DNA of 64,000 nucleotides, taken from positions 32,001 to 96,000 of the forward strand of contig JAEHCQ010000004.1 of assembly GCA_020696385.1 (NCBI GenBank), given 5' to 3'. This document shows, in pieces, positions 1 to 64,000 of the stretch (positions are counted from its first letter, which is position 1; each line of letters opens with the position of its first letter). Source of the DNA: Methanobacteriota archaeon. Lineage in GTDB: Archaea > Thermoplasmatota > Thermoplasmata > SG8-5 > JAGLSY01. The position numbers and the translations under genes are program-made. Below the pieces are notes generated by a model, which was not told where the DNA came from, did no database searches, and worked only from the letters and a program-made list of their open reading frames with translations.

Positions 1-258
1 GGCCGCCGCAGCGCCCTTATAATACGTCGAATGAAGGTTATTGTGAACTCTCTGGCCAAGTATATCCCAGATAAGGAATGTGAGAAAGAACTCATCCTCT
101 GGCCTATTGATGACGACCTGTTTTTTGGATACTTTTGTACCGAATGTCTTTATGTATTTATCATCGAATGAGTCATCCACGAATTTCTTGATCAAACTGG
201 TTTTACCGACGGCTCCGTCGCCTAATAAACATATCTTCTTCATCAACTTCTTAGCCAT
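1..258 (-). CDS. Rab/Ras-like small GTPase (3' part truncated by the window edge; not in ORF track)
   Basis: Manual translation MAKKLMKKICLLGDGAVGKTSLIKKFVDDSFDDKYIKTFGTKVSKKQ...IWDILGQ: G1, G2 and G3 motifs; GGTGA RBS overlapping the upstream stop codon. Confidence 0.9.
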   Translation of the reverse strand, partial: MAKKLMKKICLLGDGAVGKTSLIKKFVDDSFDDKYIKTFGTKVSKKQVVINRPEDEFFLTFLIWDILGQRVHNNLHSTYYKGAAAA

Positions 259-263
259 TACAA

Positions 264-1085
264 TCACCCATATTGTTCGATCATTCTCTTCCTCTTGGCC
301 AAATGTGATTTGACCGTGAACTCGTCCTTGAAGCCCATTTCCACCTGAGCCAGATTTTCCACTGCCTGGATCAGGTTCTCCTTTACAGGGCCTTTTACAT
401 CCAGTCCCGCCCTTGAGAATTGTTGCCTCACCATGGCCATCGCGGTGTCCCTGTCCCCGAATGATTCGCAGAACTCATTGATTATCACATCAGTGACATC
501 CACAAGGTTCTTGATCTCCTTCTTTGTCACTGTTTGTGATTGTGAGCTTTCCATGGCCTGGTCTGAGATTATGGATATGCCGAGGGCCTCGAACATCTCC
601 TCGACATTCTCTCCGGTCTTCGCACTGCTGAGGAAATATTTGGTATCATATTTGTCAGCCAGCTCTTGAAGATCATCATTCGTGATCTGCCTCTGATCTA
701 CCAGATCGGCCTTGTTCCCGACAAAGGTCAAAGGTATGTCCTCGCGCACCTTCCTAACCTCCGGTATCCAATAATCTTCCAGGCTGGCAAGGGTCTCTTT
801 CCTTGTGAGGTCGCATACCATCAGAGCACCTTCTCCACCTTTGTAGCTGGTGGATTGGATGGATGTGTAACCCTTCTGCCCAAGGATATCCCATATCATG
901 AGTGTGAGGTCGACCTTTTCATCACCATGTTCGAGGCTGAGAACCTTCTTCGTGACCTTTGTTCCAATGGTGGTGATGTACTTGTCATCGAACTTATCCA
1001 TCACGTATTTGTGGATAAGACTGGTCTTACCGACAGCCCCATCTCCAAGCATGAGTACTTTTCTCTTTACACGACGAACATCCAT
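264..1085 (-). CDS. Rab/Ras-like small GTPase with an extra ~85-aa C-terminal helical domain
   Basis: G1 GDGAVGKT, G2 YITTIG, G3 WDILGQ, G4 NKAD, G5 SAK; no C-terminal prenylation cysteines. Confidence 0.92.
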   Translation of the reverse strand: MDVRRVKRKVLMLGDGAVGKTSLIHKYVMDKFDDKYITTIGTKVTKKVLSLEHGDEKVDLTLMIWDILGQKGYTSIQSTSYKGGEGALMVCDLTRKETLASLEDYWIPEVRKVREDIPLTFVGNKADLVDQRQITNDDLQELADKYDTKYFLSSAKTGENVEEMFEALGISIISDQAMESSQSQTVTKKEIKNLVDVTDVIINEFCESFGDRDTAMAMVRQQFSRAGLDVKGPVKENLIQAVENLAQVEMGFKDEFTVKSHLAKRKRMIEQYG

Positions 1086-1241
1086 ACTATTTCCTCAACC
1101 AATTGAGGGATTCACAAGACAAAAGCCTTGGAAGCCCTTATTGAATTCAATCCAAGCCAAGCTTGGAGATAATCCAATAATGAAACTACATGGCACTTAC
1201 CATAGATATAGATTACTAATAATTTTAAATCAATTTGAAAA

Positions 1242-2114
1242 TCATTTCAACTCAGCAATATACTCTTCCAATCCAGTTCCTGATCTTTTAAGGATCTTCT
1301 TCAATTCCTTCGACACCCCTGTCCCGTACTGCATGGCCTTCTTCGGCCTTTGCGCTATCGGGGAGGGAACTCCAATATCCTCTGCCAGATGCCTCAGCAC
1401 TTTCTTGTTCTGATCCTCATCTATCTTATGAATGAAAGGTATGGTCTTGCCATATTCGATGATCGCTGGATCAAGGTACGGAAGAATCAGCTTCTTGCCA
1501 AAATACCCTGCCATCTTGTGGTAAAAGGAAGCCTCGCTCTCGATTATTTCCATGATGTCCCGATCCATCATGGCCTGTGCTTCCTTCTCATCAACTTCCC
1601 TGTATTTCCTGTATCCGCCAAAGACCTCGTCAGCTCCCTGGCCCAATATCAGGGTTCTTTCCTCCACCTGGCTAAGTATGAGATAAAAAGGAATGAAGAC
1701 AGCCATCCATTTTGGATTGTCCATTCCGATATCATGGACAATGTGCTTGATCGCCATTTCAACATCTTCCACATCGATCTTCACTTGCTCTATATACAGC
1801 CCCATAAGGTCTGCAGCTTCTTTCGACCAGTTGAGATCGTTCGATCCCTTGAACCCGATGGAATATAATTTCGGGGTGAAGAATTCCTTCGATACAATAT
1901 GAGCCAGCAAAGCGCTATCCAGACCACCGGAGAAAAGAACAGCGGTCTTCTTTTGGTGGTCCTGATCATGATGATTATAGCGACGATCATCGCCCAGCTC
2001 TTTTTCAAGATGACCCAGAATAAGTCGATGTGTGTCATCAATATTCTTCTGAAGATCTGGATCTTTTGTCAAGGTATCAACCAATGGCTTCGAAGGCCAG
2101 TGAGGAATCCGCAA
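1242..2114 (-). CDS. Asparagine synthase C-terminal (ATP pyrophosphatase) domain protein without a glutaminase domain; start may be TTG near 2084
   Basis: PP-loop FSGGLDS, GQGADEVFGGY, LPYLD, RPKKAMQYGTG. Confidence 0.8.
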   Translation of the reverse strand: MRIPHWPSKPLVDTLTKDPDLQKNIDDTHRLILGHLEKELGDDRRYNHHDQDHQKKTAVLFSGGLDSALLAHIVSKEFFTPKLYSIGFKGSNDLNWSKEAADLMGLYIEQVKIDVEDVEMAIKHIVHDIGMDNPKWMAVFIPFYLILSQVEERTLILGQGADEVFGGYRKYREVDEKEAQAMMDRDIMEIIESEASFYHKMAGYFGKKLILPYLDPAIIEYGKTIPFIHKIDEDQNKKVLRHLAEDIGVPSPIAQRPKKAMQYGTGVSKELKKILKRSGTGLEEYIAELK

Positions 2115-3768
2115 GAGATATGGCTATCCTCTCCAGGTCATCCATCTTCACCCTTTTCTGGTCTTTCGTATCCCTGTCTCTGATCGTGACGCAGCCATCT
2201 TCCTTTGTCTCATAATCCACGGTTATGCAGAACGGTGTTCCAGCCTCGTCCATTCTGGCATACCTTCTGCCAATGGTTCCGCTGCCGTCATAGTAGGTCA
2301 ATAATCCTTTCTGCCTCAGTTTCTTGTCGATATCAGAGGCCATGTCATCCAGGCCATCTTTCGACATGAGCGGGAACACACCGAATTTGATCGGTGCTAT
2401 GGTGACTGGCAGACCAAGTGTCACGTACTCTCCATCTTCCTTGTAATTGTGATCCATCACGGTGTAGAAGATACGATCCAGTCCGTATGAAGGCTCGATG
2501 ACATGGGGTACGATCCTCTTGCCGCTGACCTTCTTCTTCTCCTGTGATATGGTGAAACATTCTGGAGGTATGGATACTTCTTCCCCATCCATGTCCAGAA
2601 CAATCGGTATGGCGGTATCGAGGCCATCACAAGGCATCTCACTAAGCTTTGTGGCTATGGCTCCTGCCTTGCCCTTGAACAATGGGCCAAGGGCGCTCAG
2701 ATTGGGCACTATGATCGTGGCCTCCATCTCTATGGGCTCAGGGAATCTGATGAATGCTGTCAGCTCCGCGCCAGATTCATCAATGTGGCTCTGAAGGTCA
2801 TAACAACCTCGATCAGCTATGCCGACCAACTCCAGCCAACCATAGCCAGTCATTGCCTCGCAATCCCAGCAATCCTCGGCATAATGCGCCATCTCGGTCT
2901 TCAGATGCTGTCTGAATCTCAGCTTCTTCGAGTCCAGACCTGCAGAGGTAAGAATATGCTGAGTAAGGTGCATGAAGTAGGCCAGTGGTTCATTGGCAAT
3001 GATGCCTTTGTCCACTGCATCTCTCAGGGTGATGTCTTGTTCATCGGCACCGTCGGGCAATAATCTGAGTGTCTTGCTAGACACTTCGTCAAAGCCAGGC
3101 CAGACCTTGTTGCTGGGGTCGAAGAAGACCTCGGCCTCCATCATATTGAATTCTCTGACTCTTGTGATGCTCTGCCTCGGAGAGATCTCATTCCTGAAAC
3201 CTTTACCAAGTTGAACTATTCCAAAAGGTAGTTTTTCACGGTTGAATTTGTAAAGCAAATGGAAATTGAAGAACATGGCTTGCGCGGTCTCCGGCCTCAT
3301 GTAACCGTCCCTTCCGCCAATGGGTCCGACCATTGTCTTGAACATAAGATTGACAGATACTGGCTCTGATAATCCGCCTTTGCAGGATGGACATTTGATC
3401 CCATGCTTCACCATGGCCTCTTGAAGTTCATCCTGGCTCATTGCATCTGGATTATCCTCCACCTCCTCTAGAAGATGATCCGCCCTGAAGGCCTGATTGC
3501 ATTTCTGGCATTGGACTGAGAAATCCGTGAATTCTGAGAGGTGGCCGCTTGCCCTGAACACATCCTCAGGTGAGATAATGGGTGAGAATATTTCGGACAT
3601 TCCTTCTCTCATAACATAATTATTTCGCCATAGACTTTCAATATTGGTCTTCATGGTCGATCCCAGAGGGCCGTAATCGTACAGTCCGGCCATACCGCCG
3701 TATATCTCGAAGGATGGGAAGAAGAAACCTCGCCTCTTTGCAAGCCCAAGAATGATGTTTGGATCCAT
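2077..3768 (-). CDS. glyS: Glycine--tRNA ligase (archaeal/eukaryotic alpha2 type)
   Basis: LAKRRGFFFPSFEIYGG, RPETAQ, FRNEISPRQ, EMAHYAEDCWD, HVIEPSYG, C-terminal anticodon-binding domain; ATG at 3768 preferred. Confidence 0.97.
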   Translation of the reverse strand: MDPNIILGLAKRRGFFFPSFEIYGGMAGLYDYGPLGSTMKTNIESLWRNNYVMREGMSEIFSPIISPEDVFRASGHLSEFTDFSVQCQKCNQAFRADHLLEEVEDNPDAMSQDELQEAMVKHGIKCPSCKGGLSEPVSVNLMFKTMVGPIGGRDGYMRPETAQAMFFNFHLLYKFNREKLPFGIVQLGKGFRNEISPRQSITRVREFNMMEAEVFFDPSNKVWPGFDEVSSKTLRLLPDGADEQDITLRDAVDKGIIANEPLAYFMHLTQHILTSAGLDSKKLRFRQHLKTEMAHYAEDCWDCEAMTGYGWLELVGIADRGCYDLQSHIDESGAELTAFIRFPEPIEMEATIIVPNLSALGPLFKGKAGAIATKLSEMPCDGLDTAIPIVLDMDGEEVSIPPECFTISQEKKKVSGKRIVPHVIEPSYGLDRIFYTVMDHNYKEDGEYVTLGLPVTIAPIKFGVFPLMSKDGLDDMASDIDKKLRQKGLLTYYDGSGTIGRRYARMDEAGTPFCITVDYETKEDGCVTIRDRDTKDQKRVKMDDLERIAISLADSSLAFEAIG

Positions 3769-3772
3769 GGTA

Positions 3773-4615
3773 TCACGGTAGCATGGCTTCAAGGAGATCG
3801 AGCTCGTATATCATCGCGATGAGCTTGTCCTTGGAATCCCTTATTGGCAATTGTCCATAATCGTACTTCTTCATGATCCTGGCAGCTTCGCTGACCGATG
3901 TTTTCCTGAATACGGTTCGCGGTTCCTTGATCATGACATCTTTTACAGGGATGTTAGGTAATTCTATCCTTCTCACATCGAAGTACAATTTCATGACGTT
4001 CCTGAGACCTTCCCAGCTCCATTCATCCTCGTCCTCTCCGAGTCCAAGGGCTGACATGGCCGCGCTGACATTGATGGTCGATAGGTTGAACATATCCCTG
4101 TCGGTCACAAGACCGCTCAGTTTGCCATGCTCATCAAGAACGGGAGCGGCTACAAGGCCAGCAACCCTGAATACCGCATCCACGGTAGGCAGTGGTGACC
4201 CTTCATAGACTGGAACACATGGTGTTCTGACGTATTTATCCACCTGGGTCTTAATATCCATATCCTCTATTATCTGTAGAAAGTCAGCAGGGGTGATGAT
4301 GCCCACCAGCTTGTCATTCTTGACTATTGGAAGATGGTGCAGATCATGGGTGAGTAGCAATTCCGCTGCCTCAATTATATCATCAGATGGTCCAAGTGTG
4401 GGGTAGTCCTTGTTAATTATCAGAGCCAGTTGCTCCTCTTCTGGTTTTTTTGTGATATCCTGCCTTGTCACGAACCCTATCAGAGTTCCTTCCTTTGCCT
4501 TTATAACTGGAACTCCAGTCTTGTTCTCATTGACTAGCAGTCTCAATAGATCTGTTCTATTTCCAGGCAATTCTGCAACGATCGGATTCGTCGTCATTAG
4601 CTCTTTTATTTTCAA
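3773..4615 (-). CDS. CBS-domain protein (two CBS pairs)
   Basis: IKELMTTNP, LVGIITPAD, LSGLVTDRD, VKDVMIKEP repeats; TTG start with GGAGGTGA RBS. Confidence 0.88.
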   Translation of the reverse strand: MKIKELMTTNPIVAELPGNRTDLLRLLVNENKTGVPVIKAKEGTLIGFVTRQDITKKPEEEQLALIINKDYPTLGPSDDIIEAAELLLTHDLHHLPIVKNDKLVGIITPADFLQIIEDMDIKTQVDKYVRTPCVPVYEGSPLPTVDAVFRVAGLVAAPVLDEHGKLSGLVTDRDMFNLSTINVSAAMSALGLGEDEDEWSWEGLRNVMKLYFDVRRIELPNIPVKDVMIKEPRTVFRKTSVSEAARIMKKYDYGQLPIRDSKDKLIAMIYELDLLEAMLP

Positions 4616-4655
4616 TCTCTCACCTCCAATTGGTATGAATTTTGATATGCTTTTT

Positions 4656-5738
4656 CTAACCCTGTGATCTCCACTTGAAGCGTATATCTTTCGGGGTAGA
4701 ACCGATTACTTGGCTTGCTGGCTTCCCAGCAGACCAATCCAGTACAATGAATCCATCCTGCCCCCAGGGTTTGACACCTATATCTGGATTCGATTTTAAT
4801 ACTTTTCTACTATTGTCTATCATGATATTTAATAACTTCTCATCGTCCATGATATTATCTGACACCAAGTTTCCCACCATATCTTTGAGAACTCTCATCT
4901 CTTTGAACATATCCGGTTCTGCCAACATCACATTGTCAGACCCCAGGCATATATCGACACCTGCTTCCAGCATCCTTTTGACCGGGGGAATCATATCGAA
5001 GAAAGCATTGGAACTGGGGCATATGACAATGGGAATTCCTTTATCCGCACACAGAGCCAGATCATCATCGCTTGCATGTATCATATGAACGAGAAACTTT
5101 GGTTTTAGATCAAGTATGAGATCGATATCTTCCCTCGATCTCTCGCTCGCGTGCAAAGCCAGAGCCCTTCCTTTGCCAGCCAGATATTCCCCTATAGCCT
5201 TTAGTTCATCATGGTCCCAGTCAGAAACAGAGCTGATCCCCAGGCCAGTTGATATCTCCAGTAAACCATCTATCTCATCCTGATCAAAAGCATTGCTTCC
5301 TGGCCGGGCATAGATATCGCATCTGATCCTTCCATCCAGAGGTGGCTTAATTTCATTTTTCATGGCCTCGGAAAGCTGTCTGGCTCCCATTATTCCCTCT
5401 TCTCTGAAATCAATGAATCTACCAATACCGTTGCTCTCCATCGTCCTGATGCTTTTCCCCATACCTCTGACAATATCTTCTTCCGAGGTCTGTTTCAGCA
5501 TCCGGTGCTTGTAGCCATCCGGTGGTCCCACGATCTCCTCAACTGTGCCTTTTAGAGGTCTTGGTATCGCGGAATCCCCAATATGTGTGTGGCAGTTGAT
5601 GAGCTTTGGAATTATGATACCATTATGATCAGCTCCTTCCAGGATGCCTGGCCTCATCTCATATCCATTATCCGAGATAACAATGTGCCCCTCTTCGAAC
5701 TTTCTATCTTTATAGATCATGCCAGATATCGTGATCAT
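4656..5738 (-). CDS. Amidohydrolase-family metallohydrolase
   Basis: NCHTHIGD, ALHASE, VHMIH, CLGSDN metal-binding motifs. Confidence 0.88.
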   Translation of the reverse strand: MITISGMIYKDRKFEEGHIVISDNGYEMRPGILEGADHNGIIIPKLINCHTHIGDSAIPRPLKGTVEEIVGPPDGYKHRMLKQTSEEDIVRGMGKSIRTMESNGIGRFIDFREEGIMGARQLSEAMKNEIKPPLDGRIRCDIYARPGSNAFDQDEIDGLLEISTGLGISSVSDWDHDELKAIGEYLAGKGRALALHASERSREDIDLILDLKPKFLVHMIHASDDDLALCADKGIPIVICPSSNAFFDMIPPVKRMLEAGVDICLGSDNVMLAEPDMFKEMRVLKDMVGNLVSDNIMDDEKLLNIMIDNSRKVLKSNPDIGVKPWGQDGFIVLDWSAGKPASQVIGSTPKDIRFKWRSQG

Positions 5739-5837
5739 CCCGACTACATAAGGAATGGTAAATTAAAAACATTGCATGTGAACTATCAGGCCCTAAAGGA
5801 TCTGAAAGTTCCCAGAAATAGGCCATAGTCCCAATAA

Positions 5838-5858
5838 CGCAGCGGTATTATCGCTGCG
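5838..5858. terminator. GC-rich hairpin in the intergenic region (possible terminator or processing signal)
   Basis: CGCAGCG-GTATTAT-CGCTGCG inverted repeat. Confidence 0.35.
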
Positions 5859-5876
5859 ACCAATTACTGAGAAAAC

Positions 5877-5935
5877 GATGGGATTTCTAATCGCCTTAGT
5901 TCTCTATCCCACTAGAGATTAGAAGAGTTAATACG
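5877..5935. repeat. Dispersed imperfect palindromic element, copy A (copy B at 26417-26495)
   Basis: GATGGG.TTTCTAATCGCCT...CACTAG.GATTAGAA.A..TAATACG shared with copy B. Confidence 0.65.
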
Positions 5936-6079
5936 ATCTCATTTTAATCCTATCTGGGTATTTACTCCATGGCTACCGTTTACTCTTCAAATACTTCCAC
6001 ATATTCATTGAATATAACTTGTGAGCCCTAAATAATTCAATAATAGGCTGTGAAGTCTTTAATTTCAACAATGGTCCTA

Positions 6080-6388
6080 TTACCTGTAAAAACTGTAGTG
6101 ATTGAGTATGCGCCCCAATCTCTTGACCTGGTCAGCTGTCAGAAGCCCTTCCTTCTCTTTCTCCAGAATGAAGTCCGATGCGGCGATTATATCGATCTTA
6201 TCCGCTTTCGCGATTATCGAGCCCTTTATTGTCCCCTCGAGATTCGGAGCCAGTCCCTGCAGGACATCGTTCATCTCGAATTTGAACTCCTCGATCTTCC
6301 TAAGATTGAGCCTTTTCTTCTTCGGGACATAGGTCTTCTTCTTTGGGCGGGCATCTCTCCTATTGCCTTTGTATCTAGTGCTGGCTAA
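6080..6388 (-). CDS. Hypothetical basic protein; start uncertain (first ATG 6274, frame open to about 6433)
   Basis: Protein-like reading ASTRYKGNRRDARPKKKTYVPKKKRLNLRKIEEFKFE precedes the first ATG; GGGGGA RBS-like sequence upstream of ATC/TTA codons. Confidence 0.55.
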   Translation of the reverse strand, partial: LASTRYKGNRRDARPKKKTYVPKKKRLNLRKIEEFKFEMNDVLQGLAPNLEGTIKGSIIAKADKIDIIAASDFILEKEKEGLLTADQVKRLGRILNHYSFYR

Positions 6389-6767
6389 GGTGATTCCCCC
6401 TTCTTTTGCCTTCTTCTTCCTCAGATCCTGTTCCTATCGTGGAGCTCATGGCCATGTTCCTGTCCCTGGACATTCTCATCAGGACATGTTCCTCATCCTT
6501 GTATTTGACGTACTCCTCGAAGGAAATATTCGGAGCAATGTCTCGAAAAATCTCAAAGGCCACCAGTTCGGAATTATTGGAGTGCATGTACCTTCCATCT
6601 CCGATCTCGTACACCATCTCGCCCCCGACCATCTTCTTCAGATCATCCTGGAGCTCGTCTTCTCCGAGCATGATCTTTTCAGAGAGGGTTTGCACGGAAA
6701 TAACTCTATCCGTGTTCTTTCTGAAGTGGGTCAAGAGCCTGTCTATATTGCTTATTGTCTGAGCCAT
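6375..6767 (-). CDS. Hypothetical protein with a possible N-terminal winged-helix
   Basis: ORF with host-like codon usage; ISVQTLSEKIMLGEDELQDDLKKMVGGEMV resembles a wHTH. Confidence 0.6.
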   Translation of the reverse strand: MAQTISNIDRLLTHFRKNTDRVISVQTLSEKIMLGEDELQDDLKKMVGGEMVYEIGDGRYMHSNNSELVAFEIFRDIAPNISFEEYVKYKDEEHVLMRMSRDRNMAMSSTIGTGSEEEEGKRRGNHLSQH

Positions 6768-7036
6768 TAAGCCGCCCAATACACTCAAGTGAATTAAAGG
6801 TTTTGCAGTTTTGTTGGCTTTGATTAGTCAGGCGGAGGTGTGAGATAATGGGCTTAAAGGGCTGAGAAAGAAAGATCATCAATACACGTCTTGCCAGTTA
6901 ATTTAACAAAACTAAAGTTTTCCCAAACCTTTATTAACAATACTTCAAATAACCTATAATAACATATTAATACTTTAATATTTTTGAAATATTAGGTAAT
7001 TATAAGCAACTGGCAACTGAAAAAGAAGGGGACGAT

Positions 7037-7741
7037 ATGAACAAGAAGGAACTTCAAACAAGCCTCTCCATAATGGGCAGGGAGAGGTCGCTGGACATTA
7101 TTTCGTTTGCTGTTGACCATGGCTGGTCAACAGCAACCGAGATATCTCATGGTCTGGACATGCACGTGGCAACCGCAGTTAAGCATTTGCAGGACCTGGA
7201 ATCGATCGATGTGCTGGAGTCCAGAACAAGAAAGGGAAAGACGAGAAGCGCCCTGGAATACAATATAAAAAATTCCAGGATATTCTACGATATCGACATC
7301 ATGTCTTTGGGTAGCCAGGGTGAGATGGAGAAGGACAATGATCTCCATCTTTCCATGGTCTTCTTGTGTGAATTCTCCCAGCGTCTTATGAGGTTCACTG
7401 GTAACACGACAGGGTCGCTCCTTGAGTCCTGGAAGAAGGATCTGGGTTTGGATGATGCCGTGTTGGGTCATCTGAGAACGTGCATTGATTCTTATGAACC
7501 AGATGATGAGAATAGATCATCTGGTTTGGCTGATAAGATGGATGGTTTGGACCATTTGCAGATAATTGACTCGATCCTCGAATTCGAAGAGCGAACAATG
7601 GGCAGGTCTTCATTGATCTCTCTTGTCAATATTTCACTGGCCCGGGCTTTCAAAGATATGAAAATGGAGGAGGAGGGATCCAACTCCTCACTTTACAAAT
7701 TGATCAATAAAAAATATTCGACAAGAGAGGTGGAAAAATGA
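7037..7741 (+). CDS. ArsR-like winged-helix transcriptional regulator with a C-terminal helical domain
   Basis: STATEISHGLDMHVATAVKHLQDLESIDVLESR HTH; ATGA overlap with the downstream KaiC-like gene. Confidence 0.8.
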   Translation: MNKKELQTSLSIMGRERSLDIISFAVDHGWSTATEISHGLDMHVATAVKHLQDLESIDVLESRTRKGKTRSALEYNIKNSRIFYDIDIMSLGSQGEMEKDNDLHLSMVFLCEFSQRLMRFTGNTTGSLLESWKKDLGLDDAVLGHLRTCIDSYEPDDENRSSGLADKMDGLDHLQIIDSILEFEERTMGRSSLISLVNISLARAFKDMKMEEEGSNSSLYKLINKKYSTREVEK

Positions 7742-8454
7742 CAATAAGTACTGGAATAAGCGGCTTGAACGAACTTGCTGGCGGGGGATTTCCCGAGCGG
7801 ACCATCAATCTAATATCCGGGCCTGCTGGGAGTGCCAAGACATTGTTCGGAATGCAGTTCATATTCAAGGGATTTACAGAGTATGGAGAAAAAGGGTTAT
7901 TCATCACCCTGGAAGAGAGCAGGGAGAATCTTCTTCGCGCCTCCAAGGCCTTTGGAATGGACTTTGACAAATTTAATGGAACAGATGATATCCAGCTCGT
8001 GGATTTTGGCGAGATGAGGAAGGATCTGGACCTGGAGGAGGATGTGGACCTTGGAATAGTCAGCCTCAGGAACTTGCTGGACTTTATAATCAAGACAGTG
8101 AAAGAGACTGGAGCAACCAGGCTACTCATCGACTCCATCTCCGCCATGGGATTGTATTACAATGATGTCGATGAGTTCAGAAGGGAGTTGTTCAGATTCT
8201 GCCGTATACTGAAGGATCACGACCTGACGACCGTGCTGATAACCGAGGCCAATAAGAGCGGGGAAACAAGATTCGGCATCGAGCAGTTCATTTCCGATTC
8301 CATAATAGTTCTGGATTATGAGAATGTCGAGGGCGAGTACAGGCGTACGATAACGATCTACAAGATGAGATTCGCCCGTCATGATCCCTACAAACATCCC
8401 TTCCTTATCATGAGCGATGGGATCGAGATAGACAGCCAGGAGACAATATATTGA
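7738..8454 (+). CDS. Single-domain KaiC-like (RecA-superfamily) ATPase
   Basis: STGISGLNELAGGGFP, Walker A GPAGSAKT, ITLEE, Walker B LLIDS, IYKMR. Confidence 0.92.
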   Translation: MTISTGISGLNELAGGGFPERTINLISGPAGSAKTLFGMQFIFKGFTEYGEKGLFITLEESRENLLRASKAFGMDFDKFNGTDDIQLVDFGEMRKDLDLEEDVDLGIVSLRNLLDFIIKTVKETGATRLLIDSISAMGLYYNDVDEFRRELFRFCRILKDHDLTTVLITEANKSGETRFGIEQFISDSIIVLDYENVEGEYRRTITIYKMRFARHDPYKHPFLIMSDGIEIDSQETIY

Positions 8455-8529
8455 CGATCTGTAGATCATAATTGATTGTCTTAAAATCATAATTTGTTAA
8501 TCTAAATATCATATTTAACTGGAGAAATA

Positions 8530-11500
8530 ATGCCTGAAGAAAAAACCGGATCATATGCCGTGATGGCTCTGGAGGAACAAACCTACCTGTCGATGGCCCA
8601 CCTTATTCAGAAATATGTGAATGAGGATAAGACCATCATCACGCTCGTTGCCACTTCTTCTGGAAAGGAATTGATCGAGGTCCTGGAGGGCATGGGCCCG
8701 GAAATGCAGGGTCTTGGAGAGAAGAACCAGCTCATTGTGATAGACTGGTTCTCATATCAGATATCCCAGGTCATCGGTGTTGAGGAGGAAGATAACTTAC
8801 TCCTATGTGCCAGGGCTCTTTTGAATGTGAACATGGCCGTGAACAAGGCCATCAAGATGCTGGAAGGATCTGAGAATATCGTATTTATAACCGATATTCT
8901 CCAACAATCTGTGGATATCTTCGGACCAGATGCCGCGATGGACTTCATGAGAAAGAACATGAGCAAGATGCATGATAAGAATATCACATCCGTCCATGTC
9001 ATATCCCCCAGCTTCGTGGAGCATGATATAGTTAATCGAATGCATGTCCAGTTAGGTCAGCCAGTCGATGTTGGATCGATCGTCGGAACCAGGATCGAGA
9101 CCTCGGACCTGATACTGGATGATAAGGGCACGATCGAGAACATAATCAATTTCCTTGGACTTTCTGTCGGTGAGGATTCTACCGATATTCAATTCTACTT
9201 GTGCGGGAACTGTGGGGCATTCCTGAACGAGCGCAGTGTGTTCTGCCCAATATGCCACTTCGCGGTGGAGGAAGACGCGGTAACTGACGAGATCCTGTCC
9301 CGCTGTTCGAGTTGCGGGGCATTGATAAGTTCCATCTCCCAGGATTGTGGAGTATGTGGGGAGATGTTCAGCCAGGACCTGGCAGCAGAAGCATTGGGTA
9401 AGGAGCTGGCGGAGGAGCATGATGATCTCCTTGAAACGATACCGGAGATCGATTTCCAAATGTGCAGTTCCTGTGGGACCTTTGTGGAAGGGGATATGGA
9501 AATATGCCCAAAGTGCGGGGAGATGATATCCACCGAGGTCTATGATGACATATTGGATATGGACCTGGAGGAAAAGCCAGATATGGATAGGCTGGAGACA
9601 GCTCCTGACCTCGATATCGGCATATGCGATTCCTGTGGCGCATTCCTGGGCAAGGGATCCCAGAGTTGTCCGAATTGCGATGAGATCCTAGACATGAAGG
9701 AATTCAGACTGGATGATGACCTCATCAATTCTTTGGGAGACCTGGAGGACGAGATGGGGGATATCGGCCCCTTGTCGAAAGAATTGACTGGTGTTCTATC
9801 CAGGGATCTGAATATTCCAGATGAGGATCCGGAGGAAGAAATCGACCTTCTCGAAACGGTTCCTACCATTGGTTTCACGGTCTGTGATTCCTGTGGAACT
9901 TTCGTTATGGGCGATTCCCGTTCATGCCCAAATTGTAAACAAATGGCGGTCGAAGAGAAGGATATACTGAAGGACGAAGTTCTCAGATCGCATATGGAGG
10001 ATCTCGAGGACGAGATGTTCTCCCTGGATCTATTGGAGTTGAAGGATGAGGATCTGGAAGAGGTCGATATTGTCGAACATGATACAGAAAGCGTATCCGT
10101 TGAGCATGATCCTGATGCGGCATTCGAAGAGGACTGGCTGCTATTGGAATTGGATGGACTGGATGACCTGGAGGAGGCATTGGCCGATACGGGTCCCGAT
10201 GCATTGGAAGAGGCATTATTGGCTGATTTATCATCGGCAGATGCGACAGAAAATATTGCATCTACCGATGATTATGAACTTGACCTGGATGACCTCGATC
10301 TGGATCTGGTAGATGATCCAGAATATGAACCTGAGCCAATCCTCGAGGAAGAGCCAGATGAGAACGTGGATGAACTCCTCGATTCTCTTGTCTTTGATTT
10401 TGATGAAGCTGATGAGCCAGATGCTCCACCGACCCCCATTGTCTTTGGTATCGATGGAGAAATAATTGAAGATCCAATAAAATTGGGTCATACGGATATG
10501 GAGGAAGTCGAGTCAGATGAAGAGATCCAGGATCTTCTCAATTCTCTTGAATTCACCATGGATGATGAAGTTGATGATGATGATGATCAGGAATATGAGA
10601 TCATCGATCTTGATGAAAGCCAGCATCATGATGACTACACCGAGGAAGAGTTGGAGGATGTATTGGATTCCCTGGTGTACGATGTGTCTGCTGAGAAGAT
10701 ATCACATTCCAGTGACCTCGAACTCTCTGAAAAGATGAGAAGGGAATTTGGCCATGCACATGGATTGACCAACGGTCAGGGACGTACTAATGGCCTGACC
10801 AATGGCCAAGGTGTTGCCCATGGTTTGACCAATGGAATAGGTCGAACGAACGGTATGACCAATGGTGTTGGCAGGACTAATGGTCTTACGAATGGCCAAG
10901 GCCGCACCAATGGCCTTACAAACGGTATGGGTAGAACCAATGGGATCACCAATGGCATGGGCAGGACGAACGGCCTTACAAATGGCCTGACCAATGGTTT
11001 GGTCAATGGCTCTGGCCTCGTGAACGGTGATGGCTTCTTAAATGGTGATTCTCTCGCTGAAAGAAAGCTGGATATATCCATATTGAGAAAAAATCGACAG
11101 AGAGCGCGTAGATGGAAAATTGGCCTTTTATCCATGATCATCGTGATATCCCTGATCATGTATGTTCCGATATTCACCGATAATATGAGCGAGATCGACA
11201 GAAGGGACATCTCGATAGATGGATCTTTCAATGACTGGAACAAGTTCCACACTCATATGGACAGAGTGTCGGATGTCATTAATCAGGATATAGATCTGGT
11301 GGATACGAAATTCTCTTTTGATGATCCCTATCTTGATATATTCCTTCAGGTGGATGGAACCATCCTGGGGGGCGATGGTGCGAATGGTACTGGCGTGGAT
11401 TCCATCTACGTTCTAATGGATGCAGATAGAAATCCCGATACTGGCTATTCCATCGACCACATGGGCATGGATGTTTTGATCGATATCCAGGGCTATGGAA

Positions 11501-13926
11501 ATCATGTAGCAGGGTCCGAGATGCTTAGATTCAATGATGCCAATGATAATGATGACTGGAATGGTTTCAGGTTTGAAAGACCCGTATCCAGTAAGATCAA
11601 TGAAAATATGATCGAGCTGAGGGTGGCGATGAATAGCATAATGGATCCCGAACACCCGTCCATCCTTGTCATCACCAGGGATTCGGAAGGTAATTCGGAT
11701 ATATCTGATGGAATCATGGTGCCGGATATGGCATCCCTTTCCATCCGATCGGATGCTGGCAATTCGAATGACATATTATTCTCAAATGAGATCCTTTCAT
11801 CTTCCTTCGAGTTCGTGTCTTATGGGGATGATATCGAGCTTGATTCATTGGATATTCGATTATTGGGAACAGCCAGCCCGAATATTCTTTCACAATTATC
11901 AGTTTACAAGGATATGAATTTCAATGGAATAGTGGAGCCAGTGATCGACGAGTTGATCGCTCTGCAAACCACCACGATAGATCGCTCACTCCATCTGGAA
12001 TTCGCAGATCCTATCACCCTATCACCATCTGAGAGGACGGTGCTCATTCTTTCATCCACTTTGATAGGAGCGGAGAATGGCCAGACCATTGGTTTCCAGC
12101 CTCTGGATGCTGGAATCGGAAATGAGATCATATTGGATATTGACACTGATATATCATTTATTCATCATTTTGGCACGCCATCTGATACAAAAATAGATGG
12201 CGCTTTCGGTGATTGGCAGTCCATATCACCGAATGTCGATGCTGCCAATGACCAGGCGATTCCCGGTCAGGATATCAGCCAGATGAAATTCGTGAACAGG
12301 AATGTGGATATCAGGGATTATCGAATAAGTATGGATGATGAGCTGAATATCTACGCGTCCGTGGCCGGGATCGCGATGGGAGGTTCGACAATACCAGTGC
12401 TCAGATATCGTACAATTCCATCCACCTCTAATATAACACCTCCGCCCGTGGTTCCAGTGGACTCGGACAATGATGGTGTTCCGGATATCGTGGATGGCCC
12501 TGGCGGCTCTCTTGCCAATGATTTCAATAATGATGGAATTGATGATGCATCCTCCAGCGGGGATCGTGATGGTGACAATATTATCGACTATAGCTCTGGA
12601 GGTGCGGATCACTGGCTCAATACCACCATCCCACAGAGCTTTGACAGCAATTATTCTGGCAGGTCTATAAGCCGTTATATTGGCCCTGTCAAGCACATTG
12701 AGAAAAAGGGCATGGACCATCTGCAGATATTCATAGATGCGGATGATGATATCGAAACAGGCCATTATGTAGATGGCTTGCTGGGTGCGGATCATCTAGT
12801 TCTTCTTACTGGCAAATCGAATACGATAATCTCCAGTGAGGTATATTTCTATGATGAAACATCGAATGGGATACCATGGACCTATTCCGGCAAAGCATCC
12901 GGGGCCAATGACCTATCCCGGATGGAGATCGGCATCCCTATCGAACTTGTCGGTGTGTCAAGACAATCCGATATCTCCATCGCTCTGGAAATGTCCGATT
13001 GGAGAAATACAGTGGATACCACGAACAGCATCAGACACATTGCCGAGGCTGTCAGATCATCCAGATCGATAGGCCCCGAGGAACCTGTTTCAGATCCAAT
13101 CGATCCAATGGCTCCCAAGCTACCCAATATGTCCATATCCAAAACAGCCAATGTGACTACCGCCCAGCCAGGTGACCTGATAACCTATGAAATATGGTAC
13201 AACAATACTGGTGCTGGGAAGGCCTGGGATGTTCAGATCGATGATGTACTTCCAGCGAATATTGATTATGTTATTGCCAATCCACTGCCCGCGACGATAG
13301 TTGGCCAGGATCTTGGCTGGACATTCAATCAGGTTGCCAGGCAGACCTCGAACCTTATAACTATCGAGGTGCAGGTGAATGCCAATGCGACCGATCTGGA
13401 ATCGCTGTCCAATTCCGTTATCCTGACCCATTCCTTGGGGGCAGATGCATCATGGGCCAATGTCACCTGCCAGCGACCTGTTATCGATATTCAGAAGGTC
13501 GCCAATGTCACATCGGCCTATGCCAATGATTCCATCATGTACACCATATTCTACAATAATACTGGATCCAACAATGCGGGCAATGTATGGATAAATGACA
13601 CATTGCCTTCTGGTATTATCTTCGATAGTGCGGTTCCAGCTCCTGCGACGATCGTCGGCCAGGATCTTGGCTGGTACTTCACGGATGTCGCGCCTGGCTC
13701 ACATGCGATCTTCATCAATGTGAGTGTCAATTCCACTCCACTTGCTGGTTCTATCGATAACTGGGCTCTTTTGAACTACACGGCCTCCAATGGCTACATG
13801 CTTTTGCCAGACAATGATGTGGCATCTATCAATATAATCGTAATTGATGAGTTCAGTAATATCTTATCAATTATCTTAATAACAATCGCAGGCATCTTCA
13901 TCATGCAGATCAGGCAGAGGCCTTAG
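8530..13926 (+). CDS. Giant membrane protein: degenerate KaiC-like N-domain, 5 zinc ribbons, acidic linker, GxTNG repeats, TM helix, extracellular beta domains, DUF11-like repeats, PEF-CTERM-like tail
   Basis: CxxCG(A/T)...CxxC x5; KIGLLSMIIVISLIMYVPIF TM; IDGxFxDW x2; DSDNDGVPD calcium-binding-like motif; SKTAN...PGDLITYEIWYNNTG-type repeat x2; IDEFS-hydrophobic-RQRP tail. Confidence 0.85.
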   Translation: MPEEKTGSYAVMALEEQTYLSMAHLIQKYVNEDKTIITLVATSSGKELIEVLEGMGPEMQGLGEKNQLIVIDWFSYQISQVIGVEEEDNLLLCARALLNVNMAVNKAIKMLEGSENIVFITDILQQSVDIFGPDAAMDFMRKNMSKMHDKNITSVHVISPSFVEHDIVNRMHVQLGQPVDVGSIVGTRIETSDLILDDKGTIENIINFLGLSVGEDSTDIQFYLCGNCGAFLNERSVFCPICHFAVEEDAVTDEILSRCSSCGALISSISQDCGVCGEMFSQDLAAEALGKELAEEHDDLLETIPEIDFQMCSSCGTFVEGDMEICPKCGEMISTEVYDDILDMDLEEKPDMDRLETAPDLDIGICDSCGAFLGKGSQSCPNCDEILDMKEFRLDDDLINSLGDLEDEMGDIGPLSKELTGVLSRDLNIPDEDPEEEIDLLETVPTIGFTVCDSCGTFVMGDSRSCPNCKQMAVEEKDILKDEVLRSHMEDLEDEMFSLDLLELKDEDLEEVDIVEHDTESVSVEHDPDAAFEEDWLLLELDGLDDLEEALADTGPDALEEALLADLSSADATENIASTDDYELDLDDLDLDLVDDPEYEPEPILEEEPDENVDELLDSLVFDFDEADEPDAPPTPIVFGIDGEIIEDPIKLGHTDMEEVESDEEIQDLLNSLEFTMDDEVDDDDDQEYEIIDLDESQHHDDYTEEELEDVLDSLVYDVSAEKISHSSDLELSEKMRREFGHAHGLTNGQGRTNGLTNGQGVAHGLTNGIGRTNGMTNGVGRTNGLTNGQGRTNGLTNGMGRTNGITNGMGRTNGLTNGLTNGLVNGSGLVNGDGFLNGDSLAERKLDISILRKNRQRARRWKIGLLSMIIVISLIMYVPIFTDNMSEIDRRDISIDGSFNDWNKFHTHMDRVSDVINQDIDLVDTKFSFDDPYLDIFLQVDGTILGGDGANGTGVDSIYVLMDADRNPDTGYSIDHMGMDVLIDIQGYGNHVAGSEMLRFNDANDNDDWNGFRFERPVSSKINENMIELRVAMNSIMDPEHPSILVITRDSEGNSDISDGIMVPDMASLSIRSDAGNSNDILFSNEILSSSFEFVSYGDDIELDSLDIRLLGTASPNILSQLSVYKDMNFNGIVEPVIDELIALQTTTIDRSLHLEFADPITLSPSERTVLILSSTLIGAENGQTIGFQPLDAGIGNEIILDIDTDISFIHHFGTPSDTKIDGAFGDWQSISPNVDAANDQAIPGQDISQMKFVNRNVDIRDYRISMDDELNIYASVAGIAMGGSTIPVLRYRTIPSTSNITPPPVVPVDSDNDGVPDIVDGPGGSLANDFNNDGIDDASSSGDRDGDNIIDYSSGGADHWLNTTIPQSFDSNYSGRSISRYIGPVKHIEKKGMDHLQIFIDADDDIETGHYVDGLLGADHLVLLTGKSNTIISSEVYFYDETSNGIPWTYSGKASGANDLSRMEIGIPIELVGVSRQSDISIALEMSDWRNTVDTTNSIRHIAEAVRSSRSIGPEEPVSDPIDPMAPKLPNMSISKTANVTTAQPGDLITYEIWYNNTGAGKAWDVQIDDVLPANIDYVIANPLPATIVGQDLGWTFNQVARQTSNLITIEVQVNANATDLESLSNSVILTHSLGADASWANVTCQRPVIDIQKVANVTSAYANDSIMYTIFYNNTGSNNAGNVWINDTLPSGIIFDSAVPAPATIVGQDLGWYFTDVAPGSHAIFINVSVNSTPLAGSIDNWALLNYTASNGYMLLPDNDVASINIIVIDEFSNILSIILITIAGIFIMQIRQRP
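10762..11049 (+). repeat. Coding tandem repeat (GLTNG-x-GRTN, ~10-aa period)
   Basis: GLTNGQGRTNGLTNGQGVAHGLTNGIGRTNGMTNGVGRTN...; synonymous codons vary between units. Confidence 0.9.
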
Positions 13927-16900
13927 CACTAGCACCTGCACTAACACCTTGCTGGTCCGACTTCTTTTTCCCGATCATCGACACGCATTTGAGTGCCTCG
14001 TCCTGCTTTCCCATCTTCATAAGTACATAGCCCTTATTGATCCAGGCATCCTTATAATTCGGATCAAGCTTGATCGCCCTATTGTAGTTCTTCAGGGCCT
14101 CGATATAATTCTCCTTTCTGGCAAATGCATTTCCTCTATTGTTCCAGGCGATTATGTACCTGGGATTGGCGATCAATGCATTATTGTATGATTCCAGGGC
14201 ACTGTCCATGTTCCCAAGTTTGGAATATGCATTTCCCTTGCTCACCCAAGCGACCTCGTTATTGGGATTGATGGAAAGGGCCATGTCCAGGCATTCGATC
14301 CCTTCCTTCAATTTTCCCATTAATATCAGGGTCGCACCTTTGCTATACCAGGGGACATCGTATTCCCTCGGATCACTGACTTTCGATACGGTTGTATCAT
14401 TGCTTTTCTCAAGTGCGCGATCATAGGATCTCAATGCCTTTTTGTAATCTTTATTGAGATAGTCCAAGTCTCCTCGAACGATCTCTGTCTCTATCGATGT
14501 ATGCAGATTTCTCTCATAGGCAAGGAGTATGGCACTGGCCACAATGAGGAATATGCCTATCCCGGCTATTATCGCTCCCGGGGGCTGGATGGGGGAATAC
14601 GCCCACTGCTCGAAATAATAAAGCTCTCCGATGGCGAATAGGAATAAGAATATGGTTCCAGATAACCACAGATGGATATAGCGAACCTTGCTCCTTATCC
14701 AGATTATGCCAATGCCGATCATGATTATACCAGTGGACAGGAGCATTTTATCCACCAGAGGGTCCTCGATCATCATACCCGCGAACCAGTGTAGGAGAAT
14801 GAAGGATATTATCAGCCCCCCGATCATGAATACGGATCCTCTATACAGATCGCCTTTCATGAATATGGATCTTGATGTGACCAGCATGATGATGGCGAAT
14901 ATCAGGATAATACCGAATATTATGGCCAGTGAAATTGGATTCACTGGTATGTAAGATGCAAGTGCGACATAGAATATGGATGTCAAAAGGGAAGCGATGA
15001 CCCCGTATTCCCATCCAGAGTGACCGAGATACTGTGGCCCTCCAGTGGTCTCCACCATGGCATGGGATCTGAAGGGAACGTGGACATCGTCATGAGTATC
15101 ATCGAGCATATCCTCTCCAGCATCGATGTCTATCTGGCTTGTGGGAATGGTCGTGGTCGGATCTTCCTCAGTTTCGTCCTCATAAACTTCGACCTCTTCA
15201 TACTCGATGTCGTCGTCAACCTCAACTTCCTCATACTCTATTCCATCATCAATTTCTACCTCTTCGTATTCGATCTCATCCCCATCTGAATTTACATAGA
15301 CCTCGACATCTTCATACTCGGTATCGTCATCAGTCTCAACTTTCTCAGATTCGATCTCACCATCCACTTCGGAATCATCGTATTCGATTATTTCCTCATA
15401 GTCACCGTGGTGGACACCCTCTTTAATATCTTCTTCAGAGAGGGATAGAGTATCATATTCCACATCTCTATCTTGATGGATATCATCATCATCCAGATAT
15501 CCATCCACTTTTATTTCATCTTTATCTATGTGCAGATCTACCAGGTCCAAACCTTCCAATTCATCTTCTTCGGACGGCACAACTATTGATTCGGCCATCG
15601 TCTCGTCAATGTCTATCAAAAGCTCATCCAGATCGTCTTCTATCTCATTCATTTCCTGAACAAGGCCATAGAATTTGGCCTTGTTAATTATGTAATTGGC
15701 CTTGGTTAGTTGCCCTTCTTCATAGGCCTTTTCTATCCTGGCCAGTTTTTCCTCATTTGACAGTTCCGGGCTCTTTTTCTGACCCGGTGATTCAGGCTCT
15801 TTCTTTTCAAGGATGAGATCATCCATATCATCTTCCATCTCATTAAGATGATCAATGGCACTTTCCCTTGTCAGATCGGGAATACCCAATTCGATGATAT
15901 CCGATATGTCCACCCTGTCATCATAGGACATCTCCTCTTCAATATCTACTTCATTATCGAGGAATGTGAAGCCACATACTTCACAATCTCCAGCCCCCAC
16001 CCCGAACTTCGATCCGCAGTTGGGACAAACACTGTCTGAAAGAATGACAGAGTCATCCTCCAGATCCATCACGATGCCATCATCCAGGCTCTGGCCACGC
16101 GATAAGTCTGAATCGCAGACCGAGCAAGCTGCGGCATTCGCTGAAACAAATGCTCCACAATCCGGGCAGAGTTCCAGTTCGCCACCGATCCTTTCCTCGG
16201 GAGATGTATCTCGTAATTCCAGCACTCCCAGTGCTTTTTTCAGGATATCCATTGGGTCATCCGCGTCCTTGCCCATCTCCAGGACATCATCTGCTTGGAT
16301 GGATTGCAGTAGGTTTACATCGACATCGGCTCCGCACACATTGCATGAATCTGAATCTGCTCTGATGAAAGCCCCACACTCGCCACAGATGGACATTTCA
16401 TCATGCCCATCAGTGGGCAGTTCCGTGTATATGATATCTGGAAGGTCTTGTTTTTCTGTCTGGCACACGGGACATTTTTGCTCATCCTGTGGAATGAAAG
16501 CCCCACATTTCTGACATATTCCGATATCATCAATATGTTCGGCCATTGGGTCCGGATCCAGTATGACATCATCCAGTATTCCGAGTATGGATCTCAAAGC
16601 GGTCTCCGTGTTCTTTCCATCATCCTCAATGGCCACAATCTCATCATCTTTCTCAATACCCAGATATCCACCGGATCTTATGTCATTTCCACAAACATTG
16701 CATTCTTTTGAGGATGGGGAAACAAATGCTCCACATTCGCCACATAGCATGATCTCATCGCCACCATCTCCTTCTATGGATATATCTCTGGACACTCTTT
16801 CGCTTATGGATTCCACGATCCTGGTCTTCTCTATTTCTTCACTGATATTGATGTGAAGTATGTCGGCATCATCAGCATGGTCACCTTCATGTTCGTCACC

Positions 16901-17485
16901 TGCCAGGCCTGGCCTGATATCGAGCACGATATCAGGATCTTCATCGAATAGATCCACGTCCTCAATATCCGGTATTTTGTCAATGACCGAGATCAGATCA
17001 TCTGGATCATCTATATTATCCAGTTCCAGAATAAGCTCATCCTCTTCCTGCACATCATTCTCGATGAGAAGGTTCAGCAGGTCACTATCATATTCCATCC
17101 CATCCGTATCTTCTCCATCCTCTTCGTCGAGGGGTATTCCACAATTGGGACACTCATTGGAATCCGAGCTGATGAAGGCTCCACACCCGGAGCAAAGGAA
17201 CAGGGTGACGGCTTCCTTTTCCCCCTCTGGTGAGATATTGTCATTCTCTTCGATCTTCATATCACAATTGGAGCATTCCCGTGCTCCTTTTTCCAATGAT
17301 CCTCCACACCTTGGGCAAGCAATCCCTAAGGTATCTAAGTCTTCATCTATCAGATCATTCAGACCCTTATCGAACTCCTCATCCACTTCCTCTTCCAATG
17401 GCTTGTTACAATTGGGACAAATAGAGGCCTCCTCGTTTATGAAGGCGCCACAAAATGGGCATAGATAAAGTGCGGAATCGCTCAA
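13910..17485 (-). CDS. Large membrane protein: 8 zinc ribbons, acidic region, SHOCT-like motif, ~6 TM helices, C-terminal TPRs
   Basis: CxxCG...CxxC x8; EEKLARIEKAYEEGQLTKANY; hydrophobic block; TPRs AWVSKGNAY, AWNNRGNAF, AWINKGYVL; TTG start after AGGAG. Confidence 0.85.
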   Translation of the reverse strand: MSDSALYLCPFCGAFINEEASICPNCNKPLEEEVDEEFDKGLNDLIDEDLDTLGIACPRCGGSLEKGARECSNCDMKIEENDNISPEGEKEAVTLFLCSGCGAFISSDSNECPNCGIPLDEEDGEDTDGMEYDSDLLNLLIENDVQEEDELILELDNIDDPDDLISVIDKIPDIEDVDLFDEDPDIVLDIRPGLAGDEHEGDHADDADILHINISEEIEKTRIVESISERVSRDISIEGDGGDEIMLCGECGAFVSPSSKECNVCGNDIRSGGYLGIEKDDEIVAIEDDGKNTETALRSILGILDDVILDPDPMAEHIDDIGICQKCGAFIPQDEQKCPVCQTEKQDLPDIIYTELPTDGHDEMSICGECGAFIRADSDSCNVCGADVDVNLLQSIQADDVLEMGKDADDPMDILKKALGVLELRDTSPEERIGGELELCPDCGAFVSANAAACSVCDSDLSRGQSLDDGIVMDLEDDSVILSDSVCPNCGSKFGVGAGDCEVCGFTFLDNEVDIEEEMSYDDRVDISDIIELGIPDLTRESAIDHLNEMEDDMDDLILEKKEPESPGQKKSPELSNEEKLARIEKAYEEGQLTKANYIINKAKFYGLVQEMNEIEDDLDELLIDIDETMAESIVVPSEEDELEGLDLVDLHIDKDEIKVDGYLDDDDIHQDRDVEYDTLSLSEEDIKEGVHHGDYEEIIEYDDSEVDGEIESEKVETDDDTEYEDVEVYVNSDGDEIEYEEVEIDDGIEYEEVEVDDDIEYEEVEVYEDETEEDPTTTIPTSQIDIDAGEDMLDDTHDDVHVPFRSHAMVETTGGPQYLGHSGWEYGVIASLLTSIFYVALASYIPVNPISLAIIFGIILIFAIIMLVTSRSIFMKGDLYRGSVFMIGGLIISFILLHWFAGMMIEDPLVDKMLLSTGIIMIGIGIIWIRSKVRYIHLWLSGTIFLFLFAIGELYYFEQWAYSPIQPPGAIIAGIGIFLIVASAILLAYERNLHTSIETEIVRGDLDYLNKDYKKALRSYDRALEKSNDTTVSKVSDPREYDVPWYSKGATLILMGKLKEGIECLDMALSINPNNEVAWVSKGNAYSKLGNMDSALESYNNALIANPRYIIAWNNRGNAFARKENYIEALKNYNRAIKLDPNYKDAWINKGYVLMKMGKQDEALKCVSMIGKKKSDQQGVSAGASAKASA

Positions 17486-17627
17486 AGTGATAGTCTCCTG
17501 TTTGATGTTACGGACAGTTTTTTATATATCTGTTAAGACTTATAAATAGATTTGCAGAATAATTATAAATTAATCCATCTTATGCAAATGATTAAAATAT
17601 GGTTAGCTATATTGGAGAACGGAAATC

Positions 17628-18380
17628 ATGCCCTCAGAAAATATTATTGAAAGAGAACGTTGCGTTACAGGAATAGATGGTTTGGATAATATTCTGAATG
17701 GAGGGATACCCAGAGGAAATACCATTTTGTTCACAGGCAGTTGCGGTACTGGAAAGACCACACTGTCCCTTGAATTTTTAGTGCATGGAGCTCTGGCCGA
17801 TGAGAATTCCCTTTTCGTATCTGTCACAGAGTCATCAGATAAATTGACAACCAATGTCATTCCTTACGACTTCTTCGAGGAATCCCTGATCAAGACAGGA
17901 AAATTGGCCTTTGTCGATATGCCAGTCATCTACGAGAGACTTGGCTTGACAAATGTGGAGTTCAGTCTGGAGGATGTGGATACCCTGGTACGAGCATTGG
18001 GGAATCTTGTGGACGAGCTTTCTGTGAAACGACTCGTCATTGACTCCATAACCTCTGTTTGCTATAGATTGAAAACAGAGGAAAAAATAAGGGAATTCAT
18101 ATTGAAGATAGGAAAGGCTCTTTCTAATAGGGGATGCACCAGTCTCTTGATATCCGAAATATCACCATCCGCAGATAGATATTCTCTATACGGGGTTGAG
18201 GAAGCCATAGCAGATGGGATCGTCCTAATGGGGAACTATGAACGCAGGGGAGATCTTTTGAGAACATTGCAGGTGGTCAAGATGAGGGGGACAACACATT
18301 CCAGAGCCAAATATGTCCTGGACCTGACACCTGCGGGTGTGCTTCTTGTTCCATTGCTCAAGGGCGGTGGAGGTATATGA
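17628..18380 (+). CDS. Single-domain KaiC-like ATPase
   Basis: TGIDGLDNILNGGIPRG, Walker A GSCGTGKT, Walker B LVIDS, VVKMRG. Confidence 0.93.
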   Translation: MPSENIIERERCVTGIDGLDNILNGGIPRGNTILFTGSCGTGKTTLSLEFLVHGALADENSLFVSVTESSDKLTTNVIPYDFFEESLIKTGKLAFVDMPVIYERLGLTNVEFSLEDVDTLVRALGNLVDELSVKRLVIDSITSVCYRLKTEEKIREFILKIGKALSNRGCTSLLISEISPSADRYSLYGVEEAIADGIVLMGNYERRGDLLRTLQVVKMRGTTHSRAKYVLDLTPAGVLLVPLLKGGGGI

Positions 18381-18958
18381 TCAAATCACCTGGTGATCTG
18401 GCGAATGAGCTTCATGAGCTCCCTCCTTCTTCTGCAATTAATCTCAAGATAGTCAGTGACAGTTATTTCGATGCCATAAGGGGAATAGTGGATATCTTCG
18501 CCAATAAGAAGAATTTAAATGTGATCTATATCACCGTGGCTATTCCATCACATTCGATAATCGATGTCCTCAAGATACTGGAGATCGACCTCACCAATAT
18601 CTACTTCGTGGATTGTGTTTCCCATATCATGATAGGTGGAGCCAAGAAATACAAGAACGTGCTCTATGTGGAGAGCCCCACGATGTTGGAGAATATCATG
18701 CTGAAAGTGGAATACCTCATAAGGAAGTCCGAGGGCAAGAACAATGTGATAGTTCTTGACGCGATCAATGCTCTGGGTATTCACAATAATATGAAGATAC
18801 TATCTGAATTCTTGCATATTTTTATAAACAATCTGAGGGCGAAGGATGCTTATTCCATGGTCTTCACGATGGAAGAGTTCAGCACTGATGAGATATCCAA
18901 TATGATGAAGCTGGTTTGCGATACCACAATAACCATCGGAGGTGGTGGAGATGGCTGA
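18377..18958 (+). CDS. Degenerate KaiC/RecA-fold protein (DUF835-like, no Walker A)
   Basis: VIYITV, YFVDCVS, IVLDAINAL, LVCDTTITI strand pattern typical of inactive KaiC-like domains; ATGA overlap. Confidence 0.7.
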   Translation: MIKSPGDLANELHELPPSSAINLKIVSDSYFDAIRGIVDIFANKKNLNVIYITVAIPSHSIIDVLKILEIDLTNIYFVDCVSHIMIGGAKKYKNVLYVESPTMLENIMLKVEYLIRKSEGKNNVIVLDAINALGIHNNMKILSEFLHIFINNLRAKDAYSMVFTMEEFSTDEISNMMKLVCDTTITIGGGGDG

Positions 18959-19697
18959 AACTACCAGTATAGGTGTTGCGGAATTGGACAAATCCCTAAT
19001 GAATGGAGTTCCAAGAGGATACACTATTCTGGTCACTGGCACTCCCGGAACTGGCGTCGAGCTCTTTGCCAAACAGTTCGCAGCAGCTGGCATTGGAAAG
19101 GAGAATGTCACATACTTCTCCACCACTGAAAGTGACGAAGCTGTGAAGAATGCCATGAAGGAGTTCGGATGGAAGCAGGATATAAGGGTCGTGAACATTG
19201 GCAAGATGTACTATGAAAAAGTTCTGGCCAAGAATCTCGAGGTCAGCAAGTATCGCCAGGAAGGATTGAAGATGCGTGATATCAAGCAATTCAATGCCAG
19301 CCAGGCCGAGCAAAGCCAGGATGTCAATTTCCTTACTACTCTGACTTATGGTATATCGAAGCTCAAGCCTCCTTTTAGAATTGTTCTGGATTCTCTGGAT
19401 TTCTTTCTTGAATATTATGATGAACCCGATGTGCTCTCCGCTATCAGGACCATCAAGGCACATACTCATCTCAATAATGGCATAGCTCTTGTCACCATGC
19501 TGAAAGGTGTCTTTGACAATCGGGTGGAAAGCGGTGTCCAGGATATTGTGGATATCACGATAGAGATCGAAAGACTGAGAGAGGGATCGGAATTCAAGAG
19601 GAACATATTGATCAGAAAAGTAAGGAATCATCCAGAGAAAACAAAGATCCTTTCATGTCACATCGATGAAAAGGGTATATCTGCGAAAACCCTATGA
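18951..19697 (+). CDS. KaiC-like protein with a degenerate Walker A
   Basis: GVPRGYTILVTGTPGTGVE (Lys and Thr lost), IVLDSLD, IRKVRN. Confidence 0.85.
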   Translation: MAETTSIGVAELDKSLMNGVPRGYTILVTGTPGTGVELFAKQFAAAGIGKENVTYFSTTESDEAVKNAMKEFGWKQDIRVVNIGKMYYEKVLAKNLEVSKYRQEGLKMRDIKQFNASQAEQSQDVNFLTTLTYGISKLKPPFRIVLDSLDFFLEYYDEPDVLSAIRTIKAHTHLNNGIALVTMLKGVFDNRVESGVQDIVDITIEIERLREGSEFKRNILIRKVRNHPEKTKILSCHIDEKGISAKTL

Positions 19698-19753
19698 CGC
19701 CTGTAACTCGTCAATAGACGTATATGCATACGGCAATAGACGAAATATTTTAA

Positions 19754-19767
19754 GAAAAGTATAAATA
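19754..19767 (+). promoter_or_regulatory. BRE/TATA box of the first pilin gene
   Basis: GAAAAGTATAAATA about 70 nt upstream of the ATG, followed by an AGGAGG RBS. Confidence 0.55.
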
Positions 19768-19833
19768 TATTGAACTTGTAATCCAATATCACGTAAATCT
19801 TAACTCAGGTTTTGATTTACAGGAGGACGAAAC

Positions 19834-20349
19834 ATGAAAAACACATGGAATATAAGAAAGAAGGAAGACGCAGTGTCTCCAGTTATCGCTACCATTTTGA
19901 TGGTCGCAATAACTGTGGTATTGGCTGCTGTGCTCTATGTTATGGTCATAGGGTTCGGCGGTGACGGTAGCTCCACCCCAGCAGGGTCATGGAATGCAGC
20001 CGCTGCAGACTCTCAGACTGAAGGAACATTGACCTTTGGTGCCTTTACAACAGATGTTGCACCATTGGACTTGAAAATATTCGTTAAAGCTAACGGAACA
20101 GCACTAGGTGAGATATCATTCACACAAAACACACTATCACCTCAGCCGCTCACATGGGTAGCTGGTGCACCTGCAACTGCAGTATACACAGATTATAATG
20201 CAGCTAACGGTGAGGTAAACTCTGGTGATTACATAACATTCACCGGTCTCAGTGCAGGAACCACTTACTCATTTGAAGTGTTCCACATTCCGTCTGATGC
20301 AACAGTCTCCATGACTGGTACAAACGGCCAGTTCCAGACACCAGCATAG
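19834..20349 (+). CDS. Archaeal type IV pilin (class III signal peptide), probably the major pilin
   Basis: RKKEDA/VSPVIATILMVAITVVLAAVLYV; strong RBS and its own terminator. Confidence 0.92.
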   Translation: MKNTWNIRKKEDAVSPVIATILMVAITVVLAAVLYVMVIGFGGDGSSTPAGSWNAAAADSQTEGTLTFGAFTTDVAPLDLKIFVKANGTALGEISFTQNTLSPQPLTWVAGAPATAVYTDYNAANGEVNSGDYITFTGLSAGTTYSFEVFHIPSDATVSMTGTNGQFQTPA

Positions 20350-20376
20350 ATAATCTAAGCTAGACGATTTGGACAA

Positions 20377-20417
20377 TGTGAGCCTTAACCGGCTCACACT
20401 CTTTTCCTTTTTCTTTT
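20377..20417 (+). terminator. Hairpin plus oligo-T terminator after pilin 1
   Basis: TGTGAGCC-TTAACC-GGCTCACA followed by CTCTTTTCCTTTTTCTTTT. Confidence 0.75.
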
Positions 20418-20810
20418 AAAATTCTCTCTTCTTAGAGGGTGTTATGTATTTTAGAAAGATTGACCTCCCCGCCATTCTAACGGGGTTTCGAATATAGAAC
20501 TGTCACTCGTCGAGATATAGAACATAGTACCCCGCCCCTGTATTTTTCGGGATTGCTCCGCCTGGCGCATATTACTGAACGGCTTCGCAACCTTCGAAAT
20601 TCGGGATATTTCGTCGAATATATGACGAATTTCTTCAGGCGGGGCATGTTCGCATACAAATGCCTTGCATGGACATCGCCTTGCATTCTGATGCCTCGCT
20701 TACACATTGCCACAGATTGCCAGCCTATTAGTAATAAAAATGTGTTTTAATATCGAAACGGTTTTATATAACTAACACATCTGTAGTATGTGGCACAGGG
20801 AAGTGTAAAT

Positions 20811-21332
20811 ATGAGATATAATCAATTCATTAGAGAGAAGGCAGGAGTTTCTCCTATCATAGCGACGATATTGATGGTAGCTGTCACGGTCGTTCTAGCC
20901 AGTGTTCTTTATGTCATGATAGTCGGTATGGGAAGTGGCTCTGCCGATCTTGCACCTCTAGGAATATGGTCATCCTCGGATATCACAGGGAATACCACAG
21001 CTACATACACTTTTGGCAGCTTCAGTTATGATGTCATACCAATAGATATCAAGATCATTGTGCAGGAAGGCGATAATCAGACCTTCACCGAGTTCACAGG
21101 GAGATTGCAGAACAAAACAACCCCTATGTTCTTGACAGGCAATAATACGGATACAATGAGCATCACTTATCAGGATAATAACTGGGGGGCCAATACTATA
21201 GGTGGTGGTGATAAACTATTCATCAGTGGTCTACAGCCAGATACTGTCTACACTGTCAGGGTATTTCACAAACCATCTGATCAGATCATACAGATGACCG
21301 GCGATAGCAGTTCTATCCAGACCCTTCCATAA
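20811..21332 (+). CDS. Archaeal type IV pilin, paralogue of pilin 1
   Basis: REKAG/VSPIIATILMVAVTVVLASVLYV; C-terminus VFHKPSD..QMTG matches pilin 1 VFHIPSD..SMTG. Confidence 0.9.
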   Translation: MRYNQFIREKAGVSPIIATILMVAVTVVLASVLYVMIVGMGSGSADLAPLGIWSSSDITGNTTATYTFGSFSYDVIPIDIKIIVQEGDNQTFTEFTGRLQNKTTPMFLTGNNTDTMSITYQDNNWGANTIGGGDKLFISGLQPDTVYTVRVFHKPSDQIIQMTGDSSSIQTLP

Positions 21333-21472
21333 TGTCTACTGTGAGCCATTATATTTGATATATGCTTAGTGAGAGTATTTTCAAGTTCAAATATCTCACA
21401 ATATTGAATTTACAGCCACAATCATTAAATATCAATCCATCCTATTTTGGATAATACAGAAAAGTGATCTAT

Positions 21473-21868
21473 ATGAAAGTAAGAAGCGGCCACATAAAAT
21501 TTGACAAGGGTGTTCAATACAAGGATTTCATACCCATATTCTCGGAGATGTACCTCAAGTTCCTGGAAGACACTGACCAGACTCCCGAAGAGGAAGAGGT
21601 AGTGCACATGATGATCAAGGAGAATCTCATCGACCTGGAGAGGAACAAGAAGCCAGAGGGCTACAATCGCCAGGGGCGCATGAGAATGATATTCCCTATC
21701 CAGGAAGAGAAAGAGGAACTGGAAGTTTACATCTACGGTCATTACCACTCAGCCAAATCACTGGAAGTGGCCAGGGTCACTGAATCCATGAGTAGATTTC
21801 TGAAAAGCAAGGGCTTTGAGAATGATGTGGACTGGGACAAGATGTTGATCCACAAATATAAGAAGTGA
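21473..21868 (+). CDS. Hypothetical protein
   Basis: ORF with host codon usage; contains NKKPEGYNRQGRMRMIFP. Confidence 0.7.
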   Translation: MKVRSGHIKFDKGVQYKDFIPIFSEMYLKFLEDTDQTPEEEEVVHMMIKENLIDLERNKKPEGYNRQGRMRMIFPIQEEKEELEVYIYGHYHSAKSLEVARVTESMSRFLKSKGFENDVDWDKMLIHKYKK

Positions 21869-21902
21869 TGATCTGTATATTCCTGCTGACCGTACACATC
21901 CA

Positions 21903-22460
21903 TCATAGCTCAACAGTTACAACATCCGAGTAGACCGGACCTTTTGGTGTAAGCTCGGACTTCTTCAAAATGATCTTCTCGACCTTAAGTGTGGTGAACT
22001 CAGAGCTCTCGAACCTTTTGACGGTTTCCGGCAAGCCGATCGTATCGAGTGTGTTCCCCACCCTCGCGATAGTGATATGAGGTGAGAACTTCCTTCTTTC
22101 CTGACGGAAGCCCATCATGGTCAAGCCGTCGTCCAGCTTCTCCGCGATATTGGACAAGATCTCTGTGTTCTCAAGGCCAGCCCATACCACCGATATCCTT
22201 TCGTAATTGGGAAACACACCAGTACCTTTCAGGTCCATTTCAAAGGGCTCATGTCCTTCGACAGCCTTCCTCATAAAGCTCTCGATCTCCGGGACCAATT
22301 CCTCGTCGATATCACCCAGGAACTTCAAGGTGATGTGAAGGCTGTCCAGCTTTACGAACTTAAGATCTGAATCTATCTCTCTCAAAGCCTTAACGAACTT
22401 CAAGAGCTCAGGAACGCGGCCTATATCGATAGCAATAAAACTCCTTATTTTATCATTCAT
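21903..22460 (-). CDS. thpR: RNA 2',3'-cyclic phosphodiesterase (2H / LigT family)
   Basis: RSFIAI, HITLKFLG and PHITIAR 2H motifs, KSELTPKGPVY. Confidence 0.92.
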   Translation of the reverse strand: MNDKIRSFIAIDIGRVPELLKFVKALREIDSDLKFVKLDSLHITLKFLGDIDEELVPEIESFMRKAVEGHEPFEMDLKGTGVFPNYERISVVWAGLENTEILSNIAEKLDDGLTMMGFRQERRKFSPHITIARVGNTLDTIGLPETVKRFESSEFTTLKVEKIILKKSELTPKGPVYSDVVTVEL

Positions 22461-22474
22461 ATCTCAAACCTCCA

Positions 22475-23158
22475 TCAATCAGATACAATCGTGCCGTGGA
22501 AATCATTTCCAAGTATGGCTTTCTCCAGTTCCACCAGCTCACGGCCGTGCACTATCCGGGTCTCTATACCAGATCGTGCAATTATCTTCGCGCCCAGTGG
22601 ATCGAAAACAACATTTGGCCCCGCGCCACCTTCCACCTGGAGGCAGATACGCACCAGCTCGGAAAAGCTCACGGTTGGAAGCCTCTTTGCATCCGGATCC
22701 TTCTTCGGATCGGATGTATAAACGCCATCCACAGAAGTAGCATTGATCAATCTGACAGCTCCAACACGCTCACCCAGCATGGCGGAGACCGCATCCGTCG
22801 TGTGGCCCGGATGCGTACCGCCCATTATCACGATGTCGTGGTTCTTAGCAGCCATGATGGCCTCGTCAAAACTAACAGCTGGAACATGATAAGCGCTGTC
22901 CCCAAGTGCGGTTATCAGCATCCTGGCATTGAGCCTCGTGACAGCAATTCCCACATCATCCAGATAGGATTCATCAGCTCCAAGGTCCCGCCCCAGTCTG
23001 ATATAATATCTGGCTATTCGACCACCACCAACGACGATGAATAATTTCGCATCCTTCTTGATCCTCAGAAGCATGTCTGCCAGTTCCTTTATGTAAGAGG
23101 TATCATGGTCATCGGGGACCAGTATCGAGCCGCCTATTGAGATAACTACATTTTCCAT
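22475..23158 (-). CDS. pyrH: UMP kinase
   Basis: VVISIGGS, VVGGGRIARYY, GGTHPGHTTDAV, VDGVYTSDPK; start at MENVV (23158). Confidence 0.95.
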   Translation of the reverse strand: MENVVISIGGSILVPDDHDTSYIKELADMLLRIKKDAKLFIVVGGGRIARYYIRLGRDLGADESYLDDVGIAVTRLNARMLITALGDSAYHVPAVSFDEAIMAAKNHDIVIMGGTHPGHTTDAVSAMLGERVGAVRLINATSVDGVYTSDPKKDPDAKRLPTVSFSELVRICLQVEGGAGPNVVFDPLGAKIIARSGIETRIVHGRELVELEKAILGNDFHGTIVSD

Positions 23159-23291
23159 ATTATCGCATGAACAATTCGCCATCAATATTTCATACTTGCT
23201 ATTGAAAATGAGTAAGAGAGTGCTCAAACTCAAACATATAAAATATATAAAGGTGGATACCTTGTGCCCGATATAACACCGAGGACGATAC

Positions 23292-24515
23292 ATGGCGAAG
23301 CCAGATGCATTAGCGAGATACGAGTTCAAGCGACAGATCAGAGAGATCCAGAGCATCAAGGGTAGAGCGACCGAGCTGATATCCCTCCATATCCCGCAGA
23401 AGAAGATGGTGCACGATGTCGTATCATACCTCAGGAACGAGGCCTCCCAGTCATCCAATATCAAGTCCAGAACAACAAAGAAGAACGTGTCCTGGGCCAT
23501 CGAGTCCATAATGGGACGATTGAAGAATTTTAAACAGGTGCCTGAAAACGGCCTGGCTTTCTTCGTCGGGCACAAGGCCGCAGGCGGGGATCAGACAGTT
23601 GCTGTTAGTTTTATCATCGAGCCGCCGGAGCCAATCACCACTTTTCTTTACAGATGCGATTCGTATTTTTACCTGGACGCTCTGGAAGACATGCTTATTG
23701 AAAAGGAAACCCTGGGCCTCATAGTGATCGACAGGAGCGAGGCAACCATCGGTATCCTGAATGGCAAAAGACTCCAGGTGGTCAAGAACATCCAATCCCG
23801 AATTATGGGCAAGCACCGGCAAGGTGGCCAGTCCGCCCAGAGGTTCGAAAGATTGATCGAAATATCAGCCCATGAGTATTACAAGAAGGTTGCTGGCATC
23901 GCGGATGACGCTTTCCTGGAGATCGAAGGCCTGAAAGGCATTATCCTTGGTGGACCAGGAAGTACCAAGAATTTCTTCGCGGATAAGAATTATCTCAATC
24001 ACTCATTAAACAGTAAAATATTGAACACTTTCGACACTGGCTATACTGACGAATACGGTCTGAAGGAGCTCTTGGAAAATGCCACATTGACCCTGAAGGA
24101 CATGGACATATCGAAGGAAAAGGAGCTGATGCGAAGGTTCATGGACGAGCTTCGCAAGCCAGACGGTGGCCTTGCGGCTTATGGAGAGGTCGAGGTATAT
24201 GACGCTCTGAATGCCGGGGCGGTGGACGTCCTGATGGTATCTGAAGGAGTGGCTAGATACCGGGTGAAATACACCTGCAAGGATTGCGGCGTATCCGGTC
24301 AGGTAATGATCAATGACCCCAATCAGATAAAATGCAAAAAATGCTCTGGGGATGTGGCCATAGATGAGGAAGCGGATGTCATAGAGGGGCTTTATGTCAA
24401 TGCCGAAGGCTATGGCTCGACAGTGGAATTAATTTCAATGGATTCGGAAGAAGGAGAGATGCTCATGAAGGCCTTCAATGGGCTGGCAGCAATTCTCCGA
24501 TACAAGGTGGGATAG
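23292..24515 (+). CDS. prf1: Peptide chain release factor aRF1
   Basis: GRATELISL, NIKS, YRCD, GKHRQGGQSAQRF; zinc ribbon in domain 3. Confidence 0.97.
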   Translation: MAKPDALARYEFKRQIREIQSIKGRATELISLHIPQKKMVHDVVSYLRNEASQSSNIKSRTTKKNVSWAIESIMGRLKNFKQVPENGLAFFVGHKAAGGDQTVAVSFIIEPPEPITTFLYRCDSYFYLDALEDMLIEKETLGLIVIDRSEATIGILNGKRLQVVKNIQSRIMGKHRQGGQSAQRFERLIEISAHEYYKKVAGIADDAFLEIEGLKGIILGGPGSTKNFFADKNYLNHSLNSKILNTFDTGYTDEYGLKELLENATLTLKDMDISKEKELMRRFMDELRKPDGGLAAYGEVEVYDALNAGAVDVLMVSEGVARYRVKYTCKDCGVSGQVMINDPNQIKCKKCSGDVAIDEEADVIEGLYVNAEGYGSTVELISMDSEEGEMLMKAFNGLAAILRYKVG

Positions 24516-24517
24516 AT

Positions 24518-26308
24518 ATGGGAACGTGGCCTGAGTTCTATAAATATATGGCAAAATTCGATCCATTATATATATTCGAGAAAGAAGCTAAAGATCAGAT
24601 GAGAATGGTTTTGAATTCCTTAGGTGCAGAAGAAGATTTACTCTTACCTGGATTGAAGCTTCACCAGCACAGTGATTATGCCTTCGTTTGCTTCGCAACA
24701 GCTGGACCACTGGGTATGAAGCCGCAGGAGCTGGCCGAGAAATTGGTGGCTGGCATTGGTGACAATCCTCTATTTGAAAAGATCGAGAATGTGGGCCCTT
24801 ACGTTAATTTTTACATAGATAGGAAAGAACTGGCATTAAGAACAATGGAAATGGTGACCAGGACTAAGGACAGATACGGTTCCTTCGATATGGAAGGACA
24901 GCCACCGAAGGTCATCCTGGAGCATACCAGCGCGAATCCAACTGGCCCGCTTCATGTCGGCCGGGCCAGGAATCCGATAATCGGAGACACGATGGCGCGT
25001 ATCCTCCGGAAAAGAGGATACGATCTGGATGTTCAATTCTATGTCGATGATATGGGTAAACAGCTTGTTATCCTCACCTGGGGACATGAGAATATCACTG
25101 GGTTGGATGTCGAATCCGACAGGGCGGATCACAAGTTCGTCAAGTACTACCAGGAAGCCAATCGGCTCATGGAAGAGGATACCAGCATCAATGAGGAGAT
25201 CAATAAGCTCATCTCCATCTATGAGGAAGATGGAGATGCCGAAATATCCAAAAAGGTCAGGAAGAACTGCGAGGATATTCTGGATGGAATGCTAGCCCCG
25301 ATGAGACGACTGGATGTTCATTACGATTCTTTCGCATGGGAATCCAAGTACGTGAGGGATGGAAGTGTCAAGCAGGTCATCGACAAGCTTCGCGCCAGTG
25401 AATTCACTGGCGAGGATGAAGGAGCTTTATTCCTGGACCTTTCCCATGAGCAGCTTAACAAGGCTGGCAGGGAGAATAAACTGTTCCTGACAAGAAGCGA
25501 TGGAACTTCACTTTACACAACTCGAGACATAGGCTATCATCTTGAGAAGCTGGCGAACTCGAATATCGCCATCAATGTACTCGGCGAGGACCACAAGCTC
25601 AAGGCCTGGGCTGTCAATGCCTGCCTACAGATCCTTGAGAAGGGATCTGTAGATATCAGTTCCTGTGATTCAGACCCAGTCGAGATATTATTCTACGCCT
25701 TTGTCTCACTTCCAGAGGGCAAGATGTCCACCCGGAAGGGCCACGTGGTCTACATGGACGACCTTATCGAGGAGGCCGTGTCCCGGGCACTGGATGAAGT
25801 GGAGAAGAAAAGGCCGGAGCTTCCGGATGAGATCAAACACGGCATCGCGGAGATCGTGGGTGTCGGTGCCATACGCTACAATATAATCCGGGTGCAGGCG
25901 GAAAAGCAGATGACCTTCAAATGGGAGGAGGCCATGAATTTTGAAGGGAACAGTGCGCCCTTCATTCAATATTCCCATGCCAGGGCGAGCAGTATTCTGA
26001 GAAAGACAACACCGCCTGAGAATTTCGATCCCGGACTTTTGGTACATGATTCCGAGCTCGATCTGATCAAAACACTGGCCAAATTCCCTTCCCTTATATT
26101 CAAATGCGCGGATGACAGAACACCGCATATCATAGCTTCATACGCTTATGAGCTGGCATCCCTCTTCAATCAATTTTACAGGGATTGTCCCGTGCTTAGC
26201 GCGGAAGAAGATATCATGGGATCGAGGCTTAATTTGGTAAAATGCTCGAAGATGGTACTTCAGAACGCGCTGAACACATTGGGAATTGTGGCCCCTGAGG
26301 AAATGTAA
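24518..26308 (+). CDS. argS: Arginine--tRNA ligase
   Basis: EHTSANPTGPLHVGRAR, KMSTRKG, QYSHARASSIL, GIVAPEEM end. Confidence 0.97.
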   Translation: MGTWPEFYKYMAKFDPLYIFEKEAKDQMRMVLNSLGAEEDLLLPGLKLHQHSDYAFVCFATAGPLGMKPQELAEKLVAGIGDNPLFEKIENVGPYVNFYIDRKELALRTMEMVTRTKDRYGSFDMEGQPPKVILEHTSANPTGPLHVGRARNPIIGDTMARILRKRGYDLDVQFYVDDMGKQLVILTWGHENITGLDVESDRADHKFVKYYQEANRLMEEDTSINEEINKLISIYEEDGDAEISKKVRKNCEDILDGMLAPMRRLDVHYDSFAWESKYVRDGSVKQVIDKLRASEFTGEDEGALFLDLSHEQLNKAGRENKLFLTRSDGTSLYTTRDIGYHLEKLANSNIAINVLGEDHKLKAWAVNACLQILEKGSVDISSCDSDPVEILFYAFVSLPEGKMSTRKGHVVYMDDLIEEAVSRALDEVEKKRPELPDEIKHGIAEIVGVGAIRYNIIRVQAEKQMTFKWEEAMNFEGNSAPFIQYSHARASSILRKTTPPENFDPGLLVHDSELDLIKTLAKFPSLIFKCADDRTPHIIASYAYELASLFNQFYRDCPVLSAEEDIMGSRLNLVKCSKMVLQNALNTLGIVAPEEM

Positions 26309-26416
26309 GCTGGCTTTAGGCTAGTATGTTCTATTATCACCTATTCCTCCCACCAGGCTCCGCCCCCACCTCGAATCATAATTGAATACACCCACCCACG
26401 AGTTTTGAATGATATT

Positions 26417-26495
26417 GATGGGGTTTTCTAATCGCCTAGATTCTTTCTAATCGCCTATAATATGTATATCACTAGCGATTAGAAAAACTAATACG
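26417..26495. repeat. Dispersed palindromic element, copy B, with an internal duplication
   Basis: TTTCTAATCGCCTA twice, then inverted GCGATTAGAAA; flanks match 5877-5935. Confidence 0.65.
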
Positions 26496-26526
26496 CATAT
26501 ATTTATTATATTTTCAGAGTATTTGT

Positions 26527-27471
26527 TTATATTTGTAATCCATCACGGGATATGCCAGCGATCATCGCTACATGTCCCTTTTCTCTGATCATGCTGGCCA
26601 GTTCTTCCGGCTCATTGGTCAATGCCGCTACATAAGCATGACTTTCCGATACGCACAGCCTCACTCCGTATGCCCGGGACCTGCAAGTCTTGGCCAGAAC
26701 TTTTAGTTCTGGCGTGTACATGCCCATTATCTTCGTCAACTTGTCAGTCTCATTCATGGCATGCCCCACACCTGCCATGTCCCCGCGCTTCAAAGCCTCC
26801 AGACCTTGCTTCGCAAGCTTTGCAGAATCCTTGTACATGTCCTTAATGAATCCACCCTGACGTCTGGCAATACTATCGATCTTTCCAGACATATTCCTGC
26901 TTGCTACATTTTCATTGAGGAATCCAAGGACAAAGGTCATATCCGGCACATCCAGATGATGGATATGAACCGCCTTCTTCCCCTCTCCGATGCTCCATAG
27001 ATGGCCTTCCCCGATATCATTGGACGATACCGTGCCATATCCATTAATGGCAGTGGACAATTCCAGTATTCCCGCCCTGCTCTTGTTCTCTTTCAATACA
27101 GCATGGCCTTTCAGAACAATATCCTCGAACATGAGATTGTCATTCATGATCGAAAGGGAACCCAGAGCTGAAGCGATGTGCGCGGACCTATACCCACTTA
27201 CATTGCCCGGCACTTCTATATCATCGATCTCAAATGCGACTGGAGTATCGATATCACTCCAGCCATTCAGTAGAGCCGCCCTCACATAGGGAAATCTATT
27301 CCTATCATAGATATCACCATTTACCATGAAGCTGTCAGATATCTGTGTCTCGCATCTTATTCGCTTATCCAGTGCGACCCCGACGGACGTACCTCCATGC
27401 TCATGAAGATCATATCCCAATATCGTAAGATTGCAGGGCGCTGAGGCGGAAGCTCTTTTGCTCGAGCTCAT
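26527..27471 (-). CDS. Mevalonate-kinase-like GHMP-fold protein with degenerate catalytic motifs
   Basis: ASAPCNLTILG (cf. SAPGKxxLxGEH), VPGNVSGYRSA (cf. PxGxGLGSSAA), YGVRLCVSES (cf. GAKLTGAGGGG); ATGA overlap with the upstream gene. Confidence 0.75.
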   Translation of the reverse strand: MSSSKRASASAPCNLTILGYDLHEHGGTSVGVALDKRIRCETQISDSFMVNGDIYDRNRFPYVRAALLNGWSDIDTPVAFEIDDIEVPGNVSGYRSAHIASALGSLSIMNDNLMFEDIVLKGHAVLKENKSRAGILELSTAINGYGTVSSNDIGEGHLWSIGEGKKAVHIHHLDVPDMTFVLGFLNENVASRNMSGKIDSIARRQGGFIKDMYKDSAKLAKQGLEALKRGDMAGVGHAMNETDKLTKIMGMYTPELKVLAKTCRSRAYGVRLCVSESHAYVAALTNEPEELASMIREKGHVAMIAGISRDGLQI

Positions 27472-29144
27472 ACCTGATCCCTCTGGCTCTTCCTTTCTTC
27501 TATGGTGAAGCTTATTCCGCATTCTGGACATTCAATGTTTTCTTCCTTAATGCTGAATCCACATACTGGACAGCCCCACCCAGTTTCCTGTATCTCACTT
27601 TTATCGAACCATTCCTTTGCCAGTGAGGGATCTATCTCCACAGCCTTGTCAAAGCATTTTCTGGAATCGTCCGTATTACCTTCAGTGAAGAGAAGTCTGG
27701 ACATCTCGAACCACGCGCTCGAGTTCTTTGGATGTATCTCTATCGCCCTCTGGAAACTTTGCATCCCCTTGTCGATCTCTCTCTTGCCAATGAATTCCAA
27801 TCCCTTACTTACCCAATTCTGGCTCTTTCTCTCGACTATTTTTTTAGAATATTCAACAGAATGAACATATTCATAGATCTTGGCAGATACATTATTATCG
27901 ACCCCTGGCACACTTTCCAGCTCCGCCTTCTCCGCCTTCTCAAGCTTTTCCATATTGCTGAAGCCGAACTCGACAAGCTTTTCAGCGATCTTCTTGTCAA
28001 TTGCAGGAATATCCTGAAGGTCCTTGAGAATGGTGCTCGCACCCCTGGTTCCGGAAACAATCTCCAGTCCTTTCTTCGTTACCTTGACACGATGAACATT
28101 CTGGTCGAATTTCATACCAGAGAATGCCTCCACCTGGAGTGTGAGTTCGCCTTTGCCACTCTTTTTAATGACCACTACACCATCTGAAAGATGCTTCAGG
28201 GTGGACAATGTCCTTTCATCATGTGCCCCACTCTCAACCACCAAGAGTGTGGTGAATCCCTTCGCTTTCAGCATGTTCTTCTCTTTCTGAATGAACTCGA
28301 TCACCGTGGATTGGTCATATATATTGAGTGCGGGTGAGATCACATCAAGCATCGCTCTCTTTGTAGGGGCGAAAGATAGCTTATTGATGGCCGTTCCTAT
28401 TGCGATATCGAGATTGGTGATATCCTTGGATACCTTGGATACGTTTCCATCATCTTCGATACCCACCAGATTCTCTTTTTTATACGAATACCAATCAATG
28501 GTCTTCAGTAAGCCACGGCTTTCGAATGTGGATGGTTTGATCTTCAATTTTGAAAGGTTATTCTTCATTCCTTTATGATCGGTGACAGATGTGCTGACAA
28601 GGCATGCTGCCCCATCCCTCAATCCCTGAATGATGTATTGATACGCAAATATGTATTTTTCACTTCCTGGCGGTCCCAATAACAATATGGTATTGCCCTT
28701 TGGCACTCCGCCTCCCAGAACCTTATCCAATCCACCAATCCCTGAATCCAGGTTATTTCTCAGGCCGCCTTTTAGAATATGCCTCTCAATATCCAGTGAG
28801 ATGAATTGTGATTTGAATTGATTCCTCACTCTCATTACGGAATCATAGGCCTCCTGGTAAGCCTTCTGATCACCTTTGGTGATAGCAGAAACAGCGATCA
28901 AGGAATCGAAGACCTTGCTCATGGTCATTACAATATCCTCTATGGTCCATTCTCTGAGATCCATGGATGTCTGGCCATCATCGTTTATATTGACACCTTT
29001 CAGTATGCTGAGTGTTTCAGCCATCTTCTGGATCTTCTTCACATGAAGAAGAATACTTCCATCCTTGGAGAGGCTCTGAAGATAGTCTGAGAAAAGACGC
29101 TCAAAGACTATCGAAGCCTCGGCGGACGGGTTTGCTGGTGTTAT
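27468..29144 (-). CDS. Helical N-domain + degenerate KaiC-like domain + HhH + TPR + zinc ribbon; start ATA 29144 or GTG 29042
   Basis: SGIGGLDKVLGGGVPKG, GPPGSEKY, HhH LQDIPAID...LESVPGVD, TPR AIEIHPKNSSAW, CPVC..CPEC. Confidence 0.82.
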   Translation of the reverse strand: MTPANPSAEASIVFERLFSDYLQSLSKDGSILLHVKKIQKMAETLSILKGVNINDDGQTSMDLREWTIEDIVMTMSKVFDSLIAVSAITKGDQKAYQEAYDSVMRVRNQFKSQFISLDIERHILKGGLRNNLDSGIGGLDKVLGGGVPKGNTILLLGPPGSEKYIFAYQYIIQGLRDGAACLVSTSVTDHKGMKNNLSKLKIKPSTFESRGLLKTIDWYSYKKENLVGIEDDGNVSKVSKDITNLDIAIGTAINKLSFAPTKRAMLDVISPALNIYDQSTVIEFIQKEKNMLKAKGFTTLLVVESGAHDERTLSTLKHLSDGVVVIKKSGKGELTLQVEAFSGMKFDQNVHRVKVTKKGLEIVSGTRGASTILKDLQDIPAIDKKIAEKLVEFGFSNMEKLEKAEKAELESVPGVDNNVSAKIYEYVHSVEYSKKIVERKSQNWVSKGLEFIGKREIDKGMQSFQRAIEIHPKNSSAWFEMSRLLFTEGNTDDSRKCFDKAVEIDPSLAKEWFDKSEIQETGWGCPVCGFSIKEENIECPECGISFTIEERKSQRDQV

Positions 29145-29337
29145 CTAATAGCCTCCCGTTGCGCTGTTTATACAATCAATAATGGACTAACTGATAATAA
29201 AGATTACCTTAACAATATTCAGCTAATTTTTAGTTAGTTAATTATAAGGATTCAATCGTATATCCTGTATAGGATCGAGTGGAGATCATCTGTAATTCTA
29301 ATTTCCATGACGATTCCAAATCAAAAGAGGGTTCATC

Positions 29338-30048
29338 ATGCTATTGGAGGAAATGACCACTGAAGAGATAAGAGAAAGAGTGAATGAGAGCTCGATAGCT
29401 CTATTGCCTTTAGGAGCAATAGAGGAGCATGGGCCACACCTGCCGCTATCAACCGATTGTCTGCAACCCCAGTATGTTGCAGAGGTCGTATCTGAACGAT
29501 TGGGAGCTTATCTCCTTCCAATTCTGAAATACGGGCAGTGTTCGAGCACCAAGAACTTTCCAGGCACTATAACACTCAGATTCGAGACTTTGAGGATGAT
29601 AATGGAAGACATCCTGTCCGAGCTTATCAGGATGGGCTTCAGGAATATTGTCGTACTCTCAGGACATGCTGGACGAACCCATATGACCGCGCTCAAGCTT
29701 GCAGGTGAAACAGTTCTGGAAGCTCACGAAGAAGATGTCAATCTCATGGTACTTTCTGATTATGACATCGCGTACACGATGAACGAGATCGAGATCCCGG
29801 TCAATGACGGACACGCGGGTATGATCGAGACTTCGAGGGTCATGGCCATACGCCCAGATCTGGTAAAGGGAACTGCCGAGTCCAATCATCCAAATTTTCC
29901 GCCTTTTATGATATTGAAGCACCCTGAGAAATACTTCCCAACTGGTGTCATGGGCGATCCCCAGCTCGCCTCGAAGGAGTTCGGAGAGAGGGCCAATGAG
30001 GTCATTATTGGTAGACTGGTTGAGATGATACAAAATATGGTAAAATAA
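29338..30048 (+). CDS. Creatininase-family amidohydrolase
   Basis: PLGAIEEHGPHLPLSTD, SGHAG, HAGMIETS, GVMGDP. Confidence 0.93.
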   Translation: MLLEEMTTEEIRERVNESSIALLPLGAIEEHGPHLPLSTDCLQPQYVAEVVSERLGAYLLPILKYGQCSSTKNFPGTITLRFETLRMIMEDILSELIRMGFRNIVVLSGHAGRTHMTALKLAGETVLEAHEEDVNLMVLSDYDIAYTMNEIEIPVNDGHAGMIETSRVMAIRPDLVKGTAESNHPNFPPFMILKHPEKYFPTGVMGDPQLASKEFGERANEVIIGRLVEMIQNMVK

Positions 30049-30077
30049 GGTGCGAGGGACCGGATTCAAACGGAAGC

Positions 30078-30167
30078 CTTTTCTTTTACGCTCACTGCGC
30101 TGGGTCACCCTCCAAAAGAACAAGTATTCCATTGCAAAAGAAAACTCGGGTGACCCTGCTCGTTCGC
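30078..30167 (-). ncRNA. Structured element copy 1 (candidate ncRNA or REP-like element)
   Basis: CTGCGCT-GGGTCACCC...GGGTGACCC-TGCTCG with complementary T- and A-tracts; strand is inferred. Confidence 0.5.
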
Positions 30168-30256
30168 TTCATACCTTTGCTGTATATGTGTGAAATACAG
30201 TTTGCTCTATCAAAAAATAAAGATAAGGTGCGAGGGACCGGATTCAGAACGTAAGT

Positions 30257-30394
30257 CTTTTTTTATTCTCACTGCGCTGGCTCTGGCTCATAGAATCAAA
30301 TCCATTATATGTTTTTGATAAAATAGATGCGCAAAATCGCGCATCTAAAAAAAAGAATTACATTAGAAAAAACTCGCCAGAGCATGCTCGCTCG
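30257..30394 (-). ncRNA. Structured element copy 2
   Basis: CTGCGCT-GGCTCTGGC...GCCAGAGCA-TGCTCG; internal hairpin TAGATGCGC/GCGCATCTA at 30324-30347. Confidence 0.45.
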
Positions 30395-30409
30395 AAGATA
30401 GTATGAAGG

Positions 30410-30542
30410 TGCGAGGGACCGGATTTGAACCGGCGAACCACTAAGGAATAGATCTTGAGTCTATCGCCGTTAGCCTTGATTGCAAACGCTGTTGATTCGT
30501 CAGTGGTTGCAGGTCAATTTGACCATGCTTAGCTACCCTCGC
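30410..30542 (-). tRNA. tRNA-Leu(CAA) with a ~49-nt intron in the D-loop (about 30470-30518)
   Basis: Acceptor GCGAGGG/CCCTCGC-A, anticodon arm ATAGA-CTCAAGA-TCTAT, long variable arm, GGTTCAAATCC; relaxed BHB GGTC-AAA-TTGA...TCAA-GGCT-AAC. Confidence 0.9.
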
Positions 30543-30654
30543 ATATTTTTATCGTGGATGTTAAGGTGATATCCATCATCATTTTAAAGGTTTTGACAAA
30601 AAACATATCAAACCACATAAATAAATACCACTTCATCAATCCCCAAAATACCGC

Positions 30655-30796
30655 GGGCCGGTGGTCTAGGGGTTATGGAATGGCAAGTTCGCTTCCATCC
30701 CACTCCATCTGACGTCGCCCTTACATTTGCATGTCAGATATTTCTGGCATGCAATCAGCAAGGCGAAGATCGGCGGTTCAAATCCGCCTCGGCCCA
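30655..30796 (+). tRNA. tRNA-Val(TAC) with two introns (D-arm about 30676-30709; canonical 37/38 at 30726-30760)
   Basis: Acceptor GGGCCGG/TCGGCCC-A, TCGCC-CTTACA^A-GGCGA, GGTTCAAATCC; intron stem TTGCATGTCAGA/TCTGGCATGCAA. Confidence 0.9.
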
Positions 30797-30874
30797 CTAA
30801 TAATTTTTTGTTTATGTATCATTTTATGTCATAAAAGGTAAAACTTTATATCTATTGTATCTTAGGTGCTCGCG

Positions 30875-31870
30875 ATGACTAGCTTTGAAGGTAAGATAAG
30901 TGTAGGAGTTATAGGCGTTGGCTCAATGGGCCGAAACCATGCTCGTGTATATTCCGATATTGGTGTTCTGGATGCTATATCTGATGTGGATTTCAAGACA
31001 GTCAGTGAGCTCGCGGAGAAATTCGGGGCAAAGGCATACGAGGACTATCATGAACTTCTCGCCTCGGATATCGAAGCCGTATCCATAGCGACTCCGACTC
31101 TCACTCATTTTCAGATCGCGATGGATGCCATCAAGGCCGGGAAGCATGTGCTCATAGAGAAGCCAATATGCTCGACCATTGAGGAATCCCAGACACTGAT
31201 AAATGCAGCCAAAGAAGCGGATCTGACTCTAGCGGTCGGTCTTATCGAGAGGCACAATCCCGTCGTGAAATTTGGAAAAGAAGCCATCCAGTCAAAGAAG
31301 TTTGGCGATGTCGTGACCATAACCGCCAGGCGTGTCAGTTCTTTCCCTGCAAGGATACGGGATGTGGGAGTGGTCATGGATCTTGGTGTCCATGATATCG
31401 ATGCTCTTCGTTATCTCATAGGTAGTCCGATCAAGAGTGTTTATGCTCTTGGTGGAAAGCATGCCAATGATGTTTTCGAGGACCATGCGAATATACTTCT
31501 TGACTTCGAGGATGGCACTACTGGATTTATCGAAATAAACTGGCTGACACCCATGAAAGTGAGAAAACTTTCTCTAACTTGCACGAAGAACTTCGTCGAG
31601 CTTGATTATATTACTCAGAGTGCGAGGATATCATCCTCCCAGGTACGAGCATTTGACAATTCAGATATGTCGCACATCCCACTTGAATTCGATATACGTG
31701 ATATCTCACTTAGAAAGAAAGAACCTCTCATGAACGAGCTGGTGGATTTCCTGGAAGCGATTCGGGACAAAAGGGAACCGCTCGTATCTGGTGAGGACGG
31801 TCTGGAGACCATCAAGGTGTGCCAGGCCGCGATAGAATCTGTCAAGTCAGGACGAAAAATAGATCTATAG
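30875..31870 (+). CDS. Gfo/Idh/MocA oxidoreductase (WbpB-like nucleotide-sugar 3-dehydrogenase)
   Basis: [28 protein letters not shown]; followed by an acetyltransferase and an aminotransferase. Confidence 0.88.
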
Positions 31871-31886
31871 ATTTGGAGTGATTGAC

Positions 31887-32507
31887 ATGGGAAGGATACT
31901 TGGAGATACCAAATTAGGAAATGGAACCTATGTGGCCGAGACTGCTGTCGTCGGTCATCCTGGAAAGCATGACAAGGAACTTATGATATCTGGTCGCGAG
32001 AATGAGACTCGCGGTGCAGTACTTGGAGAGAACTGCGTCATAAGGGATTACACGATCATATACACGGATGTTAAAATGGGCGATAGATGCCAGACTGGCC
32101 ATCACGCTCTCATCCGGGAAGAAACAGAAATAGGCGATCAGGTCATAATCGGAACCAGCACGGTCATCGAGGATCAGTGCAAGATAGGAAACCGAACATC
32201 TATCCAGACAGGTGTTTACATACCAACTAACACGATAATTGGTGATGATGTTTTCATCGGACCACGCGCGTGCTTTACAAATGACAAGTACATGGGCCGT
32301 GGCGATATCAATCTGATAGGAGCCAGAGTCGGTGACCATGCCCGGATTGGTGCAAATACGACCATCCTGCCGGGCGTGAAGATCGGCAGGGACACAGTTA
32401 TTGGAGCTGGCGCGGTAGTCACGAAGGACGTGCCAGACTTCGCGATTGTGGCCGGCGTGCCAGCCAGACAAATAAGCGAAACACCAAAAGATCACAGGAG
32501 ACTGTAG
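31887..32507 (+). CDS. Hexapeptide-repeat N-acetyltransferase (WbpD-like)
   Basis: Left-handed beta-helix repeats, [24 protein letters not shown]. Confidence 0.9.
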
Positions 32508-32508
32508 A

Positions 32509-33567
32509 ATGATAAATGTAGCAAGCCCCCAGATAGGGGATGAAGAATTTGAAGCAGTAAAGGCCGTTATGCAATCCGGCATGCTGGCCCAGGGAAAGAA
32601 AGTCGCCGAATTGGAAGAAAAATTCGCCGAGTACTGCGGAGCCAAACACGGTATCGCGGTAGGAAACGGAACCCAGGCCCTTCACCTCGCCCTATTGTCA
32701 ATGGGCATCGGCAAGGGCGATGAAGTGATAACCACTCCTTTCAGCTTCGTGGCCAGTGCGACATCCATCTTATTCACAGGGGCTACTCCGGTCTTTGCGG
32801 ATATCGATCCAAAGACCTTCAATATCTCTCCGGATTCAATAGCCGAGAAGATCACTCCAAGAACCAAGGCCATCATGCCAGTCCATATTTTCGGATTATC
32901 AGCTGACATGGAAAAGATTAACAAGCTCGGTATCCAGCACGGATTAAAAGTCTTAGAAGATTCCTGCCAGGCTCACGGAGCTTCCATGAACGGGAAGACA
33001 ACTGGCTCGATGGGGGATGCAGCCTGTTTCAGCTTTTATCCAACAAAGAACATGACAACTGGCGAGGGCGGCATCATCACGACAAATGATGATGTGATAA
33101 ACGACCTGGCCAAGAAGTTCAGGAACCACGGCATGGCCGACCGCTATGTTTATGAATTCCTGGGATACAATTTCAGAATGACCGACATCGCGGCATCAAT
33201 CGGCGTGGTCCAGTTGGCCAAGCTGGAGCAGATGACGAAGGCCCGTATCGAAAACGCGGCTTACCTCACAGAAGGATTGAAAGCCAAGGGCATTGTCACT
33301 CCTTTCGTGCCGGATGGCTACCGCCACGTTTTCCACCAGTACACGATCAGAGTGCAGGATAGGGACAATGTCATCCAGAAGCTGAGGGATAATGGTGTGG
33401 GCTCGGGTGTGTATTACCCCAAATCTCTGCATAAGTTCGACCTGCTATCGGATTACGGTAGCGAGGGACTGGATAATTCGGATAAGGCCGCGGAAGAAGT
33501 CCTCAGCCTGCCGGTGCATCCGGGATTGACGAAGGAAGATCTGGATACGATTATTGGTGCGTTCTAG
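32509..33567 (+). CDS. DegT/DnrJ/EryC1/StrS aminotransferase (WbpE-like)
   Basis: NGTQALHLAL, EDSCQAHGA, FSFYPTKNMTTGEGG, GYNFRM, LSLPVHP. Confidence 0.93.
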   Translation: MINVASPQIGDEEFEAVKAVMQSGMLAQGKKVAELEEKFAEYCGAKHGIAVGNGTQALHLALLSMGIGKGDEVITTPFSFVASATSILFTGATPVFADIDPKTFNISPDSIAEKITPRTKAIMPVHIFGLSADMEKINKLGIQHGLKVLEDSCQAHGASMNGKTTGSMGDAACFSFYPTKNMTTGEGGIITTNDDVINDLAKKFRNHGMADRYVYEFLGYNFRMTDIAASIGVVQLAKLEQMTKARIENAAYLTEGLKAKGIVTPFVPDGYRHVFHQYTIRVQDRDNVIQKLRDNGVGSGVYYPKSLHKFDLLSDYGSEGLDNSDKAAEEVLSLPVHPGLTKEDLDTIIGAF

Positions 33568-33580
33568 ATTCGGTATTTAG

Positions 33581-33655
33581 CCCACCCCAAATTTTGGGAT
33601 AGCCCCCCACCCAGCTCCTGTGCTGGACATCCCCAACCCCCGATGTCCTGCTCGG
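33581..33655 (-). repeat. Structured element copy 3 (C/G-tract variant)
   Basis: CTGTGCT-GGACATC-CCCAACCCCC-GATGTCC-TGCTCG, preceded by C-tracts. Confidence 0.6.
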
Positions 33656-33657
33656 AG

Positions 33658-34155
33658 CTAAAGCTTATTATCGCCATCTATGATGCTAATATGTTTTGAG
33701 ACAATGATATCGAATTTCGGTGTGTCTGCGAATGCCCCCTCGTCTAAACCCAAATAGAAACTTTTTAAGAGCCCGGGAACTTTATTTCTCAGAACGATTA
33801 TGAAAAAATAATCAGGTTTTTTTTCTATATTGACCCCATTTTTATATTTGATATAATGCCTAGTTATAGTTTCAATATTGGACCAAGGAATAAAAACTTC
33901 TTTTCCAAAATGCTTATTCCCTGATGTAAATCCATTTTCATAGACTCGGACATAATCTAAATTGATCACAATGTAAAGGACAATAGTGGCTGGAAATAAA
34001 TAAAATGGCCAAATAGATACCTCAAGTACAAAACTAATTACTGACAAACCGAAGAGTACGGCCATCACTATCAGTACTTTATTTCGCATTTCTCTATGTT
34101 TATAAATAACTCGCCAATTTTTTGAAGAATCAATTAATAGCTTACCCCGGTCCAT
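33658..34155 (-). CDS. Hypothetical membrane protein (2 TM helices plus a small beta domain), AT-rich
   Basis: Two hydrophobic segments, then VRVYENGF...FIPWSNIETI (bacterial PH-like pattern). Confidence 0.65.
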   Translation of the reverse strand: MDRGKLLIDSSKNWRVIYKHREMRNKVLIVMAVLFGLSVISFVLEVSIWPFYLFPATIVLYIVINLDYVRVYENGFTSGNKHFGKEVFIPWSNIETITRHYIKYKNGVNIEKKPDYFFIIVLRNKVPGLLKSFYLGLDEGAFADTPKFDIIVSKHISIIDGDNKL

Positions 34156-34232
34156 ATATTATACAATACATTTTCTGTATTTAAATCAGTCTTGGGAAAT
34201 CCCTGGGTTATCCACAGATCAGTCCAGCACCA

Positions 34233-34322
34233 CTTTTTTCTTTTAACCCTCGCTGTGCTTGCTCACCCTCAAAAAGAAAAAAGACGGACAAATAAAGAAA
34301 CTCGGGTGAGCCTGCTCGCTCG
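34233..34322 (-). ncRNA. Structured element copy 4
   Basis: CTTTTTTCTTTT...CTGTGCT-TGCTCACCC-TC-AAAAAGAAAAAAG...CTC-GGGTGAGCC-TGCTCG. Confidence 0.5.
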
Positions 34323-34328
34323 GGATAT

Positions 34329-34389
34329 GCCCTAACCATCCCCTTCCCACGATGCCCCTGCGCTGGTCCCATCCCCAACGCCTGCTCGG
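34329..34389 (-). repeat. Structured element copy 5 (C/G-tract variant, short stem)
   Basis: CTGCGCT-GG-TCCCATCCCCAACG-CC-TGCTCG; shares CATCCCCAAC with copy 3. Confidence 0.5.
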
Positions 34390-34404
34390 TGTGCTAGATA
34401 TAAT

Positions 34405-34737
34405 TTATACCAAATCAGCATCGTCTAAATATTTAGGTATGTTTTTCTCAACTTGATTAGATAAGCCATCTATTATTGCTAAAAATCCTGGAGTCATTGC
34501 TGAAGGTATAACTTTCCCTTCTCCTCTAACTCTAATTAATAATCCAACCTCTTCAAGATTATTTACTCTTGTATTTATGGATTTGACTCCCTTCGTTTTT
34601 AAAATTCCTTGAATCTCATCTATAGATGAAGGGAGCATTTTTAATATTCTATAGTTCTTTTCATCAGACCCTACTCTAAAGACTGCTAATGTGTCTTTAA
34701 TTATCTGATTTTTTATCCATACTTCGTTTATTTTCAT
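34405..34737 (-). CDS. Small winged-helix DNA-binding protein
   Basis: YRILKMLPSSIDEIQGIL...SINTRVNNLEEVGLLIR. Confidence 0.7.
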   Translation of the reverse strand: MKINEVWIKNQIIKDTLAVFRVGSDEKNYRILKMLPSSIDEIQGILKTKGVKSINTRVNNLEEVGLLIRVRGEGKVIPSAMTPGFLAIIDGLSNQVEKNIPKYLDDADLV

Positions 34738-34834
34738 TGTTTCCCTTTTTAAAGCGTTTTTTAGCTTTTTTGATCACAATTTTAGTAATCTCCTGGGCCA
34801 CTATTTGCATAGCGGATATCATGATTTCATTCAT
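34697..34834 (-). CDS. 45-aa basic micro-protein (not in ORF track)
   Basis: MNEIMISAMQIVAQEITKIVIKKAKKRFKKGNNENKRSMDKKSDN; AGGAGG RBS; overlaps the wHTH start. Confidence 0.45.
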   Translation of the reverse strand: MNEIMISAMQIVAQEITKIVIKKAKKRFKKGNNENKRSMDKKSDN

Positions 34835-35056
34835 GTTTCAACCTCCTATGATTGTTGGATGGCCTCTCATCATCCAAAGAGGTGAAACATTAATCCGAAA
34901 CCTTTACGAAAGTTTCGTATTGCATATTTCCCTTCTATGAGAGACTAATGGATTTTTTTCGACGAGATCCATACTCGCGATCATTACTTTCCCCCCCAAG
35001 GCTACTAACCTTGGTGCAATAAACACTATGAAATATGAACTATTTAAATGTTCTCA

Positions 35057-35167
35057 TTGTAGTGAATGCTACAATCTTAAATATAGCCATGTACGTATCA
35101 ATAAATTCTCTCTGCTTAGTGAATGCTACAACACAAAGATTAATTAACTCGATATTAATTCACTAAG
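35057..35167. promoter_or_regulatory. Repeated operator-like sites between divergent islet genes
   Basis: TAGTGAATGCTACAA at 35060 and 35117 (first lies in the palindrome TTGTAG-N6-CTACAA); inverted ATTCACTAAG at 35158. Confidence 0.55.
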
Positions 35168-35169
35168 TG

Positions 35170-36288
35170 ATGTTCAAGAAAATTGAGATAAAAAATTATA
35201 AAAGTATTAAAAATGCAACAATTCACCTCAATAATGTAAATATATTGATTGGCCCTAATAATTCAGGTAAATCCAACCTTCTTGATTTCATTGATTTTTA
35301 TCAGACTATTTTGAGCTTTGAATTGAAAGAAGCATTTGGTCCTAGGCCATTTGATTTTCGAGATATAGTTTGTATGGCTTCTGATTTTAGAACTGATGCT
35401 ATTGAAGGTAGTTTTATTAGTGAAACTCGAGAAGGAAAGGAAATAACCCATGAATATGGAATTGAAAATTTCAGAAATTCAAAAGGAAGATTTGGTGTTC
35501 GTTTTAAACATGAACATGTTTCATTAAATGGCGACAATCAGAGCTATACAGACAGAACTGTTTCGATACTAAATGAACAATATAGAAATAGATCTATTGC
35601 AAATCAAAATTTATATGAATATGTTAGAGAATGTCGTTCAATACGGCGTTTTCAATTTTCACCAAAATTAATTAAGAAAGAAGAGGAGATAGATATTGCT
35701 TTACCTGATATTCCATTTTTACGATATAGTGGCGAAAATTTGATTGAAGTTCTGTTTCATATAAGAGATCACAATCCTGAAAATTATCGTAAAATTGTAA
35801 ATGATTTTAGATCAATATTTCCAGATATAACAGATATCTCATTCAAACATCTTGGTGAACAACGTTATGGTTTATCTTTTAACAAGAAGACATCAAAAGG
35901 CTCATGGCAACTCATGGCACCTCAAATATCAGATGGATTAGCAATCACTCTAGCTATTCTTACATTAATAAATTCAGCAAAACCCCCTAGATTTATACTG
36001 ATGGAAGAAATAGAAAATGGCATTAATCCGAATACATTGAGAATCCTTTTTGAAAAAATAGTGAGTGTATCAAATAAAAAAGGAATTCAATTTTTTATTA
36101 CAACTCATTCACCCATTCTTCTTGAGCTTATGAGTGATAATCCCGAATATGTAATCGTATGTGAACAAAAAGATGGTCAGTCTGAATATTTACCGTTAAA
36201 TGAATTGCTTCTTAAATTTGGTTCAGAATACCAGCATGGCGAATCTTTATTCCATCTTTGGTTTAATGGTCTTATTGGTGGTTTATAA
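35170..36288 (+). CDS. ABC-type ATPase (AAA_15/AAA_21, OLD-like)
   Basis: IKNYKSI, Walker A GPNNSGKS, signature ISDG, Walker B LMEEIENGINP, H-loop TTHSP; AT-rich. Confidence 0.88.
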   Translation: MFKKIEIKNYKSIKNATIHLNNVNILIGPNNSGKSNLLDFIDFYQTILSFELKEAFGPRPFDFRDIVCMASDFRTDAIEGSFISETREGKEITHEYGIENFRNSKGRFGVRFKHEHVSLNGDNQSYTDRTVSILNEQYRNRSIANQNLYEYVRECRSIRRFQFSPKLIKKEEEIDIALPDIPFLRYSGENLIEVLFHIRDHNPENYRKIVNDFRSIFPDITDISFKHLGEQRYGLSFNKKTSKGSWQLMAPQISDGLAITLAILTLINSAKPPRFILMEEIENGINPNTLRILFEKIVSVSNKKGIQFFITTHSPILLELMSDNPEYVIVCEQKDGQSEYLPLNELLLKFGSEYQHGESLFHLWFNGLIGGL

Positions 36289-36909
36289 TTGAAAATTCAT
36301 CTAATTACTGAAGGTCCAACGGATAGACTAATACTGAAAGCTTTACTTAATAGAATGATTGAAAGGCAACCCCATTTAATTTCTGAAAGTAAAACACAAA
36401 AAAAAAATCGTAGTGTTTCTTCATTACTCGATTATGCTTTTTTTTCGAAATTTCTTCATTACGCCTTTTATCACAGTGTTGATGTAATTATTACTTGCCT
36501 TGATAATGACGCTCATGAGCTAGATAGAACTGGTATATCCATAGAAAGAAAAGAGATTATTGAAGGCTATAAAAACAAATTTTTACTTGAAAATCAGTAT
36601 ATATACCCAACAGTCAATCCTTGCTTTATTATTATAGTGCCAGTTGAAACTCTAGATTATTGGGTAAAATGTATTAAAATGAGAACAACTAATTGTACAG
36701 AAATATTGAATATTCGACAAATAAACAAGGCCCAAATTAAATCATTAACCTATGGGGAACAGAATATTCATTTTGGATGGATGATTGATGATCAAGCAAT
36801 AACTAATGTCATTAATCAAATTACTGGACAAAATAATCTGATTGAAAAATTGGAATGCTTACCCTGTTTTAAAGATTTTCAAACACAGTTAGAAAATTGT
36901 CTATCCTAA
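36289..36909 (+). CDS. TOPRIM-like (DUF4276/DUF4435-like) putative nuclease partner
   Basis: ITEGPTD, CLDND, VETLDYW motifs; starts immediately after the ATPase stop. Confidence 0.65.
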   Translation: MKIHLITEGPTDRLILKALLNRMIERQPHLISESKTQKKNRSVSSLLDYAFFSKFLHYAFYHSVDVIITCLDNDAHELDRTGISIERKEIIEGYKNKFLLENQYIYPTVNPCFIIIVPVETLDYWVKCIKMRTTNCTEILNIRQINKAQIKSLTYGEQNIHFGWMIDDQAITNVINQITGQNNLIEKLECLPCFKDFQTQLENCLS

Positions 36910-36941
36910 ATTTCTCAATCTTTATTTGTATTATTTTAGTT

Positions 36942-38063
36942 TCAGTCCAGCATCCCCAGTTCGGTCAGCTTCTCCGGCAGGTACTTATCCGTCACGAAGT
37001 TCAAACCGTATTTTGCCAATGCCTGTTGTTCCGCCTTCTTGTTTATTTTTAGCATCAGCTCGATCTCATCGCGCCAGAACCTGTCCTTGAACCTCGGATC
37101 TGTTAATTCTGATTTTAGAGCTTTCACATCCTGCGCATTCAGTTTATCTGTGGGGAGGTCGTAGGTTAGTATATCGTCGGTCGTTATGCCGATGTACACC
37201 GCACTTGGACATGCCAGGTATTCCGAAATATGAGCTGTCTTTATCGCGCCATAAGCGATTGAAGAGTAAATTCTGAAGGACCAGGGATCGCAATCAGTGA
37301 ATACAAGAATAGGAAGGTTCATCTCCTCGTTAAGACGCTTCATCATGCGGCGAGTGGAACGGGCTGGCTGTCCCTTGAGATGCAGTACAATTGCATTTGA
37401 ATCCTCGTCAAATCCATTTTCAACCAACCTGTCGAACATACCACCAGTTTCGACAGCCATGACGAACTTCGCATCTGTTTCGACGAAGTTCACCTTGTCG
37501 CTCTCTACATTGTACGGAATGCTGTAACCACTGTCACCGACATCGTCCTGGCAGTTGATCCTCTTCTTGATACCTTTTCTGTTCACTTCGTCCAGGGTGA
37601 TATTGCCGATGATTCTGGCTCCATCCTCTTCCGGCCTGAGCTTGAAGTCCTCCCTCATGCACGCGGTTATTATTTCCAGGTCTTCGGCCAGGTTGTTCGA
37701 TTCGTCCTGTGATCCGAACTTGCCTTTGTCCCAACCCTCGGATATGTAGTACATTTCTCTCAGGGTGGATGATTTGCTGTCCTTGATCATGTCCTGGATG
37801 AACTCCAGCATGTACATCGTGCGTAGCAACATGTACGCGCCATTGAGCTTCTTCGCACTTCTCACACCCTTCATGTTCCCGTACTTCCACACGCCTTTTC
37901 TGGGAGCGAATTGAATATTTTTCTTCGACCTGAGAGGGATCTCCATCTTCGGTATCTGGCCCTTGTCTATCTGTTTGTAAACACTATCGGCTATCTTGTA
38001 AAGCTCTTCCACTGCTTTCTGGGATCTGTCATCAGCAGTCTGCTTGTCGTCACTAGATGTCAT
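36942..38063 (-). CDS. top6A: DNA topoisomerase VI subunit A
   Basis: [40 protein letters not shown]. Confidence 0.97.
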
Positions 38064-40129
38064 TCGTCGCTCACCTCCGCCTTACCATCGTCATCAATGC
38101 CATCGTCATCATCCAGATCTTCGGCCACATCGTCATAATCAACATCGTCAATTTCATTCGCTGGCTTCACAACTGGTCTATCCTTTTCCTCATCATAATC
38201 AAAGAGGGATTGTGCCGCTGCCGTGATCTTCTTATCATCCAGGTTCCAATCACCCGGTAGCATGTCGGCTCCGATCACGATGGCTGGATTCATATCACTG
38301 AAATAAACCTCGACATCACCGAACTCTTCCTTTTCCAGACCCTTTAATTCGAACTTAATAGGATAGCTACCAGTACTCTCTATCCGATTAATATTCCACT
38401 GCACCTTATCGCCATTGATGTCATCAGGCTCTGGATCGAATTTCTTCACATCGATATCATCCATCGGAAGTTCCGCGTACAGTTTCATTTTCTTGATGGT
38501 CGATGTGTAGTTATATACGTCAACCTGCACCTTGTGCCTTTTCTTGTCATATTCGATGGAATCATCTATCCAGATAACATCCATGATGCTGGTGATCGTC
38601 CTGCCAAGTTTGGGCACTGGCTTGCCCACGATGTTCGCGGATTTTTTGGCAATCTCCGGAAGTAATATCTGAACAATATTGAACTTTTCTCGATTCTTGG
38701 CCTTGGTCGCGCTCTTGCTAAGATGTGACTTAAGCTTCCGGGCGCATAATCTCAGCGCCCGTTCTATCTCGCTGTCGATGATCTTGATATTTGCTATCGC
38801 GTCCTTGGACTCGCTGGTGAAAGGTATCTGGGTGGAAGCCACATGCACAAGGATAACTGCTGGTCCATAGGGAATTCCCTTGCCGCCACGCTGTTCAAGT
38901 CCATAGCGTCGCCAGTCCACCTTGGAGATGGCATTGGTGATCACATCCCCGCCCTGCTGGTACAACAGCGGCACGCGATTAGCGAATCTTAGAATTTCAA
39001 CCTGCTTGTCCTTGGGTAGCTGGCCTCCATAGACCATACCAACTTCAACTTGGAATGGGTGGCCGGAGTACACGCTTGGATCACGAGTGATCGGGGGCGC
39101 GTAGAACTTCGGCTTCAGACCGCTCAGAACATTCCGCAAGCCTTTCTTGATAAGTGTGGGGCCAATGGGTGATAGGCAATCTGTATTCGGCGCCATTATT
39201 TTCACTTCATCAATGGCCTTGACAACTGCCTTCGCTTCCTGGATGCTCAGTGTCTTGGGGCTTTTCTTTTCTCGAACCCCGGCCTTTTCGAGAATGTCCT
39301 TGGCAACTCGGGGGCTCACCCTGGAGAATTCGTCGGTTAGGAAAGCCACCATGCGGCGATGCCTGGATGCCTTGGCCATATTGTGGAAATGGCCAAGTTC
39401 TATTCCTTTTGGATGTGGCTTCACTTCCTTGGTCTGTCGTGGGATCTCCTCACTCACCCGCTTGAAATCATGAATCTCCCCAGCCGGATCCTTGAAAGCA
39501 ATATGGGCATGAGGATTCACAATGGCGGTTCCCTTCAGATATTCGAGGACCGATTGCTTGCCCGCGGTATATCGGGCATTGATGTAAACTTCAATTCTGG
39601 TTCCATGCTCCTTGCCCTCCCAGATCTTGAAATCCTCCTCGATTATGTCCGCTCGATTCTTCTTCGTATTGAGCACGAGGTTCATCCAATGGGCGGCCTC
39701 TTCTTTCTCGGTCTTGGAAATAACGTAAGTAGGCTTTCCGGTTGTCAACTGGCCATACATTACCACGGCTGAAATACCAATGCCTTGCTGGCCTCGGGAT
39801 TGTCGAATTGAATGGAATCTGGAACCATACAGAAGTCGGCCGAAAACATTGGCGATCTGGCGCTTCACAATACCTGGTCCATTATCCTCCATCGTGATCT
39901 TGAACTCGATCTTGGATATCTGTTCGATCTCGACATAAATATCTGGTAAAATTCCGGCTTCCTCGCAGGCATCCAGGGAATTGTCCACACCCTCTTTCAC
40001 GGATGTCAATAAAGCTCTGGTCAATGAGTCAAATCCCAGGATCTGCTTGTTTCTCTGGAAGAACTCTCCGATCGATATTTCTTTCTGACTCTGTGCCAAT
40101 TTCTCTGCTGTTGAGACTGCCATTTCCAT
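38060..40129 (-). CDS. top6B: DNA topoisomerase VI subunit B
   Basis: [39 protein letters not shown]. Confidence 0.97.
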
Positions 40130-40368
40130 CCCTTCACTCTGTTAATATTAAGGAATGCTGGCATTCGCCATATTAATTAGACAAGCTGGCCTTGCAATAA
40201 AGACCAATCTTCGAATGCATCCCTTATGTCCGATGGTAATATCTATCGAATAATTAAAGTTTAACCTCGCACAGTCCCTAATGCATCACCTTCTCGTCCT
40301 TTAAAAAATAATATATATCTCTCTCTCTTTCATTGTATTATCTTGATACACCATATTGGAGTGATCAC

Positions 40369-41406
40369 ATGAACCTAAAAAAAGAAGACCTTCTCAAAGA
40401 CCTGATAGTGCATTATGACATGAAAGAACATGACGTGGTCGACATCGTGGAATCCATGTCCACCATGGCTTTTCAAGCCCGCAATCTATCACGCGCTGCT
40501 GAGATATACGACATGATGCTGGCTGACCATGATTGCAAAGTCATCCTTTGTATGTCCGGTTCCTTATTTTCAGCGGGTCTGAAGAAGATCGTTCATGACA
40601 TGATAATGAACAATATGGTCGATGCGATTGTCTCGACTGGCGCGGTCATAGTCGATATGGATTTCTTCGAGGCCATTGGATTCAAGCATTACATTGGAAC
40701 CCCATTTGTGGACGACAATGATCTCCGCGAATTGCACATTGACAGAATATATGATACTTTCATAGATGAAGAAGAGTTGCGCGTGTGCGACCAGACAGTG
40801 AAGGTAATAGCTGACAAGCTGGAAAAGCGCCCATATTCATCCCGTGAGTTCATCAAGGAGATGGGAAAGTATCTGGATGATCAGGGGCCGAAAGTTGACG
40901 ATTCGGTCATTCACGCGGCCTACAAGATGGATGTTCCGATATTCTGCCCAGCATTTTCAGATTGCAGTGCGGGCTTCGGACTTCTTGACCACCAGCGGCA
41001 GAATCCGGACAAGCACCTGAGCATTGATTCAGTTGCAGATTTCAGAGAATTGGTAGCTCTTGTTACAGCATCAAAACAGAGCGGCATCTTCATGATAGGC
41101 GGTGGAGTTCCGAAGAACTTCGTGCAGGACACTGTCCTCGGAGTGGAAGTTGATCCATCCGGCAAGCTTCTTGAGGATGTCCGGATGCACAAGTACGCGA
41201 TACAGATCACAGTAGCTGACGAGCGCGACGGTGCGCTATCGGGCTCCACCCTGAAAGAAGCCAGCTCCTGGGGAAAGGTTGAGACAAATCATGAGCAGAT
41301 GGTCTGGGCAGAAGCGACCATCGCACTTCCGCTTATAGCCGGATATGCTTATAACAAGGGCAACTGGAAGGGCAGAGAACCTTCCAGGTGGGGAAAACTT
41401 CTGTGA
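40369..41406 (+). CDS. Deoxyhypusine synthase-family protein
   Basis: DAIVSTGA, IDRIYD, GGGVPKN, GALSGSTLKEASSWGKV, EATIALPL. Confidence 0.9.
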   Translation: MNLKKEDLLKDLIVHYDMKEHDVVDIVESMSTMAFQARNLSRAAEIYDMMLADHDCKVILCMSGSLFSAGLKKIVHDMIMNNMVDAIVSTGAVIVDMDFFEAIGFKHYIGTPFVDDNDLRELHIDRIYDTFIDEEELRVCDQTVKVIADKLEKRPYSSREFIKEMGKYLDDQGPKVDDSVIHAAYKMDVPIFCPAFSDCSAGFGLLDHQRQNPDKHLSIDSVADFRELVALVTASKQSGIFMIGGGVPKNFVQDTVLGVEVDPSGKLLEDVRMHKYAIQITVADERDGALSGSTLKEASSWGKVETNHEQMVWAEATIALPLIAGYAYNKGNWKGREPSRWGKLL

Positions 41407-41497
41407 GCCAGATATCTGTAAATAAAAAAGTTAACGGGGTGTTAACTTTTTTCCAAAGCGGCCTTCACCACATTACTCATCCGTATGATAATGTATC

Positions 41498-42379
41498 TTA
41501 AAGGCTGCCATTTTCAGCAGCCTTCACCACATTACTCATCAGCATCGCGATCGTCATCGGCCCCACACCTTTTGGCACAGGGGTGATGGCACTGGCCACT
41601 TCCTTCACACCCTCAAAATCAACATCCCCGACAAGACGGTAGCCCCGCTTGGCACTTGGGTCATCCACGCTGTTTATTCCCACATCAATGACAACGGCAC
41701 CAGGCTTTACCATATCTTGCTTGATATAACCTGGCACTCCAATGGCCGCGATAAGTATGTCCGCCTGACGTGTAAAAACACTCACGTCAGGAGTTCTTGA
41801 ATGGCATATCGTAACTGTTGCATTCGCCCCCTGCTTCTTCTGCATCAGGAGGTTAGCCAGTGGTTTTCCCACGATATTGCTTCGACCGACAATGACCGCG
41901 TGCTTTCCAGATGGGTCGATGCCACTTCTTTCCAAAAGGACCATGATCCCAAGGGGGGTGGCTGGGACAAAATATTCCCTGCCAGACATTATTTTTCCAA
42001 GGGAATCGGCGCTGAAACCATCCACATCTTTTGCCTGGGCTATCGCATCCAGTACCTTGTTGGAATCGATATGGTTTGGAACTGGCATCTGAACCAGAAT
42101 GCCGTGAACCTTATCATCAGTATTCAGGTCCTGAACAAGTGCCAGAAGTTCAGATTCCGTGGTCTCCTCTGGAAGCCGATGAACAAAGGAATTGATACCC
42201 AGCCTTTCACAGGCCCTTTCTTTCATGGCCACATAGGTCTTGGAAGCTTGATTGTCACCCACTATGACGGCAGCCAGTCCTGGAATTATTCCTCTCTCGC
42301 CCAGGCTCTTAATGGCTGGCTTTAACTCTTCCTTCACCTGGGCGGCAATTGCCTTTCCATCAATTATCTCGGCTGTCAT
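41498..42379 (-). CDS. folD: Bifunctional methylenetetrahydrofolate dehydrogenase/cyclohydrolase
   Basis: KDVDG, PATPLG, GRSNIVGKP, VIDVGIN, TPVPKGVGPMT. Confidence 0.96.
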   Translation of the reverse strand: MTAEIIDGKAIAAQVKEELKPAIKSLGERGIIPGLAAVIVGDNQASKTYVAMKERACERLGINSFVHRLPEETTESELLALVQDLNTDDKVHGILVQMPVPNHIDSNKVLDAIAQAKDVDGFSADSLGKIMSGREYFVPATPLGIMVLLERSGIDPSGKHAVIVGRSNIVGKPLANLLMQKKQGANATVTICHSRTPDVSVFTRQADILIAAIGVPGYIKQDMVKPGAVVIDVGINSVDDPSAKRGYRLVGDVDFEGVKEVASAITPVPKGVGPMTIAMLMSNVVKAAENGSL

Positions 42380-42430
42380 CCCGTGGAATATAGGGAAAAG
42401 TCTATTTTAACGTTGGGAATAGGGGGTTCA

Positions 42431-42973
42431 ATGTCTGGAAGAATGACCCTCGGTCTCTACAATTGCTATGATCTGAAGAAGATAAGGGAAGCCCACAGGA
42501 GAGCACTGGCCAGAGCTGGTCCTGTTGCTCTGGCATTTGATTGCAATCTTGTCACATTTGGCTTTCCCTATGACCGGGAAATGCGCACACCAGCAGACAT
42601 TGTGGAATGGATCTCGGATACCACGTCGATAGGCGACAACGGTCAGTATTTGATAGAACTGGCCGAAGCTGGAAGGTTTCAGGCTTTTGATATTCCGAAA
42701 AAAGGCTTTCCTCCGCAATTTGGTGATGTGATCGTCACCACCCGCAAGCCAGAACCAAAGAAGAATATCACCCCTAATGAAGTGGCCAGTCGGGTCAAAA
42801 GAGGCCAATCTGTTCTACTTCTTATCGGCCTTGGACCTCATGGTCTGCCGAAGAAGGTATTCGAGGTTGGAAATCACCATCTGGATATAACACAGAAAGG
42901 CCTATCATTGGAGACCTGCACCGCGATGGGTATAATTCCTGCAGTTTTAGGAACGATAAACCGTAAAGTTTAA
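42431..42973 (+). CDS. DUF531-like SPOUT-fold protein
   Basis: TLGLYNCYD, EAHRRALARA, IGLGPHGLP, SLETCTAMG. Confidence 0.8.
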   Translation: MSGRMTLGLYNCYDLKKIREAHRRALARAGPVALAFDCNLVTFGFPYDREMRTPADIVEWISDTTSIGDNGQYLIELAEAGRFQAFDIPKKGFPPQFGDVIVTTRKPEPKKNITPNEVASRVKRGQSVLLLIGLGPHGLPKKVFEVGNHHLDITQKGLSLETCTAMGIIPAVLGTINRKV

Positions 42974-43008
42974 ATATTAGACAAAATCCCGTACAAATCT
43001 CTTTATAT
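42969..43008 (+). promoter_or_regulatory. Shared promoter motif, copy 1 (upstream of the membrane HTH regulator)
   Basis: ATATTAGACAAAATCCCGTACAA...TTTATA. Confidence 0.65.
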
Positions 43009-43032
43009 ACTCCCGGTCACATATTTATATTA

Positions 43033-44058
43033 ATGAGATGGAACGAGAGCGGAGCTGATAATAGAGGTCATTTTACAGGCATCATTTTAGTACTGGCTCT
43101 ATTAATTATATCCTTTTCCATCATACCTGGTGTTCTGGCAGACGATATGGTATCACCATCAGACAATGCAAATCCTGGTGCTTATTTGGACATTGAGTTC
43201 GTTCTTGACCTGGATGTTGTCAATACCGGTGATTCTCTTTACATATCAGTACTGGTCTTGGAAAATGATTATCCCGTGGAGGGAGCCACTGTTCAGTTAT
43301 TGTCCACCTATTCGGACAATGTCACCATCGAGGTTATCGATGACCTCACTGATCAGGATGGTATGGCTAAATTCATAATTGTTGGCGAGGTACATGAGGA
43401 TAGAAGCATACTTCTGAATGCCATAGCCACCTATAACGGTCATGAGGCCGCTCTGGATTCAAAAGAGGTCACCATACTCTCAAAGCCAACTCCTGTAATT
43501 AATAGGGAAGTTTGGTACATAGGCGCAAGTGCTCTTTTACTACTTTCAATAGGAGCTATAGCCACCGAGGTCGGTAAATATGGAGCTCTTAAGTTAGTCT
43601 TCATACCACTTTATTCTCGAGTGAAGAAAGAAGAGGTATTGGATCATTTCGTTCGAGGTCAGATATATGGGCATATCATGTCCCACCCAGGATCTCATTA
43701 TAATGCGATAAAGCAGGAACTGAAAGTGACCAATGGCACACTGTCTCACCATCTTAGGACATTGGAGATGCAGGGCTTTGTCAAATCACAGAGAGATGGA
43801 ACATACAAGCGTTTCTACCCAATGGGAGCCAAGCATTCGAAGGACAAGGGAATAAGGCTGAGTGATCTTCAACTCAGCATAATCGATTCCCTCAGGCAGA
43901 CAGAGGGCATGACCCAATCCGATATCGCGGCTGGATTAGGTATGAGCCAGCAGTCCATTAGTTATAATTTGAATATACTCGTCAGAAAGGATATTCTTAG
44001 ATTTGAGAGAAATGGTGTCAGAAAGCATTATTTCATAAATGATGATATTTACACATGA
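43033..44058 (+). CDS. Membrane-anchored double winged-helix regulator with an extracellular Ig-like domain
   Basis: Signal/TM, Ig-like region (PVEGATV, TDQDGMAKF), TM, PLYSRVKKEEVLDHFVRGQIY..HPG..GTLSHHL, second HTH. Confidence 0.85.
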   Translation: MRWNESGADNRGHFTGIILVLALLIISFSIIPGVLADDMVSPSDNANPGAYLDIEFVLDLDVVNTGDSLYISVLVLENDYPVEGATVQLLSTYSDNVTIEVIDDLTDQDGMAKFIIVGEVHEDRSILLNAIATYNGHEAALDSKEVTILSKPTPVINREVWYIGASALLLLSIGAIATEVGKYGALKLVFIPLYSRVKKEEVLDHFVRGQIYGHIMSHPGSHYNAIKQELKVTNGTLSHHLRTLEMQGFVKSQRDGTYKRFYPMGAKHSKDKGIRLSDLQLSIIDSLRQTEGMTQSDIAAGLGMSQQSISYNLNILVRKDILRFERNGVRKHYFINDDIYT

Positions 44059-44251
44059 AAACATTGAGTATATTTTATATCTGGATAAATTAAGTAGATA
44101 ATTTAGAAATATAAGGATTTATATGCATAATCTAATAATCTAATATTTTTCAATCGTTTTCACTACTCCAACACATCTCCAATATACTGCTTTAGACATA
44201 CGCATATTTGGCTAATATCGTCCGCCAAAACAAAGTTAGAACAATGCTTTG

Positions 44252-44314
44252 TACAAAAGTCCGTACCAAAAATCATTTATATTAGACAAAAATCTGTACA
44301 AGTTTGCTTTTATA
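44252..44314 (+). promoter_or_regulatory. Shared promoter motif, copy 2 (upstream of the ABC operon)
   Basis: 63-bp block with two ACAAA-N4-GTAC-type units, each followed by a TATA-like box. Confidence 0.75.
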
Positions 44315-44450
44315 CCATGAAACAATGTTATATCAATTAATGATGACTAAAACAAGATTCCAATAAAATATATATATAGTCACCACTTACAGCGGACTGA
44401 ATTCCATCAGAATTTACGTTGCTGGATATCATAATAAGGAGGTAATGACA

Positions 44451-47234
44451 ATGGTCAAAAATGAGAGGAATAAAAGCAAAAGGATAGCAGCTTTATCAAT
44501 AGCATTTGTATTTGTGATGATATTGAGCGCTTTCCCAGCAGCTGTCGCAGCCCCGGATGAGGGTACTCGACAGGAAGATGACACATACGTGTTGAGAATA
44601 GCTATGCAGGATGATGTCAAGACCCTGAACCCATTGGTTGCAGGAGATGTCTGGACATGGAATGTTATTGGATATCTCTATGAGAGCCCACTTAACTCCG
44701 ATCCTAATACAGACGAATTGATACCATATATCGCTGTTGGCTCTGCCAACGGAACTGGCAAGGGCGCGGATGAAGCCTGGGGCTGGGAAGATATGAACCA
44801 GGGTGTCTTTGGTTTCACACCAGAGGATGACTGGGACATAGGTATGACAGGTATTGCAGAGACAACAATTTTCTATGATTTTACAGATGTGAAATGGCAT
44901 GATGGAACACAGATGACCATCAGAGATGTTTTGTTCGCATACCATATCCAGTCACAACTTCCAGACTGGGTATCCAGTGTTAAGTGTCTTATGGACAAGG
45001 GCGGAGAAGCCGGTACAAACCACACAGATTCACACTATTTGCACATCCAGAAGGTTTACGAGAGTGCAGATGGTCTGCAGGCTGGACTGAGGTTCGAGCT
45101 TCAGACACCTTTCGCAGACTTTTTCAGGAACACACTATCAGCTTTCCTGATCCCATATCACATATGGGGAAACACCGAGTCTGGACAGCCATCTGACAAT
45201 ATGCTCATATGGACTGACCCAGGTTACACAAAGGACAATCCAATGGCATGGGATTCCGCATCAGCTTTGGCTTGGGACAACCCAAAGCCAGTTGGAAGCG
45301 GTGTTTTCAAATTCCACTCATGGAATGTCGGTGTAAGCTCCAAGATCGAAACATATAGGGACCATTTCTACAAAGAGGGATGGAACCCAAGTTATGATCT
45401 CAATGGAGTTGCAAAGCAACCGACCATTGAGTCAATGGTATTCAAGATCTACAAGACAGCGGAACAGGCCGTTTTGGCTCTGAAGAACAATGATGTGGAC
45501 TACATAGCATGGTCCATTCCACCAACCTTCGTTCAAGAGATAATGAACGAGCCGGATCTTGGTGTTAAGCAATCTGCTGAGAAAGGTTTCTTCTACCTGT
45601 CTTACAATATGAGGCCAAACAAGAGATCCTTCGGATACGATGATAATGGTGTGGATGTAGGCATGCCACTCAGGAAGGCCATAGCCCACTGTATCGATAA
45701 GCAGACAATTGTTCAGAGGCTGCTTCAGAACTTCGGTATACCTGGAGATGGACCTGTGTCATCAATTAGTACATGGTACAATGAGACCATTCCAAAGTAT
45801 GCTTTCGACCCTGCAGAGGCCAAGAACATCCTTACCAGGGCAGGTTACAAATTGACTAACCCAAGTGCCGAGCCAGGCGTCGGTAACTGGTGGCTCAACC
45901 CAGATGGCTCAAATATTGGTAATTCTGATGGCGGTAAGATAGAGATATTGACACCACCTGCAGATTATGATCCAATAAGGGCTCAGGCTGGATTGATGAT
46001 CGCCAAGCAAATGCAGGATATCGGTATCTATGCAGAGTCCATTGCTATGGATTTCGGAACCATCGTCAACCACATCGACCAGAGGGATTTCGATATGTAC
46101 ATCCTTGGATGGAGTATCGGTAGTGACCCAACAGATTTCTTGTATGCTTTCTTCCATTCCAGCACAGCAGCAGCAGGTCAGAATTACCCTGGATACTCCA
46201 ATGCCAGTTTCGATTCTATAATCGATGAGGCAAGGGAGACTGGAGATGAAGATGCTAGACTGGAGCTCATCAAGGATGCCCAGGCATCTATCACATATGA
46301 TCTTCCATACGATGTCCTGTATTTCAGGACCAATATCGAAGCATACCGTGCAGACAGGTTCACAGGCTGGGTAACCGGATCATCTGGTTCTATCTACAAC
46401 TGGAGATCTATTCTCGAGCTGAGGCCTCCATCAAATCAGTGGCTGAATGCTAGATTCGTCAACACAGTATCTGCTATCGAATCCAATGCAACCACCGATG
46501 TCGAGGTACTTGTTACCGGGATCACAAAGAACTCTGACGGAACTCTTTCAAGAGAGCCAGTCAAGAATGCATTTGTCGAGCTCGCAGTGACAAATGGAAC
46601 TTTATCCATATACAATGGAACAACAGATTCAACTGGAAAATTGAGAACCTCTTTTACAGCACCATATGTGCCGTCAAATGCGGAATTCGATAAGAATGGA
46701 TCTGGTATTCTCATTGAGATAGTGAGTGCTGAATTGGAAGGATATGATATCGCTCCGAATAAGCTGACTCTTTTGACAGCTTATCCAGAAGGTGTAGATT
46801 TCCTTGCGGTTCAGATGGAAGCCGACCCGGATGTTATAGACGATAAAGATGCAACAGGAACACCTGGACTTACAAGTGTTGTTGTTACAATAACAGATCA
46901 GTCTAATAATCCAGTCAGTGGAGCAAGCGTGGTTGTAAAGGTAGATCCAAATGAACCCGATGTTTCACCATCGGAGGCTACCACCGATTCGAATGGAGAA
47001 GCGACCTTTACATTCAAGGCCGTGGATATAGATGAAGACAAGGAATACACTGTAAGTGTGATAGCATTCAAGGATGGTTTCAAGAATGGAACACAATCCA
47101 TGCCTATCAACGTTATCAATGTAGAAGATGCTGTAGTAGTACAGGAGACACCGTTCCCCTCGTTCTTACTTATTGCATCACTGTTCTCGATAACGGCCGT
47201 TGCAACAGCAGTGTTTAGAAAAATAAGGGTCTAG
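44451..47234 (+). CDS. Oligopeptide ABC transporter substrate-binding protein (family 5) with C-terminal Ig-like domains and a sorting-signal-like anchor
   Basis: TLNPL, VKWHDGTQMT..DV, PVGSGVF, LRKAIAHCIDK, NYPGYSN; TPFPSF-TM-RKIR tail. Confidence 0.9.
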   Translation: MVKNERNKSKRIAALSIAFVFVMILSAFPAAVAAPDEGTRQEDDTYVLRIAMQDDVKTLNPLVAGDVWTWNVIGYLYESPLNSDPNTDELIPYIAVGSANGTGKGADEAWGWEDMNQGVFGFTPEDDWDIGMTGIAETTIFYDFTDVKWHDGTQMTIRDVLFAYHIQSQLPDWVSSVKCLMDKGGEAGTNHTDSHYLHIQKVYESADGLQAGLRFELQTPFADFFRNTLSAFLIPYHIWGNTESGQPSDNMLIWTDPGYTKDNPMAWDSASALAWDNPKPVGSGVFKFHSWNVGVSSKIETYRDHFYKEGWNPSYDLNGVAKQPTIESMVFKIYKTAEQAVLALKNNDVDYIAWSIPPTFVQEIMNEPDLGVKQSAEKGFFYLSYNMRPNKRSFGYDDNGVDVGMPLRKAIAHCIDKQTIVQRLLQNFGIPGDGPVSSISTWYNETIPKYAFDPAEAKNILTRAGYKLTNPSAEPGVGNWWLNPDGSNIGNSDGGKIEILTPPADYDPIRAQAGLMIAKQMQDIGIYAESIAMDFGTIVNHIDQRDFDMYILGWSIGSDPTDFLYAFFHSSTAAAGQNYPGYSNASFDSIIDEARETGDEDARLELIKDAQASITYDLPYDVLYFRTNIEAYRADRFTGWVTGSSGSIYNWRSILELRPPSNQWLNARFVNTVSAIESNATTDVEVLVTGITKNSDGTLSREPVKNAFVELAVTNGTLSIYNGTTDSTGKLRTSFTAPYVPSNAEFDKNGSGILIEIVSAELEGYDIAPNKLTLLTAYPEGVDFLAVQMEADPDVIDDKDATGTPGLTSVVVTITDQSNNPVSGASVVVKVDPNEPDVSPSEATTDSNGEATFTFKAVDIDEDKEYTVSVIAFKDGFKNGTQSMPINVINVEDAVVVQETPFPSFLLIASLFSITAVATAVFRKIRV

Positions 47235-47306
47235 CTTAGCTAGATCCTTCTTTACCTTTTTATCGGAGAGTCCGAGAGAGAAAGGAAGGAAATCGGAGAT
47301 GTTTAA

Positions 47307-49277
47307 ATGAGACTGAGGAAATATCTGGTCAAACGAACGATACACATGGTAATTACCTTGTTGATCGTCCTAGTGCTCTTATTCGTATTGTTCAGGCTGA
47401 TGCCTGGAGATGCGGCCATGGGCCTTTTCATGACACCAGGAATAACAGATATCGAGAAGGATCAAATAGCCCTGAGATATGGATTTGCCAAAGAGGTTGA
47501 TTATCCAGGAAATCATTTCGTGTATAATTTCAATCCAACCAGGATTGGACACTACACTATTGATATAGAAGCTGATAGTGATACGGTTCAAACGTCCTTT
47601 GATGTGAATATGGATCCTGCAATTACTGATCTTAACCCACCTACTATATTCGATATTGATGCTATTCCAGCAGGAAATAATACGATAGCTTTGATGGTCA
47701 ATGCCACTGATTCTAATGAAATAAAGAATATAAAATACAGTGTCACAGACCCTGAATTTGTTACCAATTATGATATCATAATGAGTGAGGTCACATCTGG
47801 TCATTATGAGGCCATCATACAGCACACATCAGTAGCTAACAACAAAAACTACAGTGTGATGATTGAAGCTAGTGATATTTACCAGAACACTGCGACCGCG
47901 GCAATGACATTCGAGATAACCGTGGATGCTACATCTGGCAATATTACAAGCATTGCTCCATCATTCAAGATGTGGAACCTGATGGTGGGAGTATCTGATG
48001 GTGATGTTGCTGCTAACGGCGAATCTTTGCCAATAATGGCTCAGATCGAAGGTGCGACCTCTGTTGAGATGGTAGTGGTGACCCCAGACAATACGACATC
48101 ACAGCCACTCACTCTTACACAGGGTGCGAATTGGTACAATGGATCTTATGCTATTCCTATCAATGGAATGTTTATCATAGATGTCGAAGCCGATGGAATA
48201 GAGATATCATCGTCCTTCCCTGTCAATGCAGCTTCTTCCAGCCTGTCCCTGCCAGCCGACTCAACGATCTTGTCAGCTTTCACGATGCAGAGAGAGGTCA
48301 ATGGGATATTGGTAGATGAATATCCATTCATTTACGATCAAGCTTCCATTCCCGAGATAGTGGTAAATGTATCCGCAGTCCAAGGTGGAGAGAGGTTCTC
48401 AGACAATTTGGAGGGGCATATCACCTTTCCAGATGGAGCAGTCTCAACTGTCTACCTCAGTCATCCGGTTGATGTTGTTGACAGAGGCATGCTTGAGCAG
48501 TTCCTTTACTACATGAAATCCATGCTTCTGTTCGACTTTGGAAATTCCTTTGAGGATAACAGACCAGTCTGGGATGTTATTCTTGAGAGAGTGCCACCAA
48601 CCCTATTACTGTTCGGAAGCTCTTTGATATTGAGTTATATGATCGGTATCGTAGTTGGTGTCGTAGTCGCATGGAGGAGAGGCACAGCTCTTGAACTAGG
48701 AACTATTGTTGCAACTCTATTCTTGTACTCTATGCCGATCTTTTGGTCTGCTTTGATAGCTCAATGGCTATTCTTTGTTCAACTTGAATGGTTCCCTCTG
48801 AGTGGTCTCGGAGGTGTTTCCATGACCGGTGATAAACTTCTTGGTATGGAATATTTCGTTGATGTCATATGGCATTTGACTTTACCACTTATGACCTTGA
48901 CGGTATTAGGTTTGGCAGGTACCATCCTTCTGATGCGTAGCTCCATGCTAGAGGTTATGGGTGAGGATTTCATCACAACAGCCAAGGCAAAAGGTTTGAA
49001 GACCAGGCAGGTCGTGTACAGACACGCTGCCAGAAATGCGATGTTGCCAGTTGTGACATCCATGGCACTTTCACTAGGTGGTATCATCAGTGGTGGTGTT
49101 TTGACAGAAACGATCTTTTCATGGCCAGGAATGGGAACACTTCTGGTTAGAGGGACATTGATGCACAATTACCCGATTGTCCAGGGCGCATTCTATATCA
49201 TGGCAGGCATGACCGTTCTCGGAAACATGTTCGCCGATATACTGTATGCGTATCTAGATCCGAGGGTCCAATTATGA
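47307..49277 (+). CDS. Oligopeptide ABC permease (OppB-like) with a ~330-aa extracellular insertion
   Basis: LFRLMPGD, FDFGNSF, MRSSMLEVMGEDFITTAKAKGL..HAARNA, ETIFSWPGMG, LDPRV. Confidence 0.9.
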   Translation: MRLRKYLVKRTIHMVITLLIVLVLLFVLFRLMPGDAAMGLFMTPGITDIEKDQIALRYGFAKEVDYPGNHFVYNFNPTRIGHYTIDIEADSDTVQTSFDVNMDPAITDLNPPTIFDIDAIPAGNNTIALMVNATDSNEIKNIKYSVTDPEFVTNYDIIMSEVTSGHYEAIIQHTSVANNKNYSVMIEASDIYQNTATAAMTFEITVDATSGNITSIAPSFKMWNLMVGVSDGDVAANGESLPIMAQIEGATSVEMVVVTPDNTTSQPLTLTQGANWYNGSYAIPINGMFIIDVEADGIEISSSFPVNAASSSLSLPADSTILSAFTMQREVNGILVDEYPFIYDQASIPEIVVNVSAVQGGERFSDNLEGHITFPDGAVSTVYLSHPVDVVDRGMLEQFLYYMKSMLLFDFGNSFEDNRPVWDVILERVPPTLLLFGSSLILSYMIGIVVGVVVAWRRGTALELGTIVATLFLYSMPIFWSALIAQWLFFVQLEWFPLSGLGGVSMTGDKLLGMEYFVDVIWHLTLPLMTLTVLGLAGTILLMRSSMLEVMGEDFITTAKAKGLKTRQVVYRHAARNAMLPVVTSMALSLGGIISGGVLTETIFSWPGMGTLLVRGTLMHNYPIVQGAFYIMAGMTVLGNMFADILYAYLDPRVQL

Positions 49278-49290
49278 GGAGGTGAGAAAA

Positions 49291-51585
49291 ATGGTTACAT
49301 CAAAACAAATAAAAGAAAAATTCAGAGACACAAAACGTTCATTCACACATAACTGGAATCTCTTCAAGGAGAACAAGGTGGGTCTTCTGGGCCTTGCAAT
49401 AATGGTGGCTTTCATATTGATCGCAGCTACATCTCCTTTAATGGGATTGAAGCACCCGATTGATTGGTTTGCTCCGGATGAGGACGTGGTCAATGTTGAG
49501 AACTATTTGAATCAGAAGGCAGATGGAATTGTGACTACTAGCGCTGTAGGAAGAATAGTTCCTTCTGCGAATTCCAAGCCTGTTGACCGACTATATTTAG
49601 CAGGTGGTGAAGAGGGTTCGGTCTTATCGCCTTATGGCCTTTATGCGAAATCATCCAGTGATGGTAGTCAAGCTTGGCTGAGCTTCTCTGGTGCATTCGA
49701 GACCAATTCCCGAATCTCATCAAATGTCGAAGGCCATAATTTCGGACACAAGAGAGACCCAACTGGAATGGACTTCAGACTGATCTTTGGAACTGAGAAT
49801 GGTGTCGTGTATGTTCTCCAGGATTTATTGAGTTCACAATATCCCCCAACTGGTTCCAGTGTGTATGCTATCAACTTGGATGGCCCAGTTGTTGGTGTTG
49901 ATATTTATGAGTCTATAAATCGATACATGGACAGCGATGATATCTTTGTCGTAACAACCACCAGTTCATTATACATCATGGATGGTTCATTCAATATCAG
50001 ATCCTCTACGTCGGTTTCAAATACAACACTCACCGCCCCCACTATATCTTTGGATGGGGAACAGGTATATGTTGGAACCACTGATGGTCTTATCTATGGG
50101 TTCAACACGTATGATGGAGCACAGATCGGTGTTACATATGATCTGTACGATCCAGCCTATGATTATACTGGAACCACTCCTGCAGAAACAGCTGCAAATG
50201 ATAGGAGGGACTATTGGTCCTCATATCCATTAGTTGCTGAAGGCAAGATCTTCGCATCAACAGATGATGGTAGGATCCATGTATTATCAGATACTGACAT
50301 GATGCCATTGACTGGCTGGGAAGGTGGATACAAGGTCGACACCACACTCGCAGACCTTGATCTTGGAAACCTTACCACCCCATATGTGAGAAGTGATGGT
50401 AATGAGGTTGTAGTTGGTTCGGACACAGGCTATATCTACAGGGTGGCAACAGAGCCAAGAGTGGACACAGTCGAATCAATGGTGAGGCTGGTCTTTGATA
50501 CATCTATCAACGATGCTTTGGATACTTCTTGTGTCGCAATGCCATATTATGATGCAATATACTCGAGGCTCATATTTGCCACGGTGAAGAACTCCAATTA
50601 TACAGCAGACCCAACAGATGACTCCACATTGGTCTATGGAATAGATACAACAGGCGCAGTCAAATGGAGAAAGAGTCTGGATGGCGTAGCTTATGGAACT
50701 CCTATCGTGTATGATGATTATCCTTCTGGATCTGATCAACACAGCGGTGAAGGTGAAGTGATAATAGCTACCTCACAGCTTGATGCGGACGGTAATCCAT
50801 CATCAGGAGTCCGCTCAAAGTTGTATTCATATAGATGTACTGGAACCATGATAGCTCCATTGCCTCCTACATGGACAATGAGTGAAGAGGAACTGCCACC
50901 AAGTGGTATAGACTATCCTCTGGGCACAGATGCTCAGGGTAGGGACATACTGAGTCAGCTTCTTCTGGGTTCAAGGATCGCTCTATTGGTAGGATTCGCA
51001 GCAGCTATATTCTCGATAAGCATAGGTATGCTGGTTGGTCTGGTATCAGGTTATTACGGTGGCAATGTCGATATAATATTGATGAGGTTCACTGATGTTA
51101 TCCTGACGCTTCCAGGTCTTCCACTGCTTATCATTTTAGCGGCACTGATGGAACCCAGCGTATTCAATATCGTATTCATTATCGGTATTGTCGGTTGGGG
51201 TGGAACTGCCAGGGTTATAAGATCTGAGGTTCTCACATTGAAAGAGAGACCTTTCATCGACTCTGCAAGAGTTTCTGGAGCCAGCAAGACAAGGATCATG
51301 TTCAGGCATATAGCTCCGAACATTCTTCCATTGGCTGTTCTCTATATGACCTTCTATGTTAGTGGTGCTATCCTTTCAGAAGCTTCATTGAGTTTCATTG
51401 GATTGGGTGACCCGCGAACAATGAGCTGGGGAATGATGTTGAACTTCGTTCAGCACGCGAATGCATTGACCGCATGGTGGTGGCTATTGCCGCCTGGCAT
51501 CTGTATCACTCTGATATGTTTGTCTTTCTTCCTTCTTGGAAGAGCATTCGATGAGATCGTTAATCCAAGATTGAGGAGGAGGTGA
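49291..51585 (+). CDS. Oligopeptide ABC permease (OppC-like) with a ~480-aa beta-propeller-like insertion
   Basis: PLGTDAQGRDI, ARVIRSEVLTLKERPFIDSAR, SLSFIGLG; insert with VYVGTTDGLIYGFN, IFASTDDGRIH, VKWRKSLDG. Confidence 0.9.
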   Translation: MVTSKQIKEKFRDTKRSFTHNWNLFKENKVGLLGLAIMVAFILIAATSPLMGLKHPIDWFAPDEDVVNVENYLNQKADGIVTTSAVGRIVPSANSKPVDRLYLAGGEEGSVLSPYGLYAKSSSDGSQAWLSFSGAFETNSRISSNVEGHNFGHKRDPTGMDFRLIFGTENGVVYVLQDLLSSQYPPTGSSVYAINLDGPVVGVDIYESINRYMDSDDIFVVTTTSSLYIMDGSFNIRSSTSVSNTTLTAPTISLDGEQVYVGTTDGLIYGFNTYDGAQIGVTYDLYDPAYDYTGTTPAETAANDRRDYWSSYPLVAEGKIFASTDDGRIHVLSDTDMMPLTGWEGGYKVDTTLADLDLGNLTTPYVRSDGNEVVVGSDTGYIYRVATEPRVDTVESMVRLVFDTSINDALDTSCVAMPYYDAIYSRLIFATVKNSNYTADPTDDSTLVYGIDTTGAVKWRKSLDGVAYGTPIVYDDYPSGSDQHSGEGEVIIATSQLDADGNPSSGVRSKLYSYRCTGTMIAPLPPTWTMSEEELPPSGIDYPLGTDAQGRDILSQLLLGSRIALLVGFAAAIFSISIGMLVGLVSGYYGGNVDIILMRFTDVILTLPGLPLLIILAALMEPSVFNIVFIIGIVGWGGTARVIRSEVLTLKERPFIDSARVSGASKTRIMFRHIAPNILPLAVLYMTFYVSGAILSEASLSFIGLGDPRTMSWGMMLNFVQHANALTAWWWLLPPGICITLICLSFFLLGRAFDEIVNPRLRRR

Positions 51586-51590
51586 TTTAA

Positions 51591-52619
51591 ATGGCACTGT
51601 TAGAAATAGACAATGTAAGTGTGCATTACGGCATTCAAAGAGGAACAGTTAAGGCTGTCGAGAAAGTCACATTGAAGCTGGACAGGGGTGAGACCTTAGG
51701 TCTCGTCGGTGAGTCCGGATGTGGCAAGACAACAGCAGCCTATGCGATCACCAGGCTTCTTCCCGATAATGGAGATATCGTCGAAGGTACGATCACCTTC
51801 GACGGTACGGTCATTGCCGGAAGCGAAGAGGAAATGGCTCTTTCTCCCAAAAAGAGAAAGAAATACGTGGAGAATCTCATGGTGGATTTCCGATGGGATG
51901 AAGTTGCTATGATCTTCCAGAGTGCGATGAATGCTTTCAACCCCGTGTTCAGGGTCGGAGACCAGATCGCTGAGGCCATAAGGGCCCATGACGATATCAC
52001 GAAGGAAGAAGCAAGGAAAAGGGTACTTGAGCTTTTCAAGCTTGTTGGTCTTGATTCTGAGAGAGTAGATGGATATCCACATGAATACAGCGGTGGAATG
52101 AGACAGAGGGGTATGATCGCTATGGCTCTTGCCTGCAACCCGAAACTCATTATTGCCGATGAGCCCACAACTGCTCTGGATGTGATCATGCAGGATCGTG
52201 TCTTGGCCGAGATCAGGGACCTTCAGAGGAAACTGGGCATGGCCATGATCATCATCACTCACGACATATCTGTGGTTGCGGAAGTGGCCGAGAAGATAGG
52301 TATCATGTATGCTGGAAGAATATTCGAATACGGAGACATAGATGCGGTATTTGAGAGGCCAGCAAACCCATACGCTATGGGTCTACTCGCTTCTTTCCCA
52401 AGTATCATTGGTGAGAAGAAACCACTCTATTCGATCCCAGGTTCACCGCCAGATCTTTCAAACCCACCATCTGGATGTAAATTCCATCCAAGGTGTAAAT
52501 ATGCGAAAGAGATATGCAAGGATCAGGAACCTGATATGGTCGAGGTCGAACCCAACCACTTCTCTCTTTGTCACTTCGCTCTTGAGCTGTTCAATGGCCA
52601 ATTGAAGGAGGTGAGATGA
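51591..52619 (+). CDS. Oligopeptide ABC transporter ATPase (OppD-like)
   Basis: GESGCGKT, YPHEYSGGMRQR, IADEPTTALD, C-terminal GCKFHPRC. Confidence 0.95.
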   Translation: MALLEIDNVSVHYGIQRGTVKAVEKVTLKLDRGETLGLVGESGCGKTTAAYAITRLLPDNGDIVEGTITFDGTVIAGSEEEMALSPKKRKKYVENLMVDFRWDEVAMIFQSAMNAFNPVFRVGDQIAEAIRAHDDITKEEARKRVLELFKLVGLDSERVDGYPHEYSGGMRQRGMIAMALACNPKLIIADEPTTALDVIMQDRVLAEIRDLQRKLGMAMIIITHDISVVAEVAEKIGIMYAGRIFEYGDIDAVFERPANPYAMGLLASFPSIIGEKKPLYSIPGSPPDLSNPPSGCKFHPRCKYAKEICKDQEPDMVEVEPNHFSLCHFALELFNGQLKEVR

Positions 52620-53716
52620 TGGCAGATTCAGATGTAATATTTGATGTTGTAAACCTACGAAAATACTTCGAGATGTCTGGAGGTTTCCTATCATCATTGA
52701 TGAGCAAGGAATCCATGTTCGTTCACGCGGTCGATGATATCTCCTTCCAGATCAAGAAGGGAAAAATCCTTGGATTGGTCGGAGAGAGCGGCTGTGGTAA
52801 GACAACTGCTGGTAGGCTTCTCGTTAGGTTGGAAGACCCAACCTCCGGACACATGTTCTTCCAGGGAGAGGATATTGCTGATAAGAAAGGTAATGAACTG
52901 AAAGATTTCAGGCGAAAGGTTCAGATGATCTTCCAGGATCCATACGAATCTCTAAACCCAAGGTTCACAGTATTCGGCACAGTGGTGGAACCATTGCTCG
53001 TACACGGTGTTGGAGAATCCTATGAGGAAAGAGAGGACATGGTCGCAAAGGCACTTGAGTATGCGGAATTGAAACCATCCTCCGAATACATGGGAAGATA
53101 CCCACACGAGTTGAGTGGTGGACAGAGACAAAGGGTGGCTATCGCGAGAACACTGGCACTGAGGCCGGAGTTCATAGTGGCTGATGAGCCTGTATCCATG
53201 TTGGATGTGTCCATCAGGGCGGGAATCATGAATCTCATGCTGGGCTTGAAGGAAAGATATAATATTCCTTTCATGTTCGTAACACACGATCTTTCCGTGT
53301 CAAGGTACATGAGCGATCATATCGCTGTTATGTATCTGGGAAATATTGTGGAATACGCACCAGCGGAGACCATCATACACAATTCCTTCCATCCGTACAC
53401 CAGAGCTCTTCTTTCTGCGGTTCCGATACCAGATCCTGGTATGGAACGTGGTAGGACCGAGATCAAGGGAGACCTTCCATCGGCTTTGAATATCCCATCC
53501 GGATGTTCCTTCCACCCAAGATGTCTTTATGCAAAGGACGTGTGTAAGGAGAAGAAACCTGCTGTCAAAGAGATCGAGACCGGTCACTTTATCCAGTGCC
53601 ACTTTGCAGGTGACATATCCTTCAGAACAGATGAGCCCAAGATCCCAACCTTTGAGGATCAGGTGAAGGCAGCTGAAAAAGAGCCGTCTGAACCAGTAGC
53701 TCGTCAGGTAGCCTGA
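52616..53716 (+). CDS. Oligopeptide ABC transporter ATPase (OppF-like)
   Basis: GESGCGKT, YPHELSGGQRQR, VADEPVSMLD, GCSFHPRC. Confidence 0.95.
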   Translation: MMADSDVIFDVVNLRKYFEMSGGFLSSLMSKESMFVHAVDDISFQIKKGKILGLVGESGCGKTTAGRLLVRLEDPTSGHMFFQGEDIADKKGNELKDFRRKVQMIFQDPYESLNPRFTVFGTVVEPLLVHGVGESYEEREDMVAKALEYAELKPSSEYMGRYPHELSGGQRQRVAIARTLALRPEFIVADEPVSMLDVSIRAGIMNLMLGLKERYNIPFMFVTHDLSVSRYMSDHIAVMYLGNIVEYAPAETIIHNSFHPYTRALLSAVPIPDPGMERGRTEIKGDLPSALNIPSGCSFHPRCLYAKDVCKEKKPAVKEIETGHFIQCHFAGDISFRTDEPKIPTFEDQVKAAEKEPSEPVARQVA

Positions 53717-53732
53717 TAGGGAAGACATAATA

Positions 53733-53760
53733 TCAGCTTCGGTCAATTGGCCGAAGCTGA
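53733..53760 (+). terminator. Hairpin after the ABC operon
   Basis: TCAGCTTCGG-TCAATTGG-CCGAAGCTGA followed by an AT-rich tract. Confidence 0.7.
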
Positions 53761-53835
53761 CCACATTATTTTAATATTTAATTATTTAATTATTTAATTA
53801 TCTATGTATTGTTACTACGTAAGTCACATTGCAAT

Positions 53836-53898
53836 TACAAAGGTTCGTACCACAAAGAATTTATATTATACAAAAAATTGTACAACTTTGCTTTTATA
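53836..53898 (+). promoter_or_regulatory. Shared promoter motif, copy 3
   Basis: 54 of 63 positions identical to 44252-44314 by manual ungapped alignment. Confidence 0.75.
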
Positions 53899-53917
53899 TT
53901 AGTCTAACATTGTCCAT

Positions 53918-54496
53918 ATGATGAGTAAGCCTGGCAAGATGAAGAGAAGTGATATTATCGAGATAATCGGTATCTGTTTAATAATAACAGCTCTCATTTC
54001 TACTTATGGAATATATTACACATCCAATGAATATGCAAAAGTGACAGAGACCCAAATGAACATCAATGCCGTGGTGCCTTATTATCCACAATCTGTATCT
54101 ATGTTTATGGCAGATAATACATCTACCATAAATGTGAATATCGCGGTGCTCAATAATGTAAGCAGAATAGATGTCGAGATCTATCTTATAGAATACACGA
54201 TATATGCCTCTGATGAGCCTATACATCTTCCAGATTACAATGATTATATCGGAATAGTTGCATTTTCAGGTAGCGGGAATGAAATAGTACCGGCTGGGGA
54301 GAATCAGATATATAATGTCCCGATAGTGATAGATTCTGACAATGAGTATTATCCAAAATTACAGGACATCACCCTCGATGGCTCTGCTTATCTTCTTATT
54401 CAAGGCAGGGTTCATTACAAGCTCACTGGAGCTAGTGGGCTTCAGGATTCTATAATTTTCTATTATATTAACGAGGTGGGTGTAAATGCAAGGTGA
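53918..54496 (+). CDS. Hypothetical membrane-anchored beta-sandwich protein
   Basis: N-terminal TM then a beta-rich domain. Confidence 0.65.
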   Translation: MMSKPGKMKRSDIIEIIGICLIITALISTYGIYYTSNEYAKVTETQMNINAVVPYYPQSVSMFMADNTSTINVNIAVLNNVSRIDVEIYLIEYTIYASDEPIHLPDYNDYIGIVAFSGSGNEIVPAGENQIYNVPIVIDSDNEYYPKLQDITLDGSAYLLIQGRVHYKLTGASGLQDSIIFYYINEVGVNAR

Positions 54497-54503
54497 TGGG
54501 GGC

Positions 54504-55100
54504 ATGAGCAATATGAGGAAGTTGAAGCTTCTAGCATGGTCCATATCGGCAGGTACTGTGGTGGCTTTCTTCTTCAGTAGTAACTTTTTGAAATTTGCAA
54601 CCGGGTTTTCTCCAGGGGGAGAGATCCTTGTCATGAGTCCCCTTTTCTGTGGTTTCATTCTAGGTATCCTTACAACGATGGATGAATTACAGCATTCGGT
54701 ATTTGCCTCCATATTGATGACGATATCTGCAGTGGCAATAATCATATTGTCCCTATTCTCGCCTATATTGTTTGGTGTATCTGGAGACTTCGTAGGCCTT
54801 TATTATGTGTTCGTCATCCAGAACATGCTGATAGCCATTGTTCTGATATTCCCAGTTTCTCTTGTATCGACCATTATAGGAAAGGTCGTAGGCGAATACG
54901 CACTCCTTTCACATATTTACAAAAGTGAAAGAGCGACTCTGAGAAGTGAGACCATCAAATGGTATAACATGCTGGAAGAGGCTGCTGACGATGAGACTGA
55001 GTTGAAGCCCATTGGGTGGAAGCCCGAGGATGCTGGACCTGAGCAACCTGAAATGACACCCGTTGTCTCTTTAGAGCCTGAAGAAGTAACTGATGAATAG
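54504..55100 (+). CDS. Hypothetical membrane protein (~4 TM helices)
   Basis: Hydrophobic segments and an acidic tail; GGTGA RBS. Confidence 0.7.
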   Translation: MSNMRKLKLLAWSISAGTVVAFFFSSNFLKFATGFSPGGEILVMSPLFCGFILGILTTMDELQHSVFASILMTISAVAIIILSLFSPILFGVSGDFVGLYYVFVIQNMLIAIVLIFPVSLVSTIIGKVVGEYALLSHIYKSERATLRSETIKWYNMLEEAADDETELKPIGWKPEDAGPEQPEMTPVVSLEPEEVTDE

Positions 55101-55220
55101 TTACATGGATAATTGGTCTGGGTGTTTTAACAAGTAAATGGATGCAACTGATGTTTTAAGAGAATATCATAATGCTTTACCCTGGAAAATAATTTATCAC
55201 ATGATATCAATTCCCATTCT

Positions 55221-55892
55221 ATGTTCGATTCCCCACAGGAAAAGATAAGAAAATGGCTTGAAAAAACCATAAAGGATAGCCAGCAAGCTGTAGATCATGG
55301 ATGGATTATAGAGGAAGAAGGTAGCACCATGGTCATAGACACTGAGCAGATGCCCTTCAAAATAATCATTCAGGTAGATGATGATCTTACCTACATTGCT
55401 GTCAAAACCGCCATATATACAAAGGACAAGCCAGTGGAGATCGCTGAATCAGTTTTCCGCTCTCTTCTCAAGAAGAACAAGGCCATGGGTCTTTCCAAGT
55501 TCTTTCTCATGGATGAGGATGATACCCTTTGCCTAAGGACCGATCTATACACCCAGCATATGGATAAGAAAGAGTTCAATCTGGCACTGGAATCTACCAT
55601 ACTTGGTGGCAGATGGCTGATAGCCGAGCTGGGTGAAACAGAGGAGGACAATCGTTTTGCCAAGGAGATGGCCACCCTTGGATCTGCTGAGCTGCTCATA
55701 GGCACACCCATGGAAGAAGTGGAGGCCAAGATGGTGGAGGCTGGGTATCCGGAGGATCAGGCTGTAATACTTGTTAAGAGCCTGGCATATCAACTGGGTT
55801 TGATAGAAAAAGAAGAAAATGAGAGTGAAGACGTTCAGATCCAGACTCCTGAAGAGGAAGACACCAGCGCGGTAGATCGATATATTTGGTGA
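55221..55892 (+). CDS. Hypothetical protein, possible YbjN / type III chaperone-like fold
   Basis: FRSLLKKNK.MGLSKFFLMDEDDTLCLRTDL pattern. Confidence 0.6.
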   Translation: MFDSPQEKIRKWLEKTIKDSQQAVDHGWIIEEEGSTMVIDTEQMPFKIIIQVDDDLTYIAVKTAIYTKDKPVEIAESVFRSLLKKNKAMGLSKFFLMDEDDTLCLRTDLYTQHMDKKEFNLALESTILGGRWLIAELGETEEDNRFAKEMATLGSAELLIGTPMEEVEAKMVEAGYPEDQAVILVKSLAYQLGLIEKEENESEDVQIQTPEEEDTSAVDRYIW

Positions 55893-55964
55893 TCATATCA
55901 ATAACTCAGATGCGTAATCATGCGCAAGTTTTATTATTCTTGTATCATATTGACAAATGTTAAT

Positions 55965-57092
55965 ATGCTTGATATCGACACCGAACTGGGTAAAGCGAAG
56001 CAGGCACTAGATGCCAGGAATTTTGATGAGGCCAAGGACATCTGCAAGACCATTCTCCATGATGTGACCGGAACTCTTGAGTCCGACCTGCGCGATAAGA
56101 TGAGCATATACGATGTTCTAGCAGAGATCACAAGGATTGAAGGACGTCTAGTGGACAATATAATGTACTCGGACCATGTGATAGACGGTGCCCGGAAATT
56201 GAATGACCGAGAGACACTGGCCAGGATGCTGAATACCAGTGGTTTCACCCTCAATAGAATGGGGAACCGTGATGGTGCTATGGAGAGGTTCAAGGAGGCT
56301 GAAAAACTGGTTCATAACTTCAAGAACCAGGTGCAATACGGTCGTGCATTGGCTGGCCAGGCAAATATTCTATGGCGAAGTGGGAAGAATAGAGATGCGA
56401 TCCAGCTGGCCGAGAAAGTTTTGGAGATCGGTCTGGCGAATGATGAGAACATGCTTACAGCTGGAGCTGCTGGTATACTATGTTCATGCTGGTATGAGCT
56501 GGCCGAGTTCGACAAGGCACTTCAGGCTGCCAAGTTATCTGTGTCCACTTACAGGAATATGGTCAATCCAGCTGATCTAGCCCGGGCATTGAACAATCAG
56601 GGTGAGATATACAAGAGGATGAAGCAATTCGACAATGCCATAACTTCGTACCAGGAGGGCATATCCATTCTGGGCTCTGGCAAGGAAAGACAATTGGGCT
56701 ATCTTTTGACCAATTTGGCCGAATCCCAGGTCCGTAAGGAGGATATCTCCACGGCAGAGGCCAGCCTTGGTGAGGCCAAGGCCATTCTGGAGGGTAGTGA
56801 GGATAAATTCGCAGTGGCCTGCATGTGGTTCGTCACTGGGTTGATAGAAGTGGCCAATGATCGCCCTGAAAAGGGAATAGAATGGATCCGCAGGGCCGAA
56901 AGGCGTATGGAAAGTTTGGGTATGGTCTATGACCTCGGGGTCATCCAGTATGAGATGGCAAGCATATACATGAAGATCGGCAGGGTGGACCTAGCGGTCA
57001 TGAATATTCACAAAGCCATCGATGTGCTGGCCAAGGCCGGGTCCAAGGATCTGGTAGATAATGTGAAGGATATCATCCGCGGTGGCAAGTGA
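55965..57092 (+). CDS. TPR-repeat protein
   Basis: ARALNNQGEIYKRMKQFDNAITSYQEG and related repeats. Confidence 0.85.
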   Translation: MLDIDTELGKAKQALDARNFDEAKDICKTILHDVTGTLESDLRDKMSIYDVLAEITRIEGRLVDNIMYSDHVIDGARKLNDRETLARMLNTSGFTLNRMGNRDGAMERFKEAEKLVHNFKNQVQYGRALAGQANILWRSGKNRDAIQLAEKVLEIGLANDENMLTAGAAGILCSCWYELAEFDKALQAAKLSVSTYRNMVNPADLARALNNQGEIYKRMKQFDNAITSYQEGISILGSGKERQLGYLLTNLAESQVRKEDISTAEASLGEAKAILEGSEDKFAVACMWFVTGLIEVANDRPEKGIEWIRRAERRMESLGMVYDLGVIQYEMASIYMKIGRVDLAVMNIHKAIDVLAKAGSKDLVDNVKDIIRGGK

Positions 57093-57133
57093 GCGAGGCA
57101 AAACATATTATCTTCTTCATCGATATTAGGCCA

Positions 57134-58174
57134 ATGAAGATTCTTTTCATATGGAACGTGCGCGCGGAGCTGAGATCATATCTGGAAGATGCCCTTCCAG
57201 AGATGCAGATGATATACCCTTGTCCAGTTGGCTCGGATGATAATTTCGACACAGTGACAGAGGATATGTACCTGCCCTATGCCAGTGAGGTAGATGTGAT
57301 AGTTGGCTGGAGACCATCAAAGGAGCTTCTTCTTGCAGCCAGTAATATTAAATTGTTCATCAATCCCGGGGCCGGTGTGCAACATATAACCGACCTCTTC
57401 CTGGAACTGAGAGAAGAGGGACGAACCATACCATTGGCGAATGGGCATGGCAATGCTTATTTCACGGCCACTGGCGCGGTCGGTATTTTGCTCTCTCTAA
57501 TGAACAAGACCATCGTTCACCACAACTGGATGGTGGATGGGAACTGGCGATTCCTGGATGACAAGGCCAAGACCATCCCACTGAGGGATAGAAAAGTGGG
57601 ATTCCTTGGATACGGGCATGTGAGCCAACATGTACATTCATTTCTATCAAATTTCCGACTGGAATTCCACGCTCTTAGGAAGGACTGGACAAAGCAAAAG
57701 GATGAGGGTCCGACACCCATTATCCGGTATGGTCCGAATGGGCTGGACGAGTTTCTTAGGACGGTCGATATTCTGTTCATCAGTTTGCCGAGTACGAAGG
57801 ATACCATCGGTCTAATAGCAAAGGCCGAGCTGGACTTGCTTGGACCAGATGGAATATTGGTGCAGACTGGCCGTGGTGATATTGTGGATGAGAAGGCCCT
57901 TTTCACAGCCCTTAAGGACAAAAGAATAACAGGGGCAGCCATTGACGTGTGGTATGATTATAGGCCAAAGGAGGGCGAACAAGGCCGTAAATATCCTTAC
58001 AACCAGCTCGAACATCCTTTTCATGAGCTGGACAATGTCGTGATGTCGCCGCATAGATGTGCGTCGCCTTTTGATGATCTGGAGAGATGGGATGAGGTCA
58101 TTGAGAATATTAAGAGGGTGAGAGACGGAAGTGCTGACTACCTCAATATAGTGGATATTGAGGCCGGATACTAG
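57134..58174 (+). CDS. D-isomer-specific 2-hydroxyacid dehydrogenase
   Basis: GAGVQH, VGFLGYGHV, TGRGDIVDE, AAIDVW, MSPH. Confidence 0.88.
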   Translation: MKILFIWNVRAELRSYLEDALPEMQMIYPCPVGSDDNFDTVTEDMYLPYASEVDVIVGWRPSKELLLAASNIKLFINPGAGVQHITDLFLELREEGRTIPLANGHGNAYFTATGAVGILLSLMNKTIVHHNWMVDGNWRFLDDKAKTIPLRDRKVGFLGYGHVSQHVHSFLSNFRLEFHALRKDWTKQKDEGPTPIIRYGPNGLDEFLRTVDILFISLPSTKDTIGLIAKAELDLLGPDGILVQTGRGDIVDEKALFTALKDKRITGAAIDVWYDYRPKEGEQGRKYPYNQLEHPFHELDNVVMSPHRCASPFDDLERWDEVIENIKRVRDGSADYLNIVDIEAGY

Positions 58175-58203
58175 ATCATTGATCCATCATTATCCCTTTA
58201 ATC

Positions 58204-59796
58204 TCATTCAAGTTTGAATTCCTCAACCGCCATCTCCCTGAGCTTGAACTTCTGTATCTTGCCGGACTCTGTCATTGGATATTCATTGACGAACCAGATG
58301 AATTTTGGAACCTTGAAATTGGCTATATTTTCCTTGCAATGGCTGATCAAATCTTCCTTAGTCACATTGTGGTCATTCTTTAATTTGATGACCGCCATTC
58401 CGGCCTCGCCCAGTCTCTTATCCGGAACACCTATAACGGAAGCCGTGTCCACATAAGGCAGGGTGAAGAGGAATTCCTCGATCTCCCTGGGATAGACATT
58501 GAAGCCGCCTGATATGTACATCTCCTTCTTTCTTCCCACGATCCTGATGTATCCTCTATCATCCATTGTGGCCAGATCTCCAGAATGAAGCCAACTGCCA
58601 TCGTCAATTGCTTCTTTTGTTTGGCCTGGCATCTTGAAATAGCCTTTCATTATATTGTAGCCCCGGGAGACAAGCTCGCCGGTCTCGTTGAGGGGAAGTT
58701 CCTTTCCCTCGACGTCGATGATTTTTATTTCCTGTTCTGGCAAGGCTCTCCCAACGGTCTCCACCCTGTCCTCAAGGGAGTCATTCAGCCTGGTCATGGT
58801 TATGACGGGCGATGCTTCCGTGAGTCCGTAGGCTATTGAGATATTGGCCCCCATCTTGTCAATGGCCCCCTTCATCACCTCTATGGGGCAGGGAGCTCCG
58901 GCCATCACACCAGTCCTTACAGCATCCAGGTCGTAATCCTTATTTTTGAGCACATCCAGGTAGTTGATGAACATGGTCGGAACACCGTGAACCACCGATA
59001 TTCTGTATCTCTCCATGGCTTCCAGTGAACTCTTGGCATCGAATACAGGCATGGGAACCACACCAGAACCAGCATGGACTGAAGCCGAGAGAGCGATCAC
59101 ACAGCCAAAGCAGTGGAAGAAAGGCACTACAATGAGGGTATTGTCATGCTCATTTTGCTCAAGAACCTCGGCGACCTGGGCAGCATTTTTCGCGATGTTC
59201 AGATTGGTCAGCATAGCTCCCTTTGGCTCTCCGGTCGTTCCAGAGGTGTATAGGATGAAGACCGTGTCATCTTCTTTTGCTTTCTTAATGATATCTTCCA
59301 GAGCCAGGTCATGAGCATGATCCGAGCCAGCCTCCAGAATTTCATCGAAAGCAGTCATTCCAGATAACACCCTGTCACCAAGTACGATAACCTTCTTCAG
59401 CTCGGGTATCTTGCCTCGGAGGGAATCAAGTATTGTAATATAATCAGAGCTCATAAAATCCGAGGTCATGACAAGAGCTGTTGCCTGGGAGTTGTTCATT
59501 ATGTAATCAACTTCCTTGGCCTTATATCTGGTGTTCATGGGGACCACGACACCACCCATCCTGGCAATTCCAAAAAAGGCGATTATCCATTCGGGATAAT
59601 TCGGCATATATAGACCAACACGATCTCCCTTTTTAATATCGTTCTTCAAAAGACCGCTGGCGAATCTGGATGCTTTACTGTCCAGTTCGCTAAATGTCAT
59701 CTCTATTCCTTTAAAATAGATGGCAGTCTTATCAGGGAATCGCTCTGCCGCCCTCTTTAGCAAGTTTGATAATATATAATCCGTCATCTGTTTCAC
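58204..59796 (-). CDS. Long-chain acyl-CoA synthetase (AMP-binding)
   Basis: YTSGTTGEPKG, YGLTEASP, WLHSGDLA, SGKIQK. Confidence 0.93.
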   Translation of the reverse strand: MKQMTDYILSNLLKRAAERFPDKTAIYFKGIEMTFSELDSKASRFASGLLKNDIKKGDRVGLYMPNYPEWIIAFFGIARMGGVVVPMNTRYKAKEVDYIMNNSQATALVMTSDFMSSDYITILDSLRGKIPELKKVIVLGDRVLSGMTAFDEILEAGSDHAHDLALEDIIKKAKEDDTVFILYTSGTTGEPKGAMLTNLNIAKNAAQVAEVLEQNEHDNTLIVVPFFHCFGCVIALSASVHAGSGVVPMPVFDAKSSLEAMERYRISVVHGVPTMFINYLDVLKNKDYDLDAVRTGVMAGAPCPIEVMKGAIDKMGANISIAYGLTEASPVITMTRLNDSLEDRVETVGRALPEQEIKIIDVEGKELPLNETGELVSRGYNIMKGYFKMPGQTKEAIDDGSWLHSGDLATMDDRGYIRIVGRKKEMYISGGFNVYPREIEEFLFTLPYVDTASVIGVPDKRLGEAGMAVIKLKNDHNVTKEDLISHCKENIANFKVPKFIWFVNEYPMTESGKIQKFKLREMAVEEFKLE

Positions 59797-59949
59797 CTAT
59801 GGATATTGTATCTGGGTAATTTCTTGTCAGCGGTCAAATCATACCTGATATAAGATTTTTATCCTTGTATGGAAAGTGTTGGCTGATCATCTCTAGTAAT
59901 TGAAATGGCAATTAGGTTTCCTTCTCCGATATATTGGGATAAAATAAGG

Positions 59950-60061
59950 TGGGCCCAACGAGATTTGAACTCGAGACATCCCGGTATCAGAGAGAACAAC
60001 CCCTTATTTGAGGTTTGTTCCATATCAGCCGGGCGCTATAACCAGGCTAAGCCATGGGCCC
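59950..60061 (-). tRNA. tRNA-Ile(GAT) with a 37-nt canonical intron (59986-60022)
   Basis: Acceptor GGGCCCA/TGGGCCC-A, CCCGG-CTGATA^A-CCGGG, AGTTCAAATCT. Confidence 0.92.
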
Positions 60062-60473
60062 ATTGCGTTTGGTAAGTGACTCCATCCCCTGGTTGGGTCA
60101 AATAGAACTAGAGCCCTTACATGTCCCTGAAATAAGTTATTTGATTTAAACCTATCTCGCCCCTCTGCTCATTTTCATGTATTGAAGAATTATATTGTCT
60201 GACAGAAGGTGCCAGTAATTATTTAATCAATAGATTATTAGTTTCATTATATTGATAATCAAATATAATCCATATACTTGATATTTAGTGCATTTATCCT
60301 AAAAAGGAAACATTTATATATACAGCAATAGATATAGTTGCTTGTCTGACAAAGGTCGGACTCTACATGGGATGGGATGTAGAAAGCACTTTCAGGACTA
60401 ATATGAAATAAATCGAGGCCAAGTGAAAGTTGACCTTTTTTGCCTGTTCCAGTAATTTGGATAGGTGACGAGT

Positions 60474-63400
60474 TTGTATCTCAAACAACTTGAAGTGGAG
60501 AATTTCAAATCATTCAAGGGCAAATTGTCCATACCATTTATGGATGGATTTACGGCTATTACAGGGCCGAATGGCAGTGGGAAATCCAATGTATCTGATG
60601 CTGTGCTTTTTGTGTTGGGGCCAAGGAGCTCCAAGGCCATAAGGGCGGGTAAGCTCACTGATCTTATATTCAATGGTGGTAAGACTGGTAAGCCAGCATC
60701 ATTTTGCAAGGTATCTTTGATCTTTGATAATTCGGAGAATATTCTACCGATCTCGACCAATGAAGTAAAATTGACCAGGCTTGTCAAGCGCTCGAAGAAC
60801 CAGATCGGGTATAGCAGTAATTTTTATGTCAATGGGAAGAAGTCCACATTGGGAGACTTCGACAATATTCTTTCTCATGCAAGGATCTCATCAGATGGCT
60901 ATAATATCGTACAGCAGGGTGATATAACCAATATCGTCAGCATGGGCGGTGTAGAGCGCAGGCAGATATTGGATGAGATAGCCGGAATAACAAGATTTGA
61001 CAAGGATATCGACTCTGCCAATGTCGAGAAGATAGAGACCGATGACAACCTTGAACGTATTGATATCATAATGGATGAGATACGCAAGCAACTGAAGCAA
61101 TTGGAAGGCGAAAGGACCAGTGCGATGAAGTACAAGGAGATCAAGGAAAAACTGGACCTTGCCAGAGCCCAGATCGAATACAAGAAGAAAAGCAGTGTGG
61201 AGAATGAGCTTCAGGGAATGGAAGAGCAGATCAATAAGAGGGAAGAGGAGATATCAAAAACACATGCTGAGAAAGCCGCTCTTTCCAAGAAGCTCAATGA
61301 TATATCCATCGAGTTGGATGAGCTTGAAAAAGAGTTCTCCGAGAAGAGCTCGCAGGAAAACCTGGAATTGAAGAATAAAATTGATTCTTTACGCGTCGAG
61401 GTTGCAAGAAGTAATGATTCTATAGAATTGTCCAAAGAACAGATACCTGAGCTTAAGGGTGAGAAAAAGAAAAAAGCTCTGGATATGAAAAAGATAGAGA
61501 CAGAGCTTGTGGACTTGAATACTGAACTCAAATCTACAGAGATCAAGATCAAGGACAATGATCACGAGATGAAGGAATTGGACAAGTCTTTGAAAAAGCA
61601 CAAGTCCAAGCTTTCCAAATCCGATACCGACCTCTCCAAACTTCAGGATGATGTTGTTGAGATGAAGAACAATATGGATGTAGGCGCGACCCAAGTTCAG
61701 AAGCTTATCATAGATAAGGACAGGGCACTTGATAAGAGCAAAAGGATCAAGCTGGATATATCTGAGCTTGAAGAATCAAAGAAGACCCTGGAATTCGAGA
61801 TCAAGGATACTGACTGGCGCCTTAAGGAATACAGTTCCACCACGAAGAATTCGGATAAAGAAATGAAGGCACTGCAGGAGAATTTCTTCCAGAAGAAGAG
61901 CAGGGAGGAAGAACTCTCCAAGCAAGCGGTGGAGCTTGAGAGCGCGATCAAATCCCTGACAAGACAATATAATCAATTAAAAGCAGAAAGCGAGGCTTCA
62001 CAATCTGTGGCCAAAGGTTACACAGCAGCTGTTAACAAATTGGTCGAGGCAAGGGATCGTGGAGATATCAAAGGTATTCATGGAACGATCGCCGAGCTGA
62101 TAAATGTGGATGATCAGTTCGAAACTGCGATCAACACGGCCGCTGGCCCAAGAATGCAGGCCCTGGTTGTCAATGATGATGCAGTGGCTGAAAAATGTAT
62201 ATCCTATCTCAAGAAGAACAAGATAGGCAGGGCGACCTTCCTTCCACTCAATAAGATGGTGATGCAGAAGCCAAGGGGCAAGGCTCAATTGGCTGTCAAG
62301 AGATCACTTGGCTTTGCCTTGGATCTGGTTCAATTTGACGAGAAATATCGAGATGTATTCTCCTATGTATTTGGCGACACCCTGGTCATGGGCTCTCTCT
62401 CGGAAGCAAGAGAGATAATGGGCGGTGTCAGGATCGTGACCAAGGATGGAGAGCTTATTGAAGCATCAGGTGCCATGATAGGTGGATTGAGATCCCGATC
62501 TATGCTCAAGATCGGAAGTACGGATAAGAAATCTCTGGATGATGTTTCAAAGAGGCTGAGAAAGGCCACGAATGAAGCAGATAATATCAGCGGGGAATTA
62601 AGCTCATTGAGATTGGAGCTCATTGGAATTGAAAAGGAGATAAAAGAGACAGGAGCCTCATCCGGTGGATCATTGGGTAAAGGCGAAGCCCTCAAAATAA
62701 AAAAGAAAGAGCTCCAGACGAATCTCAAGACCCTTGATAACAATATCACAGGATTGAAGAAGGAACTCGGAATTGTGGAAAAGAGCATCACGAAGCTCGA
62801 ATCCGAACTGATGTCCCAGGCGGACAAGATGGAGACTTTGAAAGCACAGAAAGATGAGATGGAAAAGAATCTCTTCAAATTGACCCCTGCAAAGATGGGC
62901 AAAGAGATGAATGAACTTCAATCAAAATTATCCGAACATATCAATATCAAGTCCGAGTTGGAAGCAGGTGGATCATCTCTGAAGGCACAGATCAAGCTGT
63001 ATACGGAAAGGAAGAAAGAAATACAAGCTGTATTGGATGAACTGGAAAATAAGATCAATGTAAATCAGGATAATATCAAATCAAAATCCAAAGAGACAGA
63101 CAAGCTTAAGGTGAGCTTGAAAGCAGAATTGAAATTACAGGAATCGATGGGCAAGGATCTTATCATTGCCAGGGATAGGCGAGATAAAGTTTATCGAACC
63201 AAGATGGAGACCGAGGCCGAGATAGAGAAGCTCAATCACAGAGCGGAGACCAAGGAAGACTTCATCAGAGGTTTAAGGATCGAATACGAGAATGCTTCCA
63301 AGAGATTGAAGGAGATAGAGGAAGCGGTTAAAGATATCAAGATCGAAGATAAGGACAAGATACCTTCAATGGAAACACTGAAGAAGATCATCAGAAGATC

Positions 63401-64000
63401 CGAAGTATCACTGGAGACCATCGGCAGTGTGAATATGCTGGCTTTGGAAACCTATGAAGAGCAGAAGGACAGACATGAAGAACTGAAGGTCGAGGTCAAG
63501 AGATTGAAGGATCAGCGAAAGAGATTGATCAAGCTGGTTGACGAGCTCAAGGAGAAAAAGAAGACCGGGCTCCTCAAAGTATTCGATGGTATCAATGAGA
63601 AGTTCAAGGATGTGTATGCGGATCTCTCGGATGGGGGAGAAGCTGAGCTTCTTATAGAGAATATGACGGATCCTTTCCAGGGTGGCCTGCAGATAAAGGC
63701 CAGACCCAAGGGGAAGAAAGTGCACAGGTTGGAAGCACTTTCTGGTGGTGAGAAGGGCCTTGTTTCCATGTCCTTCATATTCGCGATCCAGAGATATCAG
63801 CCATCACCTTTCTATGTTCTTGACGAGGTAGATCAGAACCTCGATGCTCTAAATGCACGCAATATCGCGCAGATGATAAAGAGGAATTCCGAGCGTGCTC
63901 AATTCCTTCAGATATCACTTAGAGAGGTTACATTGAAGGAGGCTTCCAATCTCGTGGGGGTCACCATGCAGAATGATGGTATTTCCAAGGTCATAATGAA
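60474..64000 (+). CDS. smc: Chromosome segregation protein SMC (runs off the window end; not in ORF track)
   Basis: TTG start after GGTGA: MYLKQLEVENFKSF, ITGPNGSGKSN, hinge GIHGTIAELI...GRATFLPL, LSGGEK, FYVLDEVD; start and end are in the same frame. Confidence 0.96.
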   Translation, partial: MYLKQLEVENFKSFKGKLSIPFMDGFTAITGPNGSGKSNVSDAVLFVLGPRSSKAIRAGKLTDLIFNGGKTGKPASFCKVSLIFDNSENILPISTNEVKLTRLVKRSKNQIGYSSNFYVNGKKSTLGDFDNILSHARISSDGYNIVQQGDITNIVSMGGVERRQILDEIAGITRFDKDIDSANVEKIETDDNLERIDIIMDEIRKQLKQLEGERTSAMKYKEIKEKLDLARAQIEYKKKSSVENELQGMEEQINKREEEISKTHAEKAALSKKLNDISIELDELEKEFSEKSSQENLELKNKIDSLRVEVARSNDSIELSKEQIPELKGEKKKKALDMKKIETELVDLNTELKSTEIKIKDNDHEMKELDKSLKKHKSKLSKSDTDLSKLQDDVVEMKNNMDVGATQVQKLIIDKDRALDKSKRIKLDISELEESKKTLEFEIKDTDWRLKEYSSTTKNSDKEMKALQENFFQKKSREEELSKQAVELESAIKSLTRQYNQLKAESEASQSVAKGYTAAVNKLVEARDRGDIKGIHGTIAELINVDDQFETAINTAAGPRMQALVVNDDAVAEKCISYLKKNKIGRATFLPLNKMVMQKPRGKAQLAVKRSLGFALDLVQFDEKYRDVFSYVFGDTLVMGSLSEAREIMGGVRIVTKDGELIEASGAMIGGLRSRSMLKIGSTDKKSLDDVSKRLRKATNEADNISGELSSLRLELIGIEKEIKETGASSGGSLGKGEALKIKKKELQTNLKTLDNNITGLKKELGIVEKSITKLESELMSQADKMETLKAQKDEMEKNLFKLTPAKMGKEMNELQSKLSEHINIKSELEAGGSSLKAQIKLYTERKKEIQAVLDELENKINVNQDNIKSKSKETDKLKVSLKAELKLQESMGKDLIIARDRRDKVYRTKMETEAEIEKLNHRAETKEDFIRGLRIEYENASKRLKEIEEAVKDIKIEDKDKIPSMETLKKIIRRSEVSLETIGSVNMLALETYEEQKDRHEELKVEVKRLKDQRKRLIKLVDELKEKKKTGLLKVFDGINEKFKDVYADLSDGGEAELLIENMTDPFQGGLQIKARPKGKKVHRLEALSGGEKGLVSMSFIFAIQRYQPSPFYVLDEVDQNLDALNARNIAQMIKRNSERAQFLQISLREVTLKEASNLVGVTMQNDGISKVIM

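Follow-up and report, generated by a model that had tools for sequence, protein, structure and literature searches.

Two independently conserved KaiC-based modules and a zinc-ribbon membrane protein meet beside type IV pilin genes in a family of Thermoplasmata

Nine neighbouring genes of a Thermoplasmata genome, at positions 7037–21332 of the stretch of DNA analysed here (the window, 64,000 nucleotides), bring together KaiC-fold proteins, two giant zinc-ribbon membrane proteins and type IV pilins. They raise the question of whether such genes form one signalling system, as a sequence-only reading had proposed, or several units brought side by side. All of the genes in that reading are present, their open reading frames (ORFs) lying at exactly these coordinates:

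7037–7741, plus strand: winged helix-turn-helix (wHTH) regulator, ArsR/HTH_20-like, 234 aa; first gene of triad A
7738–8454, plus: KaiC_A, single-domain KaiC-like ATPase (PF06745, 4e-64)
8530–13926, plus: BIG1, single-pass surface protein, 1798 aa (Pfam DZR/Zn_ribbon, two DUF11)
8530–9174, plus: BIG1 inactive KaiC-fold domain (iKaiC), residues 1–215, from the structure model
9202–9936, plus: BIG1, five zinc ribbons (regular expression, Pfam DZR/Zn_ribbon)
10027–10749, plus: BIG1 acidic linker, 40% D+E
10762–11049, plus: BIG1 TNG/VNG repeats
11110–11166, plus: BIG1 transmembrane (TM) segment
11170–13818, plus: BIG1 ectodomain, Ig-like beta-sandwiches, from the structure model
13123–13809, plus: two DUF11 within the ectodomain (Pfam)
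13819–13875, plus: BIG1 C-terminal TM anchor
13910–17485, minus: BIG2, 1191 aa (Pfam DZR 2.5e-23, Zn_ribbon, TPR_1 3.6e-34), which also has an acidic region
13946–14458, minus: BIG2 TPR (TPR_1)
14540–15007, minus: BIG2, six hydrophobic segments, predicted as six TM segments
15974–17461, minus: BIG2, eight zinc ribbons (regular expression, Pfam)
17628–18380, plus: KaiC_B, canonical single-domain KaiC ATPase (PF06745, 6e-55)
18377–18958, plus: dKaiC_C, KaiC-fold pseudo-ATPase, 193 aa (KaiC match of 4.7e-5, too weak for the Pfam cut-off)
18942–19697, plus: KaiC_D, KaiC-fold protein (PF06745 9e-25; PAXNEB 1.3e-4)
19834–20349, plus: type IV pilin 1, 171 aa (Pilin_N 1.1e-11, passing the cut-off; TIGR02537 1e-12)
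20790–21332, plus: type IV pilin 2, 180 aa as listed (Pilin_N 9.6e-8, passing the cut-off; TIGR02537 5.6e-9); the genuine start may be an ATG 21 nt downstream

ORF, Pfam, regular-expression and fold-match evidence agree on the five KaiC-fold domains and 13 zinc ribbons that had been counted. The clustering of KaiC genes exceeds chance: with 30 PF06745 matches in the 2.28-Mb genome, 0.19 would be expected in 14.3 kb (P(≥4) = 4.5e-5). Pfam scans of 48 window ORFs returned no histidine kinase, chemotaxis gene, KaiA, KaiB or pilus ATPase, as the earlier reading had held for the first four, with the proviso that a KaiB-sized gene (about 100 aa) may have escaped because the ORF listing was restricted to at least 120 aa outside positions 5000–24000 and selected ORFs were scanned inside them.

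Gene order in related genomes divides the region. The complete order is restricted to the window's own family (same genus and family: loci L003, L019, L031 and L032), and the divergent placement of BIG2 next to KaiC_B is confined to the same loci, whereas elsewhere in the order the HTH–KaiC–giant and KaiC–KaiC–KaiC–pilin arrangements occupy separate loci. The 14 kb is a juxtaposition of three units and not a single conserved system: module A (wHTH, KaiC_A and BIG1) is conserved order-wide, module C (KaiC_B, dKaiC_C and KaiC_D, followed by the pilins) is conserved throughout the class Thermoplasmata, and BIG2, a putative scaffold specific to the family, lies between them, all three being united solely in the window's family. 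The synteny that had been anticipated is thus found for the parts and fails for the whole. The compared loci come from related genomes of one class and are hence non-independent samples, their genes called with a simple ORF script. Both modules look like uncharacterised signalling devices. With moderate confidence, we interpret the region as a KaiC heteromer, ArlH- or CirA-like, that serves type IV pili, placed beside a KaiC triad linking surface to transcription, with BIG2 as a scaffold.

Module C combines an intact ATPase with two degenerate relatives. In an alignment of 74 KaiC_B sequences (56–98% identity), GxxGTGKT, E68, D139 and R220 are invariant, and a profile search of the PDB returned KaiC CI at 1e-55 to 4e-64, along with PH0186 and PH0284. 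dKaiC_C, whose first 4 nt are shared with the end of KaiC_B, lacks the P-loop and carries the invariant motif ESPTMLENIMLK; 72 of its 74 orthologues match PF06745. A single copy occurs in 21/22 genomes of the order and, across the class, in 118/151 genomes and 27/29 families. In KaiC_D, which overlaps dKaiC_C by 17 nt, the P-loop has degenerated to GxPGxGxE, with the Walker Lys and Thr lost in all 14 orthologues inspected (41 collected). These P-loop alignments bear out the earlier description of one active and two inactive paralogues; when the degenerate domains are compared with KaiC_B profile to profile, the matches are weak.

That active and inactive KaiC proteins might assemble with one another, also part of the earlier proposal, gains support from structure prediction. 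KaiC_B and dKaiC_C are predicted to form a heterodimer, with an ipSAE of 0.69 in three runs against 0.01 for the best of three controls, which were unrelated proteins and not paralogous KaiCs; this mark is reached by 58/80 solved complexes versus 2/110 mismatched pairs, and the score may be owed partly to solved KaiC hexamers. Between runs at least 94% of contacts coincide, with a partner pLDDT of at least 86, and the predicted interface involves the invariant motifs of each partner: 17/19 interface residues in KaiC_B and 15/21 in dKaiC_C fall in alignment columns that are invariant or conserved to at least 90%, versus 46% and 24% overall. We envision KaiC_B as the active ATPase of a heteromer with dKaiC_C, which KaiC_D, devoid of the Walker lysine, would probably join to give a mixed KaiC-type ring.

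The link of this triplet to pili rests on its neighbourhood. Among 80 loci from species representatives, KaiC_B adjoins dKaiC_C in 74/74; where the locus leaves room, KaiC_D is adjacent in 43/61, and at least one pilin on the same strand follows the KaiC genes within 4 kb in 40/47. The tie between triplet and pilins thus extends class-wide. On the opposite flank of KaiC_B, taken as a control, 16 gene families occur in 58 loci, the largest accounting for 14. Pilin 1, which matches the solved archaeal pilins 8fj5, 8gi2 and 9myg, has its own TATA-like box, an upstream GGAGG, and a hairpin with a T-run past the stop, and pilin 2 has its own TATA-like box (all read by eye); the adjacency is therefore not a plain case of co-transcription, which counts against the link. 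The genome has only three small genes of the Pilin_N type, this region containing two, and only two T2SSE ATPases, which share one PilB–PilC–PilC–PilB locus that lies on a different contig and has no pilin neighbour. The KaiC ring would serve what appears to be the cell's sole type IV pilus system, its two major small pilin genes adjoining and its machinery elsewhere. By analogy, it might act as ArlH does, docking on the assembly ATPase, presumably PilB, in a nucleotide- or phosphorylation-dependent manner, or as CirA does, setting expression; none of the region's KaiC proteins reaches the cut-off of the ArlH model.

It is possible, though somewhat unlikely, that KaiC_B, dKaiC_C and KaiC_D act instead as a general-purpose signalling hub of KaiC type, or as core machinery of the cell, unrelated to pili, the pilins lying next to them because of a common history or because regulatory DNA is shared. 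Conservation of KaiC_B and dKaiC_C is very strong, and the class-wide identity of KaiC_B looks more like that of a core cellular function than of a pilus accessory. Pilins are absent at 7/47 loci and look like separate transcription units, and in one family the neighbours of the module include ArgRS and other housekeeping genes. In family f20, two complete genomes encode pilins and three to four T2SSE ATPases without dKaiC_C, and module C is therefore not required for such pili. However, the pilins stay while the opposite flank varies, and of the five genomes that lack dKaiC_C, three are also devoid of Pilin_N genes, with a single weak T2SSE match each. Co-occurrence is itself uninformative, because T2SSE is found in 150/151 genomes.

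Module A joins a second KaiC ATPase to a surface protein. The wHTH regulator, the last 4 nt of whose gene also begin KaiC_A, has no Pfam match itself, but a search for homologues gave 8 hits including the window's own protein, and 5 of the other 7 carry PF12840 (HTH_20), the orthologues at L004 and L016 giving weak matches (7e-5 and 1e-4) below the cut-off. KaiC_A has a TLEES motif and a variant P-loop, GxAGSAK[ST], kept in 7/7 orthologues; it adjoins a BIG1-type giant in 6/6 orthologous loci, with the wHTH gene upstream in four and not found in two. The triad has three paralogous copies in this genome, and in a paralogous form, seen at ten more loci, the giant is accompanied by KaiC2 (nine loci) and a double wHTH (HTH in nine). 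The N-terminal domain of BIG1 has no Pfam match, nor do its orthologues (0/7), yet its model (pLDDT 76) is KaiC-like in fold, matching the archaeal KaiC-like PH0284 (Z 14.0, rmsd 3.3, 174 aligned) and SSO2452 (Z 13.0), KaiC CI (Z 11.7) and FlaH (Z 11.0, 10.7). A profile of this domain finds 155 representatives; among the 150 matches listed, 31 are at least 1300 aa, with the domain mostly N-terminal. Its closest relative (2.8e-7) lies outside the studied region (27468–29042, minus strand), where an inactive KaiC domain with the P-loop GPPGSEKY is fused to HhH, TPR and one zinc ribbon of the BIG1/BIG2 type, uniting these domain types in one polypeptide.

The proposed role of BIG1 as a sensing receptor finds little in its outer part. 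The ectodomain model (pLDDT 78) is a stalk of Ig-like beta-sandwiches whose best matches are integrin alpha legs and the adhesins SdrG, ClfA, CNA and PrgB (TM 0.1–0.17), with no recognised ligand-sensing domain. We consider it unlikely that the module A giants are plain adhesins or envelope proteins, with KaiC_A and HTH regulating their transcription locally and no signal passing by way of the tail. The adhesin-like ectodomain with its DUF11 repeats and C-terminal anchor, the many paralogues per genome, and two of the five BIG1-ectodomain paralogues in this genome that have neither KaiC nor HTH nearby, would suit such proteins. The other three do have a KaiC and an HTH beside them, as the triad would have it. 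A passive tail is hard to square, however, with one that bears a KaiC domain, albeit inactive, together with the same ribbon, HhH and TPR domains that are fused to iKaiC elsewhere. In the surface-to-transcription triad that we favour, BIG1 would present this cytoplasmic tail of iKaiC and a string of zinc ribbons, the tail would recruit KaiC_A, and the adjacent wHTH protein would provide the transcriptional output.

BIG2, convergent with BIG1 (17-nt overlap), had been taken as part of the proposed sensing and scaffolding complex. Among its six TM segments, K/R residues are confined to loops 2 and 4, predicting by the positive-inside rule an N-in/C-in topology with the zinc-ribbon array, and probably also the TPR, in the cytoplasm. 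Because its outer loops are tiny and its TPR is placed inside, it resembles a scaffold and not a sensor, and we envision it as a membrane-anchored zinc-ribbon/TPR scaffold facing the cytoplasm. All 13 ribbons (C-x2-C-x6-22-C-x2-C) of the two giants have an identical 18-residue geometry; 1000 composition-preserving shuffles gave means of 0.006 (BIG1) and 0.024 (BIG2), with a maximum of one. KaiC genes do recur beside such membrane proteins: a KaiC lies within two genes of 5/23 multi-ribbon proteins (shuffle mean 0.95; five or more in 10/2000 shuffles), the other 18, the ribbon-richest among them, having no KaiC neighbour. Two of the five are the window's own.

The shared ribbon type and the complete order kept within one family speak for a single transmembrane complex of all nine genes, in which BIG1 would be the sensor and BIG2 the scaffold, and the five KaiC-fold domains would form heteromers controlling pilus assembly or positioning. 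In family f4, multi-ribbon membrane proteins also lie about 3 kb past the pilins; these, however, are orthologous to a pair on another contig of the present genome. With the two halves apart outside the family and BIG2 lacking a sizeable outer part, we regard this complex as quite improbable; some cross-talk between modules A and C may occur. The eukaryotic Elp4/5/6 complex, a heterohexameric ring built from three RecA/KaiC-like subunits, works on tRNA with Elp3. That KaiC_B, dKaiC_C and KaiC_D are its archaeal counterpart seems scarcely credible: three paralogous KaiC-fold genes in one operon, two of them degenerate, Elong_Iki1 matches in 44/74 dKaiC_C orthologues, the PAXNEB match of KaiC_D, Elp456 among the fold matches of BIG1 iKaiC (Z 9.9) and an Elp3-like gene in the genome recall it, but the Pfam matches are all below cut-offs and accounted for by the common fold, the Elp3-like gene is on a different contig, such genes occur in 5/5 genomes without dKaiC_C and therefore show no phyletic tie, and pilins, not RNA genes, are the conserved neighbours.

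The sequence-only reading did not recognise the architecture as a characterised system. As a kind it is at least partly familiar, KaiC hubs, inactivated KaiC domains and an association of KaiC with type IV pili being already in print. The pilus layout has a close parallel in the CdiP pilus of Cuniculiplasma, whose pilin pair is remote from a machinery of two ATPases and a split platform (PMC12448462), just as here two ATPases and paired PilC stand away from the pilins.

The region from 7037 to 21332 of the window holds nine genes, and ORF calls placed every one of them at the coordinates that the sequence-only reading had proposed. We refer to the first three as module A and to the last five as module C:

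7037..7741 (+), wHTH regulator
7738..8454 (+), KaiC_A
8530..13926 (+), BIG1, giant of 1798 aa whose N-terminal domain (BIG1-N) is an inactive KaiC domain
13910..17485 (-), BIG2, 1191-aa Zn-ribbon/6-TM/TPR protein
17628..18380 (+), KaiC_B
18377..18958 (+), dKaiC_C, degenerate KaiC
18942..19697 (+), KaiC_D
19834..20349 (+), pilin 1
20790..21332 (+), pilin 2

Pfam searches matched PF06745 (KaiC) at 7738-8454 (4e-64), 17628-18380 (6e-55) and 18942-19697 (9e-25), and the corresponding scores of 216.5, 186.6 and 87.9 bits against a cut-off of 26.6 bits place KaiC_A, KaiC_B and KaiC_D in the KaiC family; the 193-aa dKaiC_C reaches 23.3 bits, under this cut-off, and 72 of its 74 orthologues match KaiC at E ≤ 0.01. 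The fifth of the KaiC-fold domains that had been counted from sequence is accounted for by BIG1 residues 1-215, through a fold match. Pilin_N was matched on both 19834-20349 and 20790-21332, DZR/Zn_ribbon in both BIG1 and BIG2, DUF11 in BIG1 and TPR in BIG2. The wHTH gene has no Pfam match of its own; HTH_20 is found in five of seven homologues (eight matches including the window's own protein), and the ESM Atlas gave sub-0.9 leads to wHTH clusters only.

The flanks of these 14 kb consist of housekeeping genes (tRNA synthetases, eRF1, topoisomerase VI, SMC). As the sequence-only reading had it, no histidine kinase, chemotaxis gene, KaiA or KaiB is found, nor any receiver, pilus ATPase or T2SSE/T2SSF gene, among the 48 window ORFs scanned with Pfam (outside the region, ORFs of at least 120 aa); the scan is not exhaustive for KaiB-sized ORFs, and the absence of KaiB holds for these 48. 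HATPase_c matches belong to topoisomerase VI B only, and a two-component or chemotaxis system can be set aside since none of its domains occurs in the scanned ORFs. The assembly (2.28 Mb, 94% complete) contains 30 KaiC-domain matches, or about 25 genes, and finding four of them within 14.3 kb is improbable at that density (P = 4.5e-5). Recurrent pairings in this genome include a KaiC beside a protein of 858 aa in which two degenerate KaiC domains occur (C22:221189), and another KaiC beside a 611-aa ribbon/TM/TPR protein (C11:48190).

Several other features of the window are recorded here in their own right. A 273-aa Ras-family small GTPase (264-1085, -; PF00071 2e-40, Roc 1.5e-26) is encoded in this Thermoplasmata genome. 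Between 34001 and 38000, adjoining the topoisomerase VI genes, GC content falls to 0.34-0.39 against about 0.45; this low-GC island, with an AAA_21/AAA_15 (AbiEii-like) ATPase at 35167-36288 and an uncharacterised 206-aa gene at 36289-36909, probably represents an insert of defence or mobile type. A peptide ABC transporter (47307-51585, +) has two unusually long permeases, of 656 and 767 aa, into which DUF7743 and beta-propeller/PQQ-like domains are inserted. The stretch 55221-57092 (+) encodes two proteins in succession, one of 223 aa that gave a CesT_Tir_1-like (chaperone-type) match and a TPR protein of 390 aa.

The three KaiC-fold genes of module C overlap in coding sequence, by 4 nt between KaiC_B and dKaiC_C and by 17 nt between dKaiC_C and KaiC_D, and they differ in their motifs. 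KaiC_B is 56-98% identical across the class, and in a 74-sequence alignment its canonical Walker A (G37..G40 T41 G42 K43 T44) is invariant, as are E68, D139 and R220, the signature of an active ATPase. The P-loop is absent from dKaiC_C, whose orthologues share an invariant ESPTMLENIMLK motif, and in KaiC_D the Walker Lys/Thr are replaced by GxPGxGxE in the 14 orthologues inspected, of 41 collected. Neither of these two proteins, nor BIG1-N, retains the active-ATPase motifs (GxxxxGK[ST] plus the catalytic Glu). Having a KaiC fold but lacking the ATPase motifs, all three correspond to iKaiC domains, which the accessible text of Galperin 2018 attributes to Makarova 2017. In databases, members of the dKaiC_C family (1411 clusters, E ≤ 1e-10) go by no other name than "hypothetical" or "KaiC/GvpD/RAD55 family RecA-like ATPase". 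Profile-profile alignment of BIG1-N and dKaiC_C to KaiC_B with hhalign gave low probabilities (13.6%, 0.3% and 5.3%), and the KaiC assignment of the degenerate domains rests instead on Pfam counts over orthologues and on fold.

Module C is widespread. Within the window's order, dKaiC_C is a single-copy gene in 21 of 22 genomes, at 59-98% identity; a profile search recovers it from 27 of the 29 families of the class Thermoplasmata and from 118 of the 151 genomes sampled there, a tally that includes one unpublished genome (G109), with none in families f9 (0/16) and f20 (0/12). We compared gene order around it in 80 loci, kept from 120 relatives found by a pattern scan of species representatives; genes were called by our own ORF script, and the loci are kin rather than independent samples. 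KaiC_B lies immediately 5' of dKaiC_C in all 74 loci with room, KaiC_D immediately 3' in 43 of 61, and at least one pilin follows on the same strand within 4 kb of the KaiC genes in 40 of 47, the remaining seven having unrelated genes at the pilin position. The opposite flank of KaiC_B, taken as a control, is occupied by 16 gene families in 58 loci, the biggest with 14 members; the pilin link has therefore outlived repeated rearrangement. The conservation of gene order on which the sequence-only reading depended thus holds class-wide for the KaiC-KaiC-KaiC-pilin series, but not for BIG2, which lies beside KaiC_B, and divergent from it, only in the window's own family.

We then turn to how these subunits may meet. 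Pairing of the KaiC domains with one another, a check put forward with the sequence-only reading, is predicted for KaiC_B and dKaiC_C: three runs gave an ipSAE of 0.69 against 0.01 for the best of three controls. Of 80 solved complexes, 58 attain that mark, as do 2 among 110 mismatched pairs. Solved KaiC hexamers may contribute to the score, and the controls were unrelated proteins, none of them a paralogous KaiC. The runs share at least 94% of contacts, with partner pLDDT of at least 86. In the predicted interface, C-terminal parts of KaiC_B (206-211 and 230-248) pack against dKaiC_C 99-117 and 138-152, and by our count the residues that are invariant or at least 90% conserved number 17 of 19 for KaiC_B (46% overall) and 15 of 21 for dKaiC_C (24% overall). 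As a prediction, the model supports binding between the two proteins.

Three different RecA/KaiC-like subunits, whose nucleotide sites are degenerate, make up the Elp4/5/6 ring of Elongator, and weak matches to the Elp4 and Elp5 families do occur here. They fall under the cut-offs (PAXNEB 21.5 bits against 28; best Elong_Iki1 E-value 5.4e-5), an Elp3-like gene is present in five of five genomes that lack dKaiC_C, and neither phyletic pattern nor genome position links the module to Elp3; on these grounds an Elongator assignment is not supported.

Both pilin genes encode archaeal type IV pilins: Pilin_N scores are 45.8 and 33.2 bits (cut-off 25.2) and TIGR02537 scores 47.3 and 35.3 bits (cut-off 20) for pilins 1 and 2, in the translations a charged stretch leads through A/G into a VSP-hydrophobic helix of the class III signal type, and solved pilins match. 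The genes are 440 nt apart. Judged by eye against the consensus for such promoter signals, each has its own TATA-like box, and pilin 1 also has a GGAGG 5' of it and a hairpin with a T-run past its stop. Downstream of pilin 2 on the same strand (21464-21868, +) lies a gene for a 134-aa soluble protein without a family match, whose position is kept in the window's own family (L003, L019, L031).

The assembly machinery lies elsewhere. The genome's only two T2SSE ATPases, and its only pilus-type ATPases, sit in a single PilB-PilC-PilC-PilB locus (L113, T2SSE-T2SSF-T2SSF-T2SSE) on contig C11, with neither a pilin nor a KaiC beside it; the prepilin peptidase family PF01478, the one searched, was not found in the 94%-complete genome. 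Five genes of the genome match Pilin_N, namely the two here, one further small gene and two giants. In family f12, a KaiC operon lies 5 kb from a PilB-PilC-PilC-PilB locus, with NrdR, NrdD and others intervening, and we regard this as too weak for linkage. Co-occurrence of the KaiC module with T2SSE is uninformative, since T2SSE is present in 150 of 151 genomes. Three observations argue against a dedicated pilus role for the module: in f20, pilins and 3-4 T2SSE genes occur without dKaiC_C in two complete genomes, none of the KaiCs here attains the ArlH model, and the conservation of KaiC_B is unusually high for an accessory protein. Three further genomes without dKaiC_C also have no Pilin_N genes.

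In module A, KaiC_A has a conserved variant P-loop, GxAGSAK[ST], together with TLEES, and from these motifs its ATPase activity is uncertain. BIG1-N has no Pfam match in any of seven orthologues; its AlphaFold model (pLDDT 76), compared by VIA-align with 48,161 PDB representatives, is closest to the archaeal KaiC-like PH0284 (Z 14.0, rmsd 3.3, 174 aligned) and SSO2452 (Z 13.0), followed by KaiC CI (Z 11.7) and FlaH (Z 11.0, 10.7), and it is by this predicted fold that we place it in the KaiC family. Searched against 1.84 billion proteins, a profile of the domain matches only 155 representatives. Of the 150 matches listed, 31 are at least 1300 aa long, mostly with the domain in N-terminal position, and many others are of about 850 aa with two copies.

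Among 16 loci fetched around BIG1-like matches, six have a KaiC_A orthologue (E at most 1e-72) immediately 5' of the giant, and the giants in these six start with the same inactive KaiC domain and carry 4-12 ribbons; the HTH protein was detected in four. In the other ten, a paralogous triad is arranged differently and comprises a KaiC, a double-wHTH protein and a giant, with the KaiC and the HTH each found in nine of the ten. There, the KaiC has a canonical P-loop and SLDEN where KaiC_A has TLEES, and the giant has HhH, 8-11 ribbons (by our regex) and TPR. A 338-aa gene adjoining this triad is PdxS, a housekeeping gene, and was excluded from the module. Across the class sample, KaiC_A-like genes stand beside BIG1-like giants in at least six genomes (G009, of the window's own order, and five from other families), a figure obtained by cross-reading two listings rather than by systematic count.

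In five proteins of the window's genome, TNG repeats are followed by a TM, an ectodomain and a second TM at the C terminus, and three of the five adjoin a KaiC and a wHTH gene. In BIG1, the repeat is a cytoplasmic juxtamembrane TNG/VNG element of 17 copies with an 11-residue period (residues 745-840, window 10762-11049); it stands immediately before the TM in all five paralogues (the others at C11:189592, C22:112594, C33:203494 and C48:81189), and no family matched it. The BIG1 ectodomain is modelled (pLDDT 78) as a chain of beta-sandwiches, for which the best Foldseek matches are integrin alpha legs and Gram-positive adhesins, generic Ig-like stalks at TM 0.1-0.17, and the ESM Atlas gave no usable match. 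The model resembles a stalk or adhesin at the cell surface more than any recognisable ligand sensor; no sensor domain can be named from matches of that level, though one could still exist.

The zinc ribbons are shared by the two giants, with DZR scores of 49.8 bits for BIG1 and 82.4 for BIG2 against a cut-off of 27.3. The 13 ribbons counted from sequence were recovered by regex as 5 + 8 units of a single 18-residue type, compared with means of 0.006 and 0.024 in shuffled giants, and all 13, as putative metal sites, align gap-free with a C-x2-C ... C-x2-C pattern. BIG2 has six hydrophobic segments with outer loops predicted at 2-11 residues; K/R occur in loops 2 and 4 only, from which a cytoplasmic position is expected for both the ribbon array and the TPR. 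Across the genome, two or more ribbon patterns are present in 23 proteins of at least 400 aa, and for five of these a small KaiC lies no more than two genes away (shuffle mean 0.95; 10 of 2000 shuffles reach 5). Two of those five belong to the window itself, and no KaiC accompanies the ribbon-richest pair. In the protein at 27468-29042, an inactive KaiC of the BIG1-N type is fused to HhH, TPR and a single ribbon like those of the giants, which ties this domain set together.

That gene forms, with a 334-aa GHMP-kinase-like gene that follows it, a pair (26527-29042, -) kept in several members of the order (L019, L024, L025, L027), for which we claim no functional tie. Another pair, of multi-ribbon proteins built as ribbons, TM hairpin and further ribbons, is found at L024:1836-4502, at L028:906-5585 and, with 5 and 13 ribbons, at C46:68932-73520 of the window's genome. 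In family f4 this pair lies about 3 kb past the KaiC-linked pilins; its orthologues in the window's genome are on another contig.

We take the folds, the motif losses, the conserved gene order and the predicted KaiC_B-dKaiC_C interface as established, and envision two mechanisms beside them. In module C, KaiC_B and dKaiC_C, with KaiC_D where present, would assemble into a mixed KaiC ring with ATP turnover confined to one type of subunit, and this ring may act on the type IV pilus at the assembly ATPase, by analogy with ArlH at ArlI, or alternatively on expression, by analogy with CirA. In module A, KaiC_A would be held by the giant's tail, through its iKaiC domain and its string of ribbons, with the wHTH protein as a possible output to DNA. 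We consider this combined mechanism about evenly balanced between right and wrong, and the two modules very probably separate.

A more far-reaching reading, which we think unlikely, is that Thermoplasmata possess an integrin-like outside-in device, where the tails of giant adhesin-like proteins (dead KaiC domain, zinc ribbons on polyacidic linkers, juxtamembrane TNG repeat) would recruit a live KaiC and a wHTH protein and convert surface contact into transcription, while a parallel class-wide ring of one live and two dead KaiCs would gate pilus production. If true, the KaiC signalling network proposed for archaea would here be given concrete wiring for the first time.

Archaea are largely without the well-understood sensory systems of the bacterial type, and the KaiC-hub proposal has few concrete, testable circuits. 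Two are offered here: one active and two inactive KaiC genes by major pilins, in 118 of the 151 Thermoplasmata genomes sampled, with a confidently predicted heterodimer interface that would be built of invariant motifs of both proteins; and a recurrent triad in which a KaiC and a DNA-binding regulator accompany a giant surface protein with a dead KaiC in its tail. Both supply defined proteins and residues for experiments.

Parts of this picture are already in print, namely KaiC hubs, iKaiC domains, a general association of KaiC with T4P, ArlH and CirA. In their available text, Makarova 2016 places KaiC arCOGs near archaellum and T4P systems, often in predicted operons with them (PMC4858521; "Thermoplasma" has 0 occurrences in its main text), and Galperin 2018 credits Makarova 2017 with iKaiC domains and the hub proposal (PMC5847659). 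No description of a KaiC/iKaiC/iKaiC-pilin operon or of a giant-ribbon triad was found in a literature search that lacked most subscription journals and supplements.

Among known systems, ArlH (FlaH) is likewise a single-domain KaiC-fold protein partnering a type IV filament machine; according to the available part of the ArlH preprint, it autophosphorylates, is likely a hexamer when on the ATPase ArlI, and requires its catalytic Glu. It consists of one kind of subunit, whereas three different ones, two of them inactive, are found here, outside any arl operon and without ArlI/ArlJ neighbours, and KaiC_A, KaiC_B and KaiC_D score 48.1, 36.2 and 49.9 bits against the 215-bit cut-off of the ArlH model NF052589. 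CirA of Haloferax volcanii is similarly a KaiC-like regulator genetically linked to pilins: as far as the accessible text goes (PMC10983859), a strain without pilA1-6 has a motility defect that mutations in cirA suppress, and arl transcription is lowered by CirA. It differs in adjoining archaellum genes rather than pilin genes and in affecting swimming, and that text does not describe a heteromer of active and inactive paralogues.

The cyanobacterial KaiABC clock has a double-domain KaiC with KaiA and KaiB, whereas all KaiCs here are single-domain, of 190-250 aa. TackOD1 and arCOG06883 are Cys-rich DZR-like domains that, in the available text of PMC5847659 and PMC4858521, are of unknown role and accompany signalling proteins and thaumarchaeal T4P loci; those are small output domains or proteins, whereas here arrays of 5-13 single ribbons, borne on acidic linkers, make up the cytoplasmic portions of membrane proteins 1000-2900 aa long. 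In the CdiP pilus of Cuniculiplasma divulgatum (Thermoplasmatales), the accessible text (PMC12448462) describes a machinery operon in which a split platform is accompanied by two ATPases, a pair of pilin genes spaced by 862 bp and about 500 kb off the machinery, and a major pilin that is the most expressed gene; it makes no mention of KaiC genes beside the pilins, and a family of small complete genomes has pilin pairs without dKaiC_C. The window's genome, judged from its genes, shares this design of a two-ATPase/split-platform operon with paired pilins elsewhere, a likeness that is claimed for the layout and not for homology of the pilins to CdiPB. If the pilus link is true, it would explain how pili are controlled when the pilin genes are remote from the assembly machinery.

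What the first reader, a model, noticed from the sequence alone, without database searches (positions are those of the whole stretch)
30078..34389. Five-member structured element family with covarying stem and a possible triple-helix pseudoknot
Seen: invariant flanks CTGYGCT and TGCTCG enclose stems that differ in sequence but keep pairing: GGGTCACCC/GGGTGACCC (30102/30148), GCTCTGGC/GCCAGAGC (30280/30376), GGACATC/GATGTCC (33625/33642), GCTCACCC/GGGTGAGC (34261/34304), GG/CC (34365/34381). Read on the minus strand, copy 4 has loop tracts UUUCUUUAUUU and CUUUUUUCUUUU plus a downstream AAAAGAAAAAAG. The second tract is a perfect 12-bp antiparallel partner, and the first matches in parallel (Hoogsteen) register. 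Copy 1 shows the same logic (UUUUCUUUU, UUCUUUU, AAAAGAAAAG); copy 2 is weaker. Known: this strand order is that of U.A-U triple helices in ENE elements and the telomerase pseudoknot. Inference: an archaeal RNA (or ssDNA) motif I do not recognise, acting as a 3'-end stabiliser, terminator or mobile-element end. All copies share orientation and lie downstream of minus-strand genes.
Basis: partly seen in the sequence, partly recalled or inferred. Interest (0 to 1): 0.8.

Follow-up and report, generated by a model that had tools for sequence, protein, structure and literature searches.

The report
Mobile structured RNA-like repeat of Thermoplasmata
The five hairpins belong to a widespread, apparently undescribed family of roughly 100-base folded repeats that sit at gene ends in Thermoplasmata archaea, carry a loop-to-tail pseudoknot that could form a triple helix, and are often flanked by a duplicated copy of the neighbouring gene's end.

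Summary
Exactly five same-strand copies lie at 30.09-34.39 kb and nowhere else in the window. They are three long forms (c1, c2, c4) and two short forms (c3, c5).

One scan of public genomes found at least 54 more long forms. All are in about 19 Thermoplasmata or Methanomassiliicoccales-labelled MAGs, with several copies per genome. No Rfam family matches.

The strand that folds is the window's minus strand:
- a hypervariable stem whose two arms change together;
- a loop holding two U tracts;
- an A-rich 3' tail that pairs with the second U tract.

Stem, outer helix and loop-tail pairing all covary. G.U pairs outnumber A.C by 22 to 3. The first U tract matches the tail in parallel register more often than in antiparallel register, so a triple helix is compatible but unproven.

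New here: 14 of 40 copies, against 0 of 170 control positions, are flanked by 25-140 nt direct repeats of the upstream gene's 3' end. In the window this repeat is the 3' end of an intron-bearing tRNA-Leu, present three times around c1 and c2.

Best reading: an interspersed, mobile, structured element acting at transcript 3' ends. Its function and its way of moving are inferred, not shown.

The parts
30070..30166 (-). c1, long form. Core 30091-30166: stalk, stem GGGUCACCC/GGGUGACCC and a loop with two U tracts. 3' tail 30070-30090: A tract plus GGCUUCCG, read on the minus strand.
   Evidence: Covariance-model hit 30067-30170, 89.4 bits. The tail is shared with L006, L018, L034 and L069.
30167..30210 (-). 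5' extension of the c1 unit, with a small hairpin CUGUAU...AUACAG (about 30180-30200). It lies between repeat X1 and the c1 core.
   Evidence: Read. By analogy with the 5' hairpin of the L015/L037/L041/L044/L055 subfamily. Not tested further.
30250..30394 (-). c2, long form with a roughly 50-nt insertion in the loop that includes a perfect hairpin at 30324-30347. Core 30268-30394, tail 30250-30267.
   Evidence: (I10). Covariance-model hit 30244-30398, 68.4 bits.
30408..30541 (-). tRNA-Leu(CAA)-like gene with a roughly 49-nt insertion (intron) in the D-loop region. Its 3' end is repeat copy X0.
   Evidence: Partial Rfam tRNA hit 30410-30489, below gathering score. Alignment with the intron-less tRNA of L049. 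ARAGORN calls nothing.
30211..30249 (-). X1: direct repeat of the tRNA-Leu 3' end plus trailer, between the c2 tail and the c1 unit.
   Evidence: Exact 18-mer at 30227; D2 and D4; 56-nt flanking repeat of c1, score 35 against a shuffle maximum of 16.5.
30031..30070 (-). X2: second direct repeat of the tRNA-Leu 3' end plus trailer, directly after the c1 tail. It abuts the stop codon of the convergent creatininase-family gene.
   Evidence: gene.
33613..33659 (-). c3, short form: 6-bp outer helix, stalk, 7-bp stem and a G-rich loop. It overlaps the stop codon of ORF 33658-34155.
   Evidence: Fold z-score -3.1 on the minus strand and -4.9 on the plus strand. Covariance model 14.2 bits. Alignment with short forms L003, L063 and L059.
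33580..33612 (-). G-rich tract (C-rich on the + strand) following c3 on the minus strand.
   Evidence: The same feature follows all 5 aligned short forms.
34225..34322 (-). c4, long form. Core 34249-34322; tail 34225-34248, with an A tract complementary over 12 of 12 bases to the second U tract.
   Evidence: Covariance-model hit 34225-34326, 95.8 bits.
34357..34389 (-). c5, degenerate short form: stalk, a 2-bp stem and a G-rich loop. It lies 17 nt after the stop of ORF 34405-34737 and is followed by a G-rich tract at 34323-34356.
   Evidence: Covariance model only 9.4 bits, E 1.5.

Best explanation
The five copies belong to a family of interspersed structured elements of Thermoplasmata and Methanomassiliicoccales-like archaea. 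The functional strand is the window's minus strand.

Anatomy of a long-form unit (about 95-100 nt):
- a 3-bp covarying outer helix;
- a conserved GA-rich stalk: tandem G.A, then two G-C pairs, then a GA/RCA internal loop, then two G-C pairs, then an A.A mismatch;
- a 7-9-bp stem of free sequence;
- a loop with two U-rich tracts;
- 2-4 nt after the stalk, an A-rich tail. The tail pairs with the second U tract and neighbouring loop bases (a pseudoknot). It lies in parallel register with the first U tract, so a U.A-U triple helix is possible.

Short forms keep the stalk and stem but have G-rich loops and G-rich downstream tracts.

Inferred function. The unit is transcribed as the 3' part of the upstream, mostly co-oriented transcription unit. 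There it folds into a compact 3'-terminal structure that defines or protects the transcript's 3' end. Its T tracts on both DNA strands would act as archaeal terminator signals between neighbouring genes.

Spread. The unit spreads within and between related genomes. New copies are typically flanked by a direct duplication of the last 25-140 nt of the upstream transcription unit. In the window that unit is the 3' end of tRNA-Leu, hit twice by two different family members (c1, then c2). Two routes remain open:
- insertion at widely staggered nicks, as in target-primed reverse transcription;
- integration, by homologous recombination, of a small circle carrying gene end, element and tail.

What is shown: family membership, strand-specific structure, covariation of stem, outer helix and pseudoknot, flanking duplications, and conservation between orthologous sites.

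What is inferred: an RNA rather than single-stranded-DNA carrier, triple-helix formation, the 3'-end or terminator function, and the mechanism of movement.
For: Family.
- 54 locus hits score at least 67.8 bits with the model. All lie in records labelled Thermoplasmata, Thermoplasmatota, Methanomassiliicoccales or 'Methanobacteriota', from about 19 MAGs with up to 8 copies each.
- The remaining loci are stem-less chance hits in high-GC bacteria.

Structure, on 48 aligned copies.
- 93.2% of cells are paired, against 74.5% in shuffles (0 of 500 shuffles reach this).
- 138 two-sided changes, against 39.9 in shuffles.
- Sliding the partner columns gives 45% paired or less.
- RNAalifold returns the same 15 pairs.

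Strand. G.T plus T.G number 22, against 3 for A.C plus C.A. There are 35 tandem G.A cells.

Pseudoknot.
- Cognate loop-tail duplexes average -17.3 kcal/mol, non-cognate -12.1 (0 of 2000 permutations).
- A compensatory C-G to U-A change separates the orthologous copies L023 and L110.

Triplex-compatible register. The first U tract matches best in parallel in 26 copies, ties in 15 and matches best antiparallel in 7, of 48. The clearest cases (L017, L045, L056) match 10 of 10 in parallel.

Spread.
- 14 of 40 copies with full flanks have flanking direct repeats scoring at least 16, against 0 of 170 control positions in the same loci.
- The repeats are ends of rpl40e (the ORF read by me from the sequence; named by no call), an M29 peptidase, aIF5B and other genes.
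- In the window, the c1 flanks score 35 and the c2 flanks 21, both above shuffles.
- An identical element sits at two unrelated loci of one MAG, L047 and L049.
- About 10 copies lie within 150 nt of a contig end.

Conservation between orthologous sites.
- L023 vs L110: gene 77%, linker 59%, element 94%, tail 95%, downstream repeat 97%, further downstream 52%.
- L024 vs L074: element 85%, flanks about 50%.

Position.
- Neighbours are housekeeping genes. No reverse transcriptase or transposase recurs.
- By my tally, the upstream neighbour with a Pfam match is co-oriented in 16 of 22 cases.
- In 3 loci the tail abuts the 3' end of a convergent tRNA: L036 and L049 and L102 (read by me).
Against: - No expression, 3'-end or probing data exist.
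- Runs of T on the sense strand inside the loop could stop archaeal RNA polymerase before the tail is made.
- The stalk helix and the loop-tail helix both covary. With a 2-4 nt linker they cannot coexist unless the GA-rich stalk is sharply kinked, so they may be alternative folds.
- G.T wobbles and G.A pairs are also tolerated in folded single-stranded DNA.
- The first U tract has low complexity. 15 of 48 comparisons are uninformative ties and 7 go the wrong way. In L110 the C of this tract is replaced by A.
- Copies are related, so shuffle and permutation tests overstate independence.
- Many stalk positions were fixed by the search pattern.
- The downstream repeat is not a decaying relic. Pooled differences between the two repeat copies are 17 synonymous to 4 amino-acid-changing (binomial p 1e-4 against a 39% neutral expectation that is my own estimate). 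The downstream copy is conserved between MAGs. A simple staggered-cut duplication does not predict this.
- L054 has non-complementary arms.
- Two elements lie between divergent genes (L002, L029).
- 26 of 40 copies show no flanking repeat. c3, c4 and c5 show none.
Confidence: 0.55

Rival explanations
1. A DNA-level recombination or transposition site. One strand folds as single-stranded DNA, in the manner of integron attC sites or the hairpin ends used by single-strand transposases. A recombinase encoded elsewhere recognises it. The elements mark boundaries of exchangeable gene cassettes.
For: - The architecture (conserved ends, free middle, one-strand folding with conserved unpaired bases) resembles attC logic, which I recall rather than tested.
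- L054 combines the 5' arm of one element type with the 3' arm of another.
- Contig JAUSPR010000225.1 (4183 nt) carries three co-oriented elements bounding toxin-antitoxin-like genes.
- In L055 and L061 the sequence after the tail is a diverged C-terminal fragment of the same gene family as the upstream gene.
- In L022 a DNA-methylase C-terminal fragment follows the element.
- In the window the copies bracket single ORFs and a low-GC defence island.
- The mirror-repeat U tracts would equally allow a DNA triplex.
Against: - Most copies stand alone beside housekeeping genes such as SRP54, aIF5B, PAN, LysRS and FtsZ.
- Only 1 integrase lies within 2 kb across 39 archaeal loci scanned, and there is no recurrent neighbour.
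- There are no cassette arrays like those of integrons.
- The 35 tandem G.A cells, the loop-tail pseudoknot and the element's conservation at orthologous sites are more typical of RNA.
Confidence: 0.2
2. A purely host-encoded terminator or insulator module that does not move. The flanking repeats arise from local slippage or from tandem paralogues.
For: - T tracts occur on both strands, and the elements sit at gene ends.
- Elements are conserved at orthologous sites.
- Stems are free in sequence, as in functional RNAs.
- In L061 the repeat lies among tandem DpnI-like paralogues.
Against: - The same subfamilies occur beside unrelated genes in many MAGs.
- An identical copy sits at two unrelated loci of one MAG.
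- Flanking repeats accompany 14 of 40 elements against 0 of 170 control positions.
- Two different members sit at the same tRNA end in the window.
- Contigs break at the elements.
Confidence: 0.1
3. c1 and c2 are leftovers of larger integrative elements (provirus or plasmid) that inserted into the 3' end of tRNA-Leu through an integrase. The hairpins are their attachment-arm or terminator remnants, and c3-c5 are unrelated.
For: - Three direct copies of the tRNA-Leu 3' end are the classical signature of integration at a tRNA gene.
- X1 and X2 resemble each other more than either resembles X0.
Against: - The same units occur beside protein-coding genes with their own, different flanking repeats.
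- No integrase or other mobile-element gene lies in the window near them.
- blastn finds no match among plasmids or phages.
- c4 is a full family member without any tRNA.
Confidence: 0.05
4. Chance similarity of low-complexity, AT-rich intergenic DNA.
For: The U and A tracts are low-complexity. c5 is barely above noise.
Against: all exceed their controls. At least 54 further members exist elsewhere.
Confidence: 0.01

Closest known systems
ENE-type triple-helix 3'-end stability elements with a genomically encoded A-rich tract (MALAT1 and MEN-beta, viral PAN RNA, transposon RNAs of plants and fungi). Recalled; reviews PMC7583470 and PMC13541005 were seen only as search listings.
   Same: Two U-rich strands lie on either side of a small variable segment above a stem, with a downstream A-rich tract. 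One U strand is antiparallel and the other parallel to that tract. The element sits at the 3' end of a transcription unit. There is precedent for such structures in mobile-element RNAs.
   Different: This family is archaeal. The U tracts lie in a hairpin loop rather than in an internal loop closed by a stable upper stem. Pairing with the tail extends into non-U loop bases. A conserved GA-rich stalk lies below the stem. Triple-helix formation is untested. Short forms replace the U/A chemistry with G-rich tracts.
Pseudoknots with a major-groove triple helix (telomerase RNA, SAM-II and preQ1-II riboswitches). Recalled.
   Same: The strand order is stem 5' arm, U-rich loop 1, second-helix 5' strand, stem 3' arm, linker, purine 3' strand. 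This puts loop 1 parallel to the purine strand.
   Different: The linker here is itself paired in a covarying stalk. The second helix is long (9-17 bp). There is no ligand or template function, and no sequence or Rfam match.
Bacterial REP/BIME and similar interspersed extragenic hairpins. Recalled; PMC3184786 and PMC2229807 were seen as listings.
   Same: Many copies per genome, lying in intergenic regions at gene 3' ends. The proposed roles are terminator and mRNA 3' protection. They spread without encoding a protein.
   Different: Stem sequence is free here, whereas REP copies within one genome share sequence. This family has a pseudoknot tail and long flanking duplications. No cognate REP-type transposase has been identified.
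SINE-like non-autonomous retroposons. Recalled.
   Same: A small structured non-coding unit with an A-rich 3' region. It is dispersed and has flanking duplications of variable length.
   Different: The A tract is internal to the unit and paired. No internal promoter or reverse-transcriptase partner was found. The duplications are much longer. The downstream copy is conserved rather than decaying.
Integron attC sites. Recalled.
   Same: Conserved ends, free centre, one-strand folding with unpaired conserved bases, and a position at the 3' end of co-oriented ORFs.
   Different: The attC core-site motifs are absent. There are no arrays and no integron integrase nearby. Most copies lie beside housekeeping genes.

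Membership tests
Any Rfam 15 family | Covariance-model match at or near the gathering score | tested here: not met
   Window at gathering score: only a tRNA at 59950-60061. Region 29900-34700 at E up to 10: nothing on the elements except a weak terminator-like hit inside the c2 insertion. Seventeen family loci at E up to 0.5: tRNAs only.
ENE-type triple-helix stability element | Two U-rich strands facing each other above a stem, plus a 3' A-rich tract | tested here: met
   Present in c1, c2 and c4 and in all 46 aligned outside copies.
ENE-type triple-helix stability element | U-rich strands form an internal loop closed by a stable upper stem | tested here: not met
   The segment between the tracts is 6-15 nt with at most 2-3 possible pairs. 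The fold and the alignment fold leave it open.
ENE-type triple-helix stability element | U.A-U base triples form and protect the 3' end | not testable with these tools
   Only register statistics are available: parallel best in 26, tie in 15, antiparallel best in 7, of 48.
Pseudoknot (loop to 3' tail) | A second helix between hairpin loop and downstream strand, kept by covariation | tested here: met
   Cognate against non-cognate duplex energies, 0 of 2000 permutations. Subfamily-specific complementary tracts. One compensatory change between orthologues. Caveat: steric conflict with the stalk.
Kink-turn (L7Ae site) | A 3-nt bulge directly followed by tandem sheared G.A pairs | tested here: not met
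   Tandem GA and a 3-nt RCA strand both exist, but two G-C pairs separate them. The motif definition is recalled.
Archaeal bulge-helix-bulge splice site | Two 3-nt bulges separated by a 4-bp helix | tested here: not met
   The internal loops are 2x3 and 1x1 or 2x2, separated by 2 bp. The definition is recalled.
MITE (miniature inverted-repeat transposable element) | Terminal inverted repeats conserved among copies, with a short duplication of fixed length | tested here: not met
   The unit ends (stalk 5' strand and tail) are not inverted repeats. Stem sequence differs between copies. Flanking repeats are 25-140 nt and variable.
Integron attC | Conserved inverse-core and core sites at the two ends; arrays next to an integron integrase | tested here: not met
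   The end sequences differ from the recalled core motifs. Most copies are single. One integrase was found among 135 neighbouring ORFs.
Integrative element at a tRNA gene | Direct repeats of the tRNA 3' end bounding an element that encodes an integrase | tested here: inconclusive
   The repeats are present. The bounded segments are only about 150 nt and encode nothing. No integrase lies in the window.
Diversity-generating retroelement (template/variable repeat pair) | Differences between the two repeats confined to adenines of the template copy; reverse transcriptase adjacent | tested here: not met
   Differences are mostly synonymous and not adenine-specific. No reverse transcriptase lies nearby.
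SINE-like retroposon | Reverse-transcriptase partner and an RNA intermediate | not testable with these tools
   No reverse transcriptase lies in the 64-kb window or within 2 kb of 39 archaeal loci. Whole genomes could not be searched.

The most novel reading that the evidence does not exclude
This is a new kind of prokaryotic mobile element. It is a small non-coding RNA whose 3' end is capped by its own loop-tail triple helix; short forms would use a G-quadruplex-like equivalent. It rides in the 3' untranslated end of host transcripts. It spreads when the capped transcript end (gene end plus element plus tail) is copied into DNA, circularised and integrated by homologous recombination at the same gene in the same or a related genome. 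That would explain three observations: the long duplications of variable length, their mostly synonymous divergence, and the three tRNA ends around two elements in the window.
Probability: 0.2. Interest if true: 0.9.

Novelty: new variant of a known kind. Interest (0 to 1): 0.78.

Why it matters
- If the fold forms in RNA, it would be the first archaeal case of a cis-acting triple-helix or pseudoknot 3'-end cap. Such caps are so far known from eukaryotic and viral RNAs.
- It would give a handle on how transcript 3' ends are defined and protected in an uncultured archaeal lineage.
- The flanking duplications of gene and tRNA ends point to a way of moving that fits no standard prokaryotic transposon class.
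- Practically, the family breaks assemblies, creates false tRNA fragments and spurious ORFs, and should be annotated.
- A covariance model now exists that can find it.

Tried and rejected
Searches that found nothing:
- ARAGORN found no tRNA in the window, because the genes carry introns.
- Rfam found nothing on the elements.
- blastn of 30040-30410 against the plasmid and phage collections gave no match.
- All-against-all comparison of ORFs around 43 archaeal loci, and Pfam on 135 of them from 39 loci, gave no recurrent neighbour, reverse transcriptase or transposase.
- Pfam on 55 window ORFs gave none either.
- The covariance-model search of 59 sources added only a few weak or tandem copies: L074 1889-1981, L055 3624-3721 and L049 2411-2460.
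- Six literature searches and a term search inside PMC4153887 (passages only) found no description of such an element. Supplements were not consulted.

Ideas considered and dropped:
- Split-tRNA halves. The T arm of the fragments is degenerate.
- Kink-turn and bulge-helix-bulge motifs. The geometry does not fit.
- MITE. There are no terminal inverted repeats.
- attC. The core sites are absent.
- Diversity-generating retroelement. The differences are not adenine-specific.
- A known ribozyme. No Rfam hit.

Weak result:
- A crude orientation count using ORFs of at least 100 aa gave 17 co-oriented against 13 opposite upstream neighbours. It misses small genes and tRNAs. The tally restricted to Pfam-supported neighbours gives 16 against 6.

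Left unchecked:
It only catches copies with exact flanks and G at the first position of the inner stalk helix, so the census is a lower bound.
- I cannot say whether the window's own genome is in the collection.

Full report
**1. The observation**

- c1, 30095-30162
- c2, 30272-30390
- c3, 33618-33654
- c4, 34253-34318
- c5, 34358-34388

All quoted stems and tracts are there.

A relaxed structural scan finds four of the five. Simulated sequence gives a mean of 0.07. A family covariance model run with filters off ranks the five copies above everything else in the window apart from one 9.9-bit hit (30324-30367, +) that lies inside c2 and outranks c5. c3 (14.2 bits) and c5 (9.4 bits) are weak.

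The set has two classes:
- c1, c2 and c4 are homologous long forms (D1, D3, D5).
- c3 and c5 are short forms that share a G-rich loop.

**2.

c2 and c1 lie downstream of a minus-strand tRNA-Leu(CAA)-like gene at 30408-30541. The gene carries an insertion of about 49 nt relative to an intron-less relative.

The last 20-25 nt of that tRNA, plus its trailer, occur three times in direct orientation: X0 at 30408, X1 at 30227 and X2 at 30049.

On the minus strand the order is: tRNA(X0), c2, tail, X1, c1, tail, X2. The c1 flanks share a 56-nt repeat (score 35, shuffle maximum 16.5). The c2 flanks share 25 nt (score 21, shuffle maximum 13.5). c3, c4 and c5 have no flanking repeat.

**3. The flanks are part of the fold**

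Read on the minus strand, the 'invariant flanks' pair in short blocks. From the outside inwards:
- outer helix
- tandem G.A
- two G-C pairs
- a GA/RCA loop
- two G-C pairs
- an A.A mismatch
- the variable stem

**4. The family elsewhere**

blastn against plasmids and phages found nothing. Rfam found nothing.

About half are stem-less chance hits in high-GC bacteria. The rest are clear family members of 71-76 nt. Model R1 scores 54 locus hits at 67.8 bits or more.

Every one lies in a record labelled Thermoplasmata, Thermoplasmatota, Methanomassiliicoccales or 'Methanobacteriota'. They come from about 19 MAGs, with up to 8 strict-pattern copies each. About 10 lie within 150 nt of a contig end, as expected of repeats that break assemblies.

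Rfam finds nothing on 17 of these loci except tRNAs. Six literature searches and one in-paper term search found no description.

**5. Structure**

On 48 aligned copies (2 from the window, 46 from outside; alignment A2):
- 93.2% of pair cells are standard pairs, against 74.5% in shuffles (0 of 500 shuffles reach this).
- There are 138 two-sided changes, against 39.9 in shuffles.
- Sliding the 3' partners drops pairing to 45% or below.
- RNAalifold returns the same 15 pairs.

Many stalk columns were fixed by my search pattern, so their invariance proves nothing. The stem (columns 17-23 with 61-67), the outer helix (3-4 with 81-82) and column 77 were free, and they covary.

G.T plus T.G cells number 22, against 3 for A.C plus C.A. 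There are also 35 tandem G.A cells. The strand that folds is therefore the window's minus strand, as RNA or as single-stranded DNA.

**6. The pseudoknot and the triple-helix question**

Every long form is followed, 2-4 nt after the stalk, by an A-rich tract plus 6-10 more bases. These are complementary to the second U tract and to adjacent loop bases. In L002 the match is 14 of 14.

Different subfamilies carry different but matching tracts. Cognate loop-tail duplexes average -17.3 kcal/mol against -12.1 for non-cognate pairs (0 of 2000 permutations). The orthologous copies L023 and L110 differ by one compensatory C-G to U-A change in this helix.

Register against the tail, across 48 copies:

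| Tract | Antiparallel best | Tie | Parallel best |
|---|---|---|---|
| Second U tract | 42 | 5 | 1 |
| First U tract | 7 | 15 | 26 |

In L017, L045 and L056 the first tract matches 10 of 10 in parallel and only 7-8 in antiparallel.

The two U tracts are thus mirror repeats, which no simple mutational process creates. The strand order places the first tract parallel to the purine strand, as a Hoogsteen third strand requires.

This is support, not proof. The tracts are low-complexity and the copies are related. In L110 the C of the first tract is an A.

There is also a steric problem. The tail leaves the base of a stalk-plus-stem helix of about 21 layers and would have to reach its loop through 2-4 nt. 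Either the GA-rich stalk is sharply bent, or the two pairings are alternative states.

**7. Short forms**

c3 and c5, together with L003, L063 and a second element in L059, share:
- the stalk
- a short stem
- a loop rich in G runs
- further G runs just downstream

The scaffold is the same. The loop and tail chemistry is G-rich instead of U/A. A four-stranded G structure is conceivable but untested.

**8. Flanking duplications**

Of 40 long forms with full flanks, 14 have a direct repeat (score at least 16) between the 120 nt upstream and the 220 nt downstream. None of 170 control positions in the same loci does.

| Locus | Repeat length | Upstream gene |
|---|---|---|
| L020 | about 140 nt | rpl40e (ORF read by me from the sequence) |
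| L018 | 75 nt | M29 peptidase |
| L064 | 70 nt | aIF5B |
| L067 | 59 nt | not named |
| L045 | 53 nt | not named |

The upstream copy ends 0-14 nt before the element, or before a 5' extension of about 40 nt. The downstream copy starts right after the last paired base of the tail. The inserted unit is therefore element plus tail.

The window's X0, X1 and X2 fit this picture. Two different family members hit the same tRNA end.

An identical element lies at two unrelated loci of one MAG, L047 and L049.

**9. A complication**

The downstream copy is not a decaying relic. In L018, L064, L067 and L023 the two copies differ at 17 synonymous and 4 amino-acid-changing positions. The binomial p is 1e-4 against my rough 39% neutral expectation.

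In L055 and L061 the downstream copy looks like the C-terminus of a diverged paralogue.

Identity between orthologous sites:

| Segment | L023 vs L110 | L024 vs L074 |
|---|---|---|
| Gene | 77% | not compared |
| Linker | 59% | 56% |
| Element | 94% | 85% |
| Tail | 95% | 75% (tail plus extension) |
| Downstream repeat | 97% | included in the row above |
| Further downstream / flanks | 52% | about 50% |

So element, tail and downstream repeat are either under selection or have spread recently between lineages.

A plain staggered-cut duplication does not predict this. Integration of a small circle (gene end, linker, element, tail) by homologous recombination at the same gene would predict all of the following:
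- the tail-to-repeat junction
- the synonymous divergence
- three repeats around two elements in the window

I cannot decide between the two routes. L054, whose two stem arms come from different element types, shows that elements also recombine with each other.

**10. Context**

Neighbours are mostly housekeeping genes: SRP54 in both L002 and L041, aIF5B, PAN, LysRS, FtsZ and topoisomerase VI B in L051. Among 135 ORFs from 39 archaeal loci there is no recurrent partner, no reverse transcriptase and no transposase. There is one integrase. The window has none.

By my tally, the Pfam-supported upstream neighbour is co-oriented in 16 of 22 cases. Only 2 elements (L002, L029) lie between divergent genes. 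A cruder count gave 17 against 13.

In L036, L049 and L102 the tail abuts the 3' end of a convergent tRNA (L036 and L049; L102 read by me). The T tract on the other strand then follows that tRNA directly.

In variable regions several co-oriented elements bound small gene sets. Examples are contig JAUSPR010000225.1 and the window's ORF110-c5-c4-ORF165-c3 arrangement.

**11. Verdict**

It is an undescribed family of interspersed, strand-specifically folded elements, with a covarying pseudoknot and a triplex-compatible layout.

The family is tied to gene 3' ends and able to spread. The reading as an RNA 3'-end or terminator module, and the mechanism of spread, remain inferences.

The main rival is a folded-DNA recombination site.

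Noticed in passing
window 30408-30541 (-) and about 30655-30796 (+): Two tRNA genes with long insertions. The first is tRNA-Leu(CAA)-like, with about 49 nt inserted in the D-loop region. I read the second by eye. ARAGORN and the Rfam gathering threshold miss both.
   Followed up: partly
window 35167-36909 (+), inside a low-GC stretch at about 33.6-36.9 kb: A two-gene defence-like pair. The first is an AAA_21/SMC-type ATPase whose best PADLOC match is HEC-01A (E 4e-43). The second is a 206-aa partner with a weak Toprim-like N-terminus. The pair lies between the repeats and the topoisomerase VI genes.
   Followed up: partly
window 33580-33612 and 34323-34356; L003, L063, L059: All five short-form elements are followed on the folding strand by several runs of 3-7 G. 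Their loops are also G-rich. This suggests a G-rich counterpart of the U/A loop-tail interaction.
   Followed up: partly
window 30324-30347: c2 carries an insertion of about 50 nt in its loop. It holds a perfect 9-bp GC-rich hairpin followed by a T run on the minus strand. Rfam shows a weak resemblance to a terminator-type sRNA (E 6.7).
   Followed up: no
L054/L055 (contig JAUSPR010000225.1, 4183 nt): Three co-oriented elements sit at contig positions of about 18-119, 2421-2522 and 4068-4165. They bound AbiEi-like and HEPN/nucleotidyltransferase genes. The contig ends within 20 nt of an element at both ends.
   Followed up: partly
L054 18-119: One element has stem arms that cannot pair. Its 5' arm is of the L044 type and its 3' arm of the L091 type. 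It looks like a recombinant of two family members.
   Followed up: no
L022 34-469: The element is followed directly by an open frame matching only the C-terminal part of a DNA methylase (profile positions 132-220 of 221). This may be an unusually long downstream gene-end copy. The upstream side is cut by the contig end.
   Followed up: no
L015, L037, L041, L044, L054, L055 (about 30 nt upstream of the element): One subfamily carries an extra 5' GC-rich hairpin with compensatory and G.T changes between copies. c1 has a different small hairpin in the same place (window about 30180-30200).
   Followed up: no
L002 and L041: Two MAGs whose SRP54 genes are 71% identical both have an element just upstream of SRP54. 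The two elements belong to different subfamilies.
   Followed up: partly
window 59950-60061 (-): An intron-containing tRNA. It is the only Rfam hit in the window at gathering score (49.4 bits).
   Followed up: no
window 264-1085 (-) and L041 2124-3083 (-): Ras/Roc-family small GTPase genes occur in this archaeal lineage.
   Followed up: no
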